Origin: Macrostomum lignano
Taxonomy: Eukaryota
Direction of reading: 5' to 3'
DNA length: 48,295 nucleotides
NCBI GenBank assembly: GCA_002269645.1
Contig: NIVC01000262.1
Coordinates: 378,887 to 427,181 of the forward strand
Part shown: one piece after another, positions 1 through 48,295 of the stretch
How positions within the stretch are numbered: position 1 is the first letter of the stretch
How the letters are laid out: the number at the start of each line of letters is the position of its first letter
Translations under genes and position numbers: made by a program
Notes under the pieces: generated by a model
Seen by the model: the letters and a program-made list of their open reading frames with translations, nothing else
Databases searched by the model: none
Told to the model about the DNA's origin: nothing

Positions 1-179
1 GTGTACCATGGAATCGGATTCCATTTGGCGTACGCGTGGAGTACGCTCTCGAAGAATGTTGTTACAGTAAGGTAGACCCTCTGAAGAAACAGAAAAACAA
101 AAAATCCTGTGATCAACTCTTAAGAGGATTTACTAATTATTATAAATACTTACGTGGTTTATTAGCAAGGATGTCGGCC

Positions 180-1225
180 TTAGCGGCCCTGGTAGTCCTG
201 GTGCATCTGCTGGTACACCTGTTCGTTCTTGGTTTCAGCGATTCAACGAACTCATCCAACACATTGCCAGATTTTGGCACTAGAAAGTCGATCAACGTCG
301 ACATCTGCTCGTTGTTTGCGCAGAGTAGAAAATATTTCCGTGCTCTCGTCTTGGGTAATAATCTCCTTGTTCATCAGATGCTCAACCACTGTGTCCGCTT
401 TTACATCGTTGAGCACTGTTCGTAGTACTTGTCGAGAATTAGCGCTCCGCTAATACCATGCCAGTTTTGATATGAGCCCATCTATGACAGCGCGACTTGT
501 CGCTCATGTCCATCGTCGCCTTTCCAACAACCGACTGGCGTTTGTTCGTTTCCGACGTGTCCAAATCGCGCGTCTTGAGCCGTTTCTGCAGAATAGGAAT
601 CTCTTCGCGCTTCTTCTTTCGTTCTTGGTTTTCGATTTCTCTCTTCAACTGGCTGACCTCTTGGCGGTACCAGACGAGGAATTCGCCAGAATGAAGCGCG
701 ATTCAGTCTCGTCCATGCTAGTGTCCTGCTTGTATGCGTTCATACAGTTGCTGCACCGAGTGTCCCAGTCGCTGGAGCTGCTCGGCAATGCGGCTAAACA
801 GTCTGTTAGCCGCGCTCGCCTTTAAGGTCTGCAGCGAGGCGAGCTCGCGTTGAATGCCCAGTAGGCGTTGCAGCGCTGCGCCCTGGCTGTCATCGCGAGG
901 TTCCGGATCTCCCATCCAGCCGTTTGGCTGCGGCTTCGTCACATCGCAGGTGTATTTTACTAACAGGAGCAGCAGACGCAGGTCGTAGTTGTCAGCGGAC
1001 ACGGAAGATTTCTCCTTCGGGTAGAGCGTCTGCCAGTCGTCTTCGGTTAGCATGTCTTTGATCTTAAGTCGCCTCAGCGTCCGGTGAATGTCCGGCGAGG
1101 CCAAGTGTTCCGTTAGCTCGTCCGTTGGATGCTTGGAATCGAATAGGCTTCTCAGCACGCCTTGCCTCTCGCATGAGAAAGTGGCACACTCTGGATAGGT
1201 TCTCTACGCTCCTCTCGTCGGTCAT
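180..1225 (-). pseudogene. DZIP3/hRUL138-like HEPN domain + coiled coil + C-terminal CARD; reading frame broken by about 5-6 frameshifts (pseudogene or consensus errors)
   Basis: Joining minus-strand frames gives ENLSRVCHFLMRE..VLRSLFDSKHP..DWQTLYP..NYDLRLLLLLVKYTCDVTKPQPNGWMGDPEPRDDSQGAALQRL (DZIP3-type HEPN pattern), then a charged helical linker, then ILDKYYEQVLNDVKADTVVEHLMNKEIITQDESTEIF..NEQMSTLIDFLVPKSGNVLDEFVESLETKNEQVYQQM (CARD pattern), stop at 180-182. Upstream exons may exist. Confidence 0.65.
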
Positions 1226-2044
1226 GTCCAACTGCAGCTTGGGCGTGTTGTCTACCACGCCGAACTGAAATTTTGGGATGTCATTAACCAATGTTAAAAT
1301 GCAGCATTTTAGTAAAGTATCCAACAGTTAGACAGTTAGTAACTCACAACCACTTGATTTTTCGGCCGAGCGGCCAAGGTCATTCGACGAACTTCTGGCA
1401 TCCTCAGCTGTGAGCTGCAGGTTTTCTGTCAGCTTCTGTTAAGCTCAGATTTCAACTACTCAGATATTGGGCTTTAGTCTTTACTCTAAACTTCTATCTT
1501 TCGTTAGCAGGTGAAAAAGCATGAAGATTTAAGAATTATTATCTCTTTCTCTTGCTCTTCTGCTCAAGCGCACTTGCAGCCCAGCCCTCCTTGTTGAGTA
1601 GCTCTGGAAAGCTCTGAGCTCTATTGTTAGTCCGTCTCTTATGCTCCTCGACACCCCCGTTAGATTCGAATAGCTCTGTGCTCTGTGCGCTGGAGACATG
1701 AAAGCTGTTAAAAGGCGGTGCGCGTTGCGTACTTTGAATGCATCTGTTCTCAAATATTTTCATTCTACTCTGCAGAGATTTGCTGCGTGTGCAAAGATGT
1801 GGCTGTCTACTGTGTTTCTTCTGCTACCATTTTGCGCTGAGGAGTTTGTCTTATAAGACGCAAAATGGTAGAACAATAAAAATGCTCCTGCGTGTGTACG
1901 AGGGGGTCTATTCTATCTTACAGACTCAGTTTTGTTGCCAAGGTGATGCAACACACTCTCGCGTACACACTTCTACGTACAATGTACTGACCCTCTGTTG
2001 CACTTTGTCTCCTGTGGCATATATTTATTGTATATTACTTGCAC

Positions 2045-2205
2045 TCTGTAGCCAGTGGTTGGAGCGTCGGACTCACGACTTGAAGGTCGGGGGTTCGATT
2101 CCTGATCTCACCGGAACGATTTGTGTCCTTTAGCAAGACACTAAACTCTGCGTTTCTTCAGTTCACCCAGCTGTAAAATGGGTGCCAGCACTAGCTGGGG
2201 TAATT
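2045..2205 (+). mobile_element. tRNA-derived SINE fragment with a CORE/Meta-like central domain
   Basis: A-box TAGCCAGTGG (2049), B-box GGTTCGATTCC (2092), then TGTGTCCTTTAGCAAGACACTAAAC...CACCCAGCTGTAAAATGGG typical of conserved metazoan SINE bodies; no tRNA acceptor stem. Confidence 0.6.
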
Positions 2206-2504
2206 GAGGCTGTGTGTGGCGACCCCCCCCCCAGGTCCTTGGACTGAACAGCCGTACGCAGCCTTCAGATGCGCCGCGCAATATCTGAGGCTGAGCTGTT
2301 GGTTGCACATCTGCCCATTTAGGGCAGGTGTAATCAATTATAGTTTTATTATTGTGCTTTATAATTGTCTGAAAGCTGAAAATTTATTAGCGCACAATTC
2401 GTACTTAGGGACAAATTAGCAGAGTCTTGCTCGAACAATATAAAATTCGATTTCGGCTCAACAAAATGAACCAAGATATTACTGCTTATTCCTCCATCAA
2501 CCAG

Positions 2505-2649
2505 ACCCTGCATTCGTCGAATTCTCGAGCGCGACTCTCCGCCCAGCTCGCGTCTAGCACTGCAGGTGGTCAGCCTGCAATGGAGCAGCAACTCGGACAG
2601 AACAGAAACTGGAAAGCAGCCAGCGCAACAGCAGCAGCAGCAGCTCAAG
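2505..2649 (+). CDS. BRCA2: BRCA2 exon (end of helical domain/start of OB1)
   Basis: PCIRRILERDSPPSSRLALQVVSL matches the BRCA2 pattern SAIKKIMERDD..LVLCVS; CCAG acceptor and GT donor; phase 0 join gives QLK|VTLTDGWY. Confidence 0.8.
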
Positions 2650-2739
2650 GTTCACTTTGCTGGCTTTGCATTTTATTAGGAAACTCCCGGCTTCTATTCA
2701 ATCCTTGCTGCCATTGCCCTGTCAGACTGTGTGTATCCT

Positions 2740-3368
2740 CCCCTCCCCTCTACCTGTTTATGTCTCCCCTCTACCTGTCTGTGTCGCCACTCTACCTGTC
2801 TGTGTCTCCCCTCTACCTGTCTGTGTCTTCCCTCTAGCTGTCTGTGTCTTCCCTCTACCTGTCTGTCTTCCCTCTACCTGTCTGTGTCTCCCCTCTACCT
2901 GTCTGTGTCGCCACTCTACCTGTCTGTGTCTCCCCTCTACCTGTCTGTGTCTCCCCTCTACCTGCCTGTGTCTCCCCTCTACCTGTCTGTCTTCACTCTA
3001 CCTGTCTGTGTCGCCACTCTACCTGTCTGTGTCTCCCCTCTACCTGTCTGTGTCTCCCCTTTACCTGTCTGTGTCTCCCCTCTACCTGTCTTTGTCTCCC
3101 CTCTACCTGTCTGTGTCTCCCCTCTACCTGTCTGTGTCTCCCCTCTACCTGTCTGTGTCTCCCCTCTACCTGTCTGTCTTCACTCTACCTGTCTGTGTCG
3201 CCACTCTACCTGTCTGTGTCTCCCCTCTACCTGTCTGTGTCTCCCCTTTACCTGTCTGTGTCTCCCCTCTACCTGTCTGTGTCTCCCCTCTACCTGTCTG
3301 TGTCTCCCCTCTACCTGTCTGTGTCTCCCCTCTACCTGTCTGTGTCTCCCCTCTACCTGTCTGTGTCT
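2740..3368 (+). repeat. 21-bp minisatellite (CTCTACCTGTCTGTGTCTCCC)n in BRCA2 intron
   Basis: About 30 tandem near-identical units read directly. Confidence 0.97.
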
Positions 3369-3493
3369 GGCCGTCTGACAATTGTCTCGCCAGCATTTTT
3401 CTCTGCCTATACTATTTACCACTTGCTACTGTTGGTCAGTAGTTTATAAGCAGCGTGTGATCATTTGACGCATTAATTAGTTTCCCGATTTAG

Positions 3494-3952
3494 GTGACCC
3501 TCACGGACGGCTGGTACTGCATCGGCGCACAGCTGGATCCCCTGCTGTGCCGCGCAGCCTCCGCCGGCCTCATCAAACCGGGCACCCGGCTGCTCACCTG
3601 CCAGGCTGAACTGATTGGCTGCTCTGAGGCCTGCCAGCCGCTGGAAGCGCCGGCCAGCGCCGCTCTCCGTCTCCATGGCAACAGCACCCGACGCTGCGTT
3701 GCCAACCGAAGAGTCCGGCTGGGCTTCGCCGACGCCTCGCCGATGCCGGTGTCGCTCAGCTCACTGCGGCCCGACGGCGGCAAGGCTGGCGCTCTGCACC
3801 TGTTCGTCAGCCGGCGGTACCCCCGGCAGTTCATGGAGCGCAGCCCTGGCAGCGACGCCAGGGTGTTCCGCGGGGCTCGAGCCGAGGACCGACGGGCCAG
3901 GGAGTTCGAGGCTGAGGCCCGCCGGCGAATGGAGGAAGCTGTGGAGGACCAG
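3494..3952 (+). CDS. BRCA2: BRCA2 exon (OB1, start of OB2/Tower)
   Basis: LTDGWY..AQLD..CQPLEAP..LRLHGNSTRR..LGF..LSSL.PDGG..RRYP.QFMER is the BRCA2 OB1/OB2 signature; TTTAG acceptor, CAG|GTTGGT donor, 459 nt, phase 0. Confidence 0.95.
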
Positions 3953-3964
3953 GTTGGTGGCTGC

Positions 3965-4402
3965 TTCCAGTTGCTGGGCCGCCAGCCTCCCAGATCCCCA
4001 GTTGCTGGACCAGACTCCCAGATCCCCAGTTGCTGGGCCAGACTCCCAGATCCCCAGTTGCTGGGCCAGACTCCCAGATCCCCAGTTGCTGGGCCGCCAG
4101 CCTCCCAGATCCCCAGTTGCTGGACCAGCCTCCCAGATCCTCAGTTGCTGGGCCGCCAGCCTCCCAGATCCTCATTTGCTGGACCAGACTCCCAGATCCC
4201 CAGTTGCTGGGCCAGACTCCCAGATCCCCAGTTGCTGGGCCAGACTCCCAGATCCCCAGTTGCTGGGCCAGACTCACAGATCCCCAGTTGCTGGGCCGCC
4301 AGCCTCCCAGATCCCCAGTTGCTTGGCCAGACTCCCAGATCCCCAGTTGCTGGGCCAGACTCCCAGATCCTCAGTTGCTGGGCCGCCAGCCTCCCAGATC
4401 CC
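3965..4402 (+). repeat. 28-bp minisatellite (GGCCAGACTCCCAGATCCCCAGTTGCTG)n filling a BRCA2 intron
   Basis: Tandem units between donor 3953 and acceptor 4423. Confidence 0.95.
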
Positions 4403-4423
4403 AACACCGCATCCCAATTTCAG

Positions 4424-4807
4424 CTGGGCTCCAAGCCCCCGCAGCAGCGCGGCCGTCTCTACCAGCCTGATGAAGTGTCCCAGCTGAGCACCGGCGAGGA
4501 GCTTCAGGCCGCCCTGCGCTCCGCCCTGAACGCGGACGAACTGCAGGCCTGGCTGACGGAGCGTCAGCGAGACGTTCTGACTCGGCTCCGGGAGCAGCTG
4601 CTGCCGCCGCTCGTCCAGCAGCGTCAGGTGACGCCGCTGGTTCGCCTGCTGGTCATCGGCACCGAGGACGCCGACTTGGACGAAGGCGCCGTGGCCACCC
4701 TGACTGTGTGGAACCCGGAGGAGGGCGCCGAGTCCTGGCTGCGCGAGGGCTGCGGCCTGCTGGTGCTCGGGGCGAATGTGGGATCCGCTGCTTCCGGCGG
4801 GCATCGG
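4424..4807 (+). CDS. BRCA2: BRCA2 exon (Tower three-helix bundle, OB2)
   Basis: EVSQLSTGEELQAALRSA..LQAWLTERQ..RQVTPLVRLLV..LTVWNP..WLREG fits the 3HB/OB2 pattern; the donor could alternatively be at 4822. Confidence 0.85.
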
Positions 4808-4844
4808 GTGCGATTTTGTCGGGTGGGGGGGGGTTGGTTGCTAG

Positions 4845-5125
4845 GAAATCGCTCATAGGGTCATCGTGTTTTTAGGAAATCGCTCATAGGGTCATCGTGT
4901 TTTTAGGAAATCGCTCATAGTGTCATGGTTTTATAATGAAATCCCTCATAGGGTCATGATGTTATAAAGGAATCGCTCATAGGGTCATGGTGTTATAAGA
5001 GAATCGCTCATAGGGCCATGGTGTTATAAGAGAATCGCTCATAGGGCCATGGTGTTATAAGAGAATCGCTCATAGGGCCATGGTGTTATAAGAGAATCGC
5101 TCATAGGGCCATGATGTTATAGGGA
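4845..5125 (+). repeat. 31-bp minisatellite (GAATCGCTCATAGGGCCATGGTGTTATAAGA)n in BRCA2 intron
   Basis: About 9 tandem units. Confidence 0.95.
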
Positions 5126-5202
5126 GTCGTTTATCTCTCACAGATCCCAGCTAAGTCTCCAACAGGAAATCTCTTATTCGTTGCCATCACCCGGACACGC
5201 AG

Positions 5203-5553
5203 ATGTCTCTGAACCTCAGCCGCGGCGGCCTTATCCGACCCCTGGAGCTCGGGCAGCGCGCCGACCTCATCCTGACGCGGCACCGACCTCGCAGTTTCCT
5301 CCGCCTGCCCTTGCCGCCAGCACAACACGCCGGCGCAATCATCGACAACGAATTAGACCTCCGCGGCCTGCTTGTCGCCGTGTGGGACGACGGCCGAATG
5401 ATGGCGGTGCTGGCCGATCCGGAGCGTTGCGACGGCGACGGCGACTGCGGCAGCGCCGGCCTCGTCTGTGTCCGGGTCTGGGCTGGCCTGGCCAGTCTGG
5501 GGCTGGCGGGACTGGCGCTCACGGGCAGACCGCTTGCCGCCTTCAACCTGCAG
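5203..5553 (+). CDS. BRCA2: BRCA2 exon (OB3)
   Basis: ELDLRGLLVAV..AVLAD..VCVRVW..LAAFNLQ matches OB3 EVDLIGFVVSV..LIAASNLQ; CAG acceptor, CAG|GTGGGG donor, phase 0. Confidence 0.85.
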
Positions 5554-6267
5554 GTGGGGCTGCTGATGGGCCTGCGGTTCCTACTGCCTCTCTCCCCTCT
5601 CCCCTCACCCCTCACCCTCCTCTCACCCTCCTCTTACCCTCTCAGCTCCTCTCCTCCTCTCACCCTCCTCTAACCCTCTCAGCTCCTCTCCCCCTCTCAC
5701 CCTCCTCTCCCCATTTGCTCTTACCCCCTTCCCTAAGCTTAAAACCCTCAAACTCCACACATAAACTCTACCCCCGCCCCGCCACCCAATTTTTTATTAC
5801 CTTCCTTGGTTGTTCCAGCCTAAATCTGCCATGTACATTTCTGTGGCCAATGTACATTATGACTGAACCAATTGGCAAGCTGTTTACGCGCCTGCAAGCT
5901 TGGGCTTCTAAGCTTATCAAAGTCATTTCAGCTGCCTTTATTCTTATAAAATATGACTAGCTTATGTATTCTCCATTGCTACAGGACTGAAGTACTCTTA
6001 GAAAAACAGCTGTTTTGCTAAGTATAAATGCCTGAGTGGCCAATCTAGTTATTCTAGTCTCTGTGCCCTATCCCCTCTCCCCCTCTCCTCATCTTTCCTC
6101 TCCCCCTCTCCCTGTTGTCAGGCCTGATGAATAAGTATACCGATAGACTATGGAAAATCGGCAATCTACCCAAATATTTCCTGGGCACTGGGTGTCTCTC
6201 CCTCTGTTCCCCTCTGCCTGCCATTCCCATGCCCTGTCAGCTCAGCAACTCAATGTTTCTCCTCCAG

Positions 6268-6903
6268 CGCCGCTCAACAGGCACCGAGGTGCTGCCCGGC
6301 CTGCCGCTGCTGCACTTCACCGATCTGAGCGACCTGTCAGCCTTGAACCCGGCCGACCTGCCCAGCTCGTTCCGCTCCGCTTTGAACTCGTCATCGACTC
6401 TGATAAGCAGGGCTCGGGAGTTTCTGTCTGGCCAGCTGGGCCTCGGCCTGCCCGACCTGGAGCCCGTTGCCATGCCAACCACGCCAGCCTCTTCTAATAG
6501 AAACCAATCCCTGCTGCAGCGGCACAGATTTGTCGATAGTCCGACATTGACGCGTCAGATTGCCGGCGGCAGCGGCGTCCGACAGCCGGGCTTGCGTCGG
6601 TCGATCGGCTTCAAGAAACAGCAGCAGCCGACTCCTTCGTCTAGCGACAATAAAGAGCACGCAGCGCTGGTTGCTACTAACAGTAGCATCAGTAGTAGCT
6701 GTAGCGGCGTGGGTAATTCGAGAAAGCGTCGGAGTCAAGATTCGATTGTCGGCGCCGATGGCGACGGCGGATTCGACGGGTCGTCTGCGGCGGCGGCGGC
6801 GGGCGCCGGGGATTCGCAAGCGTCGCTAGACGTGTCCATCGCTGATCTGGTGAAGACCAAGCGAAGGTCGCTGGCGGCCAGGAGTCCCAGCGCTGGCAAC
6901 TAG
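6268..6903 (+). CDS. BRCA2: BRCA2 terminal exon (end of OB3, low-complexity tail with basic NLS-like patches)
   Basis: NLQ|RRSTGTEVLPGLPLLHFTDLSDLSALNP continues OB3 in phase 0; stop TAG at 6901-6903. Confidence 0.75.
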   Translation, partial: RRSTGTEVLPGLPLLHFTDLSDLSALNPADLPSSFRSALNSSSTLISRAREFLSGQLGLGLPDLEPVAMPTTPASSNRNQSLLQRHRFVDSPTLTRQIAGGSGVRQPGLRRSIGFKKQQQPTPSSSDNKEHAALVATNSSISSSCSGVGNSRKRRSQDSIVGADGDGGFDGSSAAAAAGAGDSQASLDVSIADLVKTKRRSLAARSPSAGN

Positions 6904-7134
6904 GGACTGTGAGAAATGGACCGACTTTACAACTGTGTTGTTTGTGTTGACAATGAGGATTCTTAAATACTGTTTGTGAGGAATTTCCTATCGACTGTTC
7001 ATTGGGGATTTCTAAATTGTTTATGGCAACTTCCTACGAAGTTTATAATGGGTGTTTATTGGTTTATAAATAGTTTTTTGAGAGTTTGTTAAAATAGTTG
7101 TTTATGGAAGTGCTTAAAAATTCTTATAAGAGTT

Positions 7135-8345
7135 TATGACAGGTTGGTTAAACAGTTTATGAGAGGTTGGTTAAACAGTTTATGAGAGGTTGGTTAAACA
7201 GTTTATGACAGGTTAGTTAAACTGTTTATGAGAGGTTGGTTAAACAGTTTATGAGAGGTTGGTTAAACTGTTTATGACAGGTTGGTTAAAAAGTTTATGT
7301 GAGGTTGGTTAAACAGTTTATGAGACTGGTTAAACAGTTCATGACAGGTTGGTTAAACAGTTTATGAGTTTGTTCAAACAGTTTATGAGAGGTTGATTAA
7401 ACAGTTTATGACAGGTTGGTTAAACAGTTTATGAGAGGTTGGTTAAACATGAGTTTGTTCAAACAGTTTATGAGAGACTGGTTAAGCAGTTTATGACAGG
7501 TTGTTTAAAACAGTTTATGAGAGGTTGGTTAAACAGTTTATGAGAGGTTGCTTAAACTGTTTATGACAGGTTGGTTAAACAGTTTATGACAGGTTAGTTA
7601 AACTGTTTATGAGAGGTTGGTTAAACAGTTTATGAGAGGTTGGTTAAACTGTTTATGACAGGTTGGTTAAAAAGTTTATGTGAGGTTGGTTAAACAGTTT
7701 ATGAGACTGGTTAAACAGTTCATGACAGGTTGGTTAAACAGTTTATGAGAGGTTGGTTAAACATGAGTTTGTTCAAACAGTTTATGAGAGACTGGTTAAG
7801 CAGTTTATGACAGGTTGTTTAAAACAGTTTATGAGAGGTTGGTTAAACAGTTTATGAGAGGTTGCTTAAACTGTTTATGAGAGGTTGGTTAAACAGTTTA
7901 TGACAGGTTAGTTAAACTGTTTATGAGAGGTTGGTTAAACAGTTTATGAGAGGTTGGTTAAACTGTTTATGACAGGTTGGTTAAAAAGTTTATGTGAGGT
8001 TGGTTAAACAGTTTATGAGACTGGTTAAACAGTTCATGACAGGTTGGTTAAACAGTTTATGAGTTTGTTTAAACAGTTTATGAGAGGTTGATTAAACAGT
8101 TTATGACAGGTTGGTTAAACAGTTTATGAGAGGTTGGTTAAACATGAGTTTGTTCAAACAGTTTATGAGAGACTGGTTAAGCAGTTTATGACAGGTTGTT
8201 TAAAACAGTTTATGAGAGGTTGGTTAAACAGTTTATGAGAGGTTGCTTAAACTGTTTATGACAGGTTGGTTAAACAGTTTATGACAGGTTGTTTAAAACA
8301 ATTTATGAGAGGTTGGTTCAATAGTTTTTTAGAGGTTGGTTAAAT
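7135..8345 (+). repeat. 23-bp satellite (AGGTTGGTTAAACAGTTTATGAG)n with higher-order structure
   Basis: About 50 units; the same ordered block of variant units recurs near 7200, 7580 and 7890. Confidence 0.95.
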
Positions 8346-8954
8346 ATTTCATGTAGGTATGTTTAAACAGTTTATGGGTGGCTTAAGAGTATATAGTTTA
8401 TTGGAGGACTATGAAACTGTTTGTTTGAAAGTTGTGAGAGTTTATTATAGTTCATTAAACAGTTTAGAGAGAATCCCATGAGTCTTGCACCAAGATGCAT
8501 GCAACGGATTAACCAGGACTTTTTCAAAGATCATTATAGATACTGGTATCGTTCAAGGCGCGGAAGAGCATCAGGTCCCAAGCATTGAAATTGGGGTTTT
8601 CAAGTTTTTTTGGTCTTCTTTTGTTGCTCGGCATCTTACCACCAGCTTGTAGCCTCTCATTTTTTCAATTTCTTTAAAGCCTTTTTCTGCTTTGCATTTC
8701 CAATTGCATTGATTTTCTGTCAGCTCGTTGCATGTCTTTATTATTTATCTTCGGTACCGACCTTACCGCTGTACTCGCACACAGCATGGTTCAGCTTTTT
8801 AATATTTCTTGCATAAGTACGAAAGTTTTGCATGCGTAACACCCCAAATAAAAACTTTTTGTGAATTCAAACCGAAAGCCATCTGTTTTTTTCTAATGTC
8901 TGTTCTTTTTAAAACGCAGCTCTCTTTTGCTTGCTCTGTGACTTATTTCGCCTG

Positions 8955-8972
8955 AAGACAGACAGACAGATT

Positions 8973-9032
<60 letters not shown>

Positions 9033-9137
9033 CACAGACAGACAGAGAGACAGACAGACAAACACACAGACAGACACACAGAGAGACAGACAGACAGACA
9101 CACAGACAGACAGACAGACACACAGAGAGACAGACAC

Positions 9138-9176
<39 letters not shown>

Positions 9177-9352
9177 CACAGAGAGACAGACACACAGACA
9201 GACAGACAGACAAACAGAGAGACAGACAGACACACAGAGAGACAGACACACAGACAGACAGACAGACAAACAGATAGAGACAGACAGGCAGACAGAGAGA
9301 CAGACACACAGACAGACAGACAGACAAACAGATAGAGACAGACAGGCAGACA
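8955..9352 (+). repeat. Compound (CAGA)n microsatellite
   Basis: Direct reading. Confidence 0.97.
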
Positions 9353-10279
9353 GTGCAAATACAAAAACCTGAAGACACAAGCCTACCTGAAGCTGTTATT
9401 ATACATCGAACCTGCGGTATGCTGTGGATATTGACAGCAGGTATAATATATGCCTGCCGCATTCCTTACGGCAGTTTGGCAGCAGCGGCAGCAACTTAAA
9501 GAAATGATAATAAAAGACTTCAGAAAGATTGGATGCGACTCCAATTACTCATAGTAGTGCCGAAGGGTTTATAAAGCTGAATTATATTATTATCAGACAG
9601 TGCAGCGCGCAGTTACAGAAAATGAGGTGGACGAGAAAACAGATAGCTAAAAAAGTGACACAAATCAATCAATCAATTAACCTAAAAATGAAGAAACAAA
9701 CTCAGTTTATGTACAACAGTGCATGTAACACACGCAAATTAAACAGACATATATGACCTGCAACTATGGCACACAGCAATAAATCATAAATAATGATATT
9801 CAATCACTCAATCGAACCTGTCGAGGAAACCCGAGCAACCAATATAAAGTATCAACATTTGTACTTTGAAAATGAATTATTTATGAGCTACGGTAGGCTG
9901 CCTTAAGCCCTGGCCTGGTCGGGGTGCACATTTACACAAATATATATCGAATTAATTTAACTGGGCACAGATTAACTACTTAGTTAGTAGTTTTCCAATT
10001 TTGACGCGTATTAAACAACGTGTTGAAAAATCACAATGCCCAGTTAAAATTAATTGGCAAAAGAAGTAAAAGTAAAAAAAGCAGCTAAAAACAGCGATTC
10101 GTTACGGGCAATTAAATAAAGTAAGTATAGTTGCTGATGCTGACTGACTGTGATGGAATTTATCCAATTTGATTCACGTTTTTTAAACTAACAAACAATT
10201 TTAAACCTATAATTGACAGGTTGACAGGTAACTTGAGGTTGAGTTATTTAGTTAAGAGAGACGTTCTTGAAGGTGGATT

Positions 10280-11642
10280 ACACCAACTATGATGGGGATT
10301 ATTGGGACACCAATTATGATGGGGATTATTGGGACACTAATTATGATGGGGATTATTGGGACACTAATTATGATGGGGATTATTGGGACACTAATTATGA
10401 TGGGGACTATTGGGACACCAATTATGATGGGGATTATTGGGACACCAATTATGATGGGGATTATTGGGACACCAATTATGATGGGGATTATTGGGACACC
10501 AATTATGATGGGGATTATTGGGACACCAATTATGATGGGGATTATTGGGACACCAATTATGATGGGGACTTTTTGGGACACTAATTATGATGGAGATTAT
10601 TGGGACACTAATTACGATGGAGATTATTGGGACACTAATTATGATGGAGATTATTGGGACACTAATTATGATGGGGATTATTGGGACACCAATTATGATG
10701 GGGATTATTGGGACACCAATTATGATGGGGATTATTGGGACACCAATTATGATGGGGATTATTGGGACACCAATTATGATGGGGATTATTGGGACACCAA
10801 TTATGATGGGGATTATTGGGACACCAATTATGATGGGGATTATTGGGACACCAATTATGATGGGGATTATTGGGACACCAATTATGATGGGGATTATTGG
10901 GACACCAATTATGATGGGGATTATTGGGACACCAATTATGATGGGGATTATTGGGACACCAATTATGATGGGGATTATTGGGACACCAATTATGATGGGG
11001 ATTATTGGGACACCAATTATGATGGGGATTATTGGGACACCAATTATGATGGGATTATTGGGACACCAATTATGATGGGGATTATTGGGACACCAATTAT
11101 GATGGGGATTATTGGGACACCAATTATGATGGGGATTATTGGGACACCAATTATGATGGGGATTATTGGGACACCAATTATGATGGGGATTACTGGGACA
11201 CCAATTATGATGGGGATTATTGGGACACCAATTATGATGGGGATTATTGGGACACCAATTATGATGGGGATTATTGGGACACCAATTATGATGGGGATTA
11301 TTGGGACACCAATTATGATGGGGATTATTGGGACACCAATTATGATGGGGATTATTGGGACACCAATTATGATGGGGATTATTGGGACACCAATTATGAT
11401 GGGGACTTTTTGGGACACTAATTATGATGGAGATTATTGGGACACTAATTACGGAGGGGATTATTGGGACACTAATTACGGAGGGGATTATTGGGACACT
11501 AATTACGGAGGGGATTATTGGGACACTAATTACGGAGGGGATTATTGGGACACTAATTACGGAGGGGATTATTGGGACACTAATTACGGAGGGGATTATT
11601 GGGACACTAACTACGGAGGGGATTATTGGGAGGCCAATTATG
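10280..11642 (+). repeat. 27-bp minisatellite (CCAATTATGATGGGGATTATTGGGACA)n
   Basis: About 50 units; GGAGGGG variants are confined to the last ~7 units. Confidence 0.97.
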
Positions 11643-11714
11643 GTTCAGATTACATCTAGGGACACGAACTCCGCCAAACTTGTAAAATTCAAACCCACCC
11701 CACCGAGTCAAACA

Positions 11715-12569
11715 TCAGCGGTAGCCGCCCCAGCCTCCGCGACGACCACCGCGGCGTCCTCCACCGCGGCCGCCATTACCGAAGCCTCTGGCTCGGCGGA
11801 ATCCTCCATTCTGAGAATTATTCCTGCCGCCGCGACTAGCAAACTGGTAGTCACCGCGGCCGCTGCCTCCGGCTAACGAGCGAAACGCAGCCGCAGTCGC
11901 GGCACCAGCAGCCGCCGCAGAGGCGTTGGCGGCAGCCGCCTCCTTCTGCGCCTGAATCAGCGCCCTGGCCTGCATCAGGTAGGTTCGCTCCAGACTGCGC
12001 CGGTCTTTGTTGCCGCCGTTATTGTTGTCGAACCTGTCATTTGAAACTCGCACCCGAACCATGCTCACTGAGGATGCCGACGTCTTATTGGGCTTTGCAA
12101 CGCCTCCGAAGGAGCGGCGCGGGGTAGCGGAGGCTCCGGCGGTGGCAGCGGCGCCACCGCGACCTCGACTGGCGCATCTTCTGACGCCGGCGCCACTCTG
12201 ACTCTGACTCTGACGACGCAAGAGCTGAAGCTTCTTGGCCCGGTTTAACGATTGGGCGGCGAGCTTCGCCACGGCCGAGCTGCCACCGCGACCGGCGCCG
12301 CCGCCTCCTCTTCCGCGGATATTTCTCGACCTTTTGGCCACCCCGCCGCCGCTACGAATTGGCGCTACGGTGTTGCGGCGCGGGGGAGGCGCGTTATTGG
12401 CGCCACCTCCGCGCCTGCGACTATTGGCGCCTCCCCGACCCCTGGCGCCGCCGCCGCCGCGCCCGCTGGCGCCGCCGCGCCGACCAGCGGCGGAATTGCC
12501 TCTGGCCGAATTCGAACGCTTTTTATTAGCCTTGATAATATCGTCAAGGGACATGTTGATCTTCTCCAT
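11715..12569 (-). CDS. UAP56-interacting factor/forty-two-three-domain (FYTTD1/UIF)-like RG-rich mRNA export adaptor, 284 aa, single exon
   Basis: N-terminal MEKINMSLDDIIK is the UAP56-binding motif of ALYREF/UIF; RG-rich body; no RRM and no C-terminal ALY motif, favouring UIF-like. Confidence 0.75.
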   Translation of the reverse strand: MEKINMSLDDIIKANKKRSNSARGNSAAGRRGGASGRGGGGARGRGGANSRRRGGGANNAPPPRRNTVAPIRSGGGVAKRSRNIRGRGGGGAGRGGSSAVAKLAAQSLNRAKKLQLLRRQSQSQSGAGVRRCASRGRGGAAATAGASATPRRSFGGVAKPNKTSASSVSMVRVRVSNDRFDNNNGGNKDRRSLERTYLMQARALIQAQKEAAAANASAAAAGAATAAAFRSLAGGSGRGDYQFASRGGRNNSQNGGFRRARGFGNGGRGGGRRGGRRGGWGGYR

Positions 12570-12819
12570 GCTTGGCTGCTGGGCTGGCCTGCTTCAGTGC
12601 TGGAATACACAATTACATGTATAACAGTATAATATAATTTCACCATCGGTAACTCCATGAAAGATGCAAAGTTGGGGAAATTCCTAAGGGGAATCAGGGC
12701 ATTCCTTATGGGAATTAGGAGAGATTCTTAAAGGGGAATTGGGGGGCGATTTTTAAAGGGAATTGGATGAGATCATTAAGGGGAATTAGGAAACCTTCTT
12801 ACCTGGAATGGTTGGAGAA

Positions 12820-13295
12820 TCTTATGGGGAATTGGGAGAGAATCTTATGGGGAGTTTGGGAAGAATCATGAGGGGGATGGAGGAGAATCTTATGGGGAGT
12901 TTGGGAAGAATCATGAGGGGGTGGGAGAGAATCTTATGGGGAATTTGGGAAGAATCATGAGGAGGATGGGGGAGAATCTTATGGGGAGTTTGGGAAGAAT
13001 CATGAGAAGGATGGGGGAGAATCTTATGGGGAGTTTGGGAAGAATCATGAGAAGGATGGGGGAGAATCTTATGGGGAGTTTGGGAAGAATCATGAGAAGG
13101 ATGGGGGAGAATCTTATGGGGAGTTTGGGAAGAATTATGAGGGGGTGGGAGAGAATCTTATGGGGAGTTGGGGAAGAATCATGAGAAGGATGGGGGAGAA
13201 TCTTATGGGGAGTTGGGGAAGAATCATGAGGGGATGGGGGAGAATCTTATGGGGAGTTAGGGAAGAATCATGAAGGAGGTGGGGGAGAATCAAAA
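12820..13295 (+). repeat. 45-bp purine-rich minisatellite (GGGGAGAATCTTATGGGGAGTTTGGGAAGAATCATGAGAAGGATG)n
   Basis: About 10 units upstream of the UIF-like gene. Confidence 0.93.
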
Positions 13296-13896
13296 AGGGA
13301 GTGGGGAAAGAAACTTCAGAATTGTGGGAGATTCTTAAAGAATTAGGAAATAATCTTATCGGGCATTGGGGTGCTGAGGATAATTATACATACTAGAAAC
13401 GCAAAAAATTAAACGAGACAAGAAAAATTTTTTAGAATATATTTTTAATGTTCACAGGGACAATGAGTGCTAAGGACAATAAGAAGAATTGTAGAAATTA
13501 TTTTGAAATTTTATTCAGACAAAATCGTTTTACAGTTGCATACTTAACATCCAATATACATTGCTTACACCCGTTTACAACAAAAAATAGTGCAAATGAC
13601 GGTAGAGAACTTCTTAAACATGCTTTATCAATTTTGCATAATAGAAGTTAAAGAAGCAACTGTACAACAATTTTTGTTAGAAAGTATATATTGTTTATAT
13701 TAACGTGTCACTGGTATTAAAACTTTTAATAATCAATAAATATTTAAAATAATACACGCTAAATAGAGATATTGTGCTTAAGTTTGAATCATAAATATTG
13801 ATGAAATAGATTTTCTGCTTAAAAATTTTACTTACGAAAGTATGATTAATGAAGTATCCCATATACAAGCTATTATAATTATAACTAAACATTTTA

Positions 13897-14104
13897 CTAA
13901 TAGAAATTCACGATGCTATTATTCTGTAGAACTCGCGAAACACGGCAGCCAGGTTGAAGCCGCTCAAAAACTGCGGCGGATCTGAAGGGTTGTTGAGTAG
14001 CTCTCGCTGCCACTCCGACTGGGCACTCAGGATGAGCTCCTTGGCTGAGTAGCGCTTCCTGGCAATGCGGGGAAGGGGGCTGAGCCTTGTGATACTCGGC
14101 TGGA
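13897..14104 (-). CDS. Probable terminal exon of the BIR/IAP-like gene (reading frame uncertain)
   Basis: GC-rich block after a CTGCAG acceptor at 14105; a phase-2 join gives SPAEYHK..VNFY*, but a shifted frame (RIARKRYSAKELILSAQ..) looks more protein-like. Confidence 0.45.
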
Positions 14105-14139
14105 CTGCAGAGGGAGTGGCCCAGCAACTGACACTGCTC

Positions 14140-14612
14140 TAGCAACTGGGGATCTGGGAGGCTGGCCCAGCAACTGGGGATCTGGGAGGCTGGCCCAGCA
14201 ACTGGGGATCTGGGAGGCTGGCCCAGAAACTGGGGATCTGGGAGGCTGGCCCAGAAACTGGGGATCTGGGAGGCTGGCCCAGCAACTGGGGATCTGGGAG
14301 GCTGGCCCAGCAACTGGGGATCTGGGAGGCTGGCCCAGCAACTGGGGATCTGGGAGGCTGGCCCAGCAACTGGGGATCTGGGAGGCTGGCCCAGCAACTG
14401 GGGATCTGGGAGGCTGGTAGCCCAGCAACTGAGGATCTGGGAGGCTGGCCCAGCAACTGGGGATCTGGGAGGCTGGCCCAGCAAATGAGGAACTGGGAGG
14501 CTGGCCTAGCAACTGGGGATCTGGGAGGCTGGTGGCCCAGCAACTGGGGATCTGGGAGGCTGGCCCAGCAACTGGGGATCTGGGAGGCTGGTGTCCCAGC
14601 AACTGAGGACAA
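14140..14612 (-). repeat. 28-bp minisatellite (GGCCAGCCTCCCAGATCCCCAGTTGCTG)n in IAP intron
   Basis: About 16 units; same family as 3965-4402. Confidence 0.96.
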
Positions 14613-14616
14613 TCAC

Positions 14617-15241
14617 CTAAACCGGATGAAGTTCCTAGCTAAAGCCAGCAGAACTTTAGTATCGTCCAGTCCAACGCCGCAGGCGACTCGGCCTACAGGG
14701 CCACAAAAGTCTTCGCCAATGGTGCGCATCAGCTGATTGTGATCCTGCCTGGTGTACGATGCCGGATAATTAGTAGTTTGCGGAGTGACCGCCTGCAGAC
14801 CGTCAAGACCCAGGCAGCTCTTCAAATAGAAGCACAGCGGGCTGAACTTGGCGTGCTCCCGCTCGGGACTGTCCCCCTGATCCAGTCCCGCAGTCCCAAG
14901 TCGCAGAAGAAGCACTTGACGTGATCAGCGTCGCCTAGGCTATAAAAACCGCACTCTGCCATGTCCTCGGCTGTTTGACCTCCGCCACTAACACCGCTAC
15001 GATTGTCCCAGCCTACGCGAACAAATGAAGCCATCCGAGCTTCCTTAGAGACATAACTTAAAGAGCAGGCGCTCGAAATCAAGTAGACAACTGCGTTTAA
15101 TGCTTCGTAGAAATCTGGCACCGTATTACTATTGGCTAATCGATTAATTCTGGCGCCAAGTTTGTTTGAAATGGCAGTGGAAGCTTTTACTAGCGTTTGC
15201 CGATGCTCCACTGTCAGCTGAGGGGCAGCTGGAGCAGCCAT
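14617..15241 (-). CDS. Single-BIR inhibitor-of-apoptosis-like protein, main exon, with a 1-nt frameshift near 14882
   Basis: YVSKEARMASF..AECGFYSLGDADHVKCFFCDLGLRDW[fs]QGDSPEREHAKFSPLCFYL is a complete CCHC BIR; donor TTAG|GTGATT at 14617. Confidence 0.85.
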
Positions 15242-15347
15242 AACGAGGCTGGGCTGAGCCCCACTTTACAGCTTGGAAACTCGTTTTACCATCGGGAATG
15301 CCTTCTGCAAGTGTTTGGTAAGTAGATGTGTATTCCAGTTATCTCTG

Positions 15348-15680
15348 ATGGCTGGCCCAGCAACTGAGGATCTGAGAGGTTGGCCCAGGAACTGGGGATC
15401 TGGGAGGCTGGCTCAGCAACTGAGGATATGGGAGGCTGGTGGCCCAGCAACTGAGGATCTGGGAGGCTGGTGGCCCAGCAACTGAGGATCTGAGAGACTG
15501 GCCCAGCAACTGAGGATCTGAGAAGCTGGCCTAGCAACTGAGGATCTGAGAGGCTGGCCTAGCAACTGAGGATCTGAGAAGCTGGCCCAGCAACTGAGGA
15601 TCTGAGAGGCTGGCCTAGCAACTGAGGATCTGAGAAGCTGGCCTAGCAACTGAGGATCTGAGAGGCTAGTCGACCAGCAA
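15348..15680 (-). repeat. 28-bp minisatellite, diverged variant of the same family
   Basis: (CAGCAACTGAGGATCTGAGAGGCTGGCC)n on the + strand. Confidence 0.93.
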
Positions 15681-17033
15681 CATTTTTGTAACTTATACAC
15701 AGTTATTTATTAAATTCTGCAGATACCCAACACTTTTGCAGTGTATGTGTACAATTTGCAGCCATATTTTACACCAGCTAATAAAATTTGAATCCTTGCT
15801 TCAGAACTGGAATTTAGCAATTTATTAACGGCTATTGTAATCTGAAACTTTGAATAGGTCATAATGGCTATATTGAGACAAATCCAATATACTAAATCTT
15901 CTCTAAACTTGATCTTTCAAGTTGTAGTAACTCTTAGCTAATTAATAGTAATAGCCAATTCATTTAATATTTACTTAAAAGGTAAGGACAGTTACTTTCC
16001 TAAATTACATTATTTTGCTTTGCTAATATTATCAGAAATCCCATTTATTAAATGAGACTTGACAATGTTATATATAAAAATAATTTTTCAAGAATATTAA
16101 CTAAAAAACTATGTTTATATATCAATTAAAGCACTTTATTTTACATTGTTAAAACCTTTATTATAGCATTCTGCTACTTCTTGTTTATAATATTTTGCTA
16201 ATTAACTTAAATTTTAAATGCAATAATTATGAAAAATATTATATAACATTTTTATTTTAGAAATAATTAATAAGTCTATATGTTTAACTCTTAGTCAATA
16301 TATTTTTTGTTTTCTACTAAGAAATGTTAAAGCACTTTTTAATAGATAGTTCTTTAAAATTTAAAAGGACTAAAAGGACTAATAATGAAAGTACTAGAAA
16401 TTATTTTCCTTGGAACCAAAAGTTATTTAACTAGAAGTTACTTTTTCATAGTAACACTTGAACAGTGGCTTTGATAGCAATAAGCTTTTGCTTAGTAAAG
16501 GTTGTATAGCAAGATGTACTTATAAAGAAAGTATGAAAAATACAAATAGACTAGATTTACTTGGTGACTATATTCAGGAATGTGTATATTATGGCAAAAA
16601 AATTTTAATGTATAAAAAATTGTATATAAATTGGTACTTATGGCATATAGCAAAAGCTTAGAAAAAATTTCAATGCACAGTGGTATCTAGCAAAAACTAA
16701 TTAGAAAAGTTTAGCTTACAAATGGGTTGTCCAAAATGTACCTATATGTATACAAAGATAGGATAGATATCAAGAATATTCAAAATTGAATTTAATCAAC
16801 CAAAAATTTGGTTAAAACTTGAACTAAAAAGTTGACAATCCAAATACTGAATAGTTGCTTTGATGTAGGATTATGATTTTGAATGTTGGATCAAATCTTG
16901 AATATGGGTATTGTGATGCATATATAAAAGGAAAAAATTAGAAATAAATAGGAATTATAAAATTAAGGACTAAGTTGTTTGCAATTAAAGTTGGTAGTCT
17001 AGAGTATTAGGGGTTGTAGGCAAATAACTCAAA

Positions 17034-17552
17034 TAGGGATAGCAAAATCCTAGTTTTTTGCAATCTTGGGATCTTGGGATTTAATCCCAAAATTTAGCCA
17101 ATCCCAGGATCAGAAAAATACAGATTTTAAAGCTTCTGGGTTGAAATTTTAAGGCAAAAATGTGCTAAAAATATTTTTGATTCCATTTTAGTTTGTTACA
17201 GAGATACTGATTTTTTGTAGATGAAAAACAGTATTATCTTATGATGTACTTAAGTAGTATAAAAGTACTAATTAGTAGTAAAGAAGCTAATCATGTATCA
17301 AAATTTATATAGGAATAAATTTCACATTTAAATCTGTAATACATGGTTTAAAAAGACGCCACATAACGTGAGGAAATTTAATAGAAATTAGTGCAGTATA
17401 TTAAACTAGGCCTAGTTATGGGCCCAATTATGTTCATATTACAACACTTTATGTAAAAATAATAACAAAATTAGTCCTAGGATTTGGAACCCCAAATCCC
17501 AGGACTGGAAATCCCAGGATTTGGGTCCAATACCGGGATTGCAATCCCTACT
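17034..17552. mobile_element. Degenerate non-autonomous TIR element (possibly hAT-like)
   Basis: TAGGGATAGCAA at the left and TTGCAATCCCTA at the right, with subterminal ATCCCAGGAT/GGGATT motifs at both ends; no clean TSD. Confidence 0.35.
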
Positions 17553-18851
17553 CATAAATAAGGGAAGGAATTAAAGATAGGACAATATAGTATATCTTAA
17601 CAAAAGACAATGAGGGTGCTTAAGTAATCATATTATAAGCTTAGATTGAGTACTAAGGATTTAGGATTCTTTAAGGCTTTAGAAGTAGAGCATTAAAAAT
17701 AAGTTTAAGAACATAGATATAGAGACACTAATTCTAATTCCTATAAACCAAGAAGGGTAAGATTGGCATTTGGTATTTTATACATTTTTAATAGAGATAA
17801 GCTTATTGGTAAACATACATATACAACCTTGGGAATCACTTGGCTGTTTCTATTGGCAACACATACATGTAAGTCGCTATTGGCTGAGAGCAGTCATGTG
17901 ACTACTATTCTATCCAATAGTGACTTACATGTGTGTGTCAGTGTGTGTTGCACATAGAAATGGCCGGGTGAATCCCTAGGTTGCACCCAAGCCTGTTGGT
18001 AAAGGGTTGCTAAAGGGAATAGGCTAGATATTAAATACCATATGTTTTAGCAACGAGTATAACTATATCTAATTGCTATGCATTAAGAATTTCATAGGCC
18101 CCTATAGGGCCTAAGTTTCTTCATTGCAAATCAGACACTCAAAACAAAGAGTACCAATTAGTTGCTCTTAATTGAATAGAACTTAGAAGCCCTAATAACT
18201 TCTAACATAGGCCCTAATTCAATTTGAATATTATATTTTTCTAAGTAGTATTAGAAAGATCTTGGTGATTTATTTTTATTATTTTCTATCATAGCATATT
18301 ACAACATTTTCATTTCAAACAAGTAGATAAATAAAGTAACAAAATTCTAAAAATGAAAAATTTTCAAATAAAAAACTAATTTAAAAAATAATTTCTAAGA
18401 GTGATAATAAGCTAGTTAGGTATATTTTATAGGCCTTAACTTCCCTAACAAAATTGTATATGCAGGCATTCTTGCTAGCTATTCATGCGGTGCACAATTA
18501 TATCGAGGCCACATGGCTATCTAATGTAGTCTAGAGTACTAACAACAGCTATTTGCATTCATGCAAGATGCAACATGACTAGATTAGCAACACTGCCAAA
18601 TCCTGGCACATGGAGTTAAGAAAATAGGAAAACAATATGTTAGCAATATCAATTCTTTTCCTATTGTTAAACATGCTAATAGCATAGACAACTCAACTGT
18701 TTGACTTGACGTAGTTGTGGCATATGGTACTGCATTTCTGCTAGTACAATGACACACTATCCTCAGTCAGCTAGTACGGGTGATGGTCATTTCGTCAACT
18801 GGCGTTTCGTCAACTCGGTTGACGAAGTGACCAAAGTGTTGGGGCGACTTT

Positions 18852-20220
18852 ACGTATGAAACATTCGCCGACACTTATTCAGACACTTCTACAGACACTT
18901 TATTTTCTGTCGTACGGTTAGGAACAAGCATTAAATTTGTCTAGGACACTTCCTAATTCATATTTAATGAAATAAAGCAGTCCATGCATAGTTTTAATTT
19001 TGCAATTTTGTTTTTGTGCACTCGTTCCAGACTTTCAAATTATGGCTTTTATCGCGTAGTGTGCGTGCATGCATCGTGTACAACGATTAGCTGCAGCGTG
19101 CTAAATAGTTCAATTAGGTATTAAAAGCGTACAAGGTATTTGTACAATAGTATTTGTACATTTTAGTTGAAGTTAAAAGTTCAAGCTTTTAGTGAATCAT
19201 TGGAAAATAAAACTATCCGTTTTAAATCGTGCAACATATTGTTTTGTCTCGGACATTTGTGACACTGTCACTTAGGGTTGCAAGGTTTTTTAAAAGAGAA
19301 ACTGTTGCTTTTCCAATGCTGAAGTATTTGTGTTGTATGGATCAGGGTTTTTCGTCAAAATTTGGATGCATGTATACATCTAAACATATAAAAATGATCA
19401 AGGTTGAAGATTACCCTATGGTATAACTGTTTTCTCCATTTTACTATTTCAAAGTGCCCACGTGAAGTTAGATTTAGCATGCCAGCCTTAAAAAATAAAA
19501 AAATCTACATAGTGTAGAATTGTATACTCTTTTATTTAAGACTATATTATATTCCCAATATATTTGCTTAGATAAATCGAAAAGTATTTACTTTACTTGA
19601 AAAAAATAATGTTCACTACAAATATTTCAATGTAGAAACCAGGAAACATAAACCTATCAAGTGTTATATAGAAATGAAGGATAAAGATATGGATAGAATA
19701 TAATAAAGCCATTGTGGGCATTAAATATAAAACAAAAGAATCACTTAAGGCAAAATTTGAAAAAAGTGAATTTTTGGCATGCTCCAAGAAAAGAGGCTTA
19801 TAATTTGAAATATTTTTGCTTTTGTTTGACAAAAAATATGTATAGATTTATACTTTTGGGCAAGGTTTATTTTCTCTTAAAATTCTAATTGTAAATTTGC
19901 CAGTAAGCTTAAAAATTGTTGTAAATTGAAGCTCAAATAAAATTAGTCTTAACTCCAATCTGACTTTCCAAAGTAAATCCCTAAATTATTTGTTACAATT
20001 GCTTTAAAAACTTGCCATTTCATTTATTCATTAATCAAAATTTTGTTCTAGAAACTGATACCTATAGAAGGTTTTTAGTTTTTAAGAAATCTAGTAACTA
20101 GTGTCAGAGAAATATGTTTATGTAGGTTTTATATATATATATCAACCTTATATATAAAAAAGGTTGCACACTGAGATTTAAATACAGCTTCTAACATGTG
20201 TGTCCAGAGGTGAGATTGTG
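18852..20220 (+). repeat. Left TIR, unique outer domain (inverse of 30683-32052)
   Basis: Near-perfect reverse complement; the ORF track mirrors it (e.g. MQHIVLSRT.. on opposite strands); only about 2 substitutions noticed. Confidence 0.97.
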
Positions 20221-23030
20221 GCCAACTGCACACCAATAGCATACCAACTCTATACCAAATCCATACTGACATGCCAACTGTATACCAACTGTATACAAAC
20301 ACCATATCAACTCCATACCAACTGCATACCAACCCCATACCAATATGCCAACTGCATACCAACTCCATACCAATATGCCAACTGCATACCAACTCCATAC
20401 CAACATGCCAACTGCATACCAACTACATACCAACATGCCAACTGCATACCAACACCATACCAACTCCATACCAACTGCATACCAACTGCATACCAACTCC
20501 ATACCAACTACATACCAACATGCCAACTGCATACCAACACCATACCAACTCCATACCAACTGCATACCAACTCCATACCAACTATACTCCAACATGCCAA
20601 CTGTATACCTACACCATACCAACTGTATGCCAACTGCATACCAACTCCATACCAACATGCCAACTGCATACCAACTCCATACCAACATGCCAACTGCATA
20701 CCAACTACATACCAACATGCCAACTGCATACCAACACCATACCAACTCCATACCAACTGCATACCAACTGCATACCAACTCCATACCAACTACATACCAA
20801 CATGCCAACTGCATACCAACACCATACCAACTCCATACCAACTGCATACCAACTCCATACCAACTATACTCCAACATGCCAACTGTATACCTACACCATA
20901 CCAACTGTATGCCAACTGCATACCAACTCCATACCAACATGCCAACTGCATACCAACTCCATACCAACTGCATACCAACTCCATACCAACATGCCAACTG
21001 CATACCAACTCCATACCAACTGCATACCAACTACATACCAACATGCCAACTGCATACCAACACCATACCAACTCCATACCAACTACATACCAACATGCCA
21101 ACTGCATACCAACACCATACCAACTGCATACCAACTCCATACCAACATGCCAACTGCATACCAACTACATACCAACATGCCAACTGCATACCAACACCAT
21201 ACCAACTCCATACCAACTGCATACCAACTGCATACCAACTCCATACCAACTACATACCAACATGCCAACTGCATACCAACACCATACCAACTCCATACCA
21301 ACTGCATACCAACTCCATACCAACTATACTCCAACATGCCAACTGTATACCTACACCATACCAACTGTATGCCAACTGCATACCAACTCCATACCAACAT
21401 GCCAACTGCATACCAACTCCATACCAACATGCCAACTGCATACCAACTCCATACCAACATGCCAACTGCATACCAACTACATACCAACTGCATACCAACT
21501 ACATACCAACATGCCAACTGCATACCAACACCATACCAACTCCATACCAACTACATACCAACATGCCAACTGCATACCAACACCATACCAACTGCATACC
21601 AACTCCATACCAACATGCCAACTGCATACCAACTACATACCAACATGCCAACTGCATACCAACACCATACCAACTCCATACCAACTGCATACCAACTCCA
21701 TACCAACTATACTCCAACATGCCAACTGTATACCTACACCATACCAACTGTATGCCAACTGCATACCAACTCCATACCAACATGCCAACTGCATACCAAC
21801 TCCATACCAACTGCATACCAACTCCATACCAACATGCCAACTGCATACCAACTCCATACCAACTGCATACCAACTACATACCAACATGCCAACTGCATAC
21901 CAACACCATACCAACTCCATACCAACTACATACCAACATGCCAACTGCATACCAACACCATACCAACTGCATACCAACTCCATACCAACATGCCAACTGC
22001 ATACCAACTACATACCAACATGCCAACTGCATACCAACACCATACCAACTGCATACCAACTCCATACCAACTACATACCAACATGCCAACTGCATACCAA
22101 CACCATACCAACTCCATACCAACTGCATACCAACTCCATACCAACTATACTCCAACATGCCAACTGTATACCTACACCATACCAACTGTATGCCAACTGC
22201 ATACCAACTCCATACCAACATGCCAACTGCATACCAACTCCATACCAACATGCCAACTGCATACCAACTCCATACCAACATGCCAACTGCATACCAACTA
22301 CATACCAACTGCATACCAACTACATACCAACATGCCAACTGCATACCAACACCATACCAACTCCATACCAACTACATACCAACATGCCAACTGCATACCA
22401 ACACCATACCAACTGCATACCAACTCCATACCAACATGCCAACTGCATACCAACTACATACCAACATGCCAACTGCATACCAACACCATACCAACTCCAT
22501 ACCAACTGCATACCAACTCCATACCAACTACATACCAACATGCCAACTGCATACCAACACCATACCAACTCCATACCAACTGCATACCAACTCCATACCA
22601 ACTATACTCCAACATGCCAACTGTATACCTACACCATACCAACTGTATGCCAACTGCATACCAACTCCATACCAACATGCCAACTGCATACCAACTACAT
22701 ACCAACATGCCAACTGCATACCAACACCATACCAACTCCATACCAACTGCATACCAACTGCATACCAACTCCATACCAACTACATACCAACATGCCAACT
22801 GCATACCAACACCATACCAACTCCATACCAACTGCATACCAACTGCATACCAACTCCATACCAACTATATTCCAACATGCCAACTGTATACCTACACCAT
22901 ACCAACTGTATGCCAACTGCATACCAACTCCATACCAACATGCCAACTGCATACCAACTCCATACCAACTCCATACCAACATGCCAACTGCATACCAACT
23001 CCATACCAACATACTAACTACATACCAACA
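20221..23030 (+). repeat. Left TIR inner minisatellite array of 11-bp (CCAACTGCATA/CCAACTCCATA) and 8-bp (CCAACATG) units
   Basis: Direct reading, about 2.8 kb. Confidence 0.97.
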
Positions 23031-23107
23031 TGACAACTTATATTATGCCACACTAAACGAAAACATGGCAAATTCATACCATTGTTTCATGTTTCAGGCT
23101 TCTTTGC

Positions 23108-25945
23108 ATGGCAGCGAAGAAAAGTGTGAACGACACTTCTGAAGCCATTAGCGGTGACCATTCAGGTGCTGCTGGTGCACAAGTTTTTTCTGCTGGAGGT
23201 TTTTTTGTGGAATCATGCATATCAACTAATCTCTTCGTGAATCACTTTGATACAAGAACTTGTAAACTTAAGCCTTCTTGGTTGGATCAAGTCATTTATC
23301 CACTGTTAAGACAGCATGGTGAGTATTGTCAGTTCTCAGTTAATAAGGTTAGACTGCGTGCATTTAAGCGCCATAGGAAGGACTGCAGTTTTCTTTGGAT
23401 GCGCCTAGTCTGTGCCGAAGGCTCTGGTTGCAGTATGGCATTCGTCGTCACCTTAAACAAGGCGCCGACTGATGGGCAGTCCTCTACACTGACGCTACGA
23501 AGAATCTCAGAGCACTCGGGGCATGATGTTCCATCAAGTTGTTCCTCTTATCGCTATCTGTGGCAACGAGGTTCACAAGAGTGCCGTAACTTTGTTTTAT
23601 CTCAGGCCACCAACCCTGCTGCCAAGCCAACGCAGATCTATGTGAAAGCAATCGAGCTGTTTGGTAGCGAAGAATGCTCTCTATCTGCTGTCCGTACAAC
23701 TGTTAGTCGGACAAAAGCTGCCGACGACAAGTCTCCAGACGACATAAGAGATTTAAGACTCCAAATGAAAGACTGGAAGTTGACTATAAACGAGGATGGA
23801 GTCATTAGCGGCTATATCCAAAAGATTGACGTTGCACCAGTTAGTGTGATTCTCCATACCTCCATGCAGTTGGATTTGCTTCGCGACGTGCTGAAAGGCA
23901 ATCAGCTTGCTCCTCTCCACTTAGACGCCACCGGCGGAATTGTGCGACAGACCCAGAACGTGCCGAGCACTGTACTTCTGTGCAGTGCTGTTGTTGCAAC
24001 CCCGGATATAAAGAGAACAGCTGTATCAGAAAGCATCATGGAGGTCACGCGCTCGGAAAATGTGTCCAGTTGGCTAATGCATTTTTTAGCAGATTTCGCT
24101 CGTCACTGCAACATAGGACTGTGGGAACTACCCAAGAAAGGTCCGCAAATCTACGTGTCTGACTTTAGCTGGGTTTTCATTCATGGTATTCTCCGAGCCG
24201 CATGCACGACCTGTGTTACAGACTACCTGCGTGTACAGTACAATCGACTTCGGAGTGCTGATCTGAAGCCACCTGAATCTCCTGTTGTGTTTATCTGTAG
24301 CTCGCATTTGCTGCGCGCTGTTGCCAGGACTTTGAAGTCACCAGATAAAATCGATAAGGTTACTTATCGCGAGTTCATGCTCTCTTTTGCACTATTAGTG
24401 ACGTCGAAAACTTTGCGTTGCGCCCAAGCTGTTTGGAAGGCAATGGTCGAGGTGTTTACCTCCAGGCGGGTAAATCCTGCCACTTTGAAGGCTTTACAAA
24501 TTCTACATGGTAGGTTCGACTTCAGTTCGTTGGAGATTCCTGATGAAAACCAAGTGGCTGAAGATTCTGCTAATGTCTCAAATGCAGTGCAAGAAGACGT
24601 CGCATTGGCTGAATTGGAGACTGGACTACGAGCCTCATCACCTTTTGCGAAGTACTTCAACGATTTGACAAGCGAAGTGACAGCAAGCGATGGCAATGGC
24701 GTGCTGAACAATCTTTTCTACCCTCAGGCTGTTCAGGTTGTATTGCGAAAGTGGATGCCACTGTTTCCTCTTTGGAGTGTGGCAGTGTTTGGAGGAAATC
24801 GTAGCGCACACGTGACCAACGCCGCTGTTGAATCATGGTTCAGCTGGTGCAAAAGCGAAGCACTGCCTTCTCCAAGTTCTCGGCTCAGGTTACCAAGATT
24901 TGTCCGTGCGCAACTAACAACCGTAAAACTGCAACTGAAGCGGTTGCAGCACGAGCAACATCCAATTCGCCCCCCAAAGCGTGCTAGAGGACGCAAATGT
25001 GGCTTTGATGCTCCGTTAAACCCACCTGGAGATCCCTGGAAAAGGTCAGGAGCCTCAAAAAGACGAAGAACCAGCTTCATTCAATCGGCATTATCAATTC
25101 CGCCAGCCGTTGCACCCACGACCTGTACTCTAGCTGCGCCTGCTGCAAGTGGGTCTCGCTTGGGCAGCCAGCCCGTCATTGTCCAGGTTCGGCCTGCTAT
25201 TGCACCCACGACCTGTACTCTAGCTGCGCCTGCTGCAAGTGGGTCTCGCTCGGGCAGCCAGCCCGTCATTGTCCAGGTTCGGCCTGCTATTGCACCCACG
25301 ACCTGTACTCTAGCTGCGCCTGCTGCAAGTGGGTCTCGCTGGGGCAGCCAGCCCGTCATTGTCCAGGTTCGGCCTGCTATTGCACCCACGACCTGTACTC
25401 TAGCTGCGCCTGCTGCAAGTGGGTCTCGCTTGGGCAGCCAGCCCGTCATTGTCCAGGTTCGGCCTGCTATTGCACCCACGACCTGTACTCTAGCTGCGCC
25501 TGCTGCAAGTGGGTCTCGCTCGGGCAGCCAGCCCGTCATTGTCCAGGTTCGGCCTGCTATTGCACCCACGACCTGTACTCTAGCTGCGCCTGCTGCAAGT
25601 GGGTCTCGCTGGGGCAGCCAGCCCGTCATTGTCCAGGTTCGGCCTGCTATTGCACCCACGACCTGTACTCTAGCTGCGCCTGCTGCAAGTGGGTCTCGCT
25701 GGGGCAGCCAGCCCGTCATTGTCCAGGTTCGGCCTGCTATTGCACCCACGACCTGTACACTAGCTGCGCCTGCTGCAAGTGGGTCTCGCTGGGGCAGCCA
25801 GCCCGTCATTGTCCAGGTTCGGCCTGCTATTGCACCCACGACCTGTACACTAGCTGCGCCTGCTGCAAGTGGGTCTCGCTCGGGCATTTCACCTGCACCA
25901 ACAGCACAGAATACCACCTGTCACAGCCTACCAGATGAGCAAATT
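23108..25945 (+). CDS. MULE/Mutator DDE transposase, exon 1 of a predicted transposase-USP fusion
   Basis: N-terminal C..C..H.H WRKY/GCM-like region; LHLDATG (D1), VSDFSW (D2), CSSH (CxxH), TNAAVESWF (E); GTGAGT donor at 25946; the ORF itself reads on to 26074. Confidence 0.88.
25102..25880 (+). repeat. Coding 90-bp tandem repeat (30 aa, PAIAPTTCTLAAPAASGSRWGSQPVIVQVR) x ~8.6
   Basis: TGCACCCACG recurs every 90 nt from 25111 to 25831. Confidence 0.97.
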
Positions 25946-26142
25946 GTGAGTGATGAAATTGCATTTTTTCAGTTTAGAAATACCTTCAGTCAACCCTTGT
26001 ATTGGTTTACGTATTGTGTATGCGCCGTACACTCACTCCGCCACAATTTGCGTCTCCCACTAGATCTGTCGTAGTAATGTATGTGCCATGTCTCAGCAAC
26101 TTGTGGGTAAGGTGCAACCTTATCAATCAACTCTCTTTGTAG

Positions 26143-26167
26143 GCCTCCTCCGTCTCGACTGGCACAG
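26143..26167 (+). CDS. 25-nt micro-exon linking transposase to USP domain
   Basis: CTCTCTTTGTAG acceptor and CAG|GTATTT donor; converts phase 0 to the phase 1 needed by the next exon. Confidence 0.55.
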
Positions 26168-26481
26168 GTATTTATATTGCACAATCCAACATGTTCCGTA
26201 TGATGCACGTCTCTGTTACGTGATTGTTCTCTGATTAGAGATCTAAAGTTTATGATTCTATCATTTTTTTGCTTTTCGTGTCACCGATTATGCCCTTTTA
26301 AGTTTTACTAATTTCCATGAATTAGCATTCAACATGTTGCTTTCCATAAGTATTTGTACTTTTAAGTTTCGTTTCTTTTGCTTACGTCGAGGCGCCATTT
26401 TTTGTTGTTAAATGGATGTGACTGGGCTGTTCACTGGGACATTTTGATGGTAAATTCGTTCCTAACCGCCAATTTTATTAG

Positions 26482-26813
26482 GACGCGCCGACACTGCAGT
26501 GTCATTTCCTGCACTATCGCCACGGTCGCCAGAGGGGCTACCGAATCCGACGGGCACGTATTGTGCTTTCAATGCCGCCAGTCAATGCTTGGTTGCAACA
26601 TTAACGAGCGCACTATCGTGTGATGCAGATTCACCACTTGCATTGTTCCTTAACTGCCTAATGACAGGCAAAGACGTTCTGTTGCTGCATTCAGCCGCGT
26701 TTCAGTGGTGCAGTAAAGCATTTCATATGGATCCTATGGCACAAAACTGTGCCTTAGAGTTTCTGACCGGAATGCTGTTTCTTTCTGAGCTCAAACTGCG
26801 ATTCAGCTGCGAG
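26482..26813 (+). CDS. USP (peptidase C19) N-terminal exon with Cys box
   Basis: GLPNPTGTYCAFNAASQCL (Cys box) and AQNCALEFL (QQDAxEFL-like); GAG|GTAAGG donor. Confidence 0.8.
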
Positions 26814-27034
26814 GTAAGGGTGAACGGTTTATTAAGTTTATGACTATTTAAATGCGTTTTAGTAAAGTGATTTAAGCCTGCATCCTGAATCTAAATTTAT
26901 TTGTAAGTTACCTTCGAAGACAGTATATACTTTGCTGGAAGGCAAAGAATACCTTTCAATCGCGCTTCCACTGTGTGTTGGTCTTCACAGTTGCACCATG
27001 AGTACTGTTCCTATCCATCTTTTTTATTTCGTAG

Positions 27035-27562
27035 ATTTCTACAACTTTGAGTTGTTCCGCCTGTTTCAAAGTGACACGACTGCTACCTAGAGACACGGCA
27101 ACTATTCTACGTTTATCAATTCCTGATCACGACGACTCGCTTGATTTCCCGGCACTCATTAGACAGTCACTGTTTTCTACTCAAGACCACACCGACATCC
27201 GTTGTCCGACTTGCGACGTCGGGGGGTGCAGCTATGCACAAACACTTGCAACAACGTCGGAGCACATATGCATGGGAATTAGCCGAGTCTCTGTCAAGCG
27301 CAGAAAGGGACAAACTGTACTATTCGAGAAGAACACTAAAGTTGTACCCATCGAGATGAAGCTTACTTTGAGTGGCAGAAGCTACAAGCTTCGTGCAGCC
27401 ATCGTTCACATTGGTAGTCGCGTGAATAGTGGTCACTATATTGCATACGTATTCTGTGGCCGCACTAGCTACTGTGTCAGTGATTTGACTGTACGAAAAG
27501 TATCTTTGTCAGCGGCATTCAATGACGTGAAGCGAAACTGCTGCGCTCTTTTTTACGGCTAA
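27035..27562 (+). CDS. USP (peptidase C19) C-terminal exon with zinc-finger cysteines and His box
   Basis: ISTTLSCSAC..CPTC..YKLRAAIVHIGSRVNSGHYIAYV..VSDLTV..ALFYG*; TTTCGTAG acceptor, phase 0. Confidence 0.88.
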   Translation: MSTTLSCSACFKVTRLLPRDTATILRLSIPDHDDSLDFPALIRQSLFSTQDHTDIRCPTCDVGGCSYAQTLATTSEHICMGISRVSVKRRKGQTVLFEKNTKVVPIEMKLTLSGRSYKLRAAIVHIGSRVNSGHYIAYVFCGRTSYCVSDLTVRKVSLSAAFNDVKRNCCALFYG

Positions 27563-28404
27563 CGTGCTGGTGATCTCCGTGTTATTAACATAATGTGGAC
27601 GGTTTACTTATTTTCTTGAGTTTATTCGTGTTTGTAATGGTCTCATGCCGTTGAAAGTATAAATTCATAACTGATGATCGTGCTGTGTAATGTATTTATA
27701 ACAAAAACTTTTAACTGTGTTGAAAAGGTCTACATATATACATGTACGGATTTGCATTTTATAGTTTACCGCCATTTTAATTCTCTATTTTTCTGTATGC
27801 GCTAAAAGCTGGGACTAAACGCCGTTAGTAAACCGTTTAGACAACGTGAGTTCTAAAACTTATAGTGTCAACTATATACTCTTTTCTTGCAGCTAAATAC
27901 TCTCCATTTGAGTATAATCGTAATTGTTTTTGGCCTGTGAAACCTGTACACCTGTCACTTATCACTTAGGCCAATAAATGTCACAAAAGAAAAAATTGTT
28001 CAACGAAATACGTGCCATGAAACATTCCTTTGCTTTATTTATCCGAAAGAATTTATTTCAACACAAGGACTGACAACTAATACGGGTAAAGGAAATGAAA
28101 CTGTTCAAATATAAGTATAAACTACAATTAATCGTTCAAGGAAGTATAGATTAAAAACCACATAAGATACTTGTCTCATAGTTACTACTACGCTGAAGTC
28201 ATTCAACTACATACTTTGTTGCAATGAAAATTGTTGCATGGTACAATAGATAAGCCAATAAGCTATACGAACGGTATGACTTTGTTTAATGCTCGAATAC
28301 CAGCGTTCTTATTTTCGTGCAAAAGAAGCTGGCAAACTCGCATAACGAACTCGCAAACTGAACAGACACGCATCCGATATTCCGTCACGCATCATCCTAG
28401 TCTG

Positions 28405-29544
28405 TTACTCATGCCTCGTTCGCGAGCGCAATGACATCGCTGGTTGGACCGACCTTAAAGATCTCTGGGGCCTCTGCGATCTCCGACGCATTGGTTTTAG
28501 TGGTCCAAGAGCGGGACACTCGTACTGTTGGGACTGCCGCTGTTCATCCAGCTCGAGCTGCCGCGGCTCCTCCTGCAATGCGAGTTGCCGTTGGCCGTCC
28601 TGTATCTGCGGATGCCGCTGTTCATCCAGCTCGAGCTGCCGCGGCTCCTCCTGCAGTGCGAGTTGCCGTTGGCCGTCCTGTATCTGCGGATGCCGCTGTT
28701 CATCCAGCTCGAGCTGCCGCGGCTCCTCCTGCAGTGCGAGTTGCCGTTGGCCGTCCTGTATCTGCGGATGCCGCTGTTCATCCAGCTCGAGCTGCCGCGG
28801 CTCCTCCTGCAGTGCGAGTTGCCGTTGGCCGTCCTGTATCTGCGGATGCCGCTGTTCATCCAGCTCGAGCTGCCGCGGCTCCTGCAGTGCGAGTTGCCGT
28901 TGGCCGTCCTGTATCTGCGGATGCCGCTGTTCATCCAGCTCGAGATGCCGCTGCTCGTCTTGCAGCGCGTGCTGCCGCTGCTCCTCATCAGTTGGGCGTG
29001 ATCGCCGCTGCATGAAACGCCGACGGTGCACAGTCGATTGTAGCTGACTGAAGCCGCGCGAGACAACGAGCAGAGAACGAAGAACAGACACATCACATGA
29101 AGAAATAAGGAGCCGAAAGCTCTGCAAAACTTGCTTCCGCAGTCGCTTTGAACTTTGAAAATGGTGACCCGGAACCTCTCGACGTAGGACAACTGACTGC
29201 GTCAGATGTGGCTTAGTTACACGCTGCAGCCAAGCAATGCCATTACCACGGTGGTCTTTGTTTCCACAACCATATACACCGTGCAAAAATGCAACCTTGC
29301 TAGGATCGGTTATTAATTGGACAACAGACACTCGATCACGTCCGCACCTACGAAATCCGTCTCGCACACGGATATTAGAATGATTAAATGAACGTGTGCA
29401 AACGCAAAGCCTCTGGCAAACCGACTGAATCGATAGTTCATCGCTGTTGTTGAACGTCACAATGACAGGAAGAGAAGGGCATGGTAGGACCGCACCTACA
29501 CAAGGCAGAACAGCATCCGGTGGGCCTTGTAATAACTGGTCCAT
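28405..29544 (-). CDS. Second, convergent transposon ORF (379 aa, unknown function) with Gln/Glu/Arg-rich 26-aa repeats
   Basis: Long ORF extending about 550 nt beyond the repeat; converges on the transposase gene; true start and splicing not established. Confidence 0.55.
   Translation of the reverse strand: MDQLLQGPPDAVLPCVGAVLPCPSLPVIVTFNNSDELSIQSVCQRLCVCTRSFNHSNIRVRDGFRRCGRDRVSVVQLITDPSKVAFLHGVYGCGNKDHRGNGIAWLQRVTKPHLTQSVVLRREVPGHHFQSSKRLRKQVLQSFRLLISSCDVSVLRSLLVVSRGFSQLQSTVHRRRFMQRRSRPTDEEQRQHALQDEQRHLELDEQRHPQIQDGQRQLALQEPRQLELDEQRHPQIQDGQRQLALQEEPRQLELDEQRHPQIQDGQRQLALQEEPRQLELDEQRHPQIQDGQRQLALQEEPRQLELDEQRHPQIQDGQRQLALQEEPRQLELDEQRQSQQYECPALGPLKPMRRRSQRPQRSLRSVQPAMSLRSRTRHE
28537..28990 (-). 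repeat. 78-bp tandem repeat (26 aa, EEPRQLELDEQRHPQIQDGQRQLALQ) x ~6
   Basis: Direct reading; one unit is 75 bp, so frame is preserved. Confidence 0.96.
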
Positions 29545-29670
29545 GAATATGGAAGAGTGCGATTTTAGTCATCAAAAGAGTCAGGAAAGATGGCAACATG
29601 GCAGAAGTATCCCAAGAGTTGTACAAAAAGAGAACCTAAAAGTTCCTACGAGTCTCGCAATTTAACATTC

Positions 29671-30682
29671 TTGGTATGGAGTTGGCATGCAGTTGGCATG
29701 TTGGTATGGAGTTGGTATGCAGTTGGTATGCAGTTGGTATGCAGTTGGCATACAGTTGGTATGGAGTTGGTATGCAGTTGGTATGCAGTTGGTATGCAGT
29801 TGGTATGCAGTTGGCATACAGTTGGTATGGTGTTGGTATACAGTTGGCATGTTGGAATATAGTTGGTATGGAGTTGGTATGCAGTTGGTATGCAGTTGGT
29901 ATGCAGTTGGTATGGAGTTGGTATGCAGTTGGCATGTTGGTATGGAGTTGGTATGCAGTTGGTATGCAGTTGGTATGGTGTTGGTATGCAGTTGGCATGT
30001 TGGTATGGAGTTGGTATGGAGTTGGTATGCAGTTGGTATGGAGTTGGTATGCAGTTGGCATGTTGGTATGGAGTTGGTATGCAGTTGGCATGCAGTTGGT
30101 ATGGTGTTGGTATGCAGTTGGCATGTTGGTATGTAGTTGGTATGCAGTTGGTATGGAGTTGGTATGGTGTTGGTATGCAGTTGGCATGTTGGTATGTAGT
30201 TGGTATGCAGTTGGCATGTTGGTATGGAGTTGGTATGCAGTTGGCATGTTGGTATGGAGTTGGTATGCAGTTGGCATACAGTTGGTATGGTGTAGGTATA
30301 CAGTTGGCATGTTGGAGTATAGTTGGTATGGAGTTGGTATGCAGTTGGTATGGAGTTGGTATGGTGTTGGTATGCAGTTGGCATGTTGGTATGTAGTTGG
30401 TATGGAGTTGGTATGCAGTTGGTATGCAGTTGGTATGGAGTTGGTATGGTGTTGGTATGCAGTTGGCATGTTGGTATGTAGTTGGTATGCAGTTGGCATG
30501 TTGGTATGGAGTTGGTATGCAGTTGGCATATTGGTATGGAGTTGGTATGCAGTTGGCATATTGGTATGGGGTTGGTATGCAGTTGGTATGGAGTTGATAT
30601 GGTGTTTGTATACAGTTGGTATACAGTTGGCATGTCAGTATGGATTTGGTATAGAGTTGGTATGCTATTGGTGTGCAGTTGG
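29671..30682 (-). repeat. Right TIR inner minisatellite array (about 1 kb)
   Basis: Reverse complement of the 20221-23030 units. Confidence 0.97.
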
Positions 30683-32052
30683 CCACAATCTCACCTCTGG
30701 ACACACATGTTAGAAGCTGTATTTAAATCTCAGTGTGCAACCTTTTTTATATATAAGGTTGATATATATATATAAAACCTACATAAACATATTTCTCTGA
30801 CACTAGTTACTAGATTTCTTAAAAACTAAAAACCTTCTATAGGTATCAGTTTCTAGAACAAAATTTTGATTAATGAATAAATGAAATGGCAAGTTTTTAA
30901 AGCAATTGTAACAAATAATTTAGGGATTTACTTTGGAAAGTCAGATTGGAGTTAAGACTAATTTTATTTGAGCTTCAACTTACAACAATTTTTAAGCTTA
31001 CTGGCAAATTTACAATTAGAATTTTAAGAGAAAATAAACCTTGCCCAAAAGTATAAATCTATACATATTTTTTGTCAAACAAAAGCAAAAATATTTCAAA
31101 TTATAAGCCTCTTTTCTTGGAGCATGCCAAAAGTTCACTTTTTTCAAATTTTGCCTTAAGTGATTCTTTTGTTTTATATTTAATGCCCACAATGGCTTTA
31201 TTATATTCTATCCATATCTTTATCCTTCATTTCTATATAACACTTGATAGGTTTATGTTTCCTGGTTTCTACATTGAAATATTTGTAGTGAACATTATTT
31301 TTTTCAAGTAAAGTAAATACTTTTCGATTTATCTAAGCAAATATATTGGGAATATAATATAGTCTTAAATAAAAGAGTATACAATTCTACACTATGTAGA
31401 TTTTTTTATTTTTTAAGGCTGGCATGCTAAATCTAACTTCACGTGGGCACTTTGAAATAGTAAAATGGAGAAAACAGTTATACCATAGGGTAATCTTCAA
31501 CCTTGATCATTTTTATATGTTTAGATGTATACATGCATCCAAATTTTGACGAAAAACCCTGATCCATACAACACAAATACTTCAGCATTGGAAAAGCAAC
31601 AGTTTCTCTTTTAAAAAACCTTGCAACCCTAAGTGACAGTGTCACAAATGTCCGAGACAAAACAATATGTTGCACGATTTAAAACGGATAGTTTTATTTT
31701 CCAATGATTCACTAAAAGCTTGAACTTTTAACTTCAACTAAAATGTACAAATACTATTGTACAAATACCTTGTACGCTTTTAATACCTAATTGAACTATT
31801 TAGCACGCTGCAGCTAATCGTTGTACACGATGCATGCACGCACACTACGCGATAAAAGCCATAATTTGAAAGTCTGGAACGAGTGCACAAAAACAAAATT
31901 GCAAAATTAAAACTATGCATGGACTGCTTTATTTCATTAAATATGAATTAGGAAGTGTCCTAGACAAATTTAATGCTTGTTCCTAACCGTACGACAGAAA
32001 ATAAAGTGTCTGTAGAAGTGTCTGAATAAGTGTCGGCGAATGTTTCATACGT
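30683..32052 (-). repeat. Right TIR, unique outer domain
   Basis: Reverse complement of 18852-20220. Confidence 0.97.
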
Positions 32053-32499
32053 GCGACTTTTGTGGCAGTGGGGTTGTGTGGTAGGGCGAGCTACCACTCC
32101 GAGCAAGAACGTTTCGTGAGACGGCGACGGGTGACATCACCGCTATGACTCGTTGTATTTTGTCACCCGGTGCGCCGTCCCATGCCCCATCCTTTGCCGA
32201 TGCTCTAAGTTTTGTTTTTTCTCCGTTCCCGGCTTTGTTGTCGTCCGTTGCCCCATCTTTTGCCCCATTCTCTGCCCCATCCCTTGCCTTGTTGCCCCAT
32301 CCCTGTCCGGGCGACACTTCCTCTATTTATATGGCCAATTCGGGCCGCCTGTTTTTATGTTTTTTTTGTTTTTCCTTCCTCCCTTCCTCCTCCCCCTTCC
32401 CCTTCTCCTTCCTGCTGTTAACTTCTTACGTTTTCTGGTTTTGTTCTTAGTTTCTTTTGTTGGTTTAACGTAGCATAACTTAGTTTGGTGTTTTAAGTT

Positions 32500-34060
32500 T
32501 TCTTTGGTTAGTGAATTTGGCACCCGGCACCGGCCGCGATCACCGTCGGTTTTCTTCAAATAATAACTTTTCTAATTTAACCAGTAACCCAGCCGGCTCA
32601 ATAAATAAACCTAGTAATAATTAAAATAAGTTGTTCAATCATCGAAGCCCATAACAGTTTATCTTGAGTTATTTGCCCGTGGGGCGTTAAACAACCCGAT
32701 TTATCTTGACTCTAAGCGAGCTCTGAGATCTCAACGTTCCGTAATACGAAACTACGGTGGTGGCAGCGCTACTCTACTGACAGTAATCAGTACGACAATT
32801 GAAAACATATTTTCGGTGTCTAGACCATAGAGTCTAAAGTTCTGAACGACCGTGCCGCTTACGACCGCTCGACTACGATTACGACTACCCTCCCCCCGGA
32901 TTTGAGAACCCGGCAGTCGGAGTAAAACAGGAGGAAACAATTCGTTGTGATTCGTCTGCGCGATTTCCGGCTTTATTCGTGCGAACTCAACGCTGTTCGG
33001 TTTCGAAGAAACCCAACTTTTCAAACCCACCAACTATCAAGAAAATTTTCTTTCTTCCTCCGCCCCACCTCAGTTGCCACCATTTAATATTTTTCATTTT
33101 AAATGCGCGCCCGTGTTTTTCTTCGTGAATACCAACCCGTGCGGCCAACCATTGTTATGACATCACCCCCTCCTCTTGTTGGCCCCGTGTGTGGACCCAC
33201 CGTTGCTTTTCAGTTTCCCATCGTTGGCTAACAGCCTTTTCATTAGTTGGAATTAAGCGGTTCATTATATATTTTCTGTGTAATTTCTCCTTTAACCATT
33301 GTATGGCCCCCTTGTTGGCTAATCTTTCCCCCATGCTTTGGACGTTGCCCTACTTTTGCTTATATAAACTACTCATGCTCAGTTGCCAATTTTTCTAACT
33401 TTCTTCTTGCGCGATCGCTCCCTCACTATCTTGTCTGTTTATCTCTACAGTTCATTAATTTATTAGTTTATTAGCGCACCGGCGCCCGTGTATTCATCAT
33501 CGTCATTATATTACTCATTAATCCATAAATAACCTGCTTTAAAATTAATAACCATAATTACTTTAATAAATAACAACAAATTAACGCTTAATATTTATTC
33601 CGTTGACTTAAGCCATAGCCTATCTTGAATCCTTTGCCCGTGGGGCGTAAAATAACCGAAATCTCATCTCAAATAAAGCTCTGAGATCACTAAACGTTCC
33701 GTAATATGTAAATTACGGTGGTGGCAGCAACTACCCTACTGACAGTAATCAGCTCTGCAAATCGACACATTACTTTACGGCGTCAATCTCCGGTGTCTAC
33801 CATCTGAACGACCGTGCCGCTCTAACGACCGCTCTGCTACGATTACGACTACCCTCCCCCCGGAATTTGAGGACCCCGGCTGTCGGAGTAAAAGGAGAAG
33901 AAATTCGTGGTGATTCGTCTGCGCGATTTTCCGGCTTTATTCGTGTTTCAACAACGCCGGCGGCAATTCATACGAGGAATCCGCCCCACCTCACTGGTGT
34001 CAGCAACTAATTTAAAATAACCCACCAATTTCCAAGAAAACTTCTCCACCCCCACCTCAC
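32500..34060 (+). repeat. Diverged direct duplication (about 32500-33072 versus 33460-34060) of an unidentified element, possibly LTR-like
   Basis: Shared blocks such as TTGCCCGTGGGGCGT, ACGTTCCGTAATA, TACGGTGGTGGCAGC, CTACGATTACGACTACCCTCCCCCCGGA, GATTCGTCTGCGCGATTT, CCCCACCTCA. Confidence 0.8.
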
Positions 34061-34858
34061 TTTACTTGTAGTTAACGAAGTGACCAATGCCTAGGTCCTT
34101 CCCATTTGCTTTTTGACGAAATGACTAAAATTTTCATTATATGAATGATAACGTATGTAGCTGATACAGCTTCATATCTTGTATAGCTTACAATTATTGT
34201 TATATCGATAACTTGTTTTATTAATTGCCTTATTTTTAAAAACGAACAAATTTTGCAATACGCCTGGACTGCATGTCCATTAGGTTAAATGTTTCGATGC
34301 AAATATTCTATGCAAATGCGTCACCCCAAGCGCACTCATACCCATATACGTCCGGGCATTAATGAATATTGAGTATTTGTGTGTTATGCGACCATACACG
34401 CGACTACAAAACATGGGTATTTCTTCTATCAAAACGCGTCGAGGACTGCTATAAAGTCCCCTATATATGGAGTCGTGAAAATTGGTGGACTGCGTGCGCC
34501 TAATTCCCACCCCTCCACCCCGCTGTGCACAGTCAACCGAAGCCCCCGCAGCGAATCTTGATATCCGGTAATGCTCTTGATCGGAGTATATAATTACGCA
34601 CGATTCACGCGCGCTCATCGATCGATCATGCCGTATAAGGTATTTCACTCCCTGTCATGCTAACACTAAAATTTACAATGCACTGTAAGAAGGCACAAGA
34701 AGCAGACACGAGCAGAGATACGCAAAGGCACAGGCAGACGCGCAAACCGATCGGCGATATTGGGTGCAGTACCACAGCGGCGTGCTCTTGATTCGTGCAT
34801 TCCTGCTCATGTAGCTGCACAAGACTTGGCCATGTGCCTAAGCCTAGTGCTTTTACGT

Positions 34859-34905
34859 GTAGGGTCAGCAAACTTTTTACCTCAAGGGCCAGATTGAGAA
34901 CCTAG
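34859..34905 (+). mobile_element. hAT-Charlie-like terminal fragment
   Basis: AGGGTCAGCAAACTTTTT..AAGGGCCAGAT resembles Charlie-group termini. Confidence 0.4.
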
Positions 34906-35429
34906 CGCAATTACTGCCCTTCTGGGTCCGCTTCGCTGGGCCCCTAAGCAAAATGCACCCAGGAGTCCCTGATGATTGCAAGCCAAAGGAGGGAGAGAGG
35001 ATAGGGAATAGAGAGAAGAGAAATACGAGCTGGCGTACTCTCGTAGAAGAAAGGAAAGGCGAAGGAATAAGGATAAGAGAGTTTACGATCGAGAGGAGAG
35101 ATGAAATAGGAGAGGATCGATCGAGAGGAGAGGAGAGACGAAATAGAGAAGAGAGGAGAGGAGAGGATTGAGAGAGGAGGGAAGGGAGAAGAGATGGCTA
35201 CTCCAACACAGAATTGAAAATTGGCCTGGTTATGTCATAATGCCACAAACTAACAACAGGAGTTTGGGTGCCCTTAGATTAGAAGAAATTATGTGCAATG
35301 TGCCCTCCCATCATTAGCCCCCCCACTCTGAAATTTTCCGACATTACTGGCTTGAGCTACAGTACATTTACATGGTAGTCTGGGGAGTCCTGCAGTCCGA
35401 GGCCAGCTTAATGTACAGCTGACCGCTAG

Positions 35430-35620
35430 AGGGCAGCGTTGTTCCAGGCGAGGCGGTGATCGAGACCGTCCTGCTGTATACTGTCAAGACCTGGACGCTG
35501 ATGAAGTCGCTCGAGCAACAAGTTGACGCGGCGCACGCTGGCCTGCTGCGCGCCGCCTTCAAGATCGCCTACGCGAGTGACCAACACGGCTTTTGTATCA
35601 CCGCGCCGACCTGTTCCGTC
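35430..35620 (+). mobile_element. Degenerate non-LTR retrotransposon (RTE-like) RT C-terminal fragment
   Basis: LFQA.VIETVLLYTVKTWTLMKSLEQQVDAAHAGLLRAAFKI matches the ESVLLYGxETWTLxKxLExxLD pattern. Confidence 0.7.
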
Positions 35621-36789
35621 CAAGCGACCTGCTGCGCAGTCATACATGACCACATTCATGTATGCAATGGCTTGATTTGGAATGCTTTCTATATGTATGT
35701 TATATGTATGTGCACACGGCATGTCAACCCCGTCGTGCTGCACACGTTTCAAACACATGAGCACATTATATTTTGTTAGTACATGTACAAGCGTATAACA
35801 GAGACGCATCGATCGAAAGCCGGCAGATGTTGCAGAGGGTATGAATATTAATTAGCCTGTCGACTTAGTCATTTCAAGGTTCAGTTTTACTTTTTTGCGG
35901 CTGCGGGGGGTAGTTTATTGGCAGTTGACGAAGTGACCAATGTTGGAACACTTCCTGTTGGCCAGTTGACGAAGTGACCGAGGTTTGAGATCGCTTCATT
36001 GGCTAGTTGACGAAACGACCAGTGATAAAACCGAGTTGACGAAATGGCCAGTTGACGAAACGCCAGTTGACGAAATGACTAGGACCCGCTAGTACTATGC
36101 AGCTATATTGCAAGAAGCTTGACAATGTGAATTATATGCCAATGACAAGCTAACTGTGTTAACTCTATTATAATATTGTACCAGCTTTGTTGCAAAACAG
36201 CGCCTAATGAGACCTAAATGAGGCTTCCTAATCAAATTTATTTGATTCATAGACTTTGTAAACTTCAAACTTTTCGACTCTACTTTTACTTTTATAAAAT
36301 GCATTTCAATTTTGTCGAAACCTTTACAAAATTTTGCAATTAATAAAATATACCTTTTCACAACATAACCTTTGGCAATGCTATGTAATTCAATTGCTTT
36401 AAATTTAATTTAAAGTGTTGGGAAGTCCCTGTAAACCGGGAACATTTGTGGCAGGCGGGTGTGGTAGGCCGATCTACCACTGGACTACTGGGGTGGACGG
36501 CGGCAGATCTCCCGCGGGCGACGACAGGACGACCGGACCCCAAGTGACGGACTGACGTCATTGTTTTCAACTATTGTTCCCTTGGTTGTTCCCCCGGCTG
36601 TCCCCGCCTTTGTTCCCCCGCCTGTTCCCTCTTTTAAGTGCAATCAAGTAGTGCAATCCGATCCGGGTGGAAATTCCGGATCTGTAACGAAATTTTACAG
36701 AATCCAGGCGAATTTTCCGGATCAAAAAGAAAAATTCCGGAAAAGTGACCCGGATCAATAAAAAAATTCCGGTGACAGTTCCGGGCGAA

Positions 36790-37475
36790 TTCCGGGCGAG
36801 TGAACCGGATCTGCAGCCGAATCCGGGCTAATTCCGGGCGAGTGAAATCGGATCAGCACACAAATCCGGGCTAATTTTGGGCGAGTGAAATCGGATCAGC
36901 ACACAAATCCGGGCTAATTTCGGACGAGTGAACCGGATCAGCACACAATTCCGGGCGAGTGAACCGGATCAGCACACAAATCCGGGCTAATTTCGGGCGA
37001 GTGAACCGGATCAGCACACAATTTCGGGCGAGTGAACCGGATCAGCACACAATTCCGGGCGAGTGAACCGGATCAGCACACAAATCCGGGCTAATTTCGG
37101 GCGAGTGAACCGGATCAGCACACAATTTCGGGCGAGTGAACCGGATCAGCACACAATTTCGGGCGAGTGAACCGGATCAGCACACAATTTCGGACGAGTG
37201 AACCGGATCAGCACACAATTCCGGGCGAGTGAACCGGATCAGCACACAAATCCGGGCTAATTTCGGGCGAGTGAACCGGATCAGCACACAATTTCGGGCG
37301 AGTGAACCGGATCAGCACACAATTCCGGGCGAGTGAACCGGATCAGCACCCAATTCCGGGCAAGTGAACCGGATCAGCACACAATTTCGGGCGAGTGAAC
37401 CGGATCAGCACACAATTCCGGGCGAGTGAACCGGATCAGCACACAATTCCAGGCGAGTGAACCGGATTAGCACAC
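36790..37475 (+). repeat. 31-bp minisatellite (GGGCGAGTGAACCGGATCAGCACACAATTCC)n with interleaved 44-bp variants
   Basis: Direct reading. Confidence 0.95.
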
Positions 37476-39317
37476 GAATCCAGGTGAATTCTGGATGATT
37501 GAACCGGATTTGCAGCCAAATCTTGGGCTTATCACAGTAGCAGAAAATTAAATAAAGAACGGGTCATTGTTCCATACATTTTCCACGACTGCGAATTGAA
37601 TCAAATTCGATTTAGCCGTCCACGAACAGAAATACTGAATTCAGTTGTACACAACTGTAAATCGTATATTTCTATGCACTTCTACGTACTTTCAGAAACA
37701 AAAAATGCTGACCTTCTGAATGTCACTCGGATGGGCAGCTGGACTTCGATGCTACCATTAACTTTTTTTGAAGCCGTATACGGTTTTATTTACCTTATCG
37801 CGACATTGGCTACTCTTCAGGGATCCCCATCGCCTACCTCTGATTGCATCTGTCAGGTGGGTCACTCGCTATACAGCTAATTAGCTAGTTAACTCAAGTC
37901 AGCTGACTTGTCTATTCACTTGCTTAAGAATTGTAAAGATCTCCGCAAAAATTAAGGAACGACTTTTGTCTCATTTTCCAGGACCTATCAGGGCTCATAA
38001 ATGTACACAGCCAATTTCTCGAAGAGCGTTTCTAATGAAATCAAATCCAGCGAATTTGGCCTTAACAAAAACCTAGAAATTAATTGCAAATAAATGCGGT
38101 GGTGGTGTTATGCACTCGATCTTGGACATCGCCCGCATTTCACTCCTCGAGTAGCTCGCCGTCTGGAAATATATGTTTCCAGAAGTCGGCCCCTCATTTT
38201 CGGCAGCACTGGCGATTCGTCGCGCCTTCACCTGGTCCGCCTTCTTTTGCCGCTCTGCAGCTGACCGAGATTGAAAGAGCACTGCCTGGCTTCTCGCCAC
38301 GGTCGTGTCGGATTCCGACGAGCTCGTAGCGGAGATAGCTTCCAATCGAAGAACTTCAGCTTTCAGCTGACGATTTTCGGCTTGAGCCTCCGACAGCTTT
38401 TCACGAACTCCGCCTATTAAGTACATAAAAATGAGGAGAGTGGCAAAGCAGATTCAAACTTAAGAATCGACAACACTCATATATATACGAGCGTACGAGG
38501 CTGCTAACGTCTTCTAGTATATGCATAAAAAACTTACACAGTTCGTCCTTGGCTTCGCCTTGGGCCCGAATCTGATCCATCATTGTAGTGCATGACGGGC
38601 ATCGTGAGGGCTGCGGTTGCTGCGACGGCACACGCGCCAAAGCAGTCGCTTCAATCGCTTGGGCCTTTCTATCCAAAGGCCCCTTCCAGAGAGTGGCGGA
38701 ATACCGGGATCCGGTACTCTTGTTAGCAGCCGTGACAACGTGATCTGCTCACGGCTGGTGCAACTGCAAACGCCTTAGACAAACCAATGGAGCATGCACC
38801 GACAAAAATCGGATTAGCGTCTATCATAATAGGAAAGCTGCTTTGCATACTGGGCCAGTTAGAGCTATTTGGAACCATGCCACAGTCTCCGTCTAGACAC
38901 CCAGCTGTGCCAAACAATATGGTTGGTTGATTTTATGCTTCTAAGCGTCAAATATGACGATAGAATCATTCAGCCCGTTGACACACTAAGCAGCTGTGAT
39001 AGACTACATGCCAGTGGAAGTCAAACCTCTCGCACACAATCAGGGCGCAACAATTTTTCAATTGTCACCTGTACGGAGGATGGGCACAGCCTCACATTAC
39101 GGACGCTACAGTGCCGCCGTAAAGCAGATCAATTCACATTGCAATTTCGAGGCTTTATTACCCCTCGCTTTCCAAGAGGAATTAGCGCCGTTGACCAAAT
39201 GGATGCCAGGGATTGCCTGATGGGATAGCCATTTGCTGGGGTCTGTATTCAGCGGTTTTCCATCGGAGGCTTCCTCTTAAAATCCCCATGGTACTTGTAT
39301 AATGGATGCCGGATTGA

Positions 39318-39575
39318 TTCCGACTCAAGTCCCGAAATTTTCCCGGATCAGCTTCGCCCGGAATTTGGCTGAAATTTGGGTCAAGGGAGCTGATCCGGGT
39401 GAATTTTCCGGATCATTTGGTCCGGATCACTGGGGAATTCCGACTCAAGTCCCGAAATTTTCCCGGATCAGCTTCGCCCGGAATTTGGCTGAAATTCGGG
39501 TCAAGGGAGCTGATACGGGTGAATTTTCCGGATCATTGGGTCCAGATCACTGGGGAATTCCGACTTAAGTCCCGA
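39318..39575 (+). repeat. 120-bp tandem duplication within a CCGGA-rich region
   Basis: TTCCGACTCAAGTCCCGAAAT at 39318 and 39438, near-copy at 39558. Confidence 0.9.
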
Positions 39576-40682
39576 AATCTCACCCGGAACCATTTCACCA
39601 GGAACACTACTGAAATTCGGGTGTACACCCAGAATTCCATAGTGTTCCGGGTGAAAAATTCCGGAAAATCCAACCGGAACAGCTTTCTTTTTCCCGAAAT
39701 TTTACCGGATCATATTTCGGGATCTTTTCCGGAAAAAGGGGCTGTTCCGGGCCAAAAAAGCTGATCCGGGCGTTCACCAGGAAATCAATTAAAAGGGCCC
39801 AGATCACAAAATTCCGGAAAAAATTCCGGGTGAAAAGTTCGGCTTTAAGTCGGCTTTAAGTCGGTGCGACGTCGTTATCCGACGTAACTAAAAAGTTTGT
39901 TGCAGTCCATTTTTTCTCATGGATTCTGAAGAATGGTCTTTCAACAGCTACTTGAAATATAATTTTTTTTGGCTTTTCGATTTTTATCCGGTAGAAAACC
40001 AGTTTTAAAAAGTTTGTCAATATCCGACGAATTCCAGACGTCGGAGAGCAACCAATTGCAGACGGACTAATTACTGACGAAATTCACAAAAAAATATTCA
40101 TTACTAAAAAACATATATTGTTAATACTTGTGCAGTAAAAACAAGAAAAATATCATTAGTGTTAGGTTTTGTTCTGTTAATTGCAAAAGAGATTGACACA
40201 GTTGTTATATTTATAAAAAATTCAAATCACAATTTCATTTTTCTTCGTTACATGTTAGATGTTAAGCATGTTAAGTTAACAGACAATTAACATTGTAATT
40301 TGCAGTGTCTTTACGAATCGCCCAGGCTGTTGATGCTGGAAGCACTGGTCGTTATTTTTTTAAGTAACTTATTATAGTACCATAAAGTACAATAAATTAT
40401 TATAGGGTAAAAGTAATCCTAAAAACTTTTTTCTAACGTCCCTCCAGGAAAATAATCTCCTTCATTTTGCCATTTTCATGTAAACCTATTTTAAAAATTG
40501 CTAGTTCAGCCAGAGCAGGCTAGGTACATTTTAAACTCAAAATATTATTAAAAAGCTAACAAATCTGCTTTTATATTATATTCTTCATGGGTAGCTAATA
40601 GGCCCTATCTAATTTTAAAGCAAACTAAAAGCTGTTTAGCTAGCTATTAGACTAGCTGTTGCTCATTTTTAGCTCTAGATTT

Positions 40683-40893
40683 TGTTATGTTAGAGCGAGT
40701 TGAGGCGAGTGTGTGCGAGCTACGAAACGCTTAAAGCCAGCGATGGGCAGAGAGCCGATATATATATTATTGTTTAGTCAAGTGCAGTGAGCAATTTACA
40801 TTGTACGCGTCAATGGGGGACTGGGGGCAGGTGCACTGAGAGAGAAAGAGAAAGACTGCACGTCGGCTAGCCAGCATCGATCATTACACAACA
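40683..40893 (-). mobile_element. 3' LTR (211 bp) of the Gypsy element
   Basis: On the minus strand it begins TGTTGTGT directly after PPT AAGGAGG (40894-40900) and ends ACATAACA (TG..CA, inverted termini). Confidence 0.7.
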
Positions 40894-41201
40894 CCTCCTT
40901 ACATTGAAAAGTACGAATATAATGGCACGAAAATAGTAGAACGAATATAGTAGCACGAATAGAGTCGCACGAAAACAGTTGAATGGGGAAAAATAAAAAC
41001 ATTGAAATATTTTACGATCATATGGAACAATACAATAATAATGTTGAAAAATATCATTTTAGACCGCTTTTTAAATCGCACGCTTGAGCACCAAAGGCAA
41101 CACATCAACTTCTGCCATACCTCCTTTCACCAAAATTATAGAAATTTAAAAAGAGCTCAGTTCCTTTAGATTCAGTCAACAGTCAGTTTTCACTCAAAAG
41201 T

Positions 41202-43325
41202 TTACCACGAGGCCTGGTACCTTTGCGGCTGATGGACAAGCCGACCTCGCTTGGTCCGGAACCCAGAGTCGTCCGAGCTTGAGCACGGTTGCACAGATGC
41301 CGGCTGCTCAGCTGGCTGCACTGGCTCTGCAGGCTGCTCTGTCGTGGGTTGCACGGCCGGTTGCACGGGTGCCTGCTGGTCGTCCGCCTCCGACAGATTG
41401 ACATCCTCATCAGCCACTGCCACTGGGTAGCTTTCATGGAATGGCACGCCGATCTCACGTGGCATGATGAACCGCCGGTTGCGCCTGAGCAGCTGGCCCG
41501 ACTCCGTGCGAAGCCAGTACGACCGCGGGCTGCCGTCCACCTCGCTGTCGACCTCGGCAGCCACCCAGTTCCGACGATCGCACTGAAGCCAGACCGGCTC
41601 GCCGACCTCCAAGCGTCGAAGTGCGTGCGCACCGCGGTTGTAGAGCTGAGCTGCCCGGGTCCGCTCCTTCTGGAATGCTTCGATGCTGGCATGCACGTAG
41701 GTCTCCCGAGGCCGCAGATCTTGCACCGTTGTCGGCAGGTCGCACCGCAGTTTCCGGCCAAACGCCATTTCCGCCGGGCTGGGGAAGCCGCTGCCGACCG
41801 GCGTGTTGCGATAGTGCAAAAGGGCCAGTGCCAGGCTCTATCCAGTCCCCTGGCACTTCTTCATCATATTCTTGGCAGTCTGCACATATCTCCTTTGACT
41901 GGGCCTTCATGTTACGCTGGCAGGCCTCGCACTGGCTGACAGTTCGCTCGATGCAGGTGCGCATTCCTGGCCAGTAAAAATAATCTTTGGCTTTCAGGTC
42001 CATCTTGACGATTCCAGGGTGTCCAGCGTGCAAAATTCTTAGGATCGAGCTTCTGGCGCTGCCGGCTGGCACGTAGATGCGGTCCTTCAGGCACAGGAGT
42101 CCTGAGACGAAAGTCAGATCATAGCGAAGATCCCAAAATACTTTCAAATCGTCAGGTAGTCGGTTTCGATGCTCGGGCCATCCGGCTTGAATGACCTCCT
42201 GCAGACGCTGGCTCGTCTGGTCTGCAGCCGTGGCCTTATTGATCATTGTCAGAATCTCGCGGTCTCCACTGAAGCACCGCTCCACAGCTAGCACTTGTCC
42301 GTCCAAAGCTTTCTCCAGCAGAAGCGTCAGGCTGTCCGTCTTTCCGTGAGCTCGGCTTAGCGTGTCTGCGACGTACAGCTCCTTTCCTGGTGTGTACTTC
42401 ACACGAATGTCGTAGGGCTGCAGCTGCAGCAGCAAGCGCTGGATGCGCGGCGTGGTGTCACAGAGCTGCTTCTTTAAGATGGACTCCAGTTGCTTTTGGT
42501 CACTCTGGACATTAACAGTGCGGCCCCAGAGGTAGCGGTGAAATTTCTTGCAGCCGTACACAATAGCCAGGAGCTCCTTCTCAATCTGCGCGTATGCCTG
42601 CTGAGCTTTAGTCATGGCTGATGAAGCGAACTCAACCGGACGGTCCTCTTGGAGTAGCACAGCACCGATGCCGCTCTTGCTGGCATCCACAGACACGGTG
42701 ACTGGCTTGCTGACGTCAAATGTGGCCAAAACCCTGTTAGAACACAGCTCCGTGATGATCGAGTCGTACGCCTCGTCGTGCTGATGCGTCCAGCTCGAAA
42801 TGACGTCTTTCTTGAGCAGGTGTCTAAGCGGCTCTGCAGTAGCGGAAAGATGAGGACAAACTTGGCCAGGTACGTCACACAGCCGAGAAATCGCCTTAGC
42901 TGCTCCTTCTTCGAAGTGAGAGCTTCAACATCATTCGGCCGGATCATTTCTTTGATGGCTTTGACCTTCATTGGATCTGCTCGCAACCCTTCCGAGCTGA
43001 GCACATCGCCTAGGTAGTTGAGCTCTTGGACACCGACTCGCATCTTCTGTGGGTTCAGTGTCACCTTGGCACGCTTGCACTGCTCCAGGAGCTCTCGCAC
43101 AGCTTGGTCGTGCTCCTCGACTGTTCTTCCCCACACGATGATGTCGTCAAAGAAGTTCTTAGAGTTTCTCACGTTGTTTGTGACGTTTTCTTCCATTCTC
43201 TTCTGGAAGACCTAGGGAATGGATGAGAGACCGTATGGAACTCGTTTCCAGCGATATCGGCCGAACGGGGTGTGGAACGTGGTCAGGAAGAAGTTTTCAT
43301 CATCGAGTTTTAGTTTTAGTTTTAT
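41202..43325 (-). mobile_element. Defective Ty3/Gypsy pol (RT-RNase H-partial integrase) with frameshifts and deletions
   Basis: TTFHTPFGRYRWKRVPYGL, FFDDIIVWG, DASKSGIGAVLLQ, YAQIEKELLAIVYGC, VADTLSRA, H..H..CEAC, HYRNTP..SPAEMAFGRKLR; gag, protease and 5' LTR are absent. Confidence 0.95.
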
Positions 43326-43344
43326 TCCAGCCGACAAGCCACGT

Positions 43345-44124
43345 TTAATGGATATGTTTTTATGTCTGCATTTGATTTCTGTATTGCTCAACACAAATAT
43401 TTTTTTTGGAAATCAAGATCTTATCTTAGACCAGGTTCTACACGATTTTTACTCTTGTGTCAATGATCTCTTTGGGATAAGCTTTTATAGTCCAGTTGTT
43501 CATGGCTTACAGCACCTAATAGAGGACTATAAACTCCATGGAACTGTTGAAAAATTCTCATCATTTATGTTTGAAAATTTTAACCGATACATTAAAAAAG
43601 CTGTGAGATCGCCACATCTGCCTTTAGAGCAACTTGCAAATAGGCTATCAGAAACAGATCCATGTCTTGGCAGGCTAATTATTGAGACTCCAGTTTTTCC
43701 TATTGTGTCAAGTCAACATTATTATCGATCCAATGATTTGCCTGAATTCTGCAGGGATTATTCCATGTTTAGACAAGTCAGACTTACAATCAATATAAAT
43801 TTATTGCTCAGGCAATGCGATTCATTTTTTGTTATCAATAATAAAGCTGGCAAGCCTAAAGCATGTAAGCTAGTAAACATTCTTCATAATTCAGCACGCT
43901 GTGAAACCCTGCTTGTCTATCGCCAATTCTCAGTTTGTGAAAGTTTTTACCATCTGCCTTTTGAATCATCAAAAGTAGGCATTTATCGGCTGTCTAGTTT
44001 GCAAAGAGGTATTAAAATTTCTGACTTTAGCCGTGTGAAGTCCAAGCTGTTCGTTGTACCAAGGAAAACCTCTGATTACTATCCATGTACTTTGCTGCAT
44101 ACTTTATGGAAAACCATTTTTTAA
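43345..44124 (+). mobile_element. C-terminal part of an EnSpm/CACTA (CMC)-type transposase, 5'-truncated
   Basis: FLCLHLI..VHGLQHL..HGTVEKFSSFMFENFNRYIKKAVRSPHLPLEQLANRLSE motif of animal EnSpm-like transposases. Confidence 0.8.
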
Positions 44125-44210
44125 AATTCTCTTACATTTGCTCTATAGTTATTGAATTAATAATTTATTTTGATATATTTTAATATAACACAAAATAAAA
44201 AAAATTGCAG

Positions 44211-46737
44211 ATGTTTTCTCTCGTCGAGTTTTGCGAAGAAGAAGGCGAGCCTACTGCCATTGTGCCAACATCTTGGATCTGTGAAGGCAGCGCATTTTTC
44301 CCCCCTCGACACTTGTATAAAAAGCTTTACGACTTCTGCCGCGACGGTGTGCAACCCAGTTCTGATTGGGATAGATTTAAAATTAGTGCGCTTCTTGCCG
44401 ATGGTAATTAACTGTCTAATATGCTTTTCTACGAATATTTAATTTGTTTTTCTAACTCTAACGATATTTTTAACCTATGATGCTGCACTAAAATAAAGTC
44501 TACTGATTTTACTTTTAGATGACCTTGACAAGCTGCGGCATCTAGAGAAAAAGTTTGCTCGAATCGGATCTCTCAGCGAGAGTGAAAGTGACACACGCAA
44601 TCGACGTCGCGGGTGTCCTATTCGACTTGCTGAAGAATATCAACCTCCAGCTAAGAAAAAGAAGCCTAACAAAGCCAATTCGGATTCTGTTGTTCGACCG
44701 TCTTCAGAAATGGGATCCACTCTGTTAAGCTATGGCGATATTTTAAATTGCAACTCGGTTTGTCTATTTAGATTTCATTTACATTCTATTTAATTTTTGT
44801 GCATACCGTTCACCTATCGTTCACTTTTCTGAAGCATAATTTTTGCAATGGGCCCGTTTTTTTCAGCCGCTGATCAGAGAGCGAAAATCGTCGCCCCTTG
44901 TTCTGAAGAGTTGAGATCTCCAGCGGTCTCTCAATCAGGCAACTCTGCGCGGCCTGGAGCCTCACGTGACACCGACCTTGATTCCCAGGAGATCTCACTA
45001 TCAGGCAACTCTGCGCGGCCTGGAGCTTCACGTGTCACCGGCTTTGATTCTCCGGAGATCTCACTATCAGGCAACTCTGCGCGGCCTGGAGCTTCACGTG
45101 TCATCGGCTTTGATTCCCCGGAGATCTCACTATCAGGCAACTCTGCGCGGCCTGGAGCTTCACGTGTCACCGGCTTTGATTCCCCGGAGATCTCACTATC
45201 ACGCAACTCTGCGCGGCCTGGAGCTTCACGTGTCACCGGCTTTGATTCCCCGGAGATCTCACTATCACGTAACTCTGCGCGGCCTGGAGCTTCACGTGTC
45301 ATCGGCTTTGATTCCCCGGAGATCTCACTATCAGGCAACTCTGCGCGGCCTGGAGCTTCACGTGTCACCGGCTTTGATTCCCAGAGATCTCACTATCAGG
45401 CAACTCTGCGCGGCCTGAAGCTTCACGTGTCACCGGCTTTGATTCCCCGGAGATCTCACTACCAGGCAACTCTGCGCGGCCTGGAGCTTCACGTGTCACC
45501 GGCTTTGATTCCCCGGAGATCTCACTACCAGGCAACTCTGCGCGGCCTGGAGCTTCACGTGTCACCGGCCTTGATTCCCCGGAGATCTTTGTAGCAAGTA
45601 ATACACAAAGCAGAGGGAAACTACCCAACAACATGATCCGTTAAGCTTAGCTGATGGCGATATTCAAGAAAATGGCAATCAAATGGCTACAATTAAAATT
45701 AAGTTTGTTTTTTTCTAAATTGTAAAAAACTAGAGAGGGCTGTGGAGATAGTAGCAGGGTGGGAGGGGTTTAACTTGTAAACTATCTAGTTAGCTTATTT
45801 TAATAAAATAAATGCAAACTAAACCCTGTTTTTTCAGAGTGGTTTCAGAAAGTTCTGCTCCGTATCAATGACGTTGAAAAAAAAACAGAATGAACTATAT
45901 AGTCTCCTGTCTTCGCGAATAACAGATGCTACATCCAGTAGTAGCGTAGCGGAGTCTGTCTTGGCAAAACGCATTCCATTTCAAACATCTAATGCTGTCA
46001 TCAAGTTTGGAGAGGACCTGGACGACGATAGCGTTCTTTATGAGGAACTGGTAATTAATTTTTCGCTAAAATTACCTTTACAAACCAAAATCCTTGACAT
46101 TTTTGTATCGTAATAGTCTCAGATCATAAATAGTGCATTCGAGTACACTGTTTTGTATTTTGACAAATTTACAATGTAGTATTGCTTGATTTTAAGTGGG
46201 GATAATTTTGGCACTGTCACATAAGTGGATATTGTTGTGTTTCCATTCAGAAAAGAACGGCCCGCTATGCTAGCTCTACTGATTGGCACCGCTAAATCAA
46301 AGACATTTTTATCCGAATTGCTCCGTCTGAAGTTTGGCGGTCCTTTAATGTACGAGGACGGAAAGGGAAGCAAGCGATTCCTAAGAAAATGTTGGCTGCA
46401 ATTGAAGGTAACCGTTGCTAAACTTTGTATTAAATGTGCAAACTTAGGCAGACACAGAAAAAAGGGAATCGATTAAATTTTAAATTGTAACGTTTAATAA
46501 TAATTTTAAATGAACCTTAATCTTTCAGACGCGATTGTGTCCAAGCACACGCTTAAAAGACAAATGAGCAGCAAACAATCATGCTCATCTGTGATCGGTG
46601 ATGTGCTAAAGCATATCGGTGAGCCCAAGCGTCCGTTACAACCGTCCTCTGCTAGCGTTCCTGCGGCTGGAGGTCAGGGTGATTCTGAAGTTAAAGCTGA
46701 TGCGGATAGCGAATATTTAAAACTACTGCACCATTAA
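44211..46737 (+). CDS. Multi-exon second gene of the EnSpm-like element (DUF4806-like), frameshifted in a repeat exon
   Basis: Exons at about 44211-44403 (MFSLVEF..IVPTSWI..P..W), 44519-~44730, 44867-~45655, 45838-46050, 46250-46407 and 46528-46737, mostly with GT-AG ends; the pattern matches accessory ORFs of animal CACTA elements. Confidence 0.6.
44935..45590 (+). repeat. 66-bp coding tandem repeat (22 aa, EISLSGNSARPGASRVTGFDSP) x 10
   Basis: Period 66; one unit near 45383 is 65 bp. Confidence 0.96.
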
Positions 46738-46889
46738 GTTGCAAACAATCACTATAATAAAATTGCGCTCCTATTATTCTACATTTTCTTTTCACACTTG
46801 CTCGTTCGTAAGTAAGGTTTGGAAACTTTCGTGAATAGTCTATGTTTTTTTGTTCTTTTTTTGCACAAGCCGCAAATCTTACTGGTATT

Positions 46890-47061
46890 TAAACGTCTGA
46901 GTACGTCCGTTTCAGACGTTCAGAAACGTCGCAATCCGACGTCGAAGTCGACGTCGGTGTACTGTAAAGTATCCTTTGGCTATGGACGTCCTCCGACGTC
47001 TATTATTGGTCGGTATCGGACGGTCAGATAGACGTCGACCGACATCGGATTGTTGTACGGG
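46890..47061. mobile_element. Probable right end of the EnSpm-like element (GACGTC-rich subterminal region ending TTGTACGGG)
   Basis: Dense GACGT/ACGTC motifs and a terminal GGG; the matching left TIR was not found with certainty. Confidence 0.5.
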
Positions 47062-48295
47062 CTGCCGCTATACACTTTGTGCATTTAAATACACTGAATC
47101 TTCGGTATTGTCCAAAAAAAGTAAACGAATTCTAATAAGTAAAATAATACTAACTCGACTAATTGCTTTTGAGCTTTGAAGCTTTGAGACGGTTAAGAGA
47201 TGGTATGGCGTCATGCCATATCATGACGAAAATGCATTGGATTCGTCCAATTGCTTAGTTTATTAAATATAAACAAAAATATTCAGAAATTACTCGTTTA
47301 AGTCATTACTACTAAGAAATGTTCCCGATATCTTAATCACTGTTATCTCAAATATCTCAAATCTCAAATTAATGACAACAACTGACATATACTTAACTTA
47401 TTAAAACTTTACTATTCGTTGGCAGACGAAACGACTGTATCGTATTCTTGCAGACGAAAGGGTGGCAGACGAACTGGCGGCAGACGAAACGACCGTCAAC
47501 CGGGAACATTTGTGGCAGGCGGGATGTGTGGCAGTCGGGTTGCCACTTCGATTATAAAAATTCTGTGGTAGGCCGTGTGGCAGTCGGGTTGCCACTTCGA
47601 TTTTTTGTAATTACTTTAACAATTTTGCGTTCAATTTACTAAGTTTCTATGAATATAATTACGTGCCCTAACTCCCGGAAATTTTTGCGTATTGTTTTCC
47701 AATAGTTGTTTATCACTTTCCCGTATGTTGCCTTTGTCCCAATTTTTGTTCCTTCAATTTGTCCCACCTATGAATCCATGTTTCCCCACTCTTGTCTGTT
47801 ATTTTTTTTCTTTTAATTTCGGCGTAAAACTGCCTTTGCTCAACAGCTATGCCATTCTGTCTTTTGAATTGAGCTCTCAGGAATTACTAAAGTTTACGTT
47901 GGTTGGCTTCGGCCGAAGCCACATTGTACAAAAGTTCTGCTTCGTAGCCAGAAGTGAAAAACTGTCCTAATGTGTCAGTCGAGAATGCATGGAAGCATTT
48001 TTCGGTGCGTTGCTTCGCTGTACTAGTTACACCAAGTACAGGCTGTGTACAGAAGCTTTCTAGAGCTTCTGCTTTACCCGACCTAGAAGCTGCTCAGTCG
48101 TCTCTTGCTCTTCTGCACGCTGCCGCTGCAGATCAACTGGGTGATGGAATTCTTATTCCACCGGAACAGTTCATGTAAGGAAGACCGGATGCAACAATCA
48201 TGCGAACGTCGCCATTTTTATGAACTAGCCGAAGTGCACAAAGATGTAGAAAATAGGGCTCAGCGCTAGTTGCACATAGTGAAGAAGGCGAAATG

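Follow-up and report, generated by a model that had tools for sequence, protein, structure and literature searches.

The genome of Macrostomum lignano (assembly GCA_002269645.1) contains a 13.2-kb element that is very probably a DNA transposon of the cut-and-paste type, very young and present in few copies, which belongs to the Rehavkus/NOF group within the Mutator (MULE) superfamily. The element occupies positions 18852-32052 of the window, i.e. the whole stretch of 48,295 nucleotides that was analysed, and is apparently an autonomous Foldback-type transposon (Table 1). It is newly found in M. lignano, while its group is already known.

Table 1 Features of the M. lignano element, in window positions.
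Feature	Position	Strand	Details
Left target-site duplication, 8 bp	18844-18851	.	GCGACTTT; identical to 32053-32060
Left arm, near-exact inverted repeat	18852-20779	+	1928 nt; outer 1370 nt unique, AT-rich, non-coding
Terminal motif and subterminal motifs	18852-18903	+	ACGTATGAAACATTCGCCGAC, then 3 CMGACACTT motifs at 12-bp spacing (18868, 18880, 18892); mirror copies at 32004-32036
Left subterminal minisatellite	20222-23038	+	CCAACTSCATA, 11 bp, ~270 units; inward extension of the arm
ORF1, Rehavkus/NOF-type transposase	23108-26074	+	988 aa; open frame, homologues, fold, family profile
WRKY-like zinc finger of ORF1	23411-23524	+	C102, C108, H136, H139
DDE core of ORF1	D273 23924-23926; D352 24161-24163; E575 24830-24832		C397-x2-H400 between D352 and E575
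Tandem repeat in C-terminal tail of ORF1	25110-25886	+	90 bp (30 aa), in frame, 8.6 units
Putative intron	25946-26481	+	Donor GTGAGT 25946, acceptor 26481; sequence, public gene model
USP/UCH exon A	26482-26843	+	Cys box GLPNPTGTYCAFNAASQCL, catalytic Cys codon 26562-26564; QNCALEFL motif
USP/UCH exon B	27047-27562	+	Zinc-ribbon CxxC pairs; His box SGHYIAY; catalytic His codon 27434-27436, Asp 27482-27484; stop codon at end
ORF3	28405-29544	-	379 aa, convergent with ORF1; open frame, gene in public annotation
Tandem repeat in ORF3	28535-28977	-	78 bp (26 aa, Q/E-rich); C-terminal half of ORF3
Right subterminal minisatellite	29671-30682	-	11 bp, ~96 units, inverted relative to left
Right arm, near-exact inverted repeat	30125-32052	-	1928 nt
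Right target-site duplication	32053-32060	.	GCGACTTT; identical to 18844-18851

Arms, termini and copies in the assembly

The inverted repeat that bounds the element has only 3 mismatches between its arms, which a base-by-base comparison places at offsets (counted from the ends) of 919, 1073, and 1918. Two of these fall in the 1370-nt unique part and one in the minisatellite part, in agreement with the initial annotation, which had reported unique arms of about 1.37 kb with about 2 differences. An inverted repeat of such length and identity cannot have arisen by chance. As had also been noted, both arms lead inward into a minisatellite; its unit is 11 bp, and its length varies from arm to arm and from copy to copy (0.68-2.88 kb on the left and 0.97-1.67 kb on the right across the six copies described below). 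The earlier estimate that about 2.4 kb per arm can pair is right, because a gapped alignment of the arms covers 2439 nt of one and 2382 nt of the other, with 96.1% identity. The exact 8-bp target-site duplication that had been described is present on both sides of the element.

The CMGACACTT motifs that follow the terminal motif are putative transposase-binding sites. In a related M. lignano family, the comparable terminus reads TACGTGTATAACATTTACCGAC, and four 12-bp repeats occupy the corresponding place.

A search of the assembly for further copies returned five, giving a total of six copies on six contigs with different flanks. Each has its own target-site duplication (GCGACTTT, TTATTAAT, CTTCAGAA, TTATTTTC, GTACACTGT, and GTAAAACAA), 8 bp long in 4/6 copies and 9 bp long in 2/6. 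The terminal motif adjoins copy-specific flanks at both ends of all six copies, for two copies compared by BLAST, similarity to the window ends exactly at the element termini, and the two-armed structure with a unique centre of 6-6.6 kb is found at all six loci. The arms of a given copy differ at 0-3 positions per 1370 nt, and five of the six copies diverge from one another by no more than 6 of the 1370 nt in the unique arm part (0.44%), which bears out the description of the element as young; the sixth copy is ~1.5% diverged in this part. No empty insertion site was found when searched for, and no non-autonomous derivatives were seen among the element loci examined.

Near-identical arms might also be an artefact in which long reads were misjoined in palindromic or inverted fashion; the assembly is built from long reads, which can yield spurious inverted duplications. 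Nevertheless, the same arm-centre-arm layout at six loci, with distinct flanks and arrays of unequal length, argues strongly against such an origin, as does the partial presence of the element in an independent protein set (P0161). Since the five further copies have their own duplications and five of the six copies differ so little, an artefact is excluded and recent transposition is shown. We consider a misassembly effectively refuted, with a negligible probability.

ORF1 and its family placement

ORF1 gives no match in Pfam and PDB sequence searches, and has 641 remote homologues. It carries an N-terminal WRKY-like zinc finger and, downstream of it, a DDE domain with an RNase H fold. In the family alignment, D273, T275, G276, D352, C397, H400, N571, and E575 are invariant or near-invariant, and C102, C108, and H136 are invariant across all homologues possessing the N-terminus. 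In a PDB fold comparison of the AlphaFold model (pLDDT 81.8), the best match is the IS256-family transposase ISCth4 (E 1.7e-4, probability 1.0); WRKY DNA-binding domains also rank among the top matches. The DDE ORF of the initial annotation is thus recognized, but only via the alignment (D273, D352, E575, and C397-x2-H400) and the IS256-family fold match. The array of 90-bp repeats in the tail spans 240-780 bp in the other copies.

The references for the family placement were six Repbase transposases of the MULE/MuDR superfamily, namely Rehavkus-1_TC, -3_TC, -1_HR, -1_DY, -2_NVi, and Rehavkus1_AP, taken from the supplement of PMC6446971. A profile (HMM) of the ORF1 homologues matches all six, with E-values from 6e-26 to 3e-74, and matches the Drosophila FB-NOF protein over almost the whole NOF length (E 9e-49). 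ORF1 alone matches Rehavkus-3_TC (7e-13), Rehavkus-1_TC (1e-11), and Rehavkus-1_HR (6e-7), whereas a pairwise search against NOF yields no significant match, the link to NOF being at the profile level only. The likeness to FB-NOF, initially proposed for a Foldback-type element, therefore goes beyond structural analogy. Pfam detects no PHD finger in ORF1, although this domain is counted as a Rehavkus trait, and no canonical MULE or IS256 domain in ORF1 or 94 homologues, so the superfamily placement is based on fold similarity and the literature.

A foldback element of the hAT or P/Galileo type would also be expected to generate short duplications (7-8 bp in both superfamilies), which fits the 8-bp duplications of four copies, and Galileo's inverted repeats, which contain tandem repeats, reach kb length. 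The CxxH motif downstream of the second Asp in ORF1, common to the hAT, P, and MULE superfamilies, fits as well. However, hAT dimerisation, THAP, and P-element transposase domains are absent from ORF1 and 94 homologues, the Hermes and P-element transposases deposited in the PDB are outside the top 50 fold matches, of which ISCth4 is the first, and two copies have 9-bp duplications. Together with profile matches to Rehavkus and NOF at E-values down to ~1e-74, these features make a hAT or P origin highly improbable.

We give slightly more credit, while still deeming it unlikely in the extreme, to a Zisupton/KDZ-superfamily element, for which one would expect a transposase ending in a cysteine protease, along with a duplication of 8 bp. 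Zisupton reportedly carries a C-terminal Ulp1 domain, and Ulp1 is present in some members of the ORF1 family. Zisupton duplications are 8 bp long (PMC12730594), but the Pfam KDZ transposase model has 0 matches in ORF1 and 94 family members, a separation made at the level of the Pfam model, and the named references that are matched are Rehavkus and NOF.

USP exons, ORF3, and coding capacity

Between ORF1 and ORF3 of this Rehavkus/NOF-type element, we observe two forward-strand USP/UCH exons, which add to its first description. The Pfam UCH model (PF00443, cutoff 23.9) scores 33 bits with exon B alone and 38 bits with exons A and B, and the catalytic Cys, His, and Asp are all in place. A transposase-USP fusion is hypothetical, because the public gene model, which uses the 25946/26481 junction, joins ORF1 to another frame of the USP exon and the protein stops 40 aa further on. 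If splicing to that acceptor started instead from an alternative donor located 4 nt further along (25950), ORF1 and the USP exon would be in frame.

Cysteine-protease tails (USP, Ulp1, and OTU) are a recurrent trait of this transposase family. By domain, Ulp1 is found in 8/54 members, OTU in 2/54, and UCH in 1/54; by motif, the canonical USP Cys box is found in 9/149 and the NOF-type NTCxxD tail in 16/149. No similarity was detected between the USP of the element and those found as tails elsewhere in the family, and a search of limited reach found no close host USP paralogue. No paper in the library that we searched reports a USP/UCH (C19) domain within an element of Rehavkus/NOF type.

ORF1 and ORF3 are open frames that converge, as expected from the two convergent genes first described. 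An intact ORF3 is found in five of the six copies. It has no Pfam or PDB match, nor any detectable relation to mudrB or anything else. The comparison with MuDR made in the initial annotation thus pointed to the right superfamily, but does not hold for ORF3 and mudrB.

Both ends, the target-site duplication, and the three coding regions are intact in the window copy, consistent with an element described as complete, and a second copy (L001) likewise has open frames for ORF1, both USP exons, and ORF3. Alternatively, the element might be structurally complete but recently dead, i.e. mobile in trans only or immobile, with USP exons and ORF3 that are captured host fragments (Pack-MULE-like). Just six copies were found, four of them with a frameshift or stop in at least one coding region, even if the frameshifts may reflect either genuine decay or indel errors in the long reads. 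Both USP and ORF3 are missing from the related M. lignano family, the USP does not detectably resemble the other USP tails, and FB-NOF is termed non-autonomous in a paper title cited in PMC4079207. On the other hand, the open frames of two copies and the USP catalytic residues that are in place speak against a dead element, the recurrence of protease tails argues against a one-off capture, and the host search, within its reach, revealed no close USP paralogue. We regard a dead element as possible but doubtful, and favor an apparently autonomous transposon.

Proposed mechanism and comparison with known systems

The mechanism that we propose for the autonomous element is modelled on Muta1. By this analogy, the zinc finger would bind the 12-bp-spaced CMGACACTT repeats beside the ACGTATG termini, and the DDE domain would cut the element out, then integrate it at an 8-9-bp staggered cut. 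Slippage or unequal exchange could lengthen and shorten the arm arrays, which may supply extra binding sites and allow fold-back of the element. We hypothesize that both arms drive inward transcription, with a first unit encoding the transposase, maybe with a C-terminal USP deubiquitinase through the choice of donors 4 nt apart, and a second unit encoding ORF3 as an accessory gene. The USP domain might act on ubiquitin-dependent host repair or transposase turnover, by comparison with the Ulp1/OTU proteases of other transposons.

Rehavkus elements have been described as transposons of foldback structure, in which long inverted repeats are accompanied by tandem repeats in subterminal position (bioRxiv 10.1101/2024.12.02.626372; PMC6446971). 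The M. lignano element shares these features, a homologous transposase DDE domain, and a large size (13.2 kb, compared to 4.9-18.5 kb in PMC6446971). It differs in its host, which belongs to the Platyhelminthes instead of the Arthropoda and Annelida, the only host phyla given for Rehavkus in PMC6446971, in its mostly 8-bp duplication, compared to 9 bp in the reference listings, and in its near-exact arms of 1.9 kb, compared to 26-412 bp in the table of PMC6446971. In addition, a PHD finger is not Pfam-detectable in ORF1, and the M. lignano element also has USP exons and a third ORF that runs convergently.

As in FB-NOF, the arms are largely made of short tandem repeats of a length that differs among copies, but they have a 1.37-kb unique outer part, and ORF1 is too distant from NOF for a significant pairwise match. 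FB duplications are 9 bp. The NOF C-terminus has GHYIAY His-box-like and NTCxxD Cys-box-like motifs, which parallel the USP of M. lignano; with an empty Pfam search and USP18 as best PDB match (E 0.15), its identity as a USP is only suggested. Maize MuDR (mudrA, mudrB) is of the same superfamily, and its two genes converge, with transcription directed inward from long inverted repeats, as proposed here. Nevertheless, its inverted repeats are ~0.2 kb without minisatellite, the Pfam MULE model fails to match ORF1, and ORF3 has no mudrB likeness.

The Aedes aegypti element Muta1, a MULE of experimentally shown activity that is classed as 'type 2 Foldback', also has 8- or 9-bp duplications, 12-bp subterminal tandem repeats beside a terminal motif, and few, nearly identical copies (PMC5225508). 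It is smaller (3.2 kb), its inverted repeats measure 145 bp, and it encodes just one canonical MULE transposase of 504 aa, without protease or second gene. The foldback-like Galileo of Drosophila buzzatii has kb-long inverted repeats and internal tandem repeats with extra transposase-binding sites (cited in PMC4079207). It belongs to the P superfamily, with a 7-bp duplication and a THAP-domain P-type transposase, a domain that ORF1 lacks. Finally, ubiquitin/SUMO-type cysteine proteases are fused to or co-encoded with the transposase in several transposons, including Zisupton. Ulp1 is found in MuDR-type elements, OTU/Ulp1 in Ginger1, OTU in Helitrons, and in Trichomonas peptidase C19 accompanies a transposase of IS5-like type (PMC2836005), whereas in M. 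lignano the USP/UCH (C19) domain occurs in a Rehavkus/NOF-type element.

Structure and copies of the element

The window contains a single dominant inverted repeat, with arms of 1928 nt each at 18852-20779 and 30125-32052 and 9345 nt between them (repeat finder). The initial annotation had described a young, complete 13.2-kb Foldback-type element with multi-kb terminal inverted repeats, and every feature of that description was recovered in place. The arms, whose alignment it had proposed, differ base by base in only three of the 1928 nt (offsets 919, 1073, and 1918 from the ends); past offset 1928 they lose register, within the minisatellite, and a gapped alignment extends over 2439 and 2382 nt at 96.1% identity. 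The left flank ends in GGGGCGACTTT followed by ACGTATG of the element, and the right end reads CATACGT followed by GCGACTTTTGTGG, which gives an exact 8-bp direct duplication, GCGACTTT. The element termini are ACGTATGAAACATTCGCCGAC. The motif CAGACACTT is not enriched across the whole window (15 matches vs 11.6 expected) and is notable only for its 12-bp-spaced clusters at both ends. By analogy with Muta1 (PMC5225508), the conserved terminal motif and the family-specific 12-bp repeats look like candidate cleavage and binding sites.

Features of the element and tandem arrays of its flanks, in window positions
Feature	Positions	Strand	Remarks
21-bp array	2743-3368		30 copies; flank
23-bp array	7131-8376		55 copies; flank
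AGAC array	8956-9353		100 copies; flank
27-bp array	10280-11642		50 copies; flank; creates a spurious 456-aa ORF
45/89-bp array	12833-13291		flank
CMGACACTT motifs	18868, 18880, 18892		three, 12-bp spacing; mirrored at right end
11-bp minisatellite CCAACTSCATA	20222-23038		left, 2.8 kb (Tandem Repeats Finder); 0.68-2.88 kb among copies
ORF1	23108-26074	+	988 aa, open, all conserved catalytic residues present
90-bp coding-region repeat	25110-25886		Tandem Repeats Finder; 240-780 bp among copies
USP exon A	to 26843	+	carries GLPNPTGTYCAFNAASQCL and QNCALEFL
USP exon B	27047-27562	+	two CxxC pairs, SGHYIAY, VSD motif
ORF3	28405-29544	-	379 aa; starts 127 nt inside right minisatellite boundary; converges on ORF1
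78-bp coding-region repeat	28535-28977		Tandem Repeats Finder; 367-445 bp among copies
11-bp minisatellite, reverse complement	29671-30682		right, 1.0 kb (Tandem Repeats Finder); 0.97-1.67 kb among copies
31/62-bp array	36780-37509		flank
66-bp array	44927-45588		10 copies; flank

The surrounding DNA (1-18851 and 32053-48295) is packed with minisatellites, and the strong GC swings of the window (23-62%) coincide with the arrays. One 28-bp minisatellite occurs at three places: two arrays in the same orientation (14141-14609 and 15350-15667) flank a BIR-domain ORF (14822-15241, minus strand), and the third, inverted and 10 kb upstream (3967-4402), adjoins a BRCA2 OB1 exon that starts from 3494. 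The minus strand at 41455-42729 holds an LTR retrotransposon pol fragment with RT-associated RNase H and integrase zinc-binding domains.

ORF1, the transposase gene product, has the same sequence as the Macrostomum lignano 'hypothetical protein BOX15_Mlig004567g1', and the cluster around this protein comprises five sequences encoded at six loci of GCA_002269645.1, one of which (L004, contig NIVC01000262.1) is the window. The search for further copies that the initial annotation had called for thus led to five more loci, each with its own duplication: GTACACTGT (L001, 9 bp), TTATTAAT (L002, 8 bp), CTTCAGAA (L003, 8 bp), TTATTTTC (L005, 8 bp), and GTAAAACAA (L006, 9 bp). Similarity to the window ends exactly at 18852 and 32052 (BLAST, two copies compared), and the same terminal motif is found at both ends of all six loci, adjoining copy-specific flanks. 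A large inverted repeat might have been produced by an inversion during assembly, but six independent insertions with target-site duplications rule out such an artefact and establish the element as mobile DNA. An empty site was sought by exact look-up of two single-exon genes in the flanks, namely the BIR ORF and a 284-aa ORF; both led only to the contig of the window.

The copies are very similar to each other. Within a copy, the unique 1370-nt outer parts of the two arms show 0-3 differences, and the ten arms of L001-L005 show 0-6 pairwise differences (at most 0.44%). The outer arm of L006, a copy adjoined by a Cpn10 gene, has 19-22 differences from the other copies (about 1.5%), whereas its two arms differ from each other at only 2 positions. 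Few substitutions separate L006 from the window copy in a comparison made for selection; the outer unique arm is 1.4% different and the central coding and spacer segments only 0.2-0.9%, which could reflect recombination or conversion among the copies, or else unequal constraint. Element length ranges from 10.4 to 13.5 kb across the six copies, almost wholly owing to array lengths. The window copy and L001 have every coding region open (ORF1, the two USP exons, and ORF3); USP exon B is frameshifted in L002 and L003, ORF1 has a frameshift near residue 622 in L005, and L006 is degraded at several places. Part of these frameshifts could be long-read indel errors.

The transposase and its assignment to the Rehavkus/NOF group

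ORF1 has no meaningful Pfam match and no PDB sequence match, and a profile search of PDB by sequence with the ORF1 family gave only noise. A word-indexed protein search with ORF1 alone or with the alignment as query retrieved only the element itself and one metagenomic relative, and an exhaustive HMMER search found 641 relatives with 20-40% identity, whose named sources are a second M. lignano family, the stick insect Bacillus rossius, the clam Mercenaria mercenaria, and a 'Sedimenticola' MAG record. The protein of this last record (P0040, 1067 aa, with a PHD finger) comes from a 7.6-kb contig in a deposited 'Sedimenticola sp.' metagenome-assembled genome and is probably animal DNA misbinned into a bacterial genome.

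In a 40-sequence alignment, the residues D273 (HLDATGG), D352 (DFSW), C397 and H400 (CxxH), and N571 and E575 (NxxxE) are invariant or nearly so, an arrangement (D-D-CxxH-E) that the family shares with the hAT/MULE/P transposase group. The AlphaFold model of ORF1 reached a mean pLDDT of 81.8 with this alignment, compared to 36 from the single sequence, and its top Foldseek match in PDB is the IS256-family transposase ISCth4 (6xgx and 6xg8, E 1.7e-4, probability 1.0), IS256 being a bacterial relative of eukaryotic Mutator-like elements (PMC5225508). A four-stranded N-terminal module of the model matches WRKY DNA-binding domains (WRKY18, probability 0.96, E 0.11; Foldseek) and includes the zinc-finger ligand pattern C102-x5-C108-x27-H136-x2-H139, of which C102, C108, and H136 are invariant in all 13-14 homologues that include the N-terminal region. 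Fingers of the WRKY/GCM1 type are typical of the N-termini of Mutator-like elements. Among canonical MuDR features, the IS256/MULE-like catalytic fold and the WRKY-type finger are thus present in the ORF1 model, and the 8-10-bp duplication is present as well.

Other superfamilies were considered. A hAT element would fit the 8-bp duplication, and only that, as ORF1 and 94 homologues contain no Pfam hAT domain and Hermes is absent from the top fold matches. Membership in the P/Galileo group was rejected because these same proteins contain no THAP or P-element domain and P-element transposase is likewise absent from the top fold matches. Zisupton/KDZ was rejected on the Pfam KDZ model, which has no match in ORF1 or the 94 homologues. 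The Pfam models MULE and Transposase_mut (IS256) did not match any of these proteins either; the Pfam search gave one faint ZSWIM1-3 RNaseH-like match (E 0.06).

For the family assignment, a family HMM was built from the alignment of ORF1 and 39 homologues and searched, with Z=1e6, against reference sequences in the supplement of Dupeyron et al. 2019 (PMC6446971), namely six Rehavkus DDE domains from Repbase and the complete protein of the Drosophila FB-NOF element (NOF). All six domains were matched: Rehavkus-1_TC (E 2.8e-74), Rehavkus-3_TC (1.7e-73), Rehavkus-1_HR (2.6e-57), Rehavkus-1_DY (1.3e-40), Rehavkus1_AP (1.8e-27), and Rehavkus-2_NVi (6e-26). ORF1 as the sole query matched Rehavkus-3_TC (7e-13), Rehavkus-1_TC (1e-11), and Rehavkus-1_HR (6e-7). 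NOF, whose DDE region is almost identical to that of Rehavkus-1_DY, matches the family HMM from profile position 21 to 493 (of 509) with an E value of 9.4e-49. Compared directly, ORF1 and NOF do not reach significance, so that homology between these two holds at the profile level only.

Rehavkus elements belong to the MULE superfamily or are related to it (PMC6446971; PMC13359780) and are described as having 9-bp duplications, 26-412-bp inverted repeats, a PHD finger, and a minisatellite close to the end (PMC6446971); those of Tribolium are 'foldback DNA transposons' having long inverted termini with variable tandem repeat numbers (bioRxiv 10.1101/2024.12.02.626372). Like them, our element has long terminal inverted repeats (1928 nt near-exact) and subterminal 11-bp arrays. 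It differs from the published descriptions in three respects. The duplication is 8 bp in four of the six copies, the window included, and 9 bp in the other two; the active MULE Muta1 also makes both 8- and 9-bp duplications (PMC5225508). The unique part of the arm is much longer. Finally, ORF1 lacks a Pfam PHD finger, which is found in 5 of 54 long homologues. Nevertheless, NOF also shows no PHD finger in the Pfam search despite its near identity to Rehavkus-1_DY in the DDE region, indicating that this finger is not universal in the group and that its lack does not exclude membership. From the HMM matches to Rehavkus and NOF and from these descriptions, the element belongs to the Rehavkus/NOF group.

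Protease domains and a related family in Macrostomum lignano

When joined, the two exons downstream of ORF1 match the Pfam UCH model PF00443 with 38 bits (cutoff 23.9) over profile positions 69-254. The GLPNPTGTYCAFNAASQCL segment can be aligned to the Cys-box consensus of USPs at every residue. The translation shows all three catalytic residues: Cys in the Cys box GTYCAFNAASQCL, His in the His box SGHYIAY, and Asp in the VSD motif. As judged from this profile match and these residues, exons A and B are a bona fide USP/UCH (peptidase C19) domain. In the public gene model, an intron with its GTGAGT donor at 25946 and its acceptor at 26481 takes ORF1 into the USP exon in another frame, where a stop follows after 40 codons. 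A second GT located 4 nt downstream (25950) would, with the same acceptor, keep ORF1 in frame with the USP; both candidate donors lie within GTGAGTGATG (25946-25955). A 197-aa M. lignano protein from another annotation (P0161, UniRef A0A1I8HZW9) is 98% identical to the USP exon region, and its name, 'SPARK domain-containing protein', looks like a mis-annotation of a transposon fragment.

Protease tails were also found in homologues of ORF1: among the 54 long ones, 8 carry Ulp1, 2 OTU, and 1 UCH, and a motif search of 149 homologues revealed a canonical USP Cys box directly after the transposase in 9 and a NOF-type 'WGG...NTCxxDN' tail in 16. These matches point to protease tails as a trait of the ORF1 transposase family. 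In full, the NOF-type tail reads 'WGG...NTCxxDN...CSxxxCP', followed by 'GH[YF]I[AS]Y...W..[ND]D' where the sequence is complete; NOF and the homologue P0142 end in GH[YF]I[AS]Y...W...[ND]D, like a USP His box. Its carriers are NOF, P0037, P0040, P0041, P0046, P0051, P0053, P0054, P0058, P0060, P0069, P0075, P0084, P0110, P0119, P0120, and P0142. Pfam has no match to these tails, and the only PDB match of a profile built from them is USP18 (E 0.15), with the Cys box, CxxC pair, and His box in the right order, which is suggestive, though not significant, of a very divergent USP-type peptidase.

No similarity was detected between the M. lignano USP and the USP tails of homologues, including P0035, and a database search for a host paralogue with the element USP matched only another element copy. 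In view of these two results, ancestral retention and independent capture of the USP are both possible.

A second M. lignano family, represented by L009 (contig NIVC01001607.1, 3453-21902) and also by L008, encodes a transposase (P0007/P0156) 38% identical to ORF1. In L009, 67-nt inverted repeats starting with TACGTGTATAACATTTACCGAC, a terminus similar to that of the window element, lie 18.3 kb apart, and four 12-bp repeats (CCGAYCRATATT) follow the start of the terminal inverted repeat. A 3.8-kb array of a 20-bp minisatellite adjoins one end only, a 30-bp in-frame repeat follows the transposase, and a mariner-type gene is nested within. A matching target-site duplication was not found in L009, and both the USP and ORF3 lack counterparts there. 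Comparison of the two families suggests that the long arms may have arisen when the complete end region of an L009-like element, with its single minisatellite, was duplicated in inverted orientation.

ORF3 is a gene call in the public annotation and is intact in five of the six copies, with no match in Pfam or PDB.

Proposed mechanism and comparison with known Foldback elements

The element has defined ends, its copies are nearly identical, and six sites bear the 8- or 9-bp footprints of staggered cuts. We propose that transposition would proceed by cut-and-paste, as in Muta1, with the WRKY-like finger possibly binding the 12-bp terminal repeats. Transcription would run inward from both arms, the arrays would turn over through slippage or unequal exchange, and the USP, optionally fused to the transposase, may have a ubiquitin-related accessory role, like the one suggested for Ulp1 and OTU proteases that other transposons carry (PMC2836005).

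A more far-reaching reading, which we regard as rather unlikely, is that a C-terminal deubiquitinase-type cysteine protease is an ancestral working part of Rehavkus/NOF transposases, appearing as USP here, as the divergent USP-like tail in NOF, and elsewhere in the group as Ulp1 or OTU. Use of one or the other of the donors 4 nt apart would decide whether the protease is attached in this element, making Foldback transposition dependent on, or regulated by, removal of a ubiquitin-like modifier. If true, the intact M. lignano copy would be a tractable system for studying Foldback movement, which is so far unclear for FB-NOF.

Foldback elements have been known since 1980 to cause rearrangements and to seed satellite DNA. 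It is rare to have an autonomous copy whose transposase is intact: Tetris offers none, and FB-NOF is called non-autonomous in the title of a paper cited in PMC4079207. M. lignano, in which transgenesis is established, offers copies that are almost identical and retain both ends; in at least two of these, the reading frames of the transposase, the USP, and the accessory ORF are uninterrupted. This makes the element a candidate for direct tests of Foldback/Rehavkus transposition and possibly a source of a new insertional tool.

The kind of element is already known, and what it adds is limited: a new phylum gains a complete, young family; the unique part of the arm exceeds that of the Rehavkus and arthropod MULE elements listed in tables of the cited literature; there are a bona fide USP domain and an extra convergent ORF; and one unmodelled animal transposase family joins Repbase Rehavkus, NOF, and many 'uncharacterized proteins' with USP, Ulp1, or OTU tails. 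The Rehavkus group is extended to Platyhelminthes and, by the origin of homologues, also to a mollusc and a stick insect, and Drosophila NOF is tied to a broad animal transposase family that has no Pfam model. For the genome annotation, the 'hypothetical proteins' BOX15_Mlig004567 and BOX15_Mlig024943 are transposase genes, and both assembly problems and ectopic recombination are likely at the kb-long inverted arms.

Compared to known systems, the layout of ORF1 and ORF3 resembles the convergent mudrA and mudrB of MuDR in geometry only. Nucleotide similarity to the arms of Drosophila FB is not expected between phyla. Like FB and FB-NOF, the element has arms that are largely short tandem repeats, vary in length between arms and copies, and could fold back, and, like FB-NOF, it encodes a NOF-type protein, as indicated by homology at the profile level.

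Follow-up and report, generated by a model that had tools for sequence, protein, structure and literature searches.

Does a mobile element of the flatworm Macrostomum lignano encode a USP-family deubiquitinase, and is this enzyme made as part of the transposase? The question is raised by a 48,295-nt stretch of GenBank NIVC01000262.1 (hereafter the window), in which the initial annotation had read a Mutator transposase spliced in frame, through a 25-nt micro-exon, to an intact USP domain, giving one protein of ~1240 aa.

The locus is a DNA transposon spanning window positions 18852-32052 (~13 kb), with terminal inverted repeats of 2.4 kb that are filled with an 11-bp minisatellite. The left repeat (18852-21290, + strand; first letters ACGTATGAAACATTCGCCG) is unique in sequence to ~20221, where the minisatellite takes over, and is ~96% identical to the reverse complement of 29671-32052. 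The latter is the right repeat (- strand), which contains the inverted minisatellite at 29671-30682 and has CGGCGAATGTTTCATACGT as its final letters. TRF placed the subterminal minisatellite at 20222-23038 (+ strand; ~270 copies of the unit CCAACTCCATA). The 11-bp arrays measure ~2.8 kb in one arm and ~1.0 kb in the other, vary in length between copies of the element and are the cause of long spurious ORFs in the window. The octamer GCGACTTT stands directly before the left end (18844-18851) and recurs after the right end (32053-32060). Four further copies were found to have 8-bp duplications differing from GCGACTTT, giving an exact 8-bp target-site duplication in 5/5 separate insertions, each with different flanks. 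Homology among the copies ended exactly at the tips of the inverted repeats (left limit 18852), and identity reached ~99% or more along the greater part of the element (95.6-99.7% in single blocks). A second ORF of 379 aa with 78-bp repeats (28405-29544, - strand) is annotated in copies L007, L008 and L009 as a gene of 299-377 aa; a Pfam search with it returned no match. The transposase ORF was intact in 4/5 copies. The inverted repeats, the duplications, the five unrelated insertion sites and the intact transposase ORF mark 18852-32052 as an autonomous cut-and-paste (class II) transposon of Macrostomum lignano that was active recently.

The transposase exon lies at 23108-25945 on the + strand (100% match to P0001/P0006). 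Unspliced, its ORF stays open to 26074; the GenBank CDS (BOX15_Mlig004567g3) begins at 23114. We retrieved 641 homologues at E<=1e-3; the conserved motifs are DATG, DFSW, CxxH and VE(N/S)WF. The DDE core with CxxH reported in the initial annotation was borne out (23924-24832, + strand): D273 (DATGG), D352 (SDFSW), E575 (VESWF) and C397-x-x-H400 fall in columns that are invariant or nearly so in both alignments, A1 and A2. A DNA-binding region had also been claimed, and the N-terminus matched the DNA-binding domain of AtWRKY18 (7z0u_A) in Foldseek with probability 1.00 and TM 0.64 on target. Together with beta-strands at residues 76-134 of the AlphaFold model, this points to a WRKY-type zinc finger at about aa 76-140 (23333-23527, + strand; boundaries approximate).

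The Mutator label stood by fold and not by profile. The window protein had no Pfam match at E<=1, either to MULE (PF10551) or to PHD, and PF10551 was matched weakly by 2/45 relatives (best E 0.0015). The best PDB fold match of the AlphaFold model (pLDDT 81), on the other hand, was ISCth4, a transposase of the IS256 family (E 1.4e-4, probability 1.0), ahead of Hermes (E 0.029). On account of this match and of the WRKY-type N-terminal finger we class the element as Mutator-like with Rehavkus-type anatomy; by its predicted fold, the transposase is Mutator-like.

On the same strand and within the same mobile element there is an apparently intact USP domain of family C19, recognised from its sequence in two exons. 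Exon 3 (26482-26813, + strand; 99% match to P0003) holds the Cys box GLPNPTGTYCAFNAASQCL and a QNCALEFL box, which corresponds to the QQDAxEFL box of canonical USPs. Exon 4 (27035-27562, + strand) holds two CxxC zinc pairs (CSAC and CPTC), the GHY His box, the Asp and the stop (27560-62). The catalytic residues are in canonical order: Cys 26562-64, His 27434-36 (SGHYIAY) and Asp 27482-84 (CVSD). When the C-terminal 304 aa were compared with Pfam UCH (PF00443), the score was 37.9 bits (cut-off 23.9; E 1.9e-9), the match covering residues 92-303 and profile positions 72-254. The exon 3/4 junction (26813|27035), at residue 129/130, lies within this match. The boxes of an intact USP had thus been rightly listed in the initial annotation, but the Cys box is off consensus, its Asn lying 6 residues ahead of the Cys instead of 5 (a one-residue insertion), and it falls outside the Pfam alignment, in which the first 71 profile positions are unaligned. 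PDB sequence matches to the domain (USP30, USP12, USP46 and USP25) were all weak and aligned to the His box; an AlphaFold prediction from the single sequence reached pLDDT 34, too low for use.

With 26813 spliced to 27035, the USP frame runs open for ~285 codons, from the beginning of exon 3 at 26482 to its stop at 27560. No in-frame ATG precedes the Cys box, so the USP needs upstream coding sequence. Over the 1.8-kb USP region just 5 alignment columns differ among the five copies; a 1-nt deletion in the G6 run of exon 4, seen in 2/5 copies, may be an assembly error.

What joins the two parts? The repeat linker described in the initial annotation was recovered by TRF as an in-frame 90-bp (30-aa) unit present 8.6 times at 25110-25886 (+ strand, 98% matches). 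The five copies have 9, 5, 5, 6 and 5 units, and each unit contains a phase-1 donor-like site, CAA|GTGGGT. Further downstream is a 536-nt intron (25946-26481, + strand; GTGAGT...TTATTAG), excised in annotated transcripts. All eight splice boundaries proposed at the outset are GT/AG, and the proposed joins leave 1240 codons open with no stop. Donor 25945 and acceptor 26482 were confirmed in the GenBank annotation, which was built from RNA-seq (PMC5730564): the five annotated copies reaching the junction (P0001 on two contigs, P0005, P0006) all join 25945 directly to 26482, and the proteins read ...DEQI|DAPTLQ... at this point.

The proposed micro-exon (26143-26167, + strand) fared less well. 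Annotated transcripts omit it, so that the annotated protein changes frame after ...DEQI and reaches a stop at 26604. Counting it, the 536-nt intron contains 16 AG..GT segments that are free of stops and restore the frame; shuffled introns gave a mean of 13.9 and never fewer than one. Because the micro-exon is at chance level and the transcript-based models put the USP out of frame, we treat the single ~1240-aa protein as hypothetical. In-frame routes other than the micro-exon are offered by nine repeat-internal donors (CAA|GTGGGT), the route taken by UniProt A0A1I8HZW9 (P0003), and by a tandem donor at 25949, which is weak in a rough consensus comparison. No USP protein is annotated in the annotated copies searched, and none of the transcript-derived proteins of the searched collection covers USP exon 4.

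These observations bear on the strongest alternative, in which the USP is an untranslated relic: a former fusion whose main splice, 25945 to 26482, is now out of frame, leaving an undecayed USP in the 3' UTR and, as sole product, a transposase with a 40-residue junk tail. The frame-shifted transcript-based models of the five annotated copies fit this reading, as do the chance-level micro-exon, the lack of any annotated or transcript-derived USP protein save one partial UniProt gene model, and the frameshifting exon 4 deletion in two copies; moreover, at the young age of the copies decay would not be visible yet. We nevertheless consider it rather unlikely. An open frame of this length over two exons, in which the splice sites are canonical, the Pfam match is significant and no catalytic or zinc residue is missing, points to selection up to the very recent past, and several in-frame splice routes are available. 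Short-read pipelines can overlook small exons and minor isoforms, and the GenBank models also artificially collapse the 90-bp repeats. Finally, fusion is the norm in relatives.

In at least 10 of ~155 relatives the predicted protein contains both the transposase core and, after it, a USP Cys box (P0019, P0026, P0040, P0044, P0054, P0069, P0083, P0104, P0147 and clam XP_053374366.1). L005 and L006, the two loci that were examined, translate as a single unbroken ORF, with further USP exons downstream in L006, and a single clam exon holds the C-terminal half of the transposase, the linker and the Cys box. As these relatives encode transposase and USP in one protein, the idea of a fusion is biologically sound. 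Other modules occupy the position of the USP elsewhere among the relatives: Ulp1/C48, PHD (fingers in 13-18 of 45), YqaJ and OTU. The nearest relatives bear Ulp1 in its place, and a sister Macrostomum lignano family has a Ulp1-like exon downstream in two copies. Judged from these predicted proteins, a C-terminal cysteine isopeptidase is normally present in the transposase family, being mostly Ulp1/C48, with USP or OTU in some lineages.

In the neighbour-joining tree the window transposase clustered with Ulp1-bearing relatives, apart from the USP-bearing clade. This would suit a passenger origin, in which the USP is a host-gene fragment captured in Pack-MULE style and has no role for the element, gene capture being known for Mutator-like elements (PMC6446971). 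Such an origin seems improbable to us. No close host USP paralogue was found in Macrostomum lignano or among the 5.8 billion proteins searched, so the USP is not a recent gene capture; the entire catalytic domain is present, not a fragment; its orientation and position are those normal for the family's isopeptidase module; and USP modules recur within the transposase family. Least probable of all is a separate USP of ~296 aa (predicted start M-ASSVSTGTG-RADTAV...), freed by operon-like processing with the spliced leader trans-spliced at acceptor 26142/26143: the Macrostomum lignano leader ends ...TTGCATG and could donate the ATG, trans-splicing affects ~30% of its genes, of which many lie in operons (PMC8629364; PMC5730564), the acceptor has a good polypyrimidine tract and the ATG would be in frame because 26143-26167 starts in phase 0, but the frame would agree by chance in one case out of three, no copy has a trans-splice site or gene annotated there, AATAAA does not occur between 26074 and 26142, and the relatives have true fusions.

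On balance we lean towards a Mutator-like transposon of Rehavkus anatomy that carries a USP in the family's isopeptidase position, the USP being made as a transposase extension by an in-frame isoform. The main gene comprises the WRKY-zinc-finger and DDE transposase, the variable 30-aa linker, an intron and two exons encoding a complete USP domain. We infer that the USP is made as the C-terminal extension of the transposase by an in-frame splice isoform, which would use one of the donors inside the repeats, the tandem donor at 25949 or else a small exon; this isoform would coexist with the annotated frame-shifted isoform, which gives transposase only. The DNA-binding domain of the transposase would carry the USP to the element ends, where the USP would free the transposase complex or the adjacent chromatin of ubiquitin (or of a ubiquitin-like modifier), thereby protecting the complex or countering host silencing. 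The transposon, its movement, the two domains and the pattern across the family are established by the observations above; translation of the USP in this element, the fusion and the substrate belong to the proposed model.

A wider reading, which joins an exchangeable C-terminal protease cassette, at least two gains of USP, a splice switch and regulated deconjugation, is possible but doubtful. If it were true, a widespread animal Mutator-like family would swap its C-terminal ubiquitin or ubiquitin-like protease, having gained a USP once in a clade of molluscs and environmental eukaryote contigs and a second time in Macrostomum, inside the Ulp1-bearing clade. The choice of 5' splice site in the flatworm would then switch between a transposase-only and a transposase-USP product, and deconjugation at the transposition complex would become a step in transposition, or in evading silencing, that is regulated and open to selection.

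The window element is a variation on a known theme, that of transposon-borne ubiquitin or SUMO proteases, which occur in several transposon superfamilies (Ulp1 in Mutator, OTU and VTD in Helitrons, OTU or Ulp1 in Ginger). That Ulp1, OTU or USP can stand in one position after the same transposase suggests that the element needs deconjugation of ubiquitin-like modifiers in general and no one particular enzyme. Candidate substrates are the transposase itself, chromatin marks and silencing factors; the initial annotation had put forward the transposase, H2A and repair factors as possible targets. Since the Macrostomum lignano element looks very recently active and its host is tractable, being transformable and amenable to RNA interference and having good transcriptomes, it offers a practical system for finding the substrate of the protease and its role in transposition. 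The locus also flags an annotation problem, its GenBank model being frame-shifted with the repeats collapsed.

Among known systems, Mutator transposases have their accepted prokaryotic relative in IS256, whose member ISCth4 (PDB 6xgx, 6xg8, 6xgw) gave the best structural match of the modelled catalytic region, at ~10% sequence identity and low global TM-scores of 0.19-0.30. The window transposase differs in its WRKY finger, linker and USP, and the insertion that separates its second D from the E is larger by ~110 residues. Zisupton elements are associated with zinc fingers and a Ulp1 protease. Zisupton/KDZ elements make duplications of 8 bp (PMC12730594), as the window element does, and likewise have large transposase genes of several exons (PMC9297572). 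The Pfam profile that detects animal Zisupton transposases, PF18758 (PMC9297572), was matched neither by the window protein (E<=1) nor by any of 45 relatives (E<=0.001), and the modelled fold resembles transposases of IS256/Mutator type.

Helitrons/Helentrons carry OTU and VTD domains (PMC9741609), and Ginger1 carries OTU or Ulp1 (PMC2836005). Trichomonas vaginalis XP_001314237.1 joins Peptidase C19 to an IS5-like transposase (cited in PMC2836005), the same combination of C19 and DDE transposase as we propose here. These three cases belong to other transposase superfamilies and anatomies, and no Mutator- or Rehavkus-like element with a USP is described there. The initial annotation had taken a USP in this position to be new: the searchable literature yielded no account of a Mutator/Rehavkus element with a USP, but its recurrence in relatives and the Trichomonas case narrow the claim.

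Rehavkus (Repbase; Dupeyron et al. 2019, PMC6446971; bioRxiv 10.1101/2024.12.02.626372) shares the DDE core with CxxH, a likeness judged by description, and has minisatellites adjoining its inverted repeats, as the window element does. Its PHD fingers are shared with relatives of the window transposase, whereas the window protein has a USP and no PHD. The duplication is listed as 9 bp in Rehavkus against 8 bp here (5/5 insertions), a value at the low edge for the Mutator superfamily (~9 bp, range 8-11), and the inverted repeats as 26-400 bp against 2.4 kb. Rehavkus has been reported from arthropods and annelids, the window element being from a flatworm. The Ulp1/C48-bearing Mutators (KI-MULEs, VANDAL, hydra and lancelet MuDR; Bao et al. 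2010, PMC2836005) likewise encode a ubiquitin/SUMO cysteine isopeptidase, and their C48 domain is also found in relatives of the window element, the sister Macrostomum lignano family included. The window element, in contrast, carries a USP of C19, a different papain-like family, whose expected substrate is ubiquitin and not SUMO.

The ends of the transposon were placed exactly at 18852 and 32052, where homology to the other annotated copies begins and ends. Its tips read ACGTATGAAACATTCGCCG... at one end and the reverse complement of this at the other, and the two inverted-repeat arms (18852-21290 and 29671-32052) showed about 96% identity. A perfect 8-bp target-site duplication was found at all five insertions with unrelated flanks, that is the window copy (L008) and the copies at L001, L002, L007 and L009 (GCGACTTT, TACACTGT, TTATTAAT, CTTCAGAA and TTATTTTC). 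Window coordinates equal those of L008 plus 13113, and the window was identical to NIVC01000262.1 (assembly Mlig_3_7) across the element plus 3 kb on either side. Most of the element was about 99% identical or more between copies, with values of 95.6-99.7% for single aligned blocks. We conclude that this is a young cut-and-paste transposon of 12.3-13.5 kb, which is probably still active. Between-copy selection tests are uninformative, since the 1.8-kb USP region contained only five variable alignment columns in five copies and post-insertion mutations are neutral. The 988-codon transposase ORF (23108-26074) gave a 100% match to the M. lignano GenBank proteins BOX15_Mlig004567g1-g4 and Mlig024943g1. 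Not every copy is autonomous, as the one at L009 (NIVC01002605.1) carries a 1-nt transposase frameshift that leaves a 636-aa ORF, its protein (P0004) ending in ...IRPQSVLEDANVALMLR.

An 11-bp minisatellite, CCAACTCCATA, was found in both arms, with approximately 270 units (about 2.8 kb) at 20222-23038 on the left and approximately 96 units (about 1.0 kb) at 29671-30682 on the right. The arrays are thus very unequal between arms; their size also varies from copy to copy, and they generate long spurious ORFs on both strands. A second element ORF on the minus strand (28405-29544; 379 aa), with a C-terminal half made of 78-bp repeats, had no Pfam match; in three further copies the annotation lists it as a gene (299-377 aa). 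Outside the element, a plus-strand ORF (3494-4858) in a GC-rich stretch matched the BRCA2 OB1 domain strongly (E 3e-20) and the Tower domain weakly, and probably represents an exon of host BRCA2. An LTR-retrotransposon pol fragment (RT RNase H, integrase zinc finger) beside an ORF weakly matching DUF4218 (41455-42729, minus strand, and 43219-44124, plus strand) represents further mobile elements in the window.

The initial annotation had placed a USP-family domain behind the transposase, and this was borne out. Pfam UCH matched the proposed C-terminal 304 residues with 37.9 bits (cut-off 23.9) over residues 92-303. This match spans the junction 26813|27035 at residue 129/130, which supports that splice. 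The Cys box (GLPNPTGTYCAFNAASQCL), QNCALEFL box, CSAC and CPTC pairs, SGHYIAY His box, Asp (CVSD) and ...ALFYG end are all present; the Cys box, which lies outside the Pfam-aligned part, has one additional residue between Asn and Cys. No in-frame ATG was found upstream of the Cys box, so the USP depends on upstream coding sequence. A word-indexed search of 5.8 billion sequences with the USP returned no similar protein except a partial UniProt model of the same locus (P0003, A0A1I8HZW9), making recent capture of a host USP unlikely. The single-sequence AlphaFold model of the domain, made with no alignment, was too low in confidence for a fold search (pLDDT 34). Two of the five copies (L002 and L007) have a 1-nt deletion in a G6 run at 27221, in USP exon 4, that would frameshift the USP; because this is a homopolymer in a PacBio-based assembly, it may be an assembly error. 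All three, element, transposase and USP domain, are genuine, and they form a unit.

How the two parts are joined was less straightforward. Every splice site in the proposed path (23108-25945, a micro-exon at 26143-26167, 26482-26813 and 27035-27562) is canonical, and its first donor (25945) and third-exon acceptor (26482) are both used in the GenBank protein models P0001, P0005 and P0006. These models derive from an RNA-seq-based annotation (StringTie/TACO, a mapped de novo transcriptome and TransDecoder; PMC5730564). They read ...DEQI|DAPTLQCHF... and therefore join 25945 straight to 26482, leaving out the 25-nt micro-exon; this join shifts the frame and the protein stops at 26604. The annotated CDS of gene Mlig004567g3 (BOX15_Mlig004567g3) runs from 23114 to 26604, is labelled '5-prime partial' and begins 6 nt past the ATG. 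The micro-exon was also at chance level: stop-free, frame-restoring AG..GT segments numbered 16 in the real intron against a mean of 13.9 in shuffled introns, where at least one was always found. It should be dropped as evidence. We looked for a conserved intron or micro-exon in the L003 and L011 copies of the sister family (the second M. lignano family), but repeats or a nested retroelement interrupt both, making them uninformative.

Other routes keep the reading frame. One employs nine repeat-internal donors (CAA|GTGGGT) and is used by UniProt A0A1I8HZW9 (...AAPAA|RRADTAV); another employs a tandem donor at 25949, 4 bases downstream, which looks weak when set roughly against the consensus for donors in general. 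The annotated models shrink the 90-bp repeats from nine genomic units to two, and copies with 5-6 units are likewise reduced to two. The two-unit combination is impossible via any single intron, so the annotated models are not fully reliable, the repeat array being collapsed in the transcript model. The M. lignano spliced leader ends in ATG (PMC8629364) and, by frame reading, joining it at 26143 would yield a free-standing USP. Joining it to the acceptor at 26482 was ruled out, as this gives the wrong frame, the same as in the annotated model. The transposase start codon itself lies in TTGCATG (23104-23110), the same 7 nt with which the spliced leader ends, which could be a coincidence or a confounder of spliced-leader read mapping.

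Relatives of the transposase provided a precedent for the fusion. Among 45 long relatives, Pfam domains comprised PHD (13-18), Ulp1/Peptidase_C48 (9), YqaJ (4), OTU (1-2) and UCH (1-3). One UCH member, XP_053374366.1 of the clam Mercenaria mercenaria, has its transposase core at 74-496 and UCH at 645-842, and a single continuous exon (L004 14978-16033) codes for the C-terminal half of the transposase, the linker and the Cys box GNTCW. Nine further relatives have predicted proteins in which the transposase core is closely followed by a USP Cys box of canonical form (G[ILM]xNxxxxCW[LI][NI]SxLQ). Translation was uninterrupted in the two of these checked at the DNA level (L005 and L006), with the rest of the USP exons downstream in L006. 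Together with the clam gene, these show that the transposase-USP fusion recurs in this family. The contig of P0009 (L010) ends too soon to cover the region past the transposase. A single transposase-USP protein of about 1240 aa in the window element is a reasonable hypothesis, favoured by family precedent but contradicted by the only available transcript models.

The clam transposase-USP gene is directly followed by a gene model at L004 (CM038769.1) 44050-54008 with a Peptidase_C48 match, so that several related elements may lie together there. In the distant relatives P0074, P0128 and P0041, the DDE core is followed by a PHD finger, a YqaJ-type exonuclease, Ulp1/C48 and another PHD finger, an unusually rich set of accessory domains for a cut-and-paste transposase.

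The closest relative of the window transposase is that of the sister family (P0008; about 40% identity). This family is older than the window element; its inverted repeats are 67 bp long, with tips resembling those of the window element (ACGTGTATAACATTTACCGAC). The L003 copy (3453-21902) has mariner-like and reverse-transcriptase fragments nested within it and showed no clean target-site duplication. Several kb downstream, two copies have an exon that shares homology with the Ulp1 catalytic region in fusion proteins such as P0077, P0016 and P0074, a region covered by the Pfam C48 match in P0074. In neighbour-joining trees (capped distances, 200 replicates), the window transposase and its nearest Ulp1-bearing relatives excluded all other USP-bearing members in 185/200 bootstraps, and the smallest clade uniting the window with another USP-bearing member always included Ulp1-bearing members. 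The window USP had no phmmer match among 155 family members and was not significantly similar to that of the clam (BLASTP 23% identity, E 2.1). This dissimilarity and the exclusion in a distance tree of very divergent sequences point, weakly, to a USP that was acquired separately or swapped in as a module.

The transposase had been labelled Mutator; this held by fold, though not by Pfam profile. Pfam recognised nothing in residues 1-666, its MULE profile weakly matched two of the 45 relatives, and the family profile found nothing relevant among PDB sequences. Exhaustive phmmer searching gave 641 relatives at E<=1e-3, and a word-indexed protein search with the family profile A1 gave 4 proteins. 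D273 (DATGG), D352 (SDFSW), C397..H400 and E575 (VESWF) are invariant or nearly so in the family alignments. An AlphaFold model built from 39 sequences was confident (pLDDT 81), and its best solved-structure matches were three ISCth4 (IS256 family) entries (E 1.4e-4, probability 1.00), followed by Hermes (hAT; E 0.029). Its N-terminal beta-sheet domain matched a WRKY DNA-binding domain. IS256 is accepted as the relative of Mutator in bacteria, and Mutator transposases usually bind DNA through WRKY/GCM1 fingers. The 8-bp duplication had raised hAT, P-element and Zisupton assignments, which were set aside on the fold ranking and the absence of the KDZ/Zisupton profile PF18758 (0/45 relatives at E<=0.001), a profile that does recognise animal Zisuptons (PMC9297572).

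By published description, the element appears Mutator-like with Rehavkus-type anatomy. Like those of Rehavkus, its inverted termini are long and have subterminal tandem repeats that vary (bioRxiv 10.1101/2024.12.02.626372; PMC6446971); unlike Rehavkus, its duplication is 8 bp and its protein has no PHD finger. Our literature search, with Repbase outside its scope, turned up no USP carried by an element of Mutator or Rehavkus type. Ulp1 is known in Mutator elements, OTU or Ulp1 in Ginger1, and Peptidase C19 joined to an IS5-like transposase is mentioned in Trichomonas (PMC2836005); Helitrons carry OTU and VTD deubiquitinases (PMC9741609). Transposon-borne ubiquitin/SUMO-type proteases are a known theme, of which a USP in a Mutator-like element appears to be a new form.
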